In this document: one piece after another, positions 1-64,000 of the stretch
Layout: the number at the start of each line of letters is the position of its first letter
How positions within the stretch are numbered: position 1 is the first letter of the stretch
Source: Malacoraja senta
Lineage: Eukaryota
Length of the DNA stretch: 64,000 bases
Assembly (NCBI GenBank): GCA_038087875.1
Contig: CM075979.1
Coordinates: forward strand, 39,990,001 to 40,054,000
Direction of reading: 5' to 3'
Notes under the pieces: model-generated
Databases searched by the model: none
The model's input: the letters and a program-made list of their open reading frames with translations, nothing else
What the model was told of the DNA's origin: nothing
Translations under genes and position numbers: made by a program

Positions 1-493
1 GCCGGGCTGTCGGTAGGCCTGTGGGTGCTGCGAGAGGTCGGCCGGGCTGTCGGTAGGCCTGTGGGTGCTGCGAGAGGTCGGCCGGGCTGTCGGTAGGCCT
101 GTGGGTGCTGCGAGGGGTCGGCCGGGCTGTCGGTAGGCCTGTGGGTGCTGCGAGGGGTCGGCCGGGCTGTCGGTAGGCCTGTGGGTGCTGCGAGGGGTCG
201 GCCGGGCTGTCGGTAGGCCTGTGGGTGCTGCGAGGGGTCGGCCGGGCTGTCGGTAGGCCTGTGGGTGCTGCGAGGGGTCGGCCGGGCTGTCGGTAGGCCT
301 GTGGGTGCTGCGAGGGGTCGGCCGGGCTGTCGGTAGGCCTGTGGGTGCTGCGAGGGGTCGGCCGGGCTGTCGGTAGGCCTGTGGGTGCTGCGAGGAGTCG
401 GCCGGGCTGTCGGTAGGCCTGTGGATGCTGCGAGGGGTCGGCCAGGCTGTCGGCCCACCAGTGGATGCTGCGAGGGGTCGGTCGGGCTGTCGG
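1..493. repeat. 40-bp GC-rich minisatellite, ~12 copies, runs off the window edge
   Basis: Unit gccgggctgtcggtaggcctgtgggtgctgcgaggggtcg; last copies degenerate. Confidence 0.97.
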
Positions 494-1032
494 CCGGCCG
501 GTGTTGCAGCGAGCGGGCGGACTGATGGAGCCGGCGCTATGGGGGTGTTGAAGGCGGCCCGGGCGGCGTGCAGGGCAATGCTGCTCCCCACCACCGTCAC
601 TGTGATGATCCAGAAGGGCACGCTGGCCGAGGTGGACTCGCTGAGCGGCCACATGTACGGAGCCCGCAGCCGGTCCCAATGCGGCTGCAGCTCCAGCCGT
701 GGGCAGCTCTGGAAGGGGGGCGAGTTAGGGTCAGTGTAGGGTTAGGCATTTTCCTCTCAATGGAAAATGCCTTAGCCTTCCCCCAGCCTGGCACTGCCGC
801 AGTCCCACTATGGCCGTGACCCCCACTCTGCACACTGGCAGTCAGTGGGGTTCAGTAAACGGGGGAACCCAGAAGAACTGCCCTCACCCATTAATTAGGC
901 TGGTTCATGAGCCGACCTCTGCGGCAGTCTCATTAAAAAAACACACACAATTATATTAATTATATTATTTTTATATTATGTATATTATTATATATATTTT
1001 TATATTATATATGATTACAGTCATATTCACGT

Positions 1033-1154
1033 CATATTACACGATGGGGAGCCTATTTCCGTTGCAGTCTATTTAAACTATATATTATTATATATAATAA
1101 TATATAGTTTAATAAGACTGCAACACGGAAATAGGCTCCCCATGGTGTAATATG
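1033..1154. repeat. ~120-bp near-perfect spacer-less palindrome with AT-rich centre
   Basis: catattacacgatggggagcctatttcc...ggaaataggctccccatggtgtaatatg. Confidence 0.92.
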
Positions 1155-2644
1155 GGCATTGGACACTAGATGGCGCCTACCTTTTTGATCTCATTTTCTA
1201 ATTAGTTTAATTAATTAATGTGCAACTTTTGGCACTGACGAGTTATGACTTCCTTCTCAATTAGATTTAATCTAAATCCGTGCAAAATTCAATGTAGTTC
1301 CGAGAGATGGGTCACGAAAGTTGATTTCTAGACACATTTTTGATGCTCGGCCCTCAGCCTATCGGGAAAGATGAAAGTCTACAGAGACATTGATCAATCA
1401 CGAATTATTACAAAATGCAGAATCCACACGTAACTATTATGTTGTGAGAATATAAAAATGCTGTGGATGCTGCGAATCTTTGATACACTTTGAGTTCTCT
1501 CAGATTGTTTCCCAGTGCGCACTGCTAAGACCGTGAAAAAAACGAATTGTTTCAGAAACTCACCACTGTTCTACGAGATGTTTTATTTTGTGCCTATTCC
1601 TATCTGAGCCATAATTAAGAGGGCAGCTGGGGTCCACGTGAACGCCAGATTCAGGGTATAGGTTTAATTACAAAATTCCCTCCTAAGGTGACTATTGTGA
1701 ATTATTTGCACATGGAGTGAGGAGCATTATAACTGAGGCAGAGTAAAAGGCGGGATGGTGAAATGGACATATACATGACAACTGAAAGAATGAGGGGCAA
1801 CCTAATAAACATACAGAATAGTGAAAGTGGATGAGGAGAGGATGTTTCCACAAGTGGGAGTGTCTAGGGTCAGAGGTCATAGCCTCGAAATTAAAGGATG
1901 TTCTTGTAGGATGGAGATGAAGAGACATTTCTTTAGACAGAGGGTGGCCACAAAAAATGTTAAATGGTGAGTTATTGCAAGACTTTGAAGACTTCAGAAT
2001 AGATTGAGCAGAGAAGGGAAACTGGAGTAATGGGTCTGTTCTCTCTGGAGAGAGTTAAGGGGAGAATTAATAGACATATTTGAAATTTCAAAATATTTTG
2101 ATAAATGAAGCACAGAGAAATCTTTCCAGTGCCATAACATTTAATAATGTGCTCTGAGATAAAAGTACAAGTGGTAGCATGATGAAAGATATTATGCAGT
2201 GGATTGTTCTAATCTGGAACATGAAAACAGATGCAAAAGAATCTTTCAAATTAACGTGTACGAGTGTGGACACAAGAGACTGCATGTGCTGGAATCTGGA
2301 ACAAAAAAATCAACTACTGAAGGAACTTAACGGGTTAGGCTGTACCTGTGGAGGCAGAGGGATGGTTGATGTTTCAGGTTGAGATCTTGCATCTTGATGG
2401 AGAGTGTAAAGGGGAGAGGTGGTCAACATAAAGAGAGGGGAGGGAGGGGTGAAGAAAAGCTGCAGGCAAAAGGTGGAACCAGGTGAGGAGGAGGTTGATG
2501 GGCTGATGGAGTCAAGTGGGGGAGAGGAGGGTGGAGGTAGAGGCTGGAAGGTGATGTGTGAAGGCTCAAAAGGCTAGAGATTCTGAAATTTAATGTTGAG
2601 AAGGTCATGAGTGAATGGGGATGTCCAGTTATAGAATATGAGCT

Positions 2645-2849
2645 AGACAAAAATGCTGGAGAAACTCAGTGGGTGCGGCAGCATCTATGGAGCGAAGGAA
2701 ATAGGCAACGTTTCGAGCCGAAATCCTTCTTCAGGCCCGAAACGTTGCCTATTTCCTTCGCTCCATAGATGCTGCCGCACCTGCTGAGGTTCTCCAGCAT
2801 TTTTGTCTACCTTCGATTTTCCAGCATCTGCAGTTCCTTCTTGAACAAA
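2645..2849. mobile_element. Hairpin (inverted pLTR) Penelope-derived insertion
   Basis: ~80-bp inverted arms; 14-bp TSD atagaatatgagct (2631..2644, 2850..2863). Confidence 0.85.
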
Positions 2850-3414
2850 ATAGAATATGAGCTGATGGCTAAATTTAAATTAAAACTGTATCAGTTCTTG
2901 TGCCAATACAATGTGCTGGAGTTTGGAGACACAAGGGACTAAAGATGCTGGAACCTTGAGGGAAAAAAAAACAAAGGACTGGAGGAACTCAGCAGGTCAG
3001 GCAGCATCTGTGGGGAGAAATGACAGGCGATATTTCCCTTCTTCAGGAGTAAGAAGGAGAAAGCTGAAAAAGAGAGGTAAAGATGGGGCCAAGAGATAGA
3101 TAGATATGTGTTGGGGGGGGGGGGGGGGTGGGGGGAGGAATTGGCAGATGGAAATGATAGTGGCAATGGTTAGAGATAAAAAGGAGACAAAGGGAAAAAG
3201 GAGGAGAGAAATGTAGCACCAGAGGGAGGGATATGGGTAGAAAGGGAAAGGAGGGGAGAGAAACGATGGGAGAATATAAATGAGAGAGGAAAGGGTTCAG
3301 AGATGAGCATGTGAAGGAGGGGAAAGGAACAAGGTGACGGGGGAGGGTGGTGCACACACCAAGGTGGAAGTGGGCGGAGAGCTGTGGGAGTAGGATGGTA
3401 TTATTTGAAATTGG

Positions 3415-3878
3415 AGATTTGTGAAGATTTCAGAGATGTTCCAGGTCGAGGACCTGAGCTACAGGGAGAGGTTGGGCAGATTATGACTATATTCCTTGGA
3501 GCATGGGAGGATGAGAGGTGATCTTAAAGAGGTGTGCAAGATCATGAGGGGAATAGATAGGGTAGCAGCATAACGTCTTTCATCCAGGGAATCAAGAACC
3601 AGAAGATATAGGTTTAAGAAGAGAGGGGAAAGATAATAATGGGAAACTGAGGGCCAATGTTTTTACACAGCGTGTGGTAGGTATGAGCTGCTGGAGGAGG
3701 TAGTTGAGGCAGGTACTGTAACATTTGAAAGTCATTTGGACCTGTACATGGATAGGAAAGGTTTAGAGGGATATATGTCAAATGCGGGCAAGTGGGACTA
3801 GTGTAGATGGAGCACCTTGGTTGGCATAGACAAGCTAGGCCCAGGGACCCGTTTATGTGTTGTGTGACTATGACTCTA
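3415..3878 (+). mobile_element. CR1 LINE 3' fragment
   Basis: SYRERL..LYSLE..RMRGDL motifs; gactatgactct tail. Confidence 0.8.
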
Positions 3879-4221
3879 ATTCAATGTTCACACCATTGAG
3901 TTGTAGGATAACCCAGGAAATATGAGGAGCTGTTCTTCCAGACTCTATGTGGCATTCTGGCAGTAGAGGAGGCCACTGACAAGAAGGGGAAGGGGAGTTA
4001 AAATGGCTGACAAATAGGAGCTCCAGCAGGCCTTGAAGGACAGAGTGAGTGATTGTCTAGTGTATTGATTGTCTAGTCTATGCTTGGTCTCGCCAGTTTG
4101 CAGGAGGCCACCTCAGGAACCGCCGGTGCCTTGCATGAAGTTGGAAAAGATACAAGTGAAGCTTTGTATTACTTGCAAGATGTATTAGGGTCCCTGAATG
4201 CTAGAGAGAGAGGATGTGCAG

Positions 4222-4785
4222 CTTAGTTTAGTTTACAGCTACAGCGCAGAAACCGGCCCTTCGGCCCACCGAGTCCACACCGACCAGCGATCCCCACGCA
4301 TTAACACTATCCCACACACAATAGACAATAGACAATAGAAAATATGTGCAGGAGTAGGTCCTTCGAGCCAGCACCGCCATTCAATGTGATCATGGCTGAT
4401 CATTCCCAATCAGTACCCCGTTCCTGCCTTCTCCCCATATCCCCATGACTCCGCCATTTTTAAGAGCCCTATCTAGCTCTCTCTTGAAAGAAAACCCGCC
4501 TCCACCGCCCTCTGAGGCAGAGAATTCCACAGACTCACCACTCTCTGTGAGAAAAAGAAAAACACACTAGGGACAATTTACATTTACACCAAGCCTATTA
4601 ACCTACAAACCTGTACGTCTTTGGAATGTGGGAGGAAACTGAAGATCTCAGAGAAAACCCACGCGGTCACGGGGAGAACGTGTAAACTCCATAGAGACAG
4701 CACCCATAGTCAGGATCGTACCCGGGTGTCTGGTGCCGCAAGCACGGTAAGGCAGCAACTCTACCGCTGCACCATCGTGCCACCC
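4222..4785 (-). mobile_element. V-SINE-like element interrupted by a CR1 3' end (4321..4555)
   Basis: Same family as 52785..53090, reverse orientation. Confidence 0.8.
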
Positions 4786-5963
4786 CATAGGAACAGGTGT
4801 TACAGCTCTTGCAGTTCCCTTCTTTCAGGGGAAAGTGCCTTAGGAGAGGACTGATTGTGCGGGAAGTGATGAGTGAAGCAGGGATTTGTGGAGGGAGTGG
4901 TCATTACAGAAAGGGTTGGGGACTGTGTGCCTGTTCCAATCTGTGGCACATTTCTCAGCGTTGTACACAAACTGACTGTACACCTGGGTACCTTTTCCCA
5001 GCAGACAGGATTGCTCAGAGCTAGAGCCAACAATGTGTAAGATTGCACTGTTAACTAGAAATAGATTTACTTTTGGCATGACCCTGTCTGTGCTTATGAT
5101 TTATGTAAGCTCTAAACCATAGTTGTGTTGCTGTATGATTTAAGATACTGGACGTTTGCTGCTTATGAATTGGTATTAGTTTATTTTTGTTACATGTGCC
5201 AAGACGTGTGTCAAGGGTTACAGAGAAAAGGCAGGAGAATGGGGTCAGGAGGAAGAAATAGATCAGCCATGATTGAATGGCAGAGTAGACTTGCCTAATT
5301 CTGCGCCTATCACATGACCTTATGACACAGTGAAAACATTTGTTTTCTATGCTAGGTTTTGGTTTATTATTGTCACGTGTATCATGGTATAGTGAAAAGC
5401 TTTGTTTTGCAAGCTATTCTGGGAGATCAGATATACTATCTATAGATACATTCAGTTCAAACTCAACTACAATAGATAAAGCAAAGGGGAAGATTCAGTG
5501 CACAATATAGTTCTCAGCATTGTAGCGCATTGTAGCGCATCTGCTGCAGAGACAAAGTCCACTGGCCTCAATACGGTAGAAGTGAATTGAACAGAACCCT
5601 AGCTTGTGGAATTGCTATCCAGGTAAATCGTAACAAACATGAGTGCAATCATACGATGCATGAATATAACAGGGGGTGCAAAGGGAAAAAAGAAGCAGAT
5701 GGCAGAATATAGTGTTACAACTATAACGAAAGTGCAGATTTAAATAAAAGGGCAAGGGGTGCATTGAGGTAGATTGGGAGAGCAGGAACTTAAGAGAGGT
5801 CTGTTCAAATGTCTTTTAACATTGTGGTACGTGCCTTCAAGGTTTTGTACTGTCTGCCTGGAGAGAGTGGCCAGGGTGTGAGTACTCCTTGGTTAAGTTG
5901 GCTTCTTTCCCAAGGCAGCCAAGGAAAGTATCTTAAACGACACATGGTGCTATATTAACTTAC

Positions 5964-6068
5964 CACATGAATAAACTGGACAGCAGTACCCTTCTAGAAT
6001 CTTTGATGATGCTTTAAATCCAAGTTTACATTGGATTCCATTCTGAGGACAGAGGCTGTTATCACACC
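5964..6068 (-). CDS. Mucin exon: VWC (RCDNSLC...CKLGF...CCPVYSC)
   Basis: tctag/gtaag, 105 bp; last exon I could find in the window. Confidence 0.9.
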
Positions 6069-6371
6069 CTAGATAAATCACAACAAATGCATGAATTAAG
6101 CAACATTATTGTAAATTAGTGGCAAGCTATTTCTGATGCTATCTGATTGAATAAAATGTGTTGGCCTGAATTCTGTGGGATGCAGAATTGTCTTCTACAA
6201 TGATGAGCAACTTTGGGGTTTCCGTGCATACCTGGATTTCCCTGAGATGTGAGAAGCCGGGAAATGTGAAGATTCACTAATTTCCCATTACTTATGCACA
6301 CACTGGTGTAGAGATTTGTTCTTCATTCATTTCAGCAGAATAATAGCTGCTGGGTGTGGGACAAGCATTGT

Positions 6372-6914
6372 TTGGTTTAGACTTTAAAACTTTAGACTTT
6401 AGAAATACAGTGTGGAAACAGACCCTTAGGCCCATCAAGTTCATGCCGACCAGTGATCCCCGTACACTAGCACTATCCTACACACCAGGGACAACTTACA
6501 ATTTTACCAAAGCCAATTATCCTACAAACCGGTACGTCCTTGGTGTGTGGGAGGAAATTGGAGTACCTAGAGAAAACCCACGCGGTCATGGGGAGAATGT
6601 ACAAACTCCGTACAGACAGCACCCGTAGTCAGGATCGAACCTGGATCTCTGGTGCAGTAAGCCAGTAAATCTACTGCTATGTAGTGCGTGGGTCTCGGAA
6701 TTAAGCACAAAGTCGTGTTTTGAGAAGCACTTTTTATTATGATCCTCCCAGTTCTAGGGAAGACCAAACGAGAGGAAGATGGCACCCAAAACCCCTGCCT
6801 TTAAAGCCTCCGGCTAAGGGCCGCCTCCGGACTGAACCACTCCTGTGCCGAGGGGTTCGACACTATGATGGCACGACCCTTGGGAGCCGCCACAGCTATG
6901 CCAATATGCCACCC
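6372..6914 (-). mobile_element. V-SINE-like element interrupted by the solo LTR
   Basis: V-domain and head on the minus strand. Confidence 0.8.
6680..6894 (-). mobile_element. Solo LTR (215 bp) inserted in the 5' end of a SINE
   Basis: TG...CA termini, GCTA 4-bp TSD (6676..6679, 6895..6898), minus-strand TTTAAA and AATAAA; SINE resumes after it. Confidence 0.8.
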
Positions 6915-8413
6915 TGTCCACGTAGACATCACATCATGTTTGAATTTATCTAGTTTCTATTTGATTTAGATTCTAATTTTTTGGTGTTATGAAGTTTGTT
7001 GATTTAAAAAGTTTGCAATACATTATTTCTTGAAATAGATTTTTAAAACTGATGGCTGAGCATTGAGCATTCAGTTTCTGACAGCTTTTGACAGTTTCAA
7101 CTAAGGCAGACAACATGGCTGTTCTCTTCTTTCCCAGGGCGGGGGTTTACTCTGGCTCCACATTGACAGCATCACATTGTGGAAGACACTGCTAATGTCT
7201 ACGGCATTGTCAACATTAGGTTGGATTAGGTCATCTGTTCAGTGGTTAGCACGATGCTAACCACCAATTCTGTACAGTCGTTGTAACTCCAAGTGTCTGA
7301 GTGTCAGTGAAATACTTGTCTATCTTTGAGACGACTTTGCAGAATGCAGAAAGTCTGGTCATTTGCAGGACAATATAGGAAGGATGCAGAGCAGAACTCT
7401 GCATTTCCGAATCCGTTAGTTCAGGTGAAAACTGTGACAGCTTAAGTGTGTACCTTTGCATTGACCATGAAACAATCACATAATCATTTCCTTCAGAACA
7501 GAGCTACAACTAGTCAGGAATGACCAAGGTCAATGGGAACCTAAAGCTTTATTGAATCTGCCATCAATCTCATATTCTTATAGGACCTGAAACCTTTCCC
7601 AATCCCAAATTGTATTTCATTTATCCACCTTTAAAGAAGCATTTATTAGCCATACCCAATTGCCTTTGAGAACTGTCCCTTCTCCTCCCACAGTGTTAGT
7701 AGGAGGGAGTTTCAGGACTTAAATCTAGTAATGAATGAACAATGATGTATTTCCAAGTCAGGATGGTGTGTGACTTGGATGGGAATTTGTAGGTGGTGGT
7801 GAACCGACATGCCTGCTGCCTTGCTTGGTGATTGCCTTTTGTAGATGGCATGTAGGTGACTGTTGATCAGTGGCGGAGGAAATGCAGATGCTTGACGGGG
7901 CACCAGTCAAGTGGACTGTTTTGTCTGGGTTGGGGCTACATTTGTGTGTTATTGGAACTGACATACAACATTAATTCCATCTCACTCCTGATGGGCCTTG
8001 GAGGTGGTGAAAAGTATTTTGAGTGTCAGGAGAAGAGTATAATCAAACCGGAGCCTTGGCCTTCTGCTCTTCCCCACCATTCCTGGATCATCGACCCCAG
8101 TTCAATAGCAATGGAGTGGAACGTTGTAACTATGCCAATTCATGGGTCTGCACGAATAAGACTTCATACCAAACTAAAAACTGCAGATAATGGAAATTCA
8201 AAATAAAAACAAAAAATTCTGGAACCACTGCTGACTGTTTCAACATTTTCTTTTCATACGTATGGTGTCAAACACTTTCTGACCAGCAAAATATTATTTT
8301 ATAAAAGGATAGCAGATGGAAGAGAAGCACATTCTCCTTTGATTCATCTCTCGTTAAGGACATTAAATGATATCACAATGAGCTTCCATGTGGTAAAATA
8401 ATGATCAACTTAC

Positions 8414-8591
8414 TGCAGACAGGTTTAGTACAACAATCATCGTCAGGCATGGTTATGTTAACGTTGATAAGTCCGTTTCCATCACAGGGTGGCTCGGGGA
8501 AATGAGAACAACGATGAGGCTGACAGGTGACGCGATGTGTGGTCTTGTCACAGACGCAGTCCTGGCAGTTGAACTTGAATCTTTCATCAAA
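8414..8591 (-). CDS. Mucin exon: VWC (FDERFKFNCQDCVC...CCTKPVC)
   Basis: gctag/gtaag, 178 bp. Confidence 0.92.
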
Positions 8592-9874
8592 CTAGCGAAG
8601 AAAAATACGATTATTATGGCTGGCTGTTGGATTGGGCACTTTGTGTTTTCTGCGCTCTTTAGACAGGATGACCATTCTATCTACACAGATTGTACCATTT
8701 GTACTGCAAGAAATTGCAACATCAATTGATTCACAAGACATGGACAATCCAGACATTATTAGCAATTATCTGTCGTGACAGGAAGCACGTGAACAATTTC
8801 TAAAAGGGTAAAATGTCAGCGTGCCTGTTAATCCTTCACGTAGAATCTCAACCAGGGCTGAATGCTTTCACCCAAATCCTGACTGTTATATTTATTCTTC
8901 ATTCAATATCCCTGTTTTAAAAGGTAACTAATTTCAAACAGCCTTTTAGAAAAGACCAAGGATGACGAATGTGAAGCCAGACCTGCAAGTTTGCGGAATT
9001 CTATATCACTCCTAATACTGATGTTAAGATAAAAGGACACAAAGTGCTAGTGTAATTCAGTTGTGTCAGGCAGTATCTTTGGAGAACATGGATACATTAT
9101 CTGCAGTTTCAAAGACTTTTCTGCTTATCTCCTTAGATTTTCTCAAGAAAATGTAAAAGATACATAAATAATGGCTGGCACAATACACAAAGTGCCCAGA
9201 GGAACTTACCATCTGGGAGGGAATGGGACATCAGTCTGAAGAAAGGTCCCAACCCGAAACGTCATCTGTCCATTGCCTCCCCAGGTGTTGCCTGACTTGC
9301 TGAGTTCCTCAAGCACTTTGTGTTTTGCTCAAGATTCCAACATCTGCAGTTTCTTGTGTTTCTGTATAGAATCGTTTCTCTCTTTCCTCTTTATGATCAC
9401 TTCTGCACAATGGCAATTCACCAAAGTCTTTCCTCTTTCTTTCTTTATCTTTTCTAAACTTGTGCTCACAATGATATTCTTAGATAAATACCAAACTAAA
9501 TGTGGTTTTGTGTAGTGTGGATAGTTGATTTTTTAAAAACATATTATTAGTTCTGTATTTTCTCCTTCACTCTCTTAAACATAATGTGTCCAATGAAGCA
9601 GGGACATCAGGTTGAGAAAAGTAGCTATTGATTTGCACATGATAAGATTACAAAAACAGGAATGAGAAAATAAGCCCGAATCTCTGGAACTTCCCTCATC
9701 AACGGGCGATCTAAACAGATTCTTCATGGCAGAGGCAAATAGATAGTATCAATTAACAAGAGGATAGTCATGAAGGGTTACTTTCTGAACAGAGGAATAG
9801 GCTCAAAGGGCTAACTGGCCTAAACCTGTTCTGAATTCAGAAGTTTGTATCACCTAGGAATAAGACGTCCCATA

Positions 9875-10475
9875 AAGACATACAGTTTGGTATGGGAATA
9901 CGTGGTTTGGGCCATCAATTCCATTCCCACCATCAAACTACCATGCACACTAATCATCTTCATAGTTGAAAACATCAACAGGCACGGTGCCTTACAATGC
10001 TATTACGACAGTGATCGCAACTTCTACTGGAGTGTGGATGGCCGTTGGCTCGCTCGGAGCTTATCCGCCCTTTGACAGGTCTTCTTTTTTGGTCCTGCTG
10101 GGGGTCCACAGCCCCCTCCTCACCTGGCAAACCAGGTGGGGGAGACGGTTTAGTCGCTGACTATCCGACCATGGAGCAGGTAGCACGGGATTACATGGTA
10201 CCCGTGGCGGTGGGAACTCCCCCTGACCTGACCTGACCTACGTTAATCTCATCTTTTATTCTCTCCACGCTCCCATCAATTCTCCCAGGATATTCCACAC
10301 TGGGGGAAATTTACAATGGGCAACTAACTATCTCGTCTTTGGGATGTGGGAGAAAACTGGAGCATCCGGAGGAAACACATGAGGTCACAGGGAGGATGTT
10401 TAAACTCCACACAGACAGCACCGAGGTCGGGATTGAATCTGGGTCTCCAACGCTATGTGGCAGTGGCTATCTACC
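9875..10475 (-). mobile_element. Older V-SINE-like element interrupted by an unclassified insert (~9955..10239)
   Basis: V-domain at 10335..10420. Confidence 0.65.
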
Positions 10476-10781
10476 AACTCTCACAGGTTAGAAGACATTG
10501 TAAAGTACAGTGGATCTTTTGTATCCCTCTGAAGGGGTAGATACAACTTCATTGTAATGGTCGATCTGAAGTGCTGCATCTTTGAGAAAATAGCTCTCTG
10601 AGAATGCGACCCTGGGCTGGGGTGGAAAGTGTACCTCTGGGTCAACAACAATGACAATTAATAACCTGACTCTCGTTATGTATGGTGTTGCAAATTGTGA
10701 ATAATCTCCTTCATGTATTAAGCAAATTTAGTAATCAAAGATTCGTATTTTAATGAGAGCATAATTTTATGAACCTCATAC

Positions 10782-10813
10782 CTCTCTGGGTAATCCATCA
10801 GGCCCGATACATC
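10782..10813 (-). CDS. Mucin 32-bp exon (GCIGPDGLPRE)
   Basis: tacag/gtatg; recalls MUC2 GCVGPDNVPRE. Confidence 0.88.
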
Positions 10814-10948
10814 CTGTAAAAGCAAACACAACAATTGCTTACATAAATTTGAAAGGATTCCATGGACTGGAAGATTTTGGAACAACACAAATAATAAGGC
10901 AAGACATTTAAATAATTTTGAACATAAAGTGAGAGTCACAATATTTAC

Positions 10949-11049
10949 CACATTTATTCACACATAGGTCGGTGTCAGGGCTGAAGAGAATAGTACCACT
11001 GGCGCAGAAACAACCTTCCATGAAGCTAAGACCAGTCAAATCTGAATTG
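10949..11049 (-). CDS. Mucin exon: TIL-4 (FMEGCFCASGTILFSPDTDLCVNKC)
   Basis: ccaag/gtaaat, 101 bp. Confidence 0.88.
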
Positions 11050-11193
11050 CTTGGAAATATACATACATAATATATATTAGTACGATGCATTTATTTTGAA
11101 CTATGGCAACAAATAAATTAAATGCATTTAAACTACTATTATATTTAGATTTGATATCAGTGCAGTGCACTCTATTTCCTGATCATTACTAAC

Positions 11194-11266
11194 CTTGTAG
11201 TGCAAGTAGGTTCTGTTTTAAAGACCTCACATGCTTTATAAATCTTGTTGGAAGGACAATTAAAAG
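11194..11266 (-). CDS. Mucin exon: TIL-4 (FNCPSNKIYKACEVFKTEPTC)
   Basis: tacag/gttagt, 73 bp. Confidence 0.88.
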
Positions 11267-11586
11267 CTGTATTGAAAAATAAAAAATCAGATTATTACCA
11301 AACCTACATATTAGAAGAACTTAAGCTTTTTGAAGGATAAAGGATTAAAACAAAATTAAGTAGTGCACATTGGGTCTTTGAGATGAGAAAGTCACACCTT
11401 TCTGTTCATGCTAAGAATACAAGCTAATATAATTGCATTTAGCATATTCTAACAATACACATGATTATCTGGAACCTGCAGCCCCTGGACCTCTCGTTGA
11501 ACATAACTTCTAAATAATCTTCACACAAAATGAGTTGCTCTGCTCAATGTGAGCAAATCTTAGAAAATAGCAAGGTACTCTTATAC

Positions 11587-12246
11587 ATAAGTTCCTAAGT
11601 GATAGGAACAGAATTAGCCCGTTCGACCCATCAAGTCTTCTCCGCCATTCAATCATGCATGATCTAATTCTCCCTCTCAACTCCATTCTCCTGCCTTCTC
11701 CCCATAACCCCTGACACCCATACTAATCAAGAATCTATCTATCGCTGCCTTAAAAATATCCAGTGACTTGGCCTCCACAGCCATCTGTGGCAATGAATTC
11801 CATAGATTCACCACCCTCTGACAAAATAAATTCCTCCTCATCCCCTTCCTAAAGGAATGTCCTTTTATTCTGAGTCTATGACGTCTGATCCTAGACTCTC
11901 CCACTAGTTGAAACATCCTCTCCACTCTATCCAAGCCTTTCACTATTCCGTATGTTTCAATGAAGTCCCCCCATCATCCTTCTAAACTCTGAAGAAGGGT
12001 CTCGACCCAAAACGTTGCGAATTCCTTCTCCCCATAGATGCTGCTTACCTGCTGAGTTTCTCCAGCATTTTGTGTCTTCCTTCTAAACTCTGGCGAGTAC
12101 AGGCCCAGTGCCATCAAACGTTCATCAAATGTTAACCCACTCATTCCTGGGATCATTCTTGGTAACCTCCTCTGGACCCTCTCCAGAGCCAGCACATCCT
12201 TCCTCAGATATGGTGCCCAAAATTGCTCACAATGCTCCAAATGCGG
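11587..12246 (-). mobile_element. CR1 LINE 3' fragment
   Basis: ORFs QFWAPYLRKDVLALERVQRR and QRVVNLWNSLP. Confidence 0.88.
11992..12077 (+). mobile_element. Short Penelope-derived insertion within a CR1
   Basis: 15-bp TSD tccttctaaactctg; starts at the CTGAAGA core. Confidence 0.8.
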
Positions 12247-13811
12247 TACATCCCTATTTCATCAACACCTTTATCCAGCAATGTTTTGTAGCTGTTTTAG
12301 TTTCATAAGATTAGCATTTGAAGTTTCCGTTTCAAAGTAAGGTTGGAAAGGAGGAACACCTGCACAAAAGTGCACCGGCTGGGGTTGGGTCATGTTTCAA
12401 AGGTGGGAGAAGTTAAAAAAAAATTACCTTCCAGAAGGTAGGTGAAAAACTCAAATAAATCTAAACAGATTCACAACTCCTGACATTCCAAGCCTTATCA
12501 AACTGAACAGCAGGCAGGTGGAAAGTATAAACATGGGGAGAAAGTAAATGTCTATACATTACATCTTTGGCCAGTTAGAGCGGGAGTGTCATAGAGTCAT
12601 ACAGACCAGAAACAAACCCCTCAGCCCACCATGTCCATGTGGTCCATCAAGTCTGCAGCTGCATCAATCTCATTTCTCACTACTTGGCCTCTGGATTTCC
12701 ACGCCATGGCAATTCAAACTCTTGTCTAAGCATTTCATGAATGTTATGAGTGTCTCTGCCTCCACCACCAACTCAGGCAGGGCGTTCCAGATTCCAATCA
12801 TCCTCTGGGTGAAAAATAAATTCCTCTTCAGACCTTATAACCTTTGCCCTAAACACACACGCTCTGGTTTTAGATACCTCTGCAAGGGGGTAAGTTTCCT
12901 GTCTACCTGAGTGTGCTCCTTATGAATTTGTACCTCTGCTCAGAGAATAACAATCCTGCCGATGCAGTTTCTAAAAAAACATACTCAAATATACATTTTA
13001 AATCCTGATGGTAAATTTCATTGCATATGAAGCTATTTTAATTGCTAATGTATTTAGCTTTTCAATGTTCTTTACACATCAGATCATAACCCTCCTCTTC
13101 ACCCATATCAATTTTCTACAACTACCAGAGAGCACCAGTGTTAGATTAATTCTTGATCTTGGAAATGGCTGGATACAAATATGTATAAAGGATGGAATTG
13201 TTCCGTTTGTTCAAATTTAACAGTCAATAGGAGGGAATCTCAATGCAAATTCAGTCGGTGATTTAGGAAATCCTTTTTATCCAGAGGTTGATCAAAACGA
13301 GTTATTTAATGTCGCAAAGACTAGTTGAGATAATTAGTACTGATGCCCAAAGGGAGAATTTTGATAAACAGATAGAAGAATACAGAACATAGAATATAGA
13401 ACGGAAGAGCACAGGCACAAGCCCTTCGACCCACAATATCCGTGCCGAATATAATGCCAAATTCAGCAAATCTCATCTGCCTGCGTATGATCCATATCCC
13501 TCCATTTCCAATATATCCACGTGCCTAACCAAAAGCCTCTTAAATCCCATTATCATATCTGTCTCACCACCACCCCTGGCAGCACATTCCAGCCACCCAC
13601 CACTCTGTCTAAAAAAAATTGCTCCTTAAAGCTTTGCCTTCTCGTCTTTAAAACTTCTAACCTGGGATATAGTAGTAAAAGGACATATTGCTGAGGCGAG
13701 ATGGGGAAAATTGGGAGAACATGTAACTGGAGCATAAAGATCAGCAAGAATCTAATGGGGTGGGTGACCTATTACTCTGTTGGAGCTACGAAATGACTAA
13801 GTAATACTTAC

Positions 13812-13990
13812 AACATTCCCCACGTGTGGAATTTCTCCAATCAATGCAGATACCGTGGCTCATGCATGTCTCTGCATAACTTTGCAAACTGGAGCACATG
13901 ATGGACGTACTTGGTGTCAGACACTCATCGTGAATGCATGCCTGGTAGTAGGAGTCTGGTGGAACCATGGCATGACATTTTGCAAACAGC
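13812..13990 (-). CDS. Mucin exon: C8-4 (LFAKCHAMVPPDSYYQAC...CIDWRNSTRGEC)
   Basis: tctag/gtaag, 179 bp. Confidence 0.93.
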
Positions 13991-14385
13991 CTAGAAATAA
14001 TAAATATCATTAAAGGAGGGGGGGACAAAGGACAATGGGGACCCGGTGTGGGGGAAGCGCTTTGTAACTTAGTCAGCACCGTAGGTGATTGCTATTTGTA
14101 TACATTGTGTATGCAAGCAAATAATCTCACTGTGCCTAGTCAATAAAGTATTCCTATTCCTAAAGTTTGATGACATTTTAATTAAATGCATATTCTTAAT
14201 AAGAAGACGGGCATAGGTAAAGAGCAGTTTCATCTACCTTGAAAGAAAACCCTGAGCAGATGTATTTTAGATTTTCATCTGTTTCCGGCATAAATTTGCT
14301 TTAACCTCCATTAAATAGATATACGGTATATCATATTTTATTATTTGCATATTTCTTCCAAGAAAATCCACTTCTTATTCAGTGC

Positions 14386-14704
14386 CAATGGGCTGAGGGA
14401 GAGCTGAGAAGGGGAGGAGACAGCAAGGGCTACCGGAAATTGGAGAAGTCAATGTTCAAGCCACTGGGGTGCAGACTGCCCAAGCGGAATATGAGGTGCT
14501 GCTCCTCCAAGCTCTCCCTCAGCCCTCTGGCTCCTCCTCTTCCTTTCTTCTTCCCCCCCTCCACCACCCTACATCAGTCTGAAGAACAGTTTCGGACCGA
14601 AACGTTGCCTATTTCCTTTGCTCCATAGATGCTGCCTCACCCACTGAGTTTCTCCAGCACTTTTGTCTACCTTCGATTTTCCAGCATCTGCAGTTCCTTC
14701 TTGA
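14386..14704 (+). mobile_element. Penelope-like insertion with inverted 5' segment
   Basis: Minus-strand LEEQHLIFRLGSLHPSGLNIDFSNFR* then plus-strand 3' end; 16-bp TSD acttcttattcagtgc. Confidence 0.85.
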
Positions 14705-14894
14705 ACTTCTTATTCAGTGCATTGAGTTCCGGCTTTGTGGATGATTCTATCTGGTTAGACGCACCCATATCCATTGAAAATCTGCCACTATTTGCTTTGG
14801 AATCATGTCCCATTACCTAATCAGAGAAAGCTGCTTGTTCTAATCTCTAATGTTTTAATCCTCTTGTAGCTAGATTAAATCATTTGATCACCCA

Positions 14895-16230
14895 TTCTAA
14901 TATCCCATTCACATTCAATTTCATTACATCCTTGCTTTTAAATTCTACTTCTCTTGAAATGAATTCTAACATTGCAATTGCATTCCGAACTACCAACTCA
15001 ACCTGCAAATTAACCTTTTTGAGAATCCTGCACCAGCACTCCCAAGTCACTTTAAACCTCCCATTTCTGAATCCTCTCCCATTTTGAAAATCAACACCTT
15101 TATTCCTTCTACCAAAGTGCATAACTGTACAGCTTGCTATGCTGTATTCCATTCGCCACTACTTTGCCCACTCTCCCAACCTGTCCAAGTCCTTCTGCAG
15201 ACTCCCTGCTTCCTCAACACTAACTTCCCCTCCACCTATCTTTGTATCATCTGCAAACTTGGCCATAAACCCATCAATTGCCTCATTCAGATCATTACCA
15301 ATAGCGTGAAATGTAGCAGACCCTATACCAACCCCTGTGGGACACCACTAGTCATGAGTAGCCAACCAGAAAAGCCCCCCTGCTCTTTGCCTTCTGTCTA
15401 ATGTCCACTATTGCCTCTTTAATTTAAAACAATTGCTATATTTTATTTTATTGACTATATTACATCTTTGCTCTCCCTGTTGCTTTTTTGGTGTTTGGTT
15501 TTTAATGGTTTCTATTGATTTTTAAAAGCTTCCCAATCCTCAAGATTCCCGCTAATCTTTACCATATTATATGCCTTCTCTTTTGCTTTTATGCTGCATT
15601 TGACTTCCTTTGTCAACCACTGTGTCCTCATTCACCTTCATCTTCCATATTTCTTCCAGAAACTCCTGTGATTGCTGCTCCACCATCATTCCTGCTAGGG
15701 TCCCCTTTCAGTCAACTTTAGCCAGCTCCTCCCTCATACCTCTGTTGCTACCTTTACTCAACTGTGTAGTACCGATAATACATGATTTTGGCTTCTTCCT
15801 CTCAAATTGCAGGTTGAATTCTATCGAATTATGATCACTGCCTGCTAGGGGTTCCTCACTTTAAGCTCCCGAATCAAATCTGGTTCATTACACACCAAAT
15901 CCAGAATTGCCTTTTCCCTTGTGTGCTCGACCACGAGCTGTTCTAAAAAATCTATCTTATAGGCATTCTAAAAATTCCTTCTCTTGAGATCTAGTACCAT
16001 CCTAATTTTCCCAGTCTACCTGCTTATTGAAATCTCCATGACCACTGAAACATTACCTTCCTTAGATGTCTTTTCTATCTCCTGATGTTATTTGTACTTT
16101 GCATCTGGCTGCCATTTGAAGGCTTCTATATACTGTAACTCCCAGTATATAACGGTCTTTTTACACTTGTTGTTTCTTAACTCTATCACAAGGAATCTAC
16201 GTCTTCTGATCCTATGTTGTTTCTTGTTCT
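14895..16230 (-). mobile_element. Degenerate CR1 LINE (endonuclease and RT pieces)
   Basis: CTVMHFGRRN; SGVPQG-encoding stretch at ~15335..15350. Confidence 0.75.
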
Positions 16231-16294
16231 AAACATCCACTGGTTTTAATAATTGGGAAACATCTTAAAATGAATGCCCAATAAAGTTTCTTAC

Positions 16295-16520
16295 TTGCTG
16301 GTAATGAGCCCACAGTGAGAGTTGGAGCGACAAGGTTGTTGAGTTGCTTGAGGAACATTTGTCACTTGAGGTCGTGGTGTAGTCAGCGATATGGATGGTC
16401 CATTACAGTTTGGTTTACCGGAATCTGGGACTTGCCAGTAATCAGCCATTTCAGAGCAAGAGGATGCGATCTTTCCGCTGGGTAGCATGCAGTCATCATG
16501 CTGAATATTATTACATGTTC
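16295..16520 (-). CDS. Mucin exon: VWD4 end (GTCNNIQHDDCMLPSG...HCGLITSK)
   Basis: cttag/gtaag, 226 bp. Confidence 0.92.
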
Positions 16521-16771
16521 CTAAGAAGACAGATCAGGGAATGTCATTTTATCAATATTACCGCATGTGTCCACTTCAACGCTCCTTTAGTCTCATTTAA
16601 TAGATACTGCTCTAGATGGAACCATTATTGCTGCCTGTGGAACAATTTGTTTACATTTTCTGAAATATAAATTCACAGAACTGTGGAATGGATTTTTTCT
16701 GTCAGAATTCAGGCAGGCATGAAAATGCCGACATATGCAAACAACTCGGGATGTGATCCCTGCAATCCTGC

Positions 16772-16881
16772 ATAACGCGCGCATGGTGCGTGGTGAGACG
16801 TGGCGGTCGCGCGCGGCGCCCCAGGATTTTGGGATTCTCAAAATCCTCGCGCGCAAATGACGCCCAAGTGGGACAGGCACT
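16772..16881. mobile_element. Truncated MITE of the same TIR family (right end only)
   Basis: CpG-rich patch ending aagtgggacaggcact|tta. Confidence 0.6.
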
Positions 16882-17182
16882 TTAAACTCAATGCCTTGAC
16901 CAATGAAGACAAGCATACCATGTGACTTCCTTACTCCTTTTTCTACTTCCGTTGCCTCTTAAAGGGAACTAAAGACTTGGACCCCAAGATCCCTCTGTAC
17001 ATCAATGCTATTAAGGGTCTTGCCATTAACTGTGTATTATTTAGGGCATAAATGGGAAGGAATTACTTTGCCCAAAAAATTTGAATCTTTCAAATTCTCT
17101 GCAGCTGAATTAATTCAAAATAGAGCTCTGTAAAATTGTGGATGTCAATGAATTGTGGATGTTAAGAATAGCAGGTAAACCA

Positions 17183-17417
17183 GTTAGAACGGAGATGAGA
17201 ACAGAGAGTTGTGAGTCTGTGGTATTCTCTGCCTCAGAGGGCGATGGAGGCTCAAGTGAGAGCTAGATAGGGCTCTTAAAGATAGCGGAGTCAGGGGATA
17301 TGGGGAGAAGGCAGGAACAGGGTACTGATTGTGGATGATCAGTCATGATCACATTGAATGGCGGTGCTGGCTCGAAGGGCCGAATGGCCTACTGCACCTA
17401 TCGTCTATTGTCTATTG
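17183..17417 (+). mobile_element. Young CR1 3' end with (CTATTGT)n tail; sister copies at 4321..4555, 25593..25835, 53217..53371
   Basis: Near-identical gatagcggagtcaggggatatggggagaaggcaggaac... block in several places. Confidence 0.82.
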
Positions 17418-17533
17418 AATTAGGCATAAACGTGTTATTGGGATAAATCTTCAACCTAAACTGTTTCTATTACTTACCTTCTTATACTAAACATTTTATT
17501 TAAAAAAATCTACAAAGCAATCTTCATCCTTAC

Positions 17534-17717
17534 CACACTGCCCTTGTGTCTTGTTTCCAAATATTTCACTCGGGAGTTTGATTGCAAAAGCAAAACCACT
17601 GAAAGTGACCTGGGCCTTTAATTGGGGAATGTCAACAATTATATTAATGCCCAAACTGATGATCTTCACTCCATGTTTTGAATATGGTAGAGAAACAGGA
17701 TTTCCATTGATTTTTAC
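17534..17717 (-). CDS. Mucin exon: VWD4 (VKINGNPVSLPY...FGNKTQGQC)
   Basis: tgcag/gtaag, 184 bp. Confidence 0.93.
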
Positions 17718-17768
17718 CTGCATAACAAGACAAAGCTTCAGTATTTAGCTCAGGAGCAAAATGATTAT

Positions 17769-18985
17769 TGTAGATGACATGTGCATGTACCTTTAACATA
17801 GTGACCTCACCACTACTAACCACTCCCCACATCACTAGTATAATTACAAACTTCCCACCCAGTGCTCTCTCTCTGGTTCCGGTGACAGACCACGAACAGC
17901 TAGGGCAGTAAAGTATGTGTATCATGAATAAACAGTAGTAAAGAAACAGTGTGTTATGACTCCTCTTTACATGGTGTCAGAAGTGGGATTCGAATCCACG
18001 CCTCCATAATGGACAGGCGGCCTGACCACCTAGTAGACTGTCCCATTCTGACTTTTACCTGGCCCTCCTCAACCTTCGAAACATTTGCCGCGACGCTGCC
18101 TTGGGCTCGCCAGCACTACGGCTGATGTCTCGCACTACGAGACCTCCGATCCCGGTGACCCAGCGGTCCCTCGTTCCCTCTGTTCTCCAGCCTGCTGCTG
18201 TCCAGGAGCGCATTGCCCTCAAACAAGAAATCCAAAAGCGCTCCCACGACAAGTCCTGCCGTCCCCTCCTGCCTCTGTTCCCTGGCCAAGTTGTCCGGAT
18301 GCAGTCCCCCTCCAGTCACCCCAGGCTTGCCATCGTCGTCGGTACTGTTGGTTCGCCGCGGTCCTATCTAGTCGACCATGACGGTACTTTTTGCCGCCGG
18401 TCCCGCCAACATCTGCGGCTTGTTAACGAGCCCCCACCGCCGCCTGCAGACCCCTTTTCCCTACCACTGTCTGCCACGTTGCCTGCCCCTCCAGCTAGTC
18501 CTCCCTCGCCTGCGCGTCTTCCCGCTACTGCTCCTGCTTCCCCTGCTCCGTCTCCGTTTTCTCTTTCTCCTCCCGATTCCCCGGTTCTCTTACCCGCGCC
18601 TGCTCCTACTCATGTTCCTCCTGCAGAGGGGGGAGATGGCGAGCTGCGTACCCGGTCCAGGCGGGTGGTCAGGCCGCCTGTCCGTTATGGTGATTTTGCT
18701 TAACTGTTTGCTCACCTGCTCGTAGCGTATGAGACGTGGTCGCCCTGTCACTACGGTATTGCTTTTTATTTCCAAGGGGAAGGATGTAGATGACATGTGC
18801 ATGTACCTTTAACATAGTGACCTCACCACTACTAACCACTCCCCACATCACTAGTATAATTACAACCTTCCCACCCAGTGCTCTCTCTCTGGTTCCGGTG
18901 ACAGACCACGAACAGCGAGGGCAGTAAAGTATGTGTATCATGAATAAACAGTAATAAAGAAAGTGTGTTATGACTCCTCTTTACA
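17769..18985 (+). mobile_element. Internally deleted 1.2-kb Gypsy-type LTR element (LTR-PBS-integrase C-terminus-PPT-LTR)
   Basis: LTRs 17769..17971 and 18785..18985 (TGTA...TACA; 3 substitutions + 2-bp indel); ATTAT TSD; PBS from 17972; PPT aaggggaagga 18774..18784. Confidence 0.95.
18035..18703 (+). pseudogene. Gypsy integrase C-terminal remnant (K02A2.6/Mag-like)
   Basis: YLALLNLRN...SPALRLMSR...PGQVVRMQ...PRSYLV...RRSRQHL...RTRSRRVVRPPVRYGD. Confidence 0.8.
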
Positions 18986-19243
18986 ATTATCACATGGAAT
19001 CATCAATGATAGCATTCATAAGAAACCCTCTAAAGCTTTGATTACATTTTACTGATTGTATACATCGTTGTCACCTTTCCCTCAGCTTAACAATGATCCA
19101 TTCTACATTTTCCTTGAACTCCGCCCCTGTTTTCACATTTTATCCCTCTCATCTCCGTGTCTCCCTCTCGCCTGACTCTCAGTTTGAAGAAAGGTCTCGA
19201 CCCGAAACATCACCCATTCCTTCTCTCCAGAGATGCTGAGTTA

Positions 19244-19572
19244 AGGGCCTGTCCCACTTTCCCGAGTTACTCACGAACTCTCCCGAGTTTTCCCCTTGAT
19301 TCGAACTCGGGGAATTTCGGGGAATGTCCGTAGCGAGTCCGTAGGAGGCCGTAGGAGTCCGTAGATATTTCGTAGCGGCTCATAATGCCAGCTGTAGGAA
19401 CTCGGGGCATCAGGTAAGCCGGGACGTTTTTTCAACATGTTGAAAAATGTCCACGAGTAAAATAAATAGCCCCGAGTACCTACGAATGGCTATTACCGTA
19501 ATTCTCCGAGTTCGAATCAAGGGGAAAACTCGGGAGAGTTCGTGAGTAGCTCGGGAAAGTGGGACAGGGCCT
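19244..19572. mobile_element. PIF/Harbinger-like MITE
   Basis: Long TIRs starting agggcctgtcccact; TTA TSD; interrupts a Penelope-derived repeat. Confidence 0.88.
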
Positions 19573-19693
19573 TTACCCAGGCATTTTGTGTCTATCCTCT
19601 AAACTCTGCCTGCTCATCAACATCGATACATTATTTCAGCCACGCTGGTTCAACACATGCAGAAGGAAGAAAACTCAAAACAATGATGGTTAC

Positions 19694-19941
19694 CAGATTT
19701 TGAATTCCATCTGCAGCAATATTCCTGATTTGTATGTCAAGTTTTTCAAATTTGACGATGATACCGCGCTGGCAGGAGAGACTGTCTTGTGTGTCGCAGT
19801 AGTAATTGTCAATGTAAACACCAAAATTTTGACCTGATGACTTTGTATTTTCCACAAGCACGTAGGTGCAGCTTCCATCATAGTTATAATACTGTCCGTC
19901 GAAGGTAACAACATGTGAGCCTCCCCATCCATTGCAATGGC
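19694..19941 (-). CDS. Mucin exon: start of VWD4 (CNGWGGSHVVTFDG...NFGVYIDNYYC)
   Basis: cacag/gtaac, 248 bp. Confidence 0.93.
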
Positions 19942-20069
19942 CTGTGTGGGCAATAGATTCACCTGAATTTAATCTCAACAATAATATATCGCTAACTTTG
20001 TCAAAGAAAGGAAATGTTCATTTTTTTTACATATTACATATATTAAGTATTAAACATCCTCTATTCTTA

Positions 20070-20384
20070 TGGGGCTGTCCCACTGTACGAGCTAATTCAA
20101 GAGTTCTCTTGAGTTTGCCCTGATTCGAACTCGGAGAATTACGGTAATGGCCGCTCGTAGGCACTCGGGGCTCTCGTGGACATTTTTCAACATGTTGAAA
20201 AATCTTCACGAGTCTTCACGAGCTTACCGCGTTTCCCGAGTACCTGCCGTTAGCGTTATGAGCTAAGAGACGTCCCGAGCTCCGACGTACCCGCTACGTA
20301 CATTCTACATGCTTACCACGAGTTTGATTTTTTTTTTTAAACTCGGAAGAGCTCTTGAATTAGCTCGTACAGTGGGACAGCCCA
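20070..20384. mobile_element. PIF/Harbinger-like MITE
   Basis: TIR tggg(g)ctgtcccactgtacgagctaattcaagag; TTA TSD. Confidence 0.88.
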
Positions 20385-21097
20385 TTAAGTGATGAAAAAC
20401 AGTTACAATTGACAACTTAGTTTTTTCACAATAAAATCAGATACAGCAAGTGGATAGATGTAACAACTGCCAAAGGTATCATATTAATGATTAAACTTAA
20501 ACCATAGCCATCAAGTGAGCATACTTTGTTCATTGAGCGCCATACAACTTTCCAATGGAATGAAGATTTGAAAACAATTCACGTACTCTTCAATTCTGCT
20601 CAGTATTGAACTGAGGTTGATTGAAATTGGAATTCTGACCAAGATACTGATTCCACCTGTGCCTATTGCTTGTCGGAAGTCACTGGGTAATATATGAAAA
20701 TGCCCACAAAGTGAGCAAACTCAAAATGGAAAGATTTATTGGCCTGTTCTATGTTCTACGTGAGCAAGTATCCACCACAATTGATTCAATGCTTCTGTAT
20801 TCTTCCTTGTATTCCTATCCAGAGAGGATAAGTGGAATTGTCCAATGTGACATGCAATGCCAGACAACAGTGGGATATCAGATTTCAAGAATACTGAACT
20901 CTGGTCAAACTAGAGTAGCCTGAACCATGAGCAAACACAATGAGAGGGGACAGTGAATCAGAGGGAGATTCAATGCTGAACAATTCAAAACAACTAACTC
21001 CAGAACAACATTTGTTGAAGCCAACAAACTGCGCATCCCCCCTCTATAGAACCGTCAATGTGAGAACTGAAGAGAAAATCTTTCAGTTGAGTATAGA

Positions 21098-21680
21098 TGT
21101 TAGGAGGTCATGTTGCCGTTGTATAAGACGACATTTAGAGCATTGTATTCAGTTCTGGGCACCATGTTATAGGAAAGATGTTGTCAAGCTGGAAAGGGTA
21201 CAGAGAAGATTTACGAGGATTTGCCAGAACTCAAGGGGCTGAGCTACAGGGAGAGGTTGAGCAGGCTAGGACTCTATTCCTTGGACTGTAGGAGGATGAG
21301 GAATGATCTTATAGAGGTGTGCAAAATCATGAGAGGAATAGATGGGCTAGACACGCAAAGTCTCTTGCCCAGAGTTCGAGAGTTGAGAACTAGAGGGCAT
21401 AGGTTTAAGATAAGGGAGGTAGGATTTAATAGGAACCCGAGGGGTAACATTTTCACGCAGAGGGTGGTGGGTGCATGGAACAAGCTGCTGGAGGAGGTAG
21501 TTGAGGCAGGTACTATCACAACTTTTATGAAACATTTAGACATATACATGGATAGGACAGGTTTAGAGAGATATGGGCCAACACAGGCAGGTGGGACTGG
21601 TGTTGATGGGACATTTTCGTAGGTATGGGTGAGTTGGGCCGAAGGGCCTGTTTCCACGCTGTTAAACTCTATGACTCTAT
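21098..21680 (+). mobile_element. CR1 LINE 3' fragment
   Basis: ORFs 20940..21242 and 21221..21622 carry CR1 ORF2 C-terminal motifs. Confidence 0.9.
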
Positions 21681-22187
21681 TTGATAAAGCAGATGTGGGA
21701 AAATGTTTCTCCTGGGTCTGAGATCTAGAAGTTGGGATCAAAGGTTCAAAATAAGGGGAAGAGGTTTGGAGTTTCAATAAGGTATTATATCTCCACTCAA
21801 AGGTTGGTGATTTGAGGATGGAGAACTCTTTACTTCTGAGTAGTGTGGAGTCTCAGTCACAGATGGCATTTAAAACTGTGATTGATTTTTGGATATTGCA
21901 AGGATGAAGGGATAGGGCAACAATGCAGGAAAATGGAGCTGAGGTGGAAGATCACACATCAATGTCAAGAGTGACCTTCAGGGATCAAAATGGCCGCCTC
22001 CTTTTTCTTATGTTCTAATTATGAACTTCAACAGGCAAAACATACTTGTGTTATTGCAACAAATCTCTGACCGACACTGACAGAATAAAAGCCAAGATTT
22101 ACAATTTAGAATGACAGTAACTATATTGGTAAAAGCAATCAGTAAAAACGATGTAAAAGCAATCTTTTATGAAATGGAGGTACTTAC

Positions 22188-22362
22188 AGTCACACTCGTA
22201 ATGGTAGCAACACTTATTTTTATCATAAACCTTGACTGGAATATGGCCATTGGCACATTGAATAGGTTCGATGGTGGGACACACCATGGGCGATAAAGCA
22301 ACAATGTTTTTTTCTATACATTTTGCCATCATACAATCACACAGCAGCCAGCTCTCATTATA
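22188..22362 (-). CDS. Mucin exon (YNESWLLCDCMMAKC...CCYHYECD)
   Basis: ttcag/gtaag, 175 bp. Confidence 0.92.
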
Positions 22363-22727
22363 CTGAAAAGAGGAGAAAGCATTTTAGAGATTTCTGGAAT
22401 TACATTAGCACCGATTACTGGTTAATATCTCATTATTATTGATTCTCCCTGTTTCAGCAACCCTGACTCCATAATATGCTTTCTTTATTAGATAGTTGCT
22501 ACAGCTTTTAATCCTATCCTTATACTCTGGACTCCGGAGATTGACAGACAACCTGAGAGAAATATATAAAATTATGAGGTGAAGATAGGATAGACAGGAA
22601 GAACCTTTTTCCTTGGATGGAAATGTAGAAAACAAGAAGGAATAGCTTTAAGGTCAGAGAGGGAAAGACAGTCTTACTGTCTCTGACTACATTTAATCTC
22701 TGTACTTCCCACTCCACTGATATCAGT

Positions 22728-22755
22728 CTGAAGAAGGGTCTCGACCCGAAACATC
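22728..22755 (+). ncRNA. Minimal hammerhead-ribozyme-like core in Penelope 3' repeat
   Basis: CTGAAGA-A-GGGT-CTCG-ACCC-GAAAC-ATC (cleavage triplet G>A). Confidence 0.55.
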
Positions 22756-24268
22756 ACCCATTCCTTCTTTCCACACATGCTGCCTGTCCTGCTGAGTTAC
22801 TCCAGCATTTTGTGTTTATCAAAGTTTAAAGGAGATGTGTGGGGCAATGTTTATGTAAGGGAATTGCACAAAATGCTGGAGTAACTCAGCGGAACAGGCA
22901 GCATATCTGGAGAGAAGGAATAAGTGATGTTTTGGGTCGAGACCCTTATAGCAGTGGTTGATTTTAACTTCTCCAATATTGACTTGGATTACCTTGGTTA
23001 AGGGGCATTGATGTTGGGGTGGAATTTGGGAATTATAGAACATGTTTACAACATAGAATCAAGGAGTCCGTGAGCCATACAGCACGGAAACAGGCCCTTC
23101 TGCTTATTTTGTCCATGCTGACCAAGTTGGCATTCTGGGCTTGTCCCATTCACCTACATTTAGTCTGTCTATATCCCTCTAAATGTTTCCTGTCCATACA
23201 TCTGTCCAAATGTCTTTTAAAAGTCAGAATTGTATCCAATTCCATGGCTTCCTCTGGAAGCTAATTCTAGATACAGACAACCCACTACGTGAAAAAAATC
23301 CCTGAGGTCCCCATAATTTTATAATTCTCTACCTTGGGAAAAAGACTGAGCATTCACTTTATCCGTGTTCCTCATGGTCTTGTACACTTCAATAGGGTCA
23401 CCCATGAGCCTTCAATGCTCCAAATAAAATGGCAGCCTATCTAATGTCTCCCTATTTATTATCACGCGTACCCAGGTGCAGTGAAATACTTTTTTTGCAT
23501 CCAACTCAACAAGACTATCACCATGGTTGATTAGAGTATTGGCAGATGGAATTCAATCCTGACACGAGTGAGCATTTTAGAAGTATATAAGATTATGAGG
23601 GGCGCAGATAGTATAGAAAGTCAAAATATTTTTCCCATGGTAGGTTATCCAAAACAAGAGTGCATAGTTTTAGGATGAATGGAATGAGTTTTAAAGGAGA
23701 TTTCAGGTTGTTTTCACACAGAGAGGGGTGACATCTGGAACATGTTACCAGAGGAGATTGTGGAATTACATGCAATTACTACATTGAGGCATTTAGATAG
23801 ACATTTAAACAGGCAAGTCATAGAATGATATAGTCCTAATGTAGCAAATTGAATTAGTGTAGCTGCACAAAAAACTTGGTTTGGGCGCAATGGTGCCCCT
23901 ATGTAGCGCTGTTTCAGTGCTGTACTACTCTGACTCTAGAAAATTATAAATGGATCAAATGCTCTGAAACATGGGAGTTCTCCACAATACAAATTACTTC
24001 ACCTTGCTAAGGTTGTTCTTTGAGGCAATTAACAGAAAAGGATTGCGCCTGACCTGACAATATTCCCAATTAGACTGGTTGAGCATCATGTGCCATCAAT
24101 TAGCTCATTCTGAATTGTCAACAACTTCACCATAAATGCAGTATATCCAGAGATGAAAATGCAGTATATCCAGAGATGAAACAGAGATGAAGCTGCACCA
24201 CCAAAGTCTTTAGAAAGTTGACAATGGTTTTTCCCAAACGTGTGAATTATGATGTAATGCATACTTAC

Positions 24269-24480
24269 CCCCCTTGGTGGTTTAAGAGCGGGGCATCCTG
24301 GAAGTATGGTGATAGATTCAGTTGACAATGTTGGACGGCTGGTACTGCTTGTAGGTACATTTGTTAACGGTGGCATTGTGCTTCCACAGGGCCAGATATG
24401 TTTTTCAATGTCACAGCTATCATTACACTTTGCATAGATGCAAAATCCAGCTTTATCAGTGTAGTTGTATATAATTGAAT
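24269..24480 (-). CDS. Mucin exon (DSIIYNYTDKAGFCIYAKCNDSCDIEK...CPALKPPRG)
   Basis: tttag/gtaag, 212 bp. Confidence 0.9.
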
Positions 24481-25143
24481 CTAAAAATGTAAGCAGAAGA
24501 TGGCTTACTGTTGAATTGGGATACATATTGAAACTTTTAGAGGTAACAAACTCAAATATAAAATGTGCTGATTTTTAGTTAATGCTTTCATTTGTAGAGT
24601 GAAATAATGATATAAATGTTGGGATTAAATTGAAACAAGAGTAAAGTTGACATCATAAATTTAGAAAATAAATAAAAACATAAGTTATGCCGGAATTAAA
24701 AAAACACATTTTTGACAGGACACCAAATAACAAATGTGGTATAAGCCTTGTAATGGCCAGAGAATTTGAGTGGTAATGATGGCTTGGAAAATCATTAAAA
24801 TCCTACGTGAACCTTGCATGGATGTGTAGCATTGTACAGTGAGGATCGTTTGGGAACATCGACAGTTCTGACAGTTCATTGACTTCTGCAAATTACACTG
24901 GGGGAATGCCACTGAACATGCAATATGACTACAGTCGTTATAAGAGCAGGTCAGATTAATATTCCCTTATCCACCTCCAACTCTACCTCCAGTGTCCCAT
25001 CTGTGCCAACGCACAGCCAAACAACCAGCACACTAATGCCTCCCCAGCAACCAGTCCCATGAATGTGAGCAACATGTGGATGTAATTCAGACAGACAGGG
25101 ACAGACTTCAAAACTAAATTAGAGTTAGCAATTTCAGCATAAC

Positions 25144-25413
25144 TGATGTGTAGGAAGGAACTGCAGATGCTGGTTTAAACCAAAGACGTCACCCATTCCT
25201 TCTCTCCAGAGATGTTGCCGGTTCCGCTAAGGAACTGCAGATGCTGGTTTAAACCAAAGATAGACACAAAAAGCTGGAGTAACTCAGGAGAAAAGGAATA
25301 GATGACGTTTTGGGTTGAGACCCTTCTTCAGTCTCCACCCGAAACGTCACCTATTTTTTTTCTCCAGAGGTGCTGTCTGATCCACTGACTTACTTCAGCT
25401 TTTTGTGTCTATC
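25144..25413. mobile_element. Rearranged/inverted Penelope-derived insertion
   Basis: 11-bp TSD ttcagcataac; arms in both orientations. Confidence 0.75.
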
Positions 25414-26454
25414 TTCAGCATAACAGATCCCAGCCTCCCAAGCCAAAGTCTGAATTACAAGCAAATGACATATCTTAATCAAACTGATAGTTAGTCTGAT
25501 CTCTCTAGCAAAGTCCCATCAGGTAGTCTAAATCCATGTGAAATTGGAGAATGGGATTGAGGATCAAAGTGGCATTATGCACTGAGGGGAAGAATAGACA
25601 ATAGACAATAAGTGCAGCACTAGGCCATTCGGCCCTTCGAGCCAGCACTGCCATTCAATGTGATCATGGCTGATCATCCCCAATCAGTACCTCGTTCCTG
25701 CCTTCTCCCCATATCCCCTGACTCTGCTATCTTTAAGAGCCCTATCTAGCTCTCTCTTTAAAGTATCCAGAGAACTGGCCTCCACCGCCCTCTGAGGCAG
25801 AGAATTCCACAGACTCACAACTCTGTGTGTGAAGAATCTAAGGTGATGAGAAGAATGAACAAAAGATGAGCAATTGCCTTGCACATGCACATAGACAGAC
25901 AGATACGCAAGAATAACAATTATACATAGATTACACATAGAATTCTGCAAGTTTTAAGAACACTCAAGAAACTCAACATTACCCAGGTCTTGGATTGACT
26001 TAATTTTTTTTCAATTCCCTTTCTTTTAGTCTACATATCTCTCAGTTTCCACTTCCCTCCTTTCAATTCTTGAATCAACATCAGGATTATTAAACTTTCT
26101 TTGTTTATCTTGTCTTTCTTCTGTTACATGTTAGCCGCCTATTCAATGCTGTTGGAGTCACTAATGATTGGAAAACCTAGTATGATACCACCACCATTTG
26201 TAACCACTTTTGACATCATTTATACACTCCAGCTTCTTACCTTGCTTCTCCTTGTGCAATGCACCCATATAATTTTGTTTTTATGACTTCAGGATTAAAT
26301 GCTTGTTAGACCATTCACATTTCAAATTGTTCTCAAACATGGATTTAAAATATTCATATTACTTCTATTTGCATCAAGAACTATCTGCAACGTGCATAAA
26401 CAAATTGGCAAATCTGGCTTCTTCGTAAAGCATGTGGAACCATGTATGATGGAA

Positions 26455-27100
26455 ACATTTTGAAAATGTCATCACAAGTAGATGGAATAGCAAAGAAGAC
26501 AAAGAGTCTGCTTGCTTTCGGGGCTTTGAGTATAAGAGTTTGTCAGAAAAATTTGATAAGGCCACATTTGGAGTATTGTGTGCAGTTCTGATCGCCTCAA
26601 TACAGGAAGGATGTGGAAGCGTTGAAGAAGATGCAGACGAGGTTTACCAGGATGCTGCCTGGATAAGAGAGTATGAGCTTTAAAGACAAATTGGACAAAT
26701 GTGGATTGTTCCTCTGGAAGGTCGAAGGTTGTGGGGAGACATGAGAGAAGTACATAAAATTATGAGAGGCATGGATAGGGTCGACAGTCAAGATCTTATT
26801 ACCAGAATGGAAATGTCAAAGTCTAGAATTTATTGTTTTAAGGTCAGAAAGGGGAAAGTGGGAAGGAGATGTGCAAGACCAGTTTTTTTTTAAACAGTGG
26901 TGTGTGCCTGGATTGCACTGCCAGGAGTGGTGGTGGAAGCAGATGTGTTAGTGGTGCTTCTGAGCATTTAAAATAGGCACATGGATATGCAAGGAATGGA
27001 GGGACATGGATCGCAAAAGTAGAGGTGATAAGTTTAACTTGGAATCATTGACAGCAAAAACAGTGTGGGTCAAAGGGCCGATCCCTGTGTAGGTCTGTTC
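26455..27100 (+). mobile_element. CR1 LINE 3' fragment ending ~45 bp from the giant-exon donor
   Basis: RPHLEYCVQF..PQYRKDVEAL motifs. Confidence 0.82.
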
Positions 27101-27146
27101 TACGTTCCAAATGCTTTATCTAGCAAACTAAGCACCAGTAGCTTAC

Positions 27147-30100
27147 CTTGGGAATACACAGTTCCATTCACCATGCAGACACATTCTGTGATGGGAGAAG
27201 AGGAACTTGTGGTTGGATGAAGGGTAGAGTGCTCAATGGAACCAGTAGGTTGGGAAGAAAATGTTGAGGGCATCCCGGTCGTAGATGCAGACAAAGAAGT
27301 TGATGATCCACCAGTGGTGAGTCGAACAGTGACGGCAGTGGTGGTAGTCCATGAGGCGGTTGATGAAGAAGACTGGTTTACTCTGCTGGAGGTTGGAGCC
27401 ACTGAGGCTGATTCTGTGCTACCACTGTGAGTGCTAGGCACCACCAGTGTGCTATATGCAGACACAGTGATGGTAGTGCTGTTCGTTGTAGTTGAAAGGG
27501 GACTCGTGAAAGGAGATGATGGAATCATTGTCGTCGATGCTGCAGGAGAATATTGTGTTGCTGTTGTGGCAGAGAGTGTTGTGGGTTCTTCTGATGTTCT
27601 GGTTGTGGACGTTGTTCCTGTTTCAGGAGTTGTGGGGCTCGTGTGTAACTGAGTTGGTGTTGTGGGACTTCCAGTTGTGGTTGTATAAGTGGTTGAAAGT
27701 GGTGTTTTTGTTTCTGTTGTTGGGACGGTTGTTGGGGTGTGAGTGTGCAGTGTTGTGGTTTCCGATGATGATGAGCTTGTGGTTGTGGACGTTGTTCCTG
27801 TTTCAGGAGTTGTGCTTGTGGGCACCAATGGGGTCTGGGCAGTTGTTGTGGACTTGGTGGTTGTAGGTAATTCGGTAGTTTCTGTTAGTTCAGTTGTACA
27901 AATTGTGGTCAATTCTGGTGTAGTACTTGCTGGTGTACCTGAGACTGGAGATGTAGAGGGCATCTGCTCTGTTGTAAGTGTAGTGGGACGAGTTGTACTG
28001 GTTGTGATTTCAATGGTATGAGGGGTTGTTGATGTTGTCTCTCTGGCTGGAGATGTGGGGGTCATGTGTAGCTGTGTTGGTGTTGTGGGACTTGCGGTTG
28101 TGGTTGAATGTGGTGTTTTTGTTTCTGTTGTTGGGACGGTTGTTGGGGTGTGAGTGTGCAGTGTTGTGGTTTCCGATGATGTTGATGTTGTGGTTGTGGA
28201 CGTTGTTCCTGTTTCAGGAGTTGTGCTTGTGGGCACCAATGGGGTCTGGGTAGTTCTTGTGGACTTGGTGGTTGAAGGTAATACAGTAGTTTCTGTTAGT
28301 ACAGTTGTACAAGTTGTGGTCAATTCTGGTGTAGTACTTGCTGGTGTACCTGAGACTGGAGATGTAGAGTGCATCTGCTCTGTTGTAAGTGTAGTGGGAC
28401 CTGTTGTACTGGTTGTGATTTCAATGGTATGAGGGGTTGTTGATGTTGTCTCTCTGGCTGGAGATGTGGGGGTCGTGTGTAGCTGTGTTGGTGTTGTGGG
28501 ACTTCCTGTGTTGCTTGTAGAAACGGTGAAATATGGTGTGTTTGTTTCTGTGCTTGTGCCAGTTGATGGGCTGTGCGTCTGTATTGTCGTGGTTTCAGTT
28601 GATGTTGATGTGGTCGTGGTGGATCCTGTTTGTGTTTGAGGTGTTTTGGTTGTGATCACCTCTGTAGTTTCTGTAGTTCCTATTGACTTGGTGGTAAATG
28701 GTGTTTCAGTAGATTCATTTTTTTCAGTTGTGGAAGTTGTGGTCAGTTCAGGTGTGGAACTTTGTGGTGTTCCTGACACTGGAGATGTTGTGGTTGTGTG
28801 CTCTGTTGTCGGTGAAGTGGAACCAGTTGTTCTGGTTGTGGTTTCAATTGTATGAGGGGTTGTGGACATTGTTCCTGTTTCAGGAGTTGTGGGGCTCGTG
28901 TGTAGCTGAGTTGGTGTTGTGGGACTTCCAGTTGTGGTTGTAAAAGTGGTTGAAAGTGGTGTTTTTGTTTCTGTTGTTGGGACGGTTGTTGGGGTGTGAG
29001 TGTGCAGTGTTGTGGTTTCCGATGATGATGAGCTTGTGGTTGTGGACGTTGTTCCTGTTTCAGGAGTTGTGCTTGTGGGCACCAATGGGGTCTGGGTAGT
29101 TGTTGTGGACTTGGTGGTTGTAGGTAATTCAGTAGTTTCTGTTAGTTCAGTTGTACAAGTTGTGGTCAATTCTGGTGTAGTACTTGCTGGTGTACCTGAG
29201 ACTGGAGATGTAGAGGGCATCTGCTCTGTTGTAAGTGTAGTGGGACCTGTTGTACTGGTTGTGATTTCAATGGTATGAGGGGTTGTTGATGTTGTCTCCC
29301 TGGCTGGAGATGTGGGGGTCGTGTGTAGCTGTGTTGGTGTTGTGGGACTTGCGGTTGTGGTTGAATGTGGTGTTTTTGTTTCTGTTGTTGGGACGGTTGT
29401 TGGGGTGTGAGTGTGCAGTGTTGAGGTTTCCGATGATGTTGATGTTGTGGTTGTGGACGTTGTTCCTGTTTCAGGAGTTGTGCTTGTGGGCACCAATGGG
29501 GTCTGGGTAGTTCTTGTGGACTTGGTGGTTGAAGGTAATACAGTAGTTTCTGTTAGTTCAGTTGTACAAGTTGTGGTCAATTCTGGTGTAGTACTTGCTG
29601 GTGTACCTGAGACTGGAGATGTAGAGGGCATCTGCTCTGTTCTAAGTGTAGTGGGACCTGTTGTACTGGGTGTGATTTCAATGGTATGAGGGGTTGTTGA
29701 TGTTGTCTCTCTGGCTGGAGATGTGGGGGTCGTGTGTAGCTGTGTTGGTGTTGTGGGACTTCCTGTGTTGCTTCTAGAAACGGTGAAATATGGTGTGTTT
29801 GTTTCGGTGCTTGTGCCTGTTGATGGGCTGTGCGTCTGTATTGTCGTGGTTTCAGTTGATGTTGATGTGGTCGTGGTGGATCCTGTTTGTGTTTGAGGTG
29901 TTTTGGTTGTGATCACCTCTGTAGTTTCTGTAGTTCCTGTTGACTTGGTGGTAAATGGTGTTTCAGTAGATTCATTTTTTTCAGTTGTGGAAGTTGTGGT
30001 CAGTTCAGGTGTGGAACGTTGTGGTGTTCCTGACACTGGAGATGTTGTGGTTGTGTGCTCTGTTGTCGGTGAAGTGGAACCAGTTGTTCTGGTTGTGGTT

Positions 30101-33100
30101 TCAATTGTATGAGGGGTTGTGGACATTGTTCCTGTTTCAGGAGTTGTGGGGCTCGTGTGTAGCTGAGTTGGTGTTGTGGGACTTCCAGTTGTGGTTGTAA
30201 AAGTGGTTGAAAGTGGTGTTTTTGTTTCTGTTGTTGGGACGGTTGTTGGGGTGTGAGTGTGCAGTGTTGTGGTTTCCGATGATGATGAGCTTGTGGTTGT
30301 GGACGTTGTTCCTGTTTCAGGAGTTGTGCTTGTGGGCACCAATGGGGTCTGGGTAGTTGTTGTGGACTTGGTGGTTGTAGGTAATTCAGTAGTTTCTGTT
30401 AGTTCAGTTGTACAAATTGTGTTCAATTCTGGTGTAGTACTTGCTGGTGTACCTGAGACTGGAGATGTAGAGGGCATCTGCTCTGTTGTAAGTGTAGTGG
30501 GACCTGTTGTACTGGTTGTGATTTCAATGGTATGAGGGGTTGTTGATGTTGTCTCTCTGGCAGGAGATGTGGGGGTCGTGTGTAGCTGTGTTGGTGTTGT
30601 GGGACTTCCTGTGTTGCTTGTAGAAACGGTGAAATATGGTGTGTTTGTTTCTGTGCTTGTGCCAGTTGATGGGCTGTGCGTCTGTATTGTCGTGGTTTCA
30701 ATTGATGTTGATGTGGTCGTGGTGGATCCTGTTTGTGTTTGAGGTGTTTTGGTTGTGATCACCTCTGTAGTTTCTGTAGTTCCTATTGACTTGGTGGTAA
30801 ATGGTGTTTCAGTAGATTCATTTTTTTCAGTTGTGGAAGTTGTGGTCAGTTCAGGTGTGGAACTTTGTGGTGTTCCTGACACTGGAGATGTTGTGGTTGT
30901 GTGCTCTGTTGTCGGTGAAGTGGAACCAGTTATTCTGGTTGTGGTTTCAATTGTATGAGGGGTTGTGGACATTGTTCCTGTTTCAGGAGTTGTGGGGCTC
31001 GTGTGTAACTGAGTTGGTGTTGTGGGACTTCCAGTTGTGGTTGTAAAAGTGGTTGAAAGTGGTGTTTTTGTTTCTGTTGTTGGGACGGTTGTTGGGGTGT
31101 GAGTGTGCAGTGTTGTGGTTTCCGATGATGTTGATGTTGTGGTTGTGGACGTTGTTCCTGTTTCAGGAGTTGTGCTTGTGGGCACCAATGGGGTCTGGGT
31201 AGTTCTTGTGGACTTGGTGGTTGAAGGTAATACAGTAGTTTCTGTTAGTTCAGTTGTACAAGTTGTGGTCAATTCTGGTGTAGTACTTGCTGGTGTACCT
31301 GAGACTGGAGATGTAGAGGGCATCTGCTCTGTTGTAAGTGTAGTGGGACCTGTTGTACTGGGTGTAATTTCAATGGTATGAGGGGTTGTTGATGTTGTCT
31401 CTCTGGCTGGAGATGTGGGGGTCGTGTGTAGCTGTGTTGGTGTTGTTAGACTTCCTGTGTTGCTTGTAGAAACGGTGAAATATGGTGTGTTTGTTTCTGT
31501 GCTTGTGCCAGTTGATGGGCTGTGCGTCTGTATTGTCGTGGTTTCAGTTGATGTGGTCGTGGTGGATCCTGTTTGTGTTTGAGGTGTTTTGGTTGTGATC
31601 ACCTCTGTAGTTTCTGTAGTTCCTATTGACTTGGTGGTAAATGGTGTTTGAGTAGATTCATTTTTTTCAGTTGTGGAAGTTGTGGTCAGTTCAGGTGTGG
31701 AACTTTGTGGTGTTCCTGACACTGGAGATGTTGTGGTTGTGTGCTCTGTTGTCGTTGAAGTGGAACCAGTTGTTCTGGTTGTGGTTTCAATTGTATGAGG
31801 GGTTGTGGACATTGTTCCTGTTTCAGGAGTTGTGGGGCTCGTGTGTAACTGAGTTGGTGTTGTGGGACTTCCAGTTGTGGTTGTAAAAGTGGTTGAAAGT
31901 GGTGTTTTTGTTTCTGTTGTTGGGACGGTTGTTGGGGTGTGAGTGTGCAGTGTTGTGGTTTCCGATGATGATGAGCTTGTGGTTGTGGACGTTGTTCCTG
32001 TTTCAGGAGTTGTGCTTGTGGGCACCAATGGGGTCTGGGCAGTTGTTGTGGACTTGGTGGTTGTAGGTAATTCAGTAGTTTCTGTTAGTTCAGTTGTACA
32101 AATTGTGGTCAATTCTGGTGTAGTACTTGCTGGTGTACCTGAGACTGGAGATGTAGAGGGCATCTGCTCTGTTGTAAGTGTAGTGGGACGAGTTGTACTG
32201 GTTGTGATTTCAATGGTATGAGGGGTTGTTGATTTTGTCTCTCTGGCTGGAGATGTGGGGGTCGTGTGTAGCTGTGTTGGTGTTGTGGGACTTGCGGTTG
32301 TGGTTGAATGTGGTGTTTTAGTTTCTGTTGTTGGGATGGTTGTTGGGGTGTGAGTGTGCAGTGTTGTGGTTTCCGATGATGTTGATGTTGTGGTTGTGGA
32401 CGTTGTTCCTGTTTCAGGAGTTGTGCTTGTGGGCACCAATGGGGTCTGGGTAGTTCTTGTGGACTTGGTGGTTGAAGGTAATACAGTAGTTTCTGTTAGT
32501 ACAGTTGTACAGGTTGTGGTCAATTCTGGTGTAGTACTTGCTGGTGTACCTGAGACTGGAGATGTAGAGGGCATCTGCTCTGTTGTAAGTGTAGTGGGAC
32601 CTGTTGTTGTGGTTGTGATTTCAATGGTATGAGGGGTTGTTGATGTTGTCTCTCTGGCTGGAGATGTGGGGGTCGTGTGTAGCTGTGTTGCTGTTGTGGG
32701 ACTTCCTGTGTTGCTTGTAGAAACGGTGAAATATGGTGTGTTTGTTTCTGTGCTTGTGCCAGTTGATGGGCTGTGCGTCTGTATTGTCGTGGTTTCAGTT
32801 GATGTGGTCGTGGTGGATCCTGTTTGTGTTTGAGGTGTTTTGGTTGTGATCACCTCTGTAGTTTCTGTAGTTCCTATTGACTTGGTGGTAAATGGTGTTT
32901 GAGTAGATTCATTTTTTTCAGTTGTGGAAGTTGTGGTCAGTTCAGGTGTGGAACGTTGTGGTGTTCCTGACACTGGAGATGTTGTGGTTGTGTGCTCTGT
33001 TGTCGGTGAAGTGGAACCAGTTGTTCTGGTTGTGGTTTCAATTGTATGAGGGGTTGTGGACATTGTTCCTGTTTCAGGAGTTGTGGGGCTCGTGTGTAAC

Positions 33101-36100
33101 TGAGTTGGTGTTGTGGGACTTCCAGTTGTGGTTGTAAAAGTGGTTGAAAGTGGTGTTTTTGTTTCTGTTGTTGGGACAGTTGTTGGGGTGTGAGTGTGCA
33201 GTGTTGTGGTTTCCGATGATGATGAGCTTGTGGTTGTGGACGTTGTTCCTGTTTCAGGAGTTGTGCTTGTGGGCACCAATGGGGTCTGGGCAGTTGTTGT
33301 GGACTTGGTGGTTGTAGGTAATTCAGTAGTTTCTGTTAGTTCAGTTGTACAAATTGTGGTCAATTCTGGTGTAGTACTTGCTGGTGTACCTGAGACTGGA
33401 GATGTAGAGGGCATCTGCTCTGTTGTAAGTGTAGTGGGACGAGTTGTACTGGTTGTGATTTCAATGGTATGAGGGGTTGTTGATTTTGTCTCTCTGGCTG
33501 GAGATGTGGGGGTCGTGTGTAGCTGTGTTGGTGTTGTGGGACTTGCGGTTGTGGTTGAATGTGGTGTTTTAGTTTCTGTTGTTGGGATGGTTGTTGGGGT
33601 GTGAGTGTGCAGTGTTGTGGTTTCCGATGATGTTGATGTTGTGGTTGTGGACGTTGTTCCTGTTTCAGGAGTTGTGCTTGTGGGCACCAATGGGGTCTGG
33701 GTAGTTCTTGTGGACTTGGTGGTTGAAGGTAATACAGTAGTTTCTGTTAGTACAGTTGTACAGGTTGTGGTCAATTCTGGTGTAGTACTTGCTGGTGTAC
33801 CTGAGACTGGAGATGTAGAGGGCATCTGCTCTGTTGTAAGTGTAGTGGGACCTGTTGTTGTGGTTGTGATTTCAATGGTATGAGGGGTTGTTGATGTTGT
33901 CTCTCTGGCTGGAGATGTGGGGGTCGTGTGTAGCTGTGTTGCTGTTGTGGGACTTCCTGTGTTGCTTGTAGAAACGGTGAAATATGGTGTGTTTGTTTCT
34001 GTGCTTGTGCCAGTTGATGGGCTGTGCGTCTGTATTGTCGTGGTTTCAGTTGATGTGGTCGTGGTGGATCCTGTTTGTGTTTGAGGTGTTTTGGTTGTGA
34101 TCACCTCTGTAGTTTCTGTAGTTCCTATTGACTTGGTGGTAAATGGTGTTTGAGTAGATTCATTTTTTTCAGTTGTGGAAGTTGTGGTCAGTTCAGGTGT
34201 GGAACGTTGTGGTGTTCCTGACACTGGAGATGTTGTGGTTGTGTGCTCTGTTGTCGGTGAAGTGGAACCAGTTGTTCTGGTTGTGGTTTCAATTGTATGA
34301 GGGGTTGTGGACATTGTTCCTGTTTCAGGAGTTGTGGGGCTCGTGTGTAACTGAGTTGGTGTTGTGGGACTTCCAGTTGTGGTTGTAAAAGTGGTTGAAA
34401 GTGGTGTTTTTGTTTCTGTTGTTGGGACGGTTGTTGGGGTGTGAGTGTGCAGTGTTGTGGTTTCCGATGATGATGAGCTTGTGGTTGTGGACGTTGTTCC
34501 TGTTTCAGGAGTTGTGCTTGTGGGCACCAATGGGGTCTGGGCAGTTGTTGTGGACTTGGTGGTTGTAGGTAATTCAGTAGTTTCTGTTAGTTCAGTTGTA
34601 CAAATTGTGGTCAATTCTGGTGTAGTACTTGCTGGTGTACCTGAGACTGGAGATGTAGAGGGCATCTGCTCTGTTGTAAGTGTAGTGGGACGAGTTGTAC
34701 TGGTTGTGATTTCAATGGTATGAGGGGTTGTTGATTTTGTCTCTCTGGCTGGAGATGTGGGGGTCGTGTGTAGCTGTGTTGGTGTTGTGGGACTTGCGGT
34801 TGTGGTTGAATGTGGTGTTTTAGTTTCTGTTGTTGGGATGGTTGTTGGGGTGTGAGTGTGCAGTGTTGTGGTTTCCGATGAAGTTGATGTTGTGGTTGTG
34901 GACGTTGTTCCTGTTTCAGGAGTTGTGCTTGTGGGCACCAATGGGGTCTGGGTAGTTCTTGTGGACTTGGTGGTTGAAGGTAATACAGTAGTTTCTGTTA
35001 GTACAGTTGTACAAGTTGTGGTCAATTCTGGTGTAGTACTTGCTGGTGTACCTGAGACTGGAGATGTAGAGGGCATCTGCTCTGTTGTAAGTGTAGTGGG
35101 ACCTGTTGTTGTGGTTGTGATTTCAATGGTATGAGGGGTTGTTGATGTTGTCTCTCTGGCTGGAGATGTGGGGGTCGTGTGTAGCTGTGTTGGTGTTGTG
35201 GGACTTCCTGTGTTGCTTGTAGAAACGGTGAAATATGGTGTGTTTGTTTCTGTGCTTGTGCCAGTTGATGGGCTGTGCGTCTGTATTGTCGTGGTTTCAG
35301 TTGATGTTGATGTGGTCGTGGTGGATCCTGTTTGTGTTTGAGGTGTTTTGGTTGTGATCACCTCTGTAGTTTCTGTAGTTCCTATTGACTTGGTGGTAAA
35401 TGGTGTTTCAGTAGATTCATTTTTTTCAGTTGTGGAAGTTGTGGTCAGTTCAGGTGTGGAACTTTGTGGTGTTCCTGACACTGGAGATGTTGTGGTTGTG
35501 TGCTCTGTTGTCGGTGAAGTGGAACCAGTTGTTCTGGTTGTGGTTTCAATTGTATGAGGGGTTGTGGACATTGTTCCTGTTTCAGGAGTTGTGGGGCTCG
35601 TGTGTAACTGAGTTGGTGTTGTGGGACTTCCAGTTGTGGTTGTAAAAGTGGTTGAAAGTGGTGTTTTTGTTTCTGTTGTTGGGACGGTTGTTGGGGTGTG
35701 AGTGTGCAGTGTTGTGGTTTCCGATGATGATGAGCTTGTGGTTGTGGATGTTGTTCCTGTTTCAGGAGTTGTGCTTGTGGGCACCAATGGGGTCTGGGCA
35801 GTTGTTGTGGACTTGGTGGTTGTAGGTAATTCAGTAGTTTCTGTTAGTTCCGTTGTACAAATTGTGTTCAATTCTGGTGTAGTACTTGCTGGTATACTTG
35901 AGACTGGAGATCTAGAGGGCATTTGCTCTGTTGTAAGTGTAGTGGGACGAGTTGTGCTGGTTGTGATTTCAATGGTATGAGGGGTTGTTGATGTTGTCTC
36001 TCTGGCTGGAGATGTGGGGGTCGTGTGTAGCTGTGTTGGTGTTGTGGGACTTGCGGTTGTGGTTGAATGTGGTGTTTTTGTTTCTGTTGTTGGGACGGTT

Positions 36101-39100
36101 GTTGGGGTGTGAGTGTGCAGTGTTGTGGTTTCCGATGATGTTGATGTTGTGGTTGTGGACGTTGTTCCTGTTTCAGGAGTTGTGCTTGTGGGCACCAATG
36201 GGGTCTGGGTAGTTCTTGTGGACTTGGTGGTTGAAGGTAACACAGTAATTTCTGTTACTACAGTTGTACAAGTTGTGGTCAATTCTGGTGTTGTACTTGC
36301 TGGTGTACCTGAGACTGGAGATGTAGAGGGCATCTGCTCTGTTGTAAGTGTAGTGGGACCTGTTGTTGTGGTTGTGATTTCAATGGTATGAGGGGTTGTT
36401 GATGTTGTCTCTCTGGCTGGAGATGTGGGGGTCGTGTGTAGCTGTGTTGGTGTTGTGGGACTTCCTGTGTTGCTTGTAGAAACGGTGAAATATGGTGTGT
36501 TTGTTTCTGTGCTTGTGCCAGTTGATGGGCTGTGTGTCTGTATTGTCGTGGTTTCAGTTGATGTTGATGTGGTCGTGGTGGATCCTGTTTGTGTTTGAGG
36601 TGTTTTGGTTGTGATCACTTCTGTAGTTTCTGTAGTTCCTATTGACTTGGTGGTAAATGGTGTTTCAGTAGATTCATTTTTTACAGTTGTGGAAGTTGTG
36701 GTCAGTTCAGGTGTGGAACTTTGTGGTGTTCCTGACACTGGAGATGTTGTGGTTGTGTGCTCTGTTGTCGGTGAAGTGGAACCAGTTGTTCTGGTTGTGG
36801 TTTCAATTATATGAGGGGTTGTGGACATTGTTCCTGTTTCAGGAGTTGTGGGGCTCGTATGTAACTGAGTTGGTGTTGTGGGACTTCCAGTTGTGGTTGT
36901 AAAAGTGGTTGAAAGTGGTGTTTTTGTTTCTGTTGTTGGGACGGTTGTTGGGGTGTGAGTGTGCAGTGTTGTGGTTTCCGATGATGATGAGCTTGTGGTT
37001 GTGGACGTTGTTCCTGTTTCAGGAGTTGTGCTTGTGGGCACCAATGGGGTCTGGGCAGTTGTTGTGGACTTGGTGGTTGTAGGTAATTCAGTAGTTTCTG
37101 TTAGTTCAGTTGTACAAGTTGTGGTCAATTCTGGTGTAGTACTTGCTGGTGTACCTGAGACTGGAGATGTAGAGGGCATCTGCTCTGTTGTAAGTGTAGT
37201 GGGACCTGTTGTACTGGTTGTGATTTCAATGGTATGAGGGGTTGTTGATGTTGTCTCTTTGGCTGGAGATGTGGGGGTCGTGTGTAGCTGTGTTGGTGTT
37301 GTGGGACTTCCTGTGTTGCTTGTAGAAACGGTGAAATATGGTGTGTTTGTTTCTGTGCTTGTGCCAGTTGATGGGCTGTGCGTCTGTATTGTCGTGGTTT
37401 CAGTTGATGTTGATGTGGTCGTGGTGGATCCTGTTTGTGTTTGAGGTGTTTTGGTTGTGATCACCTCTGTAGTTTCTGTAGTTCCTATTGACTTGGTGGT
37501 AAATGGTGTTTCAGTAGATTCATTTTTTTCAGTTGTGGAAGTTGTGGTCAGTTCAGGTGTGGAACTTTGTGGTGTTCCTGACACTGGAGATGTTGTGGTT
37601 GTGTGCTCTGTTGTCGGTGAAGTGGAACCAGTTGTTCTGGTTGTGGTTTCAATTGTATGAGGGGTTGTGGACATTGTTCCTGTTTCAGGAGTTGTGGGGC
37701 TCGTGTGTAACTGAGTTGGTGTTGTGGGACTTCCAGTTGTGGTTGTAAAAGTGGTTGAAAGTGGTGTTTTTGTTTCTGTTGTTGGGACGGTTGTTGGGGT
37801 GTGAGTGTGCAGTGTTGTGGTTTCCGATGATGATGAGCTTGTGGTTGTGGACGTTGTTCCTGTTTCAGGAGTTGTGCTTGTGGGCACCAATGGGGTCTGG
37901 GCAGTTGTTGTGGACTTGGTGGTTGTAGGTAATTCAGTAGTTTCTGTTAGTTCCGTTGTACAAATTGTGTTCAATTCTGGTGTAGTACTTGCTGGTATAC
38001 TTGAGACTGGAGATCTAGAGGGCATCTGCTCTGTTGTAAGTGTAGTGGGACGAGTTGTGCTGGTTGTGATTTCAATGGTATGAGGGGTTGTTGATGTTGT
38101 CTCTCTGGCTGGAGATGTGGGGGTCGTGTGTAGCTGTGTTGGTGTTGTGGGACTTGCGGTTGCGGTTGAATGTGGTGTTTTTGTTTCTGTTGTTGGGACG
38201 GTTGTTGGGGTGTGAGTGTGCAGTGTTGTGGTTTCCGATGATGTTGATGTTGTGGTTGTGGACGTTGTTCCTGTTTCAGGAATTGTGCTTGTGGGCACCA
38301 ATGGGGTCTGGGTAGTTCTTGTGGACTTGGTGGTTGAAGGTAATACAGTAATTTCTGTTAGTACAGTTGTGCAAGTTGTGGTCAATTCTGGTGTTGTACT
38401 TGCTGGTGTACCTGAGACTGGAGATGTAGAGGGCATCTGCTCTGTTGTAAGTGTAGTGGGACCTGTTGTTGTGGTTGTGATTTCAATGGTATGAGGGGTT
38501 GTTGATGTTGTCTCTCTGGCTGGAGATGTGGGGGTCGTGTGTAGCTGTGTTGGTGTTGTGGGACTTCCTGTGTTGCTTGTAGAAATGGTGAAATATGGTG
38601 TGTTTGTTTCTGTGCTTGTGCCAGTTGATGGGCTGTGCGTCTGTATTGTCGTGGTTTCAGTTGATGTTGATGTGGTCGTGGTGGATCCTGTTTGTGTTTG
38701 AGGTGTTTTGGTTGTGATCACTTCTGTAGTTTCTGTAGTTCCTATTGACTTGGTGGTAAATGGTGTTTCAGTAGATTCATTTTTTACAGTAGTGGAAGTT
38801 GTGGTCAGTTCAGGTGTGGAACTTTGTGGTGTTCCTGACACTGGAGATGTTGTGGTTGTGTGCTCTGTTGTCGGTGAAGTGGAACCAGTTGTTCTGGTTG
38901 TGGTTTCAATTATATGAGGGGTTGTGGACATTGTTCCTGTTTCAGGAGTTGTGGGGCTCGTATGTAACTGAGTTGGTGTTGTGGGACTTCCAGTTGTGGT
39001 TGTAAAAGTGGTTGAAAGTGGTGTTTTTGTTTCTGTTGTTGGGACGGTTGTTGGGGTGTGAGTGTGCAGTGTTGTGGTTTCCGATGATGATGAGCTTGTG

Positions 39101-42100
39101 GTTGTGGACGTTGTTCCTGTTTCAGGAGTTGTGCTTGTGGGCACCAATGGGGTCTGGGCAGTTGTTGTGGACTTGGTGGTTGTAGGTAATTCAGTAGTTT
39201 CTGTTAGTTCAGTTGTACAAGTTGTGGTCAATTCTGGTGTAGTACTTGCTGGTGTACCTGAGACTGGAGATGTAGAGGGCATCTGCTCTGTTGTAAGTGT
39301 AGTGGGACCTGTTGTACTGGTTGTGATTTCAATGGTATGAGGGGTTGTTGATGTTGTCTCTTTGGCTGGGGATGTGGGGGTCGTGTGTAGCTGTGTTGGT
39401 GTTGTGGGACTTCCTGTGTTGCTTGTAGAAACGGTGAAATATGGTGTGTTTGTTTCTGTGCTTGTGCCAGTTGATGGGCTGTGCGTCTGTATTGTCGTGG
39501 TTTCAGTTGATGTTGATGTGGTCGTGGTGGATCCTGTTTGTGTTTGAGGTGTTTTGGTTGTGATCACCTCTGTAGTTTCTGTAGTTCCTATTGACTTGGT
39601 GGTAAATGGTGTTTCAGTAGATTCATTTTTTTCAGTTGTGGAAGTTGTGGTCAGTTCAGGTGTGGAACTTTGTGGTGTTCCTGACACTGGAGATGTTGTG
39701 GTTGTGTGCTCTGTTGTCGGTGAAGTGGAACCAGTTGTTCTGGTTGTGGTTTCAATTGTATGAGGGGTTGTGGACATTGTTCCTGTTTCAGGAGTTGTGG
39801 GGCTCGTGTGTAACTGAGTTGGTGTTGTGGGACTTCCAGTTGTGGTTGTAAAAGTGGTTGAAAGTGGTGTTTTTGTTTCTGTTGTTGGGACGGTTGTTGG
39901 GGTGTGAGTGTGCAGTGTTGTGGTTTCCGATGATGATGAGCTTGTGGTTGTGGATGTTGTTCCTGTTTCAGGAGTTGTGCTTGTGGGCACCAATGGGGTC
40001 TGGGCAGTTGTTGTGGACTTGGTGGTTGTAGGTAATTCAGTAGTTTCTGTTAGTTCCGTTGTACAAATTGTGTTCAATTCTGGTGTAGTACTTGCTGGTA
40101 TACTTGAGACTGGAGATCTAGAGGGCATCTGCTCTGTTGTAAGTGTAGTGGGACGAGTTGTGCTGGTTGTGATTTCAATGGTATGAGGGGTTGTTGATGT
40201 TGTCTCTCTGGCTGGAGATGTGGGGGTCGTGTGTAGCTGTGTTGGTGTTGTGGGACTTGCGGTTGTGGTTGAATGTGGTGTTTTTGTTTCTGTTGTTGGG
40301 ACGGTTGTTGGGGTGTGAGTGTGCAGTGTTGTGGTTTCCGATGATGTTGATGTTGTGGTTGTGGACGTTGTTCCTGTTTCAGGAGTTGTGCTTGTGGGCA
40401 CCAATGGGGTCTGGGTAGTTCTTGTGGACTTGGTGGTTGAAGGTAATACAGTAATTTCTGTTAGTACAGTTGTACAAGTTGTGGTCAATTCTGGTGTTGT
40501 ACTTGCTGGTGTACCTGAGACTGGAGATGTAGAGGGCATCTGCTCTGTTGTAAGTGTAGTGGGACCTGTTGTTGTGGTTGTGATTTCAATGGTATGAGGG
40601 GTTGTTGATGTTGTCTCTCTGGCTGGAGATGTGGGGGTCGTGTGTAGCTGTGTTGGTGTTGTGGGACTTCCTGTGTTGCTTGTAGAAACGGTGAAATATG
40701 GTGTGTTTGTTTCTGTGCTTGTGCCAGTTGATGGGCTGTGCGTCTGTATTGTCGTGGTTTCAGTTGATGTTGATGTGGTCGTGGTGGATCCTGTTTGTGT
40801 TTGAGGTGTTTTGGTTGTAATCACTTCTGTAGTTTCTGTAGTTCCTATTGACTTGGTGGTAAATGGTGTTTCAGTAGATTCATTTTTTACAGTTGTGGAA
40901 GTTGTGGTCAGTTCAGGTGTGGAACTTTGTGGTGTTCCTGACACTGGAGATGTTGTGGTTGTGTGCTCTGTTGTCGGTGAAGTGGAACCAGTTGTTCTGG
41001 TTGTGGTTTCAATTATATGAGGGGTTGTGGACATTGTTCCTGTTTCAGGAGTTGTGGGGCTCGTATGTAACTGAGTTGGTGTTGTGGGACTTCCAGTTGT
41101 GGTTGTAAAAGTGGTTGAAAGTGGTGTTTTTGTTTCTGTTGTTGGGACGGTTGTTGGGGTGTGAGTGTGCAGTGTTGTGGTTTCCGATGGTGATGAGCTT
41201 GTGGTTGTGGACGTTGTTCCTGTTTCAGGTGTTGTGCTTGTGGGCACCAATGGGGTCTGGGCAGTTGTTGTGGACTTGGTGGTTGTAGGTAATTCAGTAG
41301 TTTCTGTTAGTTCAGTTGTACAAGTTGTTGTCAATTCTGGTGTAGTACTTGCTGGTGTACCTGAGACTGGAGATGTAGAGGGCATCTGCTCTGTTGTAAG
41401 TGTAGTGGGACCTGTTGTACTGGTTGTGATTTCAATGGTATGCGGGGTTGTTGATGATGTCTCTCTGGCTGGAGATGTGGGGGTCGTGTGTAGCTGTGTT
41501 GGTGTTGTGGGACTTGCGGTTGCGGTTGAATGTGGTGTTTTTGTTTCTGTTGTTGGGACGGTTGTTGGGGTGTGAGTGTGCAGTGTTGTGGTTTCCGATG
41601 ATGTTGATGTTGTGGTTGAGGACGTTGTTCCTGTTTCAGGAGTTGTGCTTGTGGGCACCAATGGAGTCTGGGTAGTTCTTGTGGACTTGGTGGTTGAAGG
41701 TAATACAGTAGTTTCTGTTAGTTCAGTTGTACAAGTTGTCAATTCTGGTGTAGTACTTGCTGGTGTACCTGAGACTGGAGATGTAGAGGGCATCTGCTCT
41801 GTTGTAAGTGTAGTGGGACGAGTTGTACTGGTTGTGATTTCAATGGTATGAGGGGTTGCTGATGTTGTCTCTCTGGCTGGAGATGTGGGAGTCGTGTGTA
41901 GCTGTGTTGGTGTTGTGGGACTTCCTGTGTTGCTTGTAGAAACGGTGAAATATGGTGTGTTTGTTTCTGTGCTTGTGCCCGTTGATGGGCTGTGCGTCTG
42001 TATTGTCGTGGTTTCAGTTGATGTTGATGTGGTCGTGGTGGATCCTGTTTGTGTTTGAGGTGTTTTGGTTGTGATCACCTCTGTAGTTTCTGTAGTTCCT

Positions 42101-43217
42101 ATTGACTTGGTGGTAAATGGTGTTTCAGTAGATTCATTTTTTTCAGTTGTGGAAGTTGTGGTCAGTTCAGGTGTGGAACTTTGTGGTGGTCCTGACACTG
42201 GAGATGTTGTGGTTGTGTGCTCTGTTGTCGGTGAAGTGGAACCAGTTGTTCTGGTTGTGGTTTCAATTGTATGAGGGGTTGTGGACATTGTTCCTGTTTC
42301 AGGAGTTGTGGGGCTCGTGTGTAACTGAGTTGGTGTTGTGGGACTTGCGGTTGTGGTTGAATGTGGTGTTTTTGTTTCTGTTGTTGGGACGGTTGTTGGG
42401 GTGTGAGTGTGCAGTGTTGTGGTTTCCGATGATGATGAGCTTGTGATTGTGGACATTGTTCCTGTTTCAGGAGTTGTGCTTGTGGGCACCAATGGGGTCT
42501 GGGTAGTTGTTGTGGACTTGGTGGTTGTAGGTAATTCAGTAGTTTCTGTTAGTTCAGTTGTACAAATTGTGGTCAATTCTGTTGTAGTACTTGTTGGTGT
42601 ACCTGAGACTAGAGATGTAGAGGGCATCTGCTCTGTTGTAAGTGTAGTGGGACGAGTTGTACTGGTTGTGATTTCAATGGTACGAGGGGTTGTTGATGTT
42701 GTCTCTCTGCCTGGAGATGTGGGGGTCGTGTGTAGCTGTGTTGGTGTTGTGGGACTTCCTGCTGTGGTTGTAAAAGTGGTGAAATACTGTGTTGATGTTG
42801 AATATGTTGTTCTGGATGTTATGGGGCTGGTTGTTGTGGGTATGGGGCTGGGCAAGGATGATGGGCCTATGGTTGTTGTGGTTGGCTCTGGTGTTGTTAT
42901 TGGAGGTTGGCAAATGTAGTCACAGCACTGTACCTGTATTTCATAGTCAAAGCACTGTTTGAATATATGTTGATCCTTGTTTCTGCATGTCAGCCCAAAG
43001 GAAACATTGCACTGCACTATCTGGTCGAGGTCTTCGAGATCCACGTTTGGTGCATGTGATGCTCTGCACTCAATCCTGCTTGGAGCATCGCAGTGCAGGT
43101 GTCCATGCTCATTGATTTTATCATATGTTTCAATATCACCTCCGCCGTAACCATGTGTCGGTTTGCTTACACTTATCCATTTGCTCCATTCGCATTGTTC
43201 CACGATCACACAAGTTG
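27147..43217 (-). CDS. Giant mucin central exon (16,071 bp): CysD + PTS tandem-repeat domain
   Basis: Within 5381-aa ORF; cacag acceptor at 43218-19, gtaag donor at 27146; CysD motif (CEWSKW...GGGDIET...CFDYEIQVQCC) at ~42910-43212. Confidence 0.95.
27600..42760 (-). repeat. Coding tandem array: ~36 monomers of 411/423 bp (23 A-type, 13 B-type) with 1251/1257-bp and 2103-bp higher-order repeats
   Basis: Spacing of recurrent antisense ORF starts: 411, 846, 840, 831 bp. Confidence 0.93.
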
Positions 43218-43419
43218 CTGTGGAGTTATGAAAAGATACATTCATTTAATTAAAGCAGTGTTATGCAGCAATTGAAGATGATTTCTTATGCATGGTTCTG
43301 CAGCCAGTATACGTTACTTATCAGAATAGATGCATCATATTTACAAATATATTATAGTAATCTCCTCTTGAGAATCATCAGTTATGTAATCTAGGGCTAC
43401 TGCTATGACATTCTGCATA

Positions 43420-44520
43420 ATCAATACCCCCTCCTCTTTTACCCCCAACTCTCCTGTAGCACCTTGACCCTGAACATTAAGCTGCCAATCCTGTCCCTCT
43501 GTCAGCCAGGTTTCCATAATGGCTACAATGTCCCAGTCACACGTGTCTATCCATGCTCTGAATTCATCACCTTAAGGGCCTGTCCCACTTGGACGACCTA
43601 ATCCATGAGTTTAGAAGACCTTAGACGAGTTGAAAAAAATGTCAAAGTCGTGTTGACTCACCGAATTAAAAGACCTCCTACGACTATGTCTACGACCACC
43701 TACGACCCCCCTCGACCTCAGTCCTCCACACCTAAGACCAACTACGACTAGCTATGAGTGGACAATGATCACATGATAATATGATGTCATGTTAGCATTT
43801 TTTTCTCGGGCCAGTTACCGACCTACGACTACCATCACGACTACCATCACGACCTACTACGACCTACCTACAACCTACCTACGAGTGAAAGGTATCAATT
43901 TTTTCCATGCCAACCTTTTTTTTACTCGTGGACATTTTTTATCATGCTGGAAAAACCTACTTGAGGCCACGAGTAAGCGGAGACCACTCACGAGCATGAG
44001 GAAGAGTTACGAAGACCTCCTACGACCTCCTACGACCATGCAGCGAGTATGAGTCAAGGGCAAACTTGTCAGAGGTCGCCAATTAGGTCGTGAAAGTGGG
44101 ACAGGGGCTTTACCAATCAAGCCTCTCGCATAAAAATGAATACAATTCAATCTAACAGTCCTTCTTCCCGCCCTGCTGTGCTCCTGCCTATTCTGTGCAC
44201 TGAACTCTTTTTCATCATCTTCATTATCAACTACCAACCTCTCCACTGTCACAGCCCTGCATTAGATCACGGCCTCCTGCCAATCTAGTTTAAACCCACC
44301 CTGTGTAGCACTTGCAAACCTGCCTACCAGGATATTGGTTGCCCTTCAGTTCAGGTGCAATCCATTTCTCTTGTACACATCACCTCTGCCCCAGAAGAGA
44401 TTCCCAAGGTCCAAAAGTCTCTGCCCCCTACATCAAATTCCCATTCTCGCATTAATCGGTACTTTCTTCCTATTCCGACCCTCACTATCAGCTGGCACCA
44501 GGAGCAATCTGGAGATCACT
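43420..44520 (-). mobile_element. CR1 5' portion (ORF2 AP-endonuclease start) split by a MITE
   Basis: LNCIHFYARGLIGK | ..WDIVAIMETWL. Confidence 0.72.
43575..44109. mobile_element. PIF/Harbinger-like MITE inserted in a CR1 endonuclease region
   Basis: TIR agggcctgtcccactt / aagtgggacaggggct; TTA TSD; internal ctacgac repeats. Confidence 0.85.
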
Positions 44521-44795
44521 GATGAAATATATTGTTTCGACACACTGAACTTTACATAGGAGTTTAAGCCATGGAGGAGTCACAGCCACCAGCGCTGGTA
44601 GGACTCAGGTCGGGTGTTACCCACAGGAACACTGTGTCCTCATTCCTTGCGAGTAATAAGGATTTAGTGAATTCTCTTTTGATTGCTTTCATTTAATTCC
44701 CTTTGTCATCCAATAAGCTGAAATCTTGTAGACCTGACAGATCGAGATAATCAGTGCTTAGTTCCTTCACATTCCCGACATTTCAATTTACTTAC

Positions 44796-44846
44796 AGGTC
44801 AACGGTTTGCTGGTTGTGGAGAAAGATGGCGTTGATGTCAAAATCA
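44796..44846 (-). CDS. Mucin short Ser/Thr exon (VILTSTPSFSTTSKPLT)
   Basis: tttctgcag/gtaagt, 51 bp symmetric phase 1. Confidence 0.75.
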
Positions 44847-45049
44847 CTGCAGAAAAGAAATCAATAGACTGATTTAAAAAATGTGCAGGTCATTTCCGAA
44901 TAGTGTAAATGAATTATGTAAACATCTGTGAATTGGTGTTTAAATGTATCACTCTGTTACATTTTGGTCTTGGGTTAGTCTGCACACTGGTACAAATGGC
45001 TAACGAGGTATTCTGGTTGCCATTGTCCTTGCTGAACTTACCCTAAGAC

Positions 45050-45780
45050 CATTAGACATAGAAGCAGATTTTGGCCATTCAGCCCATCGAGACTACTCCA
45101 CCAATCAATCATGGCTGATCTGTTTATCATCTCAACCCCATTCTCCTGCCTTCTCCCCATAACTTTTGACATTAATCAAGAATCTATCAATATCTGCTTT
45201 AAAAATACTCAATACATTTGCCAGGGCCTTCTGTGGTAAATGATTCCACAGATCCACCACCCTCTGTCTGAAGAAATTCCTCTTCATCTCTATTCTGAAG
45301 GTATGTCATTTAATTCTGAGGCTGTGCCATTTAAGGCTCGACCCTCTCATTACTGGAATCTTCCTTTCCAACTCAACTCTATCTAGGCCTTTCATTATCT
45401 GGTAGATTTCAATGAAATTCCCCCTCATTCTTCTAAACTCCAGCGAGTACAAGTCCAGAGCCTTCAAACACTCCTAATACACTAACCCCGTCATCCCTGG
45501 GAACATTCTTGTAAAACTCCTCTGGACTCTCTCCAAAGCCAGCACACTCTTCCTCAGATATGGAGCCCAGAATTGCTCACAATATTCCAACTGTGGCCTC
45601 ACCAGCACCAGATAAAGCCTCAGCATTACATCCTTGCTTATATATTCTAGTCCCCTTGAAATGAATGCTGGCATTGCATTTGCCTTCCTTACCGCCGACT
45701 CAACCTGCAAATGATCCTTTTGGGAATCCTGTACCAGCACTCTCAAGTCTCGTGGCACCTATGATTTCTGAATCCTTTCC
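45050..45780 (-). mobile_element. CR1 LINE 3' fragment
   Basis: ORF 45474..45758 LVRPQLEYCEQFWAPYLRK. Confidence 0.88.
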
Positions 45781-45950
45781 CCTGCCTTACAGTGCCAGGT
45801 ACCCAAGTTTGATCCTGACTACGGGTGTTGTCTGTACAGAGTTTGTAAGATCTCCCTGCGACCGCATGGGTTTTCTCTTGGTGCTCTGGTTTCCTCCCAC
45901 ATTTCAAAGACATGCAGGTTTGTACGTTAATCGGCTGTAAATTGTTCCCT
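45781..45950 (+). mobile_element. Partial V-SINE-like element
   Basis: B-box region plus V-domain. Confidence 0.7.
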
Positions 45951-46261
45951 AGCAAGCTACTAACAACTAGAATAGAAATCTGCCAACAAAATTAAAACAT
46001 AAAGTACCTAAAATAATTAAGTGTGAATCAATGATTGAAAACATTGATTCACACAATGCAAATTCCCTGAAGCCTACATCTCCCATGCAGTTTGGTCACT
46101 CATAAGATCATATGTAATAGGAGCAGAATAAGGCTATTCGGCCCATCAAGGCTACTTGGTCTACTCCGCCATTCAATCATGGGTGATCTATCTCTCCCTC
46201 CTAACCCTGTTCTCCTGCCTTCTCCTCATAAACCCTGACACCCATGCTAATCAAGAATCTA

Positions 46262-46353
46262 AGATAGACACAAAATGCTGGAGTAACTCAGCGGGACAGG
46301 CAGCATCTCTGGAGAGAAGGAAGGGGTGACGTTTGAGGTCGAGACCCTTGTTC
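46262..46353 (-). mobile_element. Short Penelope-derived insertion within a CR1 3' end
   Basis: 13-bp TSD aatcaagaatcta. Confidence 0.8.
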
Positions 46354-46845
46354 AATCAAGAATCTATCTAGATCTGCCTTAAAAATATCCATTGACTCCA
46401 TTGACATGAATGAACCTCTGATCCCAGGTCCAATTTATCACAGGCTCAGCGAGTCAATTGCCTGGGCAATAATTGGGAGATTTCAGGAAGGCAGCATTCT
46501 GTTGCTGGATTCCGTGAGATTGCAATGAGGTTCTCCCAAGAAGATTTTGACTTCTGCATTCGGGTGACGTCATCTGATTTTTCACTCCAGTCCTTCATGA
46601 AAACAGTTTCACACCATTGCTTGACTAAAACTGTTCATTGATGGACTTCCGACTGTCTCTCTGTTGCAGAATCCCCTCTCTGCAATCCCATTTCTCTAAT
46701 CTGCTAATCATTTGCACACTTCATGAATTCAAAGTTGTCTGCTTATCTGCGGCAAATCCAGTATTTATTCCGAGAACAGAATTGCACCTTGGCGTGACTT
46801 TTAGTGGTTTACTTGTAAAGTAAAAAAGGTTAACAGGAAAGTTAC

Positions 46846-47037
46846 CTGCACTAGCGGTGATTGAGGATGACGGTAATGGTGTTGCTGTGGTTGTGGGACT
46901 TTCACATGACACAAATTTTCTAATAATTGTTCCGTTGTCCGCACAGATTGCTATGACGCACTCCCCAAGGCCATCAGTTATATAGTAGATAATCTCATTC
47001 GGAAGATACGCCGTGCCATTATATATACAGACACAAG
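46846..47037 (-). CDS. Mucin exon (ACVCIYNGTAYLPNEIIYYITDGLGEC...ITASA)
   Basis: cacag/gtaac, 192 bp. Confidence 0.9.
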
Positions 47038-47135
47038 CTGTGAAGAGAATTTACAGGATGATTTGAGTCCCTTCATGTGTAATATTATTCTAAAATGAAT
47101 AATTTATTTGATAGGAGAATTAAATGGACACTTGC

Positions 47136-47179
47136 CACTGCTGTCATTCATGCATTTAATGCCATCTGGTGTGCACAGG
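47136..47179 (-). CDS. Mucin 44-bp exon (CLCTPDGIKCMNDSS), probable GC donor
   Basis: poly-T-cag acceptor; phase 2 to 1 needed to join neighbours; donor G|gcaagt. Confidence 0.78.
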
Positions 47180-47496
47180 CTGAAAAAAAAATGTTTATTT
47201 GTTTTTCTAAGAGTTTAGCATGATGGTAGTGAATACAAAAAATGGTACTTTAATTTATGTGCATTATCAAGCCTTTGGAAATTTCCAAATATTTCATAAC
47301 TTAAAAGTAGAGCGCTGCTGGATATACATGCAAAACACACTTTGCACATGATTGTGGAATCAACACAAACAGCTAATGGCTGACTATGCAATATACGGAA
47401 TATTGACTGGCATCACAAGGATACTGCTTGAGTAATCACAAGGAGTAGTTTACATTGCCATTTTGTATCAGGCATGCATTTAGAGCAGGAATCATA

Positions 47497-47770
47497 AACA
47501 TAGAGTCATAGAGTGATACAGTGTGGAAACAGGCCCTTTAGCCCAACTTGCCCACACCGGCCAAAATGTCCCAGCTACACTAGTCCCAACTGCCAGCATT
47601 GGGTCCATATCCCTCCAAACCTGTCCTATCCATGTATCTGTCTAACTGCTTCTTAAATGTTGGGATAGTCCCTGCCTCAACTACCTCCTCTGGCAGCTTC
47701 TTCCATACGCCCACCACAGTTCGTGTGAAAAGGTTATCCCTCAAATTCCTATTAAATCTTTTCCCCTCTT
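47497..47770 (-). mobile_element. CR1 LINE 3' end
   Basis: VVGVWKKLPEEVVEAGTIPTFKKQLDRYMD. Confidence 0.85.
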
Positions 47771-48052
47771 GATCTTGATCAATTATCTTGATCAATTGGC
47801 CGTGGGCTAAGGAATGGTTGGTGGAATTTAACGCAGAAAAATACATCCTAATTCATAGATTTAAATGATATTAGTTCAGTCTAGCATGAAAGAGCTTGTA
47901 TCATGCTAGACTTACACAGCAGGGAAACAAGCCCATTGAACCACGGAGTCTATGTTGACCATCAACCATATACACTAATCCTATATGAATTCCATTTTAT
48001 TTTTACTTTATTGTACAGTATAATCCCATAGTTTATGAAAATCAAACAATAC

Positions 48053-48194
48053 CATTTTTCACAGTTATTGGTGGTTTCTACAGTTTCATTAATTTCATAA
48101 TGCTTTCCATTTTCATAACAGCCGCATTCAGCAACGCATTGCTTCGTATGTTCATCAAAAATAGGTGTTTCCTCCGGACATTTAGGGTAGCAAC
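48053..48194 (-). CDS. Mucin exon: TIL-3/E3 (GCYPKCPEETPIFDE...NNCEKC)
   Basis: cttag/gtattg, 142 bp. Confidence 0.92.
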
Positions 48195-48445
48195 CTAAGA
48201 AAAAATTCCACATTTATAAGGGTGATAAGGAGAAATTGAAACTCAGCATAGGACAGAGCAAAACTCAGCAAAAGATGGCTGGAGCTCGGTCGTGTGGCCA
48301 TCTTTTGGGAGAGAAACTAGTGAATGTTGTGAGTTCAAGTCAGGAGGTATAAGTCAAGAAGTCATGATGCCACTTCATAGGACTTTGGTTAGGCTGCATT
48401 TGAAGTATCATGTGCTGTTCTGGTTGCACCACTGCAGGAAGAAGG

Positions 48446-49062
48446 ATTCCTTACTACTGATCCAACCAGCAACTTAGCTTTTGGGGAATCCTGCACCAGC
48501 ATTCCCAAGTCCCTTTGCACCTCTGATTTCTGAATCCTCTTCCCATTTAGAACATAGTCTATGCCTTTATTCTTACTACCAAAATGCATGACTCCACTCT
48601 TTGCTACACTATATTCCATCTGATATTTCTTTGCCCACTCACCAACCTGTCTAAATCCTTCTGCAGATTTTCTGCTTTCTCTACTTTTCCGCCCCTCCAC
48701 CTTTCTTCATATTATCCACAAACTTGGCCACAAAGCCTTCAATTCTAAATCACTGATATACACCATGAAGAGTAGTGGACCCAGCACCGACCCCTGAGGA
48801 ACTCAGCTAGTTACTGGCAGCCAACCAGAAAAAGCCCACTTTATTCCCACTATTTGCCTTCTGCCATCCAGCCAACCTGCTATCCATGCTAGTATCTGCC
48901 CTCTGATACCATGGGCTCCCATCTTCTTTAGCACCCTTGCCTTATGAAAAGGCCTTCTGAAATTTTATAAGCAACATCCACTGACTCTCCTTTGTCTATC
49001 CAGCTATTTACTTCCTCAAAGACTTCCAACAGATTTGTCAGGCAAGATCTCTCCTCCACAAA
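48446..49062 (-). mobile_element. CR1 RT fragment (inverted CR1 piece at ~48340..48445)
   Basis: VPQGSVLGP-encoding stretch; EVQRDLGMLV. Confidence 0.82.
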
Positions 49063-49115
49063 AGTTGAGCAAGTTTTCTTTGCTTCGAATCCTCTGCTCC
49101 TGCCTCTGTTGCTTA

Positions 49116-49433
49116 TGGGCTTGTTCCACTTAGGCGATTTTTTTAGGCAACTACAGGCGACTAGATTGTCGCCACATGTTCACTGCTGGTCGCCGGGTGT
49201 AGTCTCCTCAGTCGCGCAAAAAGTCATAAGTCTTTCTGGTCGCCGCTAAATTTTCAACATGTTGAAATTTTTTCGCCGACAATGGGTTTGACGCCAATGA
49301 GCGTAGCTTGACGTAAGTGCTGCCGTAGGTTGTCACCAGGATGACGTAGGTTGTCGCCGGTTTTTCGGCGAGCTGCTACGACTATGACAGTCGACAGCAG
49401 TTGCCTAAATAATCGGCAAGTGGGACAGGCCCT
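49116..49433. mobile_element. PIF/Harbinger-like MITE
   Basis: TIR tgggcttgttccactt / aagtgggacaggccct; TTA TSD. Confidence 0.82.
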
Positions 49434-49593
49434 TTATGTTGTCATTTTTTATGCATACTTGGTTTGAACAAGAAACTGAAAATGGGGAATCTTATCGGAA
49501 CTTTTCCTGCATGGAAATGACAGGTATTGGTTGATATTTAATAGCAGCAGAGCGTTTGAGGATTTGTTTAAAAAATACCATAAATATATCTAC

Positions 49594-49722
49594 CTTCAAG
49601 CTGTAACGTGACATTGCAGAGACCTTGAGGGTTGAGGCAACTTTTAAAGCAGTGGACTCCACAAGGATGATAATGCCATTGACACATTTCAGGATTAGGG
49701 TTGTAGAAACTGCAGTACATGG
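49594..49722 (-). CDS. Mucin exon: TIL-3 (PMYCSFYNPNPEMCQWHYHPC...LE)
   Basis: ttcag/gtagat, 129 bp. Confidence 0.92.
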
Positions 49723-50304
49723 CTGAAATAACAGAACATAGATATTCACTGTACATGAAATTAAGATATTACATAGTTTTCTTCAGCCGTTATTTTCTTC
49801 AGCTGTTATTTCTATCACCAGTGTCTTGTCTCATTTCCTTTCCTTTTAACCACGAGTGGGACATTTTTATTGCTGCTTAAACTATTGATTTCTTCAATGT
49901 TCACCCCTCTGCATATGTTTTCTGTTGCTTATGACGCTGCATCTTCTGGCATCTTTCTAACATTAATATTCTCTAATCATCTTTAAATTTAATGATCAGA
50001 CATCTCTTTTATCTCACGCTATGTCAGAGGCGGAGTTCCAGCTCATTACCCACATTTGCAATTTGAGTATTGCTTAAAGTAAGATGAATCAGTTATTAAT
50101 CACAACTGCAAATATTTAAGTTTCATCATTATTTGTATTTTTAATTTGTGACTGAGCGAAGCTGTGTCCATCTGCAGCATTCACTTTCTGCATTGGGCCA
50201 TTCTTCACTTAACAACTGCTGGGAATGGAGATTTCCGGCACCAAGCAGCAAGTGACAGTAATTTCCAAGCTGTATTGGATAGGATGAAAATATATTTATT
50301 TACT

Positions 50305-50600
50305 TTAATTTCTTTCATAAAGATACAGCATAGAAACAGGCCCTTTGGTCCACTGAGTTCATGCTGATCATCGATCACCTGTTCACAATGGTTCCACGTT
50401 ACCCCACTTTGGCATCCGTTCCCTACACACTTGGGATGACTTTACAACCTACACATCTGCACGTCTTTGGGATGTGGGAGGAATCCAGAGCACCCAGAGG
50501 AAACTCACACGATCACAAGGAGAAAGTGTGAACTCCACACAGACAGCTCCTGAGGTCAGGTTTGAATCTGGGTCTCTGGTGCTGTGAGGCAGCAGCTCTT
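50305..50600 (-). mobile_element. V-SINE-like element
   Basis: V-domain and CR1-like tail. Confidence 0.75.
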
Positions 50601-51061
50601 TCAGAATTGTTTCCATGTACCTCCCCTCAATAATCGGACATTATTTTCTCTTAAGAACACCGTCAAGTTCACTGCAAATCATTGACATTGACAAGCGATC
50701 GCTTGAATAGACACTTTGCAATAATACTCTTAATCAAAGGAACATATAATCTATAGTATTTTTAGCATGCAGTAACATTGCCATTGAAAAGACCGTTACT
50801 TTTGAAAAACCTGTGACAAAAGTAACTTATTATTACATCTGAAATACTCTAGCTCCTAACCTTCCTCTGTTCCACAAAGACACAATTGTCATTATAACAT
50901 GGTTTTCTATAATACGAGATTACTAGGGATCGAACAAAAGCTTTGTAGCAGAACTACCTGTATTAGTATATGCTATCATCAAACAAGACCTGTAAAGTAA
51001 CAATATAGTGAATTGCTGATGAGTCCTTATAAATGACTGGGGCCATTACATGTTTATGTTT

Positions 51062-51240
51062 GGGTGATGTTTCGGGTTCAGACCCTTCTTCAAACTCTTT
51101 CTGAATGTCACTCATTACTTCTCTCTCGACCCGAAACGTCACCCATTCTATCTCTCCAAAGATGGTGCCTGTCCTGCTGAGTTACTCCAGCATTTTGTGT
51201 CTATCTTTGGTTTAAACCAGCATCTGCAGTTGCTTCCTTC
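51062..51240. mobile_element. Penelope-derived insertion with inverted 5' part
   Basis: TSD acatgtt(t)atgttt. Confidence 0.72.
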
Positions 51241-51348
51241 ACATGTTATGTTTACAACACTGTTACATTGGTCGTCCAAAGCTGATAATTTAATTACAAT
51301 TCCCATTCATGATTATAACTTCTGGAGTTAGTACTGTATGAAACTTAC

Positions 51349-51505
51349 GACAGATTTCAGGGGTCCTCCAGTTAACACATATCCCAGAATCATGACATGC
51401 ACTCCCATAGGCAGCTACCGCTGTGCAAAAACACTCGCAGTCTCCACCACTGTCACACGAGCAAGAATCATGGACACAAGCTTCAAAATATAGAGTCGGG
51501 TCAAC
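51349..51505 (-). CDS. Mucin exon: C8-3 (VDPTLYFEACVHDSCSCDSGGDCECFC...WRTPEIC)
   Basis: aacag/gtaag, 157 bp. Confidence 0.93.
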
Positions 51506-51596
51506 CTGTTGGTGAAGCAGATCACTACGTCTGGTGGCAGTTGGAAGGAAAGACAGCAAGAGAAAACAATTTTTAAAAAATGAATGAATTCACAAC

Positions 51597-51836
51597 CGTC
51601 ATGGAACAATTTTTGAAGATGTCGCCCGTGATTATACTGCACTGCTTCTCTGCCCAGGCTTTACGATGTGGATTCTTAATGCAAGGATCACGATCGGCCA
51701 CAGCATCGGGACAAGAGGCTCCCAGCTTCCAGGAATTGCCAAACTCAGTCACTTCTGTAACGACGGACTGGCCTCTTGTCATCAAGTCATTGTTGGCATT
51801 TCCATCAAAGTTACCACATAAGCCACAGGTGTTATG
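51597..51836 (-). CDS. Mucin exon: VWD3/C8-3 (TCGLCGNFDG...FGNSWK...WAEKQCSII)
   Basis: tccag acceptor, weak gttgtg donor, 240 bp; CGLCG motif. Confidence 0.92.
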
Positions 51837-51872
51837 CTGGAATCAAAAAGAAAACCAACCATATATATCTAC

Positions 51873-52194
51873 AGGTCCAACTGGAGGAACAGCACCTTAT
51901 ATTTCGCTTGGGCAGCTTACACACCAGCGGTATGAACATTGACTTCTCTAACTTCAAATAGCCCTTGCTTTCCCTCTCTCTCCATCCCCTCCTCCTTCCC
52001 AGTTCTCCTACCAGTCTTACTGTCTCCGACTACATTTTATCTTTGAACCGCCCACTCCCCTGACATCAGTCTGGAGGTCTCGACCTGAAACGCCACCCAT
52101 TCCTTCACTCCAGAGATGCTGCCTGTTCCGCTGAGTTAGTCCAGCATTTTGTGTCTATCTTCGATTTAAACCAGCATCTGCAGTTCTCCCGACA
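51873..52194 (+). mobile_element. 5'-truncated Penelope-like element (GIY-YIG C-terminus + 3' end)
   Basis: LEEQHLIFRLGSLHTSGMNIDFSNFK*; 13-bp TSD catatatatctac (51860..51872, 52195..52207). Confidence 0.85.
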
Positions 52195-52260
52195 CATATA
52201 TATCTACTAATACTTAAGTAGTGAGGAGAAATGATAGTATAAGGATAACTTTATTCATAC

Positions 52261-52440
52261 CTGGTAAGAAGGGTTCAGCTTAATAAAAACACTCGTTTTT
52301 TTGTCCCATATTAGAAGTAATCCAGTAGTAGTTTCAACTGTAAGGTAAAGTCCCAGAGTGCGGATAGTGAAAGGGATTTTACTGTTTTCATTTTGTTGAA
52401 TCAATTCGTGCTTCCCTTCTGCTAACTTCAGTTCAAAATT
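52261..52440 (-). CDS. Mucin exon: VWD3 (NFELKL...LIWDKKTSVFIKLNPSYQ)
   Basis: tgcag/gtatg, 180 bp. Confidence 0.93.
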
Positions 52441-52547
52441 CTGCATTGGGATGAGACAACAATTCAGCATTGCAGTAGGCAAAAGTACAATCGGGAAGAA
52501 TTTAAATGATTTCTTGGTGTGGAATTGCAAGCAAGAAAACTGAATAC

Positions 52548-52658
52548 CTGGAAAAAAAGCTTGATTGTTTTTGAGCAAGTTGTCCCAGTGGTTCCACAGG
52601 GAATATTTTCTGTGATTACGCTGAAGGTTCCATTGCTTTGATTATCTCCGCAGTAGTC
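52548..52658 (-). CDS. Mucin exon: VWD3 (DYCG...FSVITENIPCGTTGTTCSK)
   Basis: tgcag/gtattc, 111 bp. Confidence 0.93.
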
Positions 52659-52784
52659 CTGCAGATAAAACGTGAAGTAAAAAAACAGTGTCAGTAATTC
52701 AGAAATTGGTGTGAAAAAGGTTATGTTACTAGTTTGTTAACTTAAAAGAAATGCAGATTAGCACTAGGTAAAATATGGTGATAC

Positions 52785-53090
52785 GGCGGCACGGTGGCAC
52801 AGTGGTAGAGTTGCTGCTTTACAGCGCCAGAGACCCGGGTTCCATTCTGACTACGGGTGTTGTCTGTATGGAGTTTATATGTTTTCCCTGTGACCTGCGT
52901 GGTTTTCTCCGGGTGTTCCAGTTTTCTCCCACATTCCAAAGATGTATAGGTTTGCAGGTTAATTGGTTTGGTAAAATTGTAAATTGTCCCTGTACTGTGT
53001 AGGATAGTGTTCGTGCGGGGATCACTGGTTGACGTGGACTCGGTGGGCCGAAAGGCCTGTTAAAGGCTGTATCTCTAAACTAAACTTAAA
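52785..53090 (+). mobile_element. Full-length tRNA-derived SINE (HE1/V-SINE-like) with CR1-type tail
   Basis: A-box ggtggcacagtggta, B-box-like gggttccattc, V-domain, taaac tail. Confidence 0.85.
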
Positions 53091-53474
53091 TGTTGGTTTG
53101 CAGTTGGTAAGTTAAGTGTCCACTGTGAATTCCCTCCTCCTTGCATATTCTAACTCGGTAATGGCTTGGGGGGGGGGGGAGTTGGATGAGGGGGGGGGGG
53201 GATAATACTAGATAACTAGATACAGCTCTTAAAGATAGCGGAGTCAGGGGATATGGGGAGAAGGCAGGAACGGGGTACTGATTGGGGATGATCAGCCATG
53301 ATCACATTGAATGGCGGTGCTGGCTCGAAGGGCCGAATGGCCTACTCCTGCACCTGTTGTCTATTGTCTATAATACATTTTTTTGTTAATATCATATTCG
53401 TGTAGATCGGTGCTTGATGGTTGGTGTGGACAGAGTGGGCCAAAGGGCCTGTTCCTGTGATTCAGCGACGCGGA

Positions 53475-54323
53475 GCTTGGTGGTGTTGAGATAGTGAGGG
53501 CAGTTGTCTCAGGTTACAGCATAATACAGATCAATTAGAAAAGTGGGCAGAGCCTTGGCAGATGGAGTTTAACTTCAACAAGTGTGAGGTGATAAATCTT
53601 AGGAATTCAATTAGGGAAGGATGTGTACAGTAAATGGTATGTTGCTAAGTAATATTGATGAACTGGGGGACCTTAGAGTTCAAGTCCCCAGTTTGTTGAA
53701 AGTGGTCACACAAGCTGATAGAGTGGTGAAGAAAGTATATTACATGCTTGCCTTTATAGCTCAGGATATAGAATATAAATGTTGAGTCATTATATTTATA
53801 TTGATATAACACCGGGTAGACTGTACGGAGTATGGTGTGTGGTTCTGATGACCACTCTAGAGGAGATAAGGTTGCACTATAGAGAGTGCAGTAGATTCAC
53901 CCGGGTCATGCTCAGACTGGAGCACTTTAGTTGTGCAGAAAGAATGGATAAGATGGGCTTGTTTTCTGAGGAGCGAAGGAGGGTGGGGGGGGGGGGGTGG
54001 TTGAGCTGACAGATGTATATAAAATTATGAGGCATAGAAATAGTAGATATTCAGCGTCTCTTTCTCATGGTAGAGGTATCAAAAATGGGAATAGGTTCAA
54101 GGTGAGGGGAAGTGGTTTTAAAGGAAGGGGATGTTTTTTTACACAGAGGGCGGTTGATACCTGAAATTCACTACCAGATGAGGTGGTGGAATCAGACACA
54201 AACACATCCTTTGGGAGGTTTTTAGACAGGCAAAGCATCGAACATTACACACAATAGTAGATTGATATAAAGGATGTGGTGGGCCGAAGGGCCCATTTCT
54301 ATGCCATATGAATCTGTGACTCT
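53475..54323 (+). mobile_element. Degenerate CR1 LINE
   Basis: WQMEFN..KCEV; RDLRVQV motifs. Confidence 0.8.
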
Positions 54324-54544
54324 AATAGTGGCAGCTAAATTCATGTCGATGTTGCCTCATGAAACTGTAATGATGGGGACAAGGTTTTGACCAAAGGCCT
54401 CCTCATGATAGGAATGGAGAAAATTCAGCTGGAGGACTATCACAGAATTGTGTGAGAGTCCTTGAGAAATGTTACAGACGGCTCCCATGCCAGTCTAATG
54501 CTAGGTGCATTGTGCCAACATAAACAAGACAGATGGAACCTTAC

Positions 54545-54683
54545 CTGGGCAGCAACATATTCACAATCTCCCTCAAAGTTATAACGATTGCCATCAAATG
54601 TGATGTAGTGACCACTACCATATATTTTACAAGATCCAAGGCACTGATTTTGGGAACACATCCAGTTGCCTTTCGTACAGGTG
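54545..54683 (-). CDS. Mucin exon: start of VWD3 (CKIYGSGHYITFDG...CEYVAAQ)
   Basis: tttag/gtaag, 139 bp. Confidence 0.93.
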
Positions 54684-55871
54684 CTAAACAGAACAAGATG
54701 AATTGAGAGCAATAACATGATTACTAAGTAAGCTGAAGGACACATTGAGTTATGGTATGGAAATTCTGATCGATACTTCAAATCAAAAAGCTTTTTACTC
54801 TCATGAATTTAAGCTGTTGGTTTAAGTAGAGTTGCTAAGCGTTTGGAGTTCAGTAGGGGAGTGTGCGTACTAGGATCCATAGCATGAGCTACAAAACTAG
54901 TCTGTCTGTGTGTGCTAAGTCCTGAAATGATGACCCATTTTTCATGATAATTGTGGGTGAAATATTTTGCATTGTGCGCAATAATTTCGCCTTGTGGTGG
55001 TGCTGCATTGTTGCTTTGCCAACTGCTTGGAAATGGGTCAGGCTTTAAAGATCACATTCCATGGCAGCCACAGCACAGCAAAGAAGTGGAAAGAGGCTGA
55101 AGGTGCTGCAAGCTGGAACAAAAGCACATACTGCTGGAGGAACTCTGTGGGTCAGGCAGCATCTGTGGACCAGACTCTGCTGCTGCATTGCTGCGTTGCT
55201 GCAGCACCTTACTTTTTGCAGCAGAGAGTTTGCCGAGTTCTGTGACAGCAAGCTGCATTTCCATGCAGATATTTCTTTCAGCATAGACTTGATTTTAGAG
55301 TCATAGAGTCATTGAGTGATACAACGTGGAAACGGGCCCTTAGGCCCAACTAGTCCACACTAGCCCACAACCTGCCTGCATTTGGTTCATATGCCTCCAA
55401 ACCCGTCCTATCCATGTACCTGTCTAACTGATTCTTAAATGTTGGGATAAATTAAAAGGATAATTGGGATTAATTGGGATAAATTTTATTAAAAGATCAT
55501 GATGCATTTACACAGATACGGATTTGGGTAAATATTGCACCATTACGGGGGAGCAAAGCAATTGGTAAATGTCCAAGCCTAGAACGTCTTTCTTTGCAGC
55601 AACACACTGATGCACAGCCTATCAGAGGTTATGTGCTCTGTACTAGTTCTGAAATGTAGTTTTGTTGTAGATGGTCATTACCAATTTAGCATGAGTGATT
55701 AAGGCAAAATGTTTCCAGAATTTCTAAAGTATAATAGTTAACGTTAAATCTGTCTGAGCAAAGAGTAATTTCACAATTTTACTATCACATTTCTGAAACA
55801 CTTAGACAAACATGGTATCATACCATGATATATTTAACATTTGAAGATATTTTTTACAGTTTAAAATTTAC

Positions 55872-56023
55872 CAAGTGTCACAGCCGACTGCAAGTGTGCT
55901 GCTTGGAGGGTACGGGATATTATTGTGCATACAAGGGCAATGTTCCTCTATCACGCAGGCTCCCATTCCATTGTCCAGGAGCCCCTCAGGGCAAACGCAA
56001 CCCGACACACACTTTTCACTGTA
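55872..56023 (-). CDS. Mucin exon: TIL'/E' (YSEKCVSGCVCPEGLLDNG...CDTC)
   Basis: tacag/gtaaat, 152 bp; CVSGCVCP motif. Confidence 0.92.
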
Positions 56024-56310
56024 CTGTAGAGACCAAGAAGCAGATACAGTTTACGGTTAATATGGTTCACTTCTTGCAGTCATTTTTGTAATTGTGTTTG
56101 CATTCATCTTTTTTTAATTTGAGGCATTTTATGCGTAATTTATGTAGTATCTATGCATAATGTTATATGTATGTTTGTATGTATGTATATCTGTATGTAT
56201 CTATGTATGTGTAGGAAGGAACTGCAGATGCTGGTTTAAACCGAAGATAAACACAAAAAGCTGGAGTAATGCAGCGGGTCAGACAGCATCTCTGGAGAAA
56301 AGGAATCAGT

Positions 56311-56338
56311 GACGTTTCAGGTCAAGACCCTTCTTCAG
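56311..56338 (-). ncRNA. Minimal hammerhead-ribozyme-like core, sense to the mucin pre-mRNA
   Basis: Reverse complement CTGAAGA-A-GGGT-CTTG-ACCT-GAAAC-GTC. Confidence 0.55.
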
Positions 56339-56834
56339 ACTATGTATATTTGTCTATGTGCCTGTGATGTGGCTGCAAGCAAGATTTTCATTATACCGGT
56401 ACCTCACCGTACTTGTGCATATGACAATAGACTTGACTCAGGGCCCCGACCACGGGTGGACAAGGGAGGAGGAGGAGGAGGAGGAGGACTGTCTGAACTG
56501 TATTGCCTTCCACCACAGTGAAGAATGCCGTGGTGGATGTCTTTGTTGAATTATGTTGTGTATTATGTCCATTTCTAATTGTAACGCATTTCACTGCACC
56601 TTATGGTGCATGTGACCAATCAATTTGAATTTGAACGATCAATTGCCTATTAATCCAAATGTCTATCTCAATGTTACTAATTATTTCAATGAAAGGTTAT
56701 TTTGGCTTACTTATCATTCTTCAGTTCTATAATTCCAACGTTTGGGATATTACCCATATATACATATATACAGGGCATGTGTTTAATCTGTGATTGTACA
56801 AATTGTGAAACTTCATTCTGAAAACTCTACTTAC

Positions 56835-56935
56835 GCATTCAAAATCCAGGCTCCCACAGGTTCTACGGCATTCTACCCCCGTTGTGCCTGGCTCAGTTGT
56901 ATCACAGTTGATGTAGACCATAGTCTGTGGACACA
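56835..56935 (-). CDS. Mucin exon: TIL' (CPQTMVYINC...ECRRTCGSLDFEC)
   Basis: tgcag/gtaag, 101 bp. Confidence 0.92.
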
Positions 56936-57017
56936 CTGCAAAGTAGACAGATTTATGAGGATCATGTAATATATGTGAATATTCTTTTTTTTAAGACAAC
57001 AAGGTAGTAGGACTTAC

Positions 57018-57070
57018 CCATCATTCTTTCCAGTAATCTAGTGCACTGAACATTTCCATTTTTACATACA
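57018..57070 (-). CDS. Mucin exon (CVCKNGNVQCTRLLERMM)
   Basis: tgcag/gtaag, 53 bp, phases 2 to 1 fit neighbours. Confidence 0.88.
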
Positions 57071-57154
57071 CTGCAACAGAAAAGGAAATCAAATTGTATA
57101 TGTGCCACACAGTCATCATAATTGAGTAAAGATGCTCATGGAAACTTGATTTAC

Positions 57155-57410
57155 CAATGTGTATCTCCTATTCTGATCAGTTCTCCAGGGTTTAGGATGG
57201 TGCCCTGATAGAGGCATGGGCATTGGATCGAGGGCACACATTTGTCTTTCTCGTTCATATATGTTCCTTCCTTGCATCCGCATCCATCCACCGGCACATG
57301 TTGGATTCCACAAGTGACGTCTTTCTCACTCAGTGAATGACAAGTGCGCCTGCAGCTCTTCATGTCATAACCGTACGTCTGTGTCTCTGGGCAGCTTTTT
57401 GTGTAAGAGT
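57155..57410 (-). CDS. Mucin exon: TIL-2/E (SCPETQTYGYDMKSCRRTC...PVDGCGC)
   Basis: tttag/gtaaat, 256 bp; overlaps ORF 57151..57363. Confidence 0.92.
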
Positions 57411-57603
57411 CTAAAACAGTTACAGAACATAAGAAACATAAGAGCTGAAAACAATCTAGTCAGTATCAAAAACTTTATAATAAATCTTGCTAAGGAGGCT
57501 CTCGTGTGACCATATCTTCCATATTCTGAAACGACTAGTTTTAATTCTGATTAGAGTTTATCAATCTCAAAATTCATATCAGAAGCTACATTAAATAAAA
57601 ACT

Positions 57604-57815
57604 GAAGATAGACACAAAAAGCTGGAGTAACTCAGCGGGACAGGCAGAACCTCTGGAGCGAAAGAACGGGTGACGTTTCTGAATGGGTCTCGACCCGAAA
57701 CATCACCCATTCCTTCTCTCCAGCCTGCCCCACTGAGAAGCTGAGTTACTCCAGCTTTTTGTGTCTATCTTCGGTTTAATCCAGAATCTGCCTACACTTA
57801 AGTTACTTCCTACAC
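57604..57815. mobile_element. Hairpin Penelope-derived insertion
   Basis: 13-bp TSD ttaaataaaaact. Confidence 0.78.
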
Positions 57816-57849
57816 TTAAATAAAAACTAGTGGGAACTATGCTCACTAA

Positions 57850-58290
57850 CGAGGCTGGGCCATCCGCGGGCACAGGCTTGCCCACCATCAACAGCATCTC
57901 AATGGTCTCAAGAAAGTGATCCCAAGCACCTGAGCCATGCCCACTTCTTCCTTCCAGTGTTGGGCAGGAGGTGCAAAAGCATGGAATTGCACCCCACTAT
58001 CTTCAAGAATCGATATCTTCCTATAACCATCAGATTGTTAAACAAACGCACAATGCTAACCTACCTTTGACCATGGAGCACTATGGACCACTTCTTGCAC
58101 CACCATGGATATCTTTTCTAATTGTGTATTTCACTAATATCTCTTTCTTTTCACTGTCTTGTACGATGTGTGTAATTTATATATAACGTGTTTTTGTCTG
58201 TTGTCTGAATGTCTGTGCCTGCTGCAAGCAAGATTTTCATTGCATTCACTCTTCACCAAACTTGCACATATGACAGTGAAGAGACTTAAC
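57850..58290 (+). mobile_element. Degenerate Rex1/Babar-like LINE 3' end
   Basis: Remnant of HP.H.LF..LPSGRR..S..T.R.KNSFFP-type C-terminus. Confidence 0.5.
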
Positions 58291-59383
58291 TCCATGTCAG
58301 ACAATATTTTTAGTTTAAACTTGTCATCCTTCTACTCATGTGTCTCCCTGTCCTCACTGTTGGATGATTCTAAATTGCTTTGGACTTAATTATCAATAAG
58401 GCCATTTCTGCATTCCTGTTTTTTTATTGCTCCCCTTTTAGATTGGAAGACTTTCCTCCTGCAGAAGTATATAAAACAAGAAAGCGTTGGCTTAAAGTAT
58501 GTGGTAGGTTTGGAGGTGAGTTGAGAAATAATTTTCTTCACTCAGAGAATGGTTGGAATCTAGCATGCACTGCCTGACAGATTGTGGAGGCAGAGTCTCT
58601 CATATTTAAGAAGAACCTGGATGAACTCTTGAATCACAAAGCATAGATGACCATGTGCTGGAAAGTATCTGGGGTGTTCTGTTGCTGAGGTAGGATTAGG
58701 GTTGTGCAGGACAGTTTAAGAACCTGATGGTTGCAGGATGGTAGATATTCCTGAACCTGGTGGTGTGGAGTTTCAAGCTTATGGTTATGCTTCAAGCTCA
58801 TGCTTATGGTCAGTATGGGCCAAAGTGCCTGTCCCTATGTTCTTTGACTAAAATTGTTAGCAGGTTACACCTGAGCTAACTATGCCCTAATGTCTGAGAT
58901 TCCCTCTCTAAACTACTCTACCTTGCTCTCCTCTTTCAAAATACGTTTACAAACCTTCCAATTTAACAAGGTTTTTCATCCTAATAACCCTCCCGGTGGC
59001 ACAGTGTGAAATATAGGTTTATCATGTTCAACGTGCTATATAAATTCACATTGTTCTTGTGGAAGTTCAACTGGATGAGTGAAGTGAGAGTGTATTCAAA
59101 CACTGATGATGACGCACTCACTTGGAGCATCTTTAATCAAACACACGATGGTTCCCGGATGCATGAATTACTGAAAACACATCTTCAAATAAGATCAATA
59201 TTCTGCTGCATTGTTGTTTTTGCACGTAACTATTTCTGGAAAGAAGTTAAGAGACCTTTGAAAACGGAGTTGGCCATTACTTGTCAAATGGATCTGCTGT
59301 GAATATTCCTTCCTTTGTTAACCTAATATGTCAAAATTGTAAGATCCCACTGCACTGTATGAAAACACCAAACGTTTACTCAC

Positions 59384-59510
59384 TGCACACATTTCTTCGC
59401 CAGTTGGTTAACATGACTCCTTTGGTCGCACATGCTCGCACATAGGAATATATGGCAGCACACATGCAGTCCTCGTTTTTATCACAGTTGCAGCTGTCAT
59501 ATTTACATTT
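59384..59510 (-). CDS. Mucin exon: C8-2 (KCKYDSCNCDKNEDCMCAA...WRRNVC)
   Basis: cttag/gtgagt, 127 bp. Confidence 0.92.
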
Positions 59511-59574
59511 CTAAGGTAAAGGGAAAGTAAAAGGAATGTATTTGGATCACATACTTACAAGGGAGATCAATACT

Positions 59575-59855
59575 TGAGAGCATAGTTTTAAGGTGAGAGG
59601 AGAAAAGTTTAAAGGAGATGAGTGGAGCAAGTTTTTTTATATAGAGAGTGGTGGGGGCCTGGAACACGCTGCCAGGGGTGATAGTGGAGGCGGATACCAC
59701 AGTGGTGTTGAAGAAGCTTTTAAATAGGCACATGCAGGGAATGATGAATTATATGCAGGCAGATGGGATTAATTTATCTCGGCATCATCATAGGTTCAGC
59801 ACAGGCGCTGTGGGCCGAAGGGCCTGTGCCTATACTGCACTGTTCTATGTTCTAT
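59575..59855 (+). mobile_element. CR1 LINE 3' end
   Basis: RVVGAWNTLPGVIVEAD. Confidence 0.8.
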
Positions 59856-60805
59856 TTTCGAATACAACAAGGGATGTAACAAAAGCAGAAAAGGCCAGAG
59901 ATACTCAGCAGGTCTATGGAGAGCGAAATGAAATTTCAGCTCAATGTCCCGACACATCGACTATTTTTTTCTCTCCGCAGCTGCTACCTGACCTGCTGAA
60001 TGTCTCCAACATCCTCTCTGGTTTGGTCTTGTATTTCCATCCTATGCAGTTTTCTGCTTCATTCACAGAAGGGCATGTCATTGAAGACTGCCTCAGATTT
60101 ACTTCTGTGTGAATGCCCAGCTTTCGGGTGGCATTCCAAGTTATTATGACTCCGTTTCAGAAAATTATTTTGCATGAATTATTCTTCATCTACGCGTGAA
60201 GGTTTAAGGGAAGAAAAATCTGAAGCAACCAATTCTTTTTGCACAGTAGAGAAAGACTTGTAGTTCTGTAGGATATAATTAACAAAACACACTTTAAATG
60301 AACCCACTTGTAATGCAGGAATAACATCTGCTATTTTTACGATGGCAAACTCTCACATACAATAGGCAAGGATAAGCAGCTAATCTGTTTAAGCAATATT
60401 GATTGATGGAGAAAAATGTCAGGAGACAATGGATAACTGTGCTTTTTTTCAAAGTAGCATCATTGCAATTGTGTATGTTAGGGTTCAGAAGAATAAATGG
60501 GCCTTTGGTTTACTGTGGCCTTCTGAAGATGGCATTTTTGTTATTGCAGCACTCCCTCAGCTATGCAATAGTTGCAGTCAGGGGCAAGTGTGCTACCAAA
60601 TGAGGTGGTGCTGGCAGCTGCAGCTCAACCCGACAGTGGTTCATTTATTCTACTGAGATACATACAGCAGCAGAGGCCTGGAACTCCATTGGGTGGCAAT
60701 TCCATAACTGGTGTAAGTTCTAAGATCCAGGACCTTGTGTTTGGCAGAAGAGGAATGTTCACTGAAAAAACACTGGTAGCAGTACATGGAACAGTATTGT
60801 CTTAC

Positions 60806-60900
60806 CTTGAAGTACTCATTTGGATTGATGGTAGCGTGGCAAGGAGAAAATTCTCCTTCAGGCTTTTTCAGAAGGGCGCACCAATATTCAGCATAGTTTT
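60806..60900 (-). CDS. Mucin exon: C8-2 (NYAEYWCALLKKPEGEFSPCHATINPNEYFK)
   Basis: tgcag/gtaag, 95 bp, phase-compatible; C8 motif. Confidence 0.92.
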
Positions 60901-61615
60901 CTGCAAGAGAATTTTGGACATGTATTCTGAGTAAAATACATGAATAACTCTGCAGTAAAGGTTGGTGGGCTTACTGCGCGAATCATATGCACAGCACATG
61001 CCTAAAAGCTGGGCATGGTAGTATTACAGCCATTCCCTTTACCGGCCCGCTGTTGGGATGGCACATACCATCCTTCAGTGGCTCCAGGAGAGGGTGAGGC
61101 ACAGGATCAGGGTGAAGTCATAACACGGTACAGAGCAGAAACAGGCCCCACCTACACTTGTCCTATTTGCCCTTATAGGTTATATCTTCCATAATGTGCC
61201 TATTAAAATAGCTCTTAAATATAGTGATTTCATCTGATTCTATCACTTCCTCTGGCAACATGTTCCAGAAATCTACTGTCACTGTCTGCGTAAAAAAATA
61301 CCTACCCCTCAGCTCCCTTTAAAACTCCTTCCTCCACTTTAAATCCATACAGATATTGGTTTATTATTGTCACGTGTACCAAGATATAGTGATAAACTTT
61401 GTTTCGCATGTTGTCCAGGCAAATCATGTCATACCATACACAACAAGTAATTGGTGACCAGCGGTAACAGTCTCCAAATGAGGGTCAACAGTTCAAAGAA
61501 GAGATGAGAATTTTATTTACCCCAGAGGGTGTTGAATCTTTGGAATTTCCCATCCAAGGGAGCTTGATCGTCAAGTATATTCTAGATGGGATCGTGGATT
61601 TTTTGGATATTAAGG

Positions 61616-61957
61616 TCACGTGATAGGAGCAGAATTAGGCCATTCAGCCCATTCAATCATGGCTGATTTATTTTTCCCTCCTAACCCCATTATCCTGCCT
61701 TTTCCCCCATAACCCCTGACTCCCATACTAATCAAGAATCCACCTATCTCTGTCTTAAAAATATTCATTGACTTGGCCTGCACAACCTTCTGTGTCAATG
61801 AATTCCACAGATTCACCACCCTCTGACCAAAGAAATTCCTCGTCATCTCCTTCCTAAAGAAACATCCTTGAATTCTAAGGCTATGACCTCTGGTGCCAGA
61901 CTCTCCCAGACTAGTGGAAACATCCTCTCCACATCCACTCCATCCACGCCTTTCACG
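61616..61957 (-). mobile_element. CR1 LINE 3' end
   Basis: TRGHSLRIQG..FFGQRVVNLWNSL. Confidence 0.82.
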
Positions 61958-62737
61958 ATTTGCCTGGACAACACGCAAAACAAGGTTTTTCACTGTATCT
62001 TTACACACGTGACACGTAAAGAAATCAAGGTATTGCAGTCTGTGCAGGAGGAGCTACACAGTGGAGACAGCACCATGGGCACGAGGGGCCAAATGGCCTA
62101 CTTCTATTTCTCACGGTGTTATCAGAGATAATTTACTGGCTGAACTTCCATCAGCCAAATATGGTTCAGATCAACAGAGAACCTGTTCACTGATCATGAA
62201 ATACCATGTAAGAATGATCAATTAATGGGGGAACATAAATATCTCAGAACAAGATTTATTTTCTTTGGACAGATTTATATTTCCTGAAAATATTTCTGAT
62301 GTTTTTTTTAAATCTCAGCATCAGTACATAGAATGGTAAAGCACAGGAACAGGCCCTTTGACCCACAATGTCCGTGCCAAGTATGATGGTAAGGAAAACT
62401 AATCTCATCTGCCAGCACATAATCCATATTCCGAAATTCGCCGCATATCCATATGCCTATCCAAAAGCCTGTTAAATGCCACTATCTGCCTCCACCACCA
62501 CCTCTGGCAGAGCATTCAAGGCACATTTGACTATGCGTAAAACAATCACCCCACACATCTCCTTTAAACTTTGCCGCTCTCACCTTAAAGCTATGCCCTC
62601 TTGTCTTTGACATTTCCACACTGCATAAAAAGGTTCTGCGCTACCTTAGCATAAAAGAAGGCTTGCTTGAAGAGTGCAGTTTTGACTTTAGATTACCCTA
62701 GCCAATCTAGCCCACAGTCATTTAAAGTTGTTCTTAC

Positions 62738-62902
62738 GGTTTTCAATGCTAATGGCACAGGGATCTTCCAGATGATCTGATACAGAGGGGCAGCTCCGCT
62801 GGGCCTTCCAAGTGTTGGCAAATGGTGTAGCCGTGCCCTCAATCAATCCGTTACTTGCTTTGAAGTCATCGTTCAGAATGTCATTAAAATTCCCACAGAA
62901 AC
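62738..62902 (-). CDS. Mucin exon: end of VWD2 (GFCGNFNDILNDDF...DPCAISIEN)
   Basis: ccaag acceptor, gtaag donor, 165 bp; G(L/F)CGNF...FANTWK VWD motif. Confidence 0.92.
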
Positions 62903-63464
62903 CTTGGAGAAGTAAAATGATAATGTCAACTCCACTGGCCTTTTATGTTGACCTTAAAAAAGATGGTAAATGTAGCATAGAAGTACAGAGAATATAAGGC
63001 TCATCAAAAATGAACAGGAAAGCCACATGGGCCCCATTGTAGCATTGGAAATGTATTTGGAAACAGGAAATACTTTGTTTGAAAGCAAAACAGAAAATGC
63101 TGGAAATACTCAGCAGGTCAGGCAGCAACGGCGTAGAATAAAAAATATATATATTTCAGGCAATTTATCTTTCTTCACAGCTATTGTGCGAGGGATTATT
63201 GGCTGGGAAAAGTACTGCACAGTACTGTTGAGGCCCATCCTGCTAAGTGATTCTGGAATTTTTTCTCAGTTATTCACTGTTTGCAGCATTTTGCTTTTCA
63301 ATTAATTTAGTTTGAATAACCTGAGTGATTTATAACAAAGACAGAATTTAGAATATGATGACAAAAGAGACTGCTGACGCTGGAATATATGATGGAAACA
63401 GGTTCCGGAAGAACTTGTGGGTTGAGCAGCACCTATGAAGGTAAAAGGTGCAAGTTGATGTCAG

Positions 63465-64000
63465 AGATAGACAAAAAAAAGCTGGAGTAACTCAGCAGGT
63501 CAGGCAACATCTCTGGAGAAAAGGAATCGGTGAGACTTCAAGTCGAGACCCTTCTTCAGGTGACGTTTTGGGTTGAGATCCTGAATCAGTACTAAGAGGG
63601 AATGGGAAAAACTGTCAGTGAATAGCAGTATATAGGGGGTAAGGCAGAGGCAATTAGGTGGAGCCAGATGAGGAGGAGAAGGGGCAGATAGAGCCAAGTG
63701 GGAAGAGGAGAGGGGAGGTGATGAACAAATAACAAAGACAAATAGGTGAACAGGTGAGTGTGTGTGTGGAGAGCACCAGGGATGGCCTCCAATGTAAAGG
63801 AGGCCACAGCATGATAACCAAATACAATAGACAAGGTTGGGAGGAGGTGCAGATCAACATCTGTTTCACCTGGAAGGGCTGCTTAGGTCCCTGGATGGTG
63901 GTGAGGGAGGAGATAAAGATAGAGAGATCCAACACGGGGAGAGAAGTGCTTGAAATGGTCGTGGTGAATTTGAGGGCAGTGTGGGAGTAGGTGGTGACGT
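63465..64000 (-). mobile_element. Penelope-like fragments including GIY-YIG region
   Basis: TTIQGPKQPFQVKQMLICTSS in ORF 63654..63935; pLTR sequence at 63465..63590. Confidence 0.7.

What the first reader, a model, noticed from the sequence alone, without database searches (positions are those of the whole stretch)
27880..42580. PTS domain with a periodic two-state code: lone Cys (A units) versus N-glycan sequon (B units)
Seen: each of 23 A monomers carries exactly one Cys (PELTT[T/I]CTT[E/V]LTE). The 13 B monomers have Ser there and gain an NES sequon just downstream (PELTTTSTT[E/V]KNES). The two features are mutually exclusive and spaced ~137-282 aa apart over ~5,000 aa. Known: human gel-forming mucin PTS repeats are largely Cys-free, and cross-linking is assigned to D3, CK and CysD domains; some Cys-containing repeats are known in rodent Muc2. 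Inference: this mucin has only one CysD and may use regularly spaced free thiols as lateral disulfide cross-links or redox/metal sites that set gel mesh size.
Basis: partly seen in the sequence, partly recalled or inferred. Interest (0 to 1): 0.72.

Follow-up and report, generated by a model that had tools for sequence, protein, structure and literature searches.

The report
Skate mucin repeats with lone cysteines
This is the giant sugar-carrying middle exon of a skate mucus-protein gene, and its regular "cysteine or N-glycan site" pattern is real but comes from recently copying three variant repeat units, with the N-glycan site missing in four related species and only the cysteines left as an untested oddity.

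Summary
One 5,381-codon open frame (exon 27147-43217, minus strand) encodes a CysD domain and 36 tandem ~141-aa PTS monomers. There are 23 A units with one Cys each and 13 B units with Ser plus an NES sequon.

The "two-state code" reading is not supported:
- The array is a higher-order repeat of three monomer types (A1, A2, B). Multi-monomer blocks of 1,251 and 2,103 nt are 99.1-99.8% identical, whereas A and B differ by about 25%.
- 33 of 141 aligned columns separate all A from all B, so Cys/Ser and the sequon are two of 33 lineage markers, in effect one independent contrast.
- Keeping Cys in 23 copies is expected by chance (0.54 hits expected).
- In contigs of four related species the B unit is present at multi-copy depth but reads Thr (ACG) where this genome has Asn, so there is no sequon.

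The letters at the Cys codon in relatives were not shown, so Cys conservation stays open. Lone Cys is nevertheless rare in PTS domains: 4 in about 59,000 PTS residues across 29 vertebrate homologues, against 23 in 5,281 here. A cross-linking role is possible but untested. Earlier notes of this scan describe neighbouring skate mucin genes, not this feature.

The parts
27147..43217 (-). Giant central exon of a MUC2/MUC5-type gel-forming mucin gene (16,071 nt, open throughout)
   Evidence: ORF 27100-43245. Acceptor ...CTCCACAG|CAAC at 43218/43217 and donor CCCAAG|GTAAGC at 27147/27146. Flanking exons match shark and ray mucins.
42910..43212 (-). CysD domain (10 Cys, WSKW motif), the only one in the window
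   Evidence: Pfam PF13330 Mucin2_WxxW, E 2.5e-26, full-length match. 71-74% identical to the CysD of Mustelus asterias and Mobula birostris mucins.
42610..42909 (-). Non-repeated PTS head (aa 113-212). Its last ~58 aa resemble the C-terminal half of a monomer.
   Evidence: The stretch 42616-42789 is skipped in one relative's contig and uncovered in two others.
27523..42609 (-). Array of 36 tandem PTS monomers (137-141 aa): 13 A1, 10 A2, 13 B, arranged as a higher-order repeat of A2-A1-B trimers and A1-B dimers
   Evidence: Identity is 98-98.6% within a type, 75% for A1 vs B, and 99.1-99.8% between blocks.
42562..42564 (-). First of 23 lone Cys codons (TGT), one per A monomer; the last is at 27898-27900
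42130..42138 (-). First of 13 NES sequons (AAT GAA TCT), one per B monomer; the last is at 28711-28719
   Evidence: The Asn codon reads ACG (Thr) in four related species.
30883..31305 (-). Recombinant monomer m28: A2-type first half joined to A1-type second half
   Evidence: a direct trace of unequal exchange within the array.
27147..27522 (-). Non-repeated PTS tail ending in ECVCMVNGTVYSQ, the start of the post-PTS cysteine-rich region
51594..51842 (-). Upstream exon encoding the end of the third VWD domain (D3)
   Evidence: tblastn 71% to Mustelus protein residues 986-1068; Pfam VWD.
19685..19939 (-). Downstream exon encoding the start of the fourth VWD domain (D4)
   Evidence: tblastn 66%; Pfam VWD E 8.7e-16. 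A C8 exon lies at 13813-14031.

Best explanation
The region is the single giant central exon of a skate gel-forming mucin of the MUC2/MUC5 type: D2-D3, one CysD, about 5,270 aa of PTS, then D4. Its PTS rod is a tandem array of three monomer variants. Two old lineages of the monomer's first half exist: the a-type, found in A1 and A2, and the b-type, found in B. They differ by about 25% in DNA. Blocks of two, three or five monomers were then multiplied recently by unequal crossing-over and gene conversion, giving a higher-order repeat. The Cys (a-type) and the Ser plus NES (b-type) are simply two of 33 residues that mark these lineages, so their regular spacing and mutual exclusivity are inherited, not independently maintained. 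The NES sequon is a recent, lineage-specific change (Thr to Asn) that was homogenised through all 13 B copies of this species. Shown: the anatomy, the repeat hierarchy, the lack of a retention signal and the absence of the sequon in relatives. Inferred: the Cys arose once in an ancestral a-type unit and spread with it. I think it is most likely a tolerated passenger sitting among densely O-glycosylated threonines, at most forming occasional disulfides, rather than a designed cross-linking system.
For: Gene identity. Monomer types and identities. 33 of 141 columns separate all A from all B. Blocks of 1,251 and 2,103 nt are 99.1-99.8% identical, and the best self-match offsets are 1,257 and 2,103 nt. 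First-half divergence is 4% for A1 vs A2 and 25-27% for A vs B. A recombinant monomer, m28, is present. Within-type nonsynonymous codon change is 1.7% (A1), 3.2% (A2) and 1.7% (B). By my arithmetic this predicts 0.54 hits on the Cys codon over 23 copies (P of none about 0.58) and 0.66 hits on NES over 13 copies (P of none about 0.52). Within-type variants are nonsynonymous to synonymous at about 2:1, that is, weak constraint on residue identity. Four related species, whose CysD exon differs by 3.9-4.6%, carry the B unit at multi-copy depth with ACG (Thr) in place of AAT (Asn), and with the Ser codon unchanged. Between species the B unit differs by 4.3-7.8%, with 14-24 nonsynonymous against 2-8 synonymous codon changes. 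That exceeds the 0.2-0.9% between blocks within this array, so homogenisation postdates the species splits. Sequon density here (3.0 per 1,000 PTS aa) lies within the 0-7 range of other vertebrate mucins.
Against: Lone Cys is strikingly rare in the PTS domains of 29 vertebrate MUC2/MUC5 homologues: 4 in about 59,000 PTS residues, against 23 in 5,281 here. This suggests unpaired Cys is normally selected against, so its persistence in 23 copies of an intact 16-kb frame may mean it is useful or specially tolerated. The only change seen at any of the 23 Cys codons is synonymous, though a single event carries no weight. The Asn codon differs from the relatives' Thr codon at two bases and is fixed in all 13 copies, which could also reflect selection for the sequon in this species. 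The state of the Cys codon in relatives was not obtained. No expression data were found.
Confidence: 0.75

Rival explanations
1. The 23 regularly spaced Cys are functional free thiols or lateral inter-chain disulfides, or redox/metal sites, that set the mesh size of the gel and compensate for having only one CysD. The B units carry an N-glycan instead.
For: Lone Cys is almost absent from other vertebrate PTS domains, so 23 here is unusual. There is only one CysD in this exon. All 23 Cys codons are intact, and the only change among them is synonymous. A-type contigs at multi-copy depth exist in four relatives.
Against: There is no retention signal beyond chance. Spacing and exclusivity are by-products of block duplication. 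The sequon half of the 'code' is absent in four relatives. 23 is an odd number, and the Cys sits within runs of Thr that are expected to be O-glycosylated and to shield it (general knowledge, not tested). There is no biochemical or expression evidence.
Confidence: 0.13
2. The sequon, not the Cys, is the selected novelty. This species gained an N-glycan site in every B unit through a two-base change, and that change was driven through the array by selection.
For: The window has AAT where all four relatives have ACG, two substitutions in one codon, fixed in 13 of 13 copies.
Against: Gene conversion fixes neutral variants across arrays just as well. Two other Asn residues in the same unit also replace the relatives' Lys without creating sequons. 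Sequon density is ordinary. Occupancy is unknown.
Confidence: 0.07
3. Assembly artefact. The array, or its perfect Cys/NES regularity, results from collapsing or mis-joining near-identical repeats.
For: Blocks are 99.1-99.8% identical, the kind of sequence where copy number can be mis-assembled.
Against: The frame stays open for 5,381 codons. Copies carry many private variants and one recombinant monomer. Both A-type and B-type units are recovered independently at multi-copy depth from four other species. Copy number may be off, but the unit types are real.
Confidence: 0.03

Closest known systems
Human MUC2 central exon (PTS-TR2, 98 units of 23 aa)
   Same: Both are one very large exon encoding a CysD followed by a long tandem-repeat PTS rod. 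Units are imperfect and fall into variants, and a few N-glycosylation sequons occur in the PTS (PMC6269512). NCBI names the manta-ray relative 'mucin-2'.
   Different: The monomer here is about 141 aa, not 23 aa. There is one CysD rather than two. The units form a three-type higher-order repeat, and each A unit has a lone Cys. The PTS sequences show no detectable homology. MUC2 versus MUC5 orthology was not resolved: both score about 50-52% identity.
Human MUC6 PTS (169-aa repeat units) and MUC5AC/MUC5B (PTS interrupted by CysD domains)
   Same: All have long repeat units in a gel-forming mucin central exon. MUC5AC/5B place cysteine-containing elements at intervals along the rod (PMC6269512, PMC9712336).
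   Different: In MUC5AC/5B the interruptions are ~100-aa folded CysD domains with 10 internally paired Cys, which in MUC2 act non-covalently (PMC3195396). Here it is one isolated Cys in an otherwise unstructured Thr-rich stretch. MUC6 lacks the fourth VWD, which this gene has.
Higher-order tandem repeats homogenised by unequal crossing-over (as in centromeric alpha-satellite arrays; general knowledge)
   Same: Diverged monomers (75-89% identical) are grouped in multi-monomer blocks that are nearly identical to each other (99+%). Arrays are more uniform within a species than between species.
   Different: This array is protein-coding and kept in frame.

Membership tests
Gel-forming mucin, MUC2/MUC5 type | N-terminal VWD-C8-TIL assemblies (D1-D3) | tested here: met
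   Exons for D2 and D3 lie upstream on the minus strand: TIL at 57166-57417 and the end of a VWD at 51594-51842. They are 57-86% identical to Mustelus protein residues 528-1207. D1 lies outside the window.
Gel-forming mucin, MUC2/MUC5 type | CysD (Mucin2_WxxW) domain associated with the PTS region | tested here: met
   PF13330, E 2.5e-26, 92.6 bits against a cut-off of 22.4, full-length.
Gel-forming mucin, MUC2/MUC5 type | Large central PTS domain rich in Pro, Thr and Ser, encoded by one big exon | tested here: met
   16,071-nt exon with 66% Thr+Ser+Pro.
Gel-forming mucin, MUC2/MUC5 type | Fourth VWD-C8 unit after the PTS (absent in MUC6 and MUC19) | tested here: met
   VWD exon at 19685-19939 (E 8.7e-16) and C8 exon at 13813-14031 (E 5.1e-19). 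The criterion comes from PMC4948705.
Gel-forming mucin, MUC2/MUC5 type | C-terminal cystine knot | not tested
   The window ends at about residue 4179 of the 4,476-aa Mustelus relative, so the CK region lies outside it.
Higher-order tandem repeat shaped by concerted evolution | Blocks of several diverged monomers are much more alike than the monomers within a block | tested here: met
   Blocks are 99.1-99.8% identical, against 75-89% between monomer types.
Higher-order tandem repeat shaped by concerted evolution | Copies within a species are more alike than orthologous copies between species | tested here: met
   B units are 98.4% identical within the array, against 92.2-95.7% to the B-type contigs of four relatives. 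A species-specific codon (AAT) is fixed in all 13 copies.
Conserved functional site pair (Cys in A, N-glycan sequon in B) | Sequon present in the homologous unit of related species | tested here: not met
   ACG (Thr) replaces AAT (Asn) in the only contig laid there in each of four relatives. Minor copies cannot be excluded, because contigs drop rare variants.
Conserved functional site pair (Cys in A, N-glycan sequon in B) | Cys present in the homologous unit of related species | tested here: inconclusive
   A-type contigs exist in all four relatives. The letters at 42562-42564 fell among the 79 rows the tool did not print, and the tool's single call was used.
Conserved functional site pair (Cys in A, N-glycan sequon in B) | Codon retention above the background substitution rate within the array | tested here: not met
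   Expected hits are 0.54 (Cys) and 0.66 (NES), so observing none has P about 0.58 and 0.52 (arithmetic).
CysD-like cross-linking module | Folded domain of about 100 aa with 10 conserved Cys and a WxxW motif | tested here: not met
   A units have a single Cys and no Trp in a Thr-rich context.

The most novel reading that the evidence does not exclude
A vertebrate gel-forming mucin has evolved a way to add covalent or redox-reactive nodes along its glycosylated rod without CysD domains: one unpaired Cys every 137-282 residues. This class of residue is otherwise almost purged from vertebrate PTS domains, and it would give skate mucus a tunable, thiol-dependent mesh.
Probability: 0.12. Interest if true: 0.65.

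Novelty: new member of a known kind. Interest (0 to 1): 0.27.

Why it matters
The finding shows how a striking "code-like" periodicity in a protein can arise purely from block duplication of a few repeat variants. It also shows how fast single-residue features, here an N-glycan sequon, are gained and homogenised across a mucin array between close species. One point is worth keeping. Isolated cysteines are nearly absent from the PTS domains of other vertebrate MUC2/MUC5 mucins sampled here, so a skate mucin carrying 23 of them is a cheap natural test case. It could show whether unpaired thiols in the glycosylated rod are tolerated, capped or used for cross-linking.

Tried and rejected
1. Searching for the PTS repeat family in protein databases found nothing. 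A word-indexed search with aa 627-1186 scored 1,169 candidates with none significant. An exhaustive HMMER search of 1.84 billion representatives with an A2-A1-B trimer gave 0 hits. Low-complexity correction and representative clustering limit both, so these are weak negatives.

2. Shark and ray orthologues for a cross-species Cys test could not be used.
- In the Mustelus asterias model (P0034), the PTS is translated out of frame (N/H/I-rich). A degenerate back-reading gave 0 positions where Cys is forced and 33 ambiguous C/F/S/Y positions, which is inconclusive.
- The Mobula birostris 'mucin-2' model (P0037) stops just after the CysD.

3. No RNA run holding the exon was found, so expression was not shown.

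4. MUC2 versus MUC5 assignment by summed exon scores is a tie at about 50-52% identity.

5. The apparent lone Cys in amphioxus and mussel mucins were rejected as precedents. They are mostly the first Cys of CysD domains, picked up by my 30-residue isolation rule.

6. The literature searches found no description of periodic lone Cys in mucin PTS repeats and nothing on this skate mucin.
Full report
**What is there**

The window holds one very long open frame on the minus strand, 27100-43245, of 5,381 codons. It is 42% Thr, 13% Ser and 11% Pro. Tandem Repeats Finder reports a 423-nt period with 36.2 copies over 27626-42785. A strong strand-composition skew marks the same span.

Splice signals bound a single exon at 43217 (acceptor CACAG|CAAC) and 27147 (donor CAAG|GTAAGC).

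The exon begins with a full CysD domain (Pfam PF13330, E 2.5e-26). It continues with 100 aa of non-repeated PTS, 36 tandem monomers, and a 110-aa PTS tail. It ends with ECVCMVNGTVYSQ.

The rest of the window, on the same strand, carries exons for D2 and D3 upstream and for D4 and C8 downstream. These are 55-86% identical to a 4,476-aa Mustelus asterias protein and about 69% identical to a Mobula birostris protein that NCBI names mucin-2. The presence of CysD and of a fourth VWD places the gene in the MUC2/MUC5 group, following the criteria of Lang et al. 2016 (PMC4948705). MUC2 and MUC5 could not be told apart by score. Earlier notes of this scan call the genome a skate and place other gel-forming mucin genes 124 kb and 262 kb away. 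I did not test those notes.

**Check of the observation**

- Cutting at the VSGTP motif gives 36 monomers of 136-141 aa, in the order ABAABAABABAABABAABAABAABAABABABAABAA.
- All 23 A monomers have one Cys at the same aligned column: TGT 22 times, and TGC once in monomer 11.
- All 13 B monomers have Ser (TCC) there, and AAT-GAA-TCT (NES) five residues on.
- Cys-to-Cys spacings are 137, 277, 280 or 282 aa, from residue 228 to 5116.

**Why the pattern exists**

The monomers fall into three types, A1 (141 aa), A2 (137 aa) and B (141 aa).

| Comparison | DNA identity |
|---|---|
| Within a type | 98.0-98.6% |
| A1 vs A2 | 89% |
| A2 vs B | 82% |
| A1 vs B | 75% |

Each monomer is a mosaic of two halves.
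- The first half exists in two old forms. A1 and A2 differ by 4% there, while A and B differ by 25-27%.
- The second half also has two forms. A2 and B share one of them (5.6% apart), and A1 has the other.

Multi-monomer blocks are almost identical to one another.
- A2-A1-B trimers of 1,251 nt are 99.1-99.8% identical.
- Five-monomer blocks of 2,103 nt are 99.6% identical.
- The best self-match offsets of the array are 1,257 and 2,103 nt, ahead of the 423-nt monomer period.

Monomer 28 is a recombinant of an A2 first half and an A1 second half. This is the signature of a higher-order repeat built by unequal exchange.

In the protein alignment, 33 of 141 columns have completely disjoint residues between all 23 A and all 13 B units. 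The Cys/Ser column and the Thr/Asn column that makes the sequon are two of those 33. "Mutually exclusive" therefore describes one historical split between two unit lineages, not 36 independent observations. The "period" is the block length.

Relative to type consensus, nonsynonymous codon changes affect 30 of 1,801 codons in A1, 44 of 1,373 in A2 and 31 of 1,827 in B.
- From these rates I expect 0.54 nonsynonymous hits on one given codon over the 23 A copies, so the probability of seeing none is about 0.58.
- I expect 0.66 hits on the three NES codons over 13 B copies, so the probability of none is about 0.52.

Perfect retention is therefore what chance predicts. Within-type changes run about 2 nonsynonymous to 1 synonymous, so residue identity in this rod is weakly constrained.

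**Related species**

Public runs of at least eight other coded organisms hold near-identical parts of the CysD exon. I laid contigs of four of them (X13, X10, X3, X6) on 41776-43290, which covers the CysD, the PTS head, the first A unit and the first B unit.
- Their CysD exons differ from the window by 18-23 letters in about 465-500, that is 3.9-4.6%.
- A B-type contig of 410-746 nt lies on the first B unit in every run. Its depth is 6 to 20 times that of the single-copy CysD contig; the tool warns this is only a rough guide to copy number.
- At 42136 (A>C) and 42137 (T>G), all four relatives differ from the window in the whole depth laid. This turns the Asn codon AAT into ACG, Thr.
- Applying the listed differences gives ...PELTTTSTTEKTESTETPF... 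in all four: the Ser is kept and the sequon is absent.
- The A units of the window also have Thr at this column, so Thr is the likely older state. The Asn is a change of this species' lineage that has been homogenised through all 13 B copies.

Between species the B unit differs by 4.3-7.8%, with 14-24 nonsynonymous against 2-8 synonymous codon changes. That is far more than the 0.2-0.9% between blocks within the array, so homogenisation is younger than the species splits.

Contigs can hide minority copies, and a paralogous source cannot be strictly excluded.

**The Cys in relatives: not obtained**

A-type contigs are present in all four relatives. They show 8-10 differences over 112-160 nt from the first A unit. 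The window's own A copies differ from that unit by 4-12 and its B copies by 43-46.

The difference table was cut after 40 rows, and the rows for 42474-42618 were not printed.

With 9 differences per 160 nt, a neutral codon would survive unchanged about 83% of the time (my arithmetic). These relatives would therefore be only a weak test in any case. More distant species were out of reach. The Mustelus model reads the PTS out of frame, the Mobula model stops after the CysD, and neither locus's DNA was served.

**How unusual the features are**

I scanned the homologues returned by the CysD searches for Cys lying in PTS-rich stretches with no other Cys within 30 residues.
- In 29 vertebrate MUC2/MUC5 proteins, totalling about 59,000 PTS residues by my sum of the table, there are four such Cys in all, each a singleton. 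Two of them sit in a similar TT-C-TT context.
- The window has 23 in 5,281 PTS residues.
- The hits in amphioxus and mussel proteins are first cysteines of CysD domains and do not count.

The sequon is not: 3.0 per 1,000 PTS residues here, against 0-7 per 1,000 in the other vertebrate proteins. Human MUC2 PTS-TR2 also has two sequons (PMC6269512).

**Reading**

Best supported: this is a skate MUC2/MUC5-type mucin whose PTS rod is a recently amplified higher-order repeat. The Cys and the NES are markers of two unit lineages carried along by block duplication and gene conversion.

The sequon half of the proposed code fails the cross-species test. The Cys half is untested across species and shows no within-gene signal.

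A functional role for the thiols cannot be excluded. Options include lateral disulfides, capping by small thiols, or attachment of other mucus proteins. The rarity of Cys in other PTS domains makes this worth a simple experiment, but nothing here demonstrates it.

For human MUC2 the published evidence is that CysD dimers are non-covalent (PMC3195396).

**Limits**
- There are no expression data.
- Copy number in such an array may be imperfectly assembled, although unit types are confirmed independently in four species.
- The PTS family gave no database hits, which may partly reflect low-complexity filtering.
- Literature searches found no description of periodic lone Cys in mucin repeats. The library searched lacks most subscription journals.

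Noticed in passing
window 1-493: A 40-nt G-rich minisatellite with 12.3 copies at 97% match lies at the very start of the window.
   Followed up: no
P0034 (Mustelus asterias LOC144499246), residues ~1340-3560: The public gene model translates the whole PTS domain out of frame (Asn/His/Ile-rich, 2,200 aa). Shifting by one base gives a normal Thr/Ser/Pro sequence. The model also lists PF14527 among its Pfam families, which is not a mucin family, and contains a non-mucin stretch just before D4.
   Followed up: partly
P0037 (Mobula birostris 'mucin-2'): The model ends about 50 residues after the CysD, so the manta-ray PTS domain is missing from the annotated protein. A separate 660-aa gene is called about 10 kb downstream of it.
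   Followed up: no
window 42616-42789: One relative (X3) has a contig joining 42615 directly to 42790. Two others have no contig there, and their CysD contigs run straight into SPVSGTPAS. This genome therefore seems to have an extra 58-aa partial monomer between the CysD and the first full unit.
   Followed up: partly
window 27523-42609 (A1 vs A2 first halves): All 9 codon differences between the A1 and A2 consensus first halves are nonsynonymous, with none synonymous. This is an odd ratio for so few changes, and it was not explained.
   Followed up: no
window 41776-42234 (first B unit): Besides the sequon Asn, two further Asn residues in the B unit (TNTP, SNTG) are Lys in all four relatives. 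So three changes to Asn accumulated in this species' B unit.
   Followed up: no
window 17972-18008: An earlier first-reader note of this scan reports a long tRNA-Leu primer-binding site here. The position is in the intron region between the D4 exons (19685-19939 and 17511-17717) and in a stretch with raised G+C, which suggests a retroelement insertion in the mucin gene.
   Followed up: no
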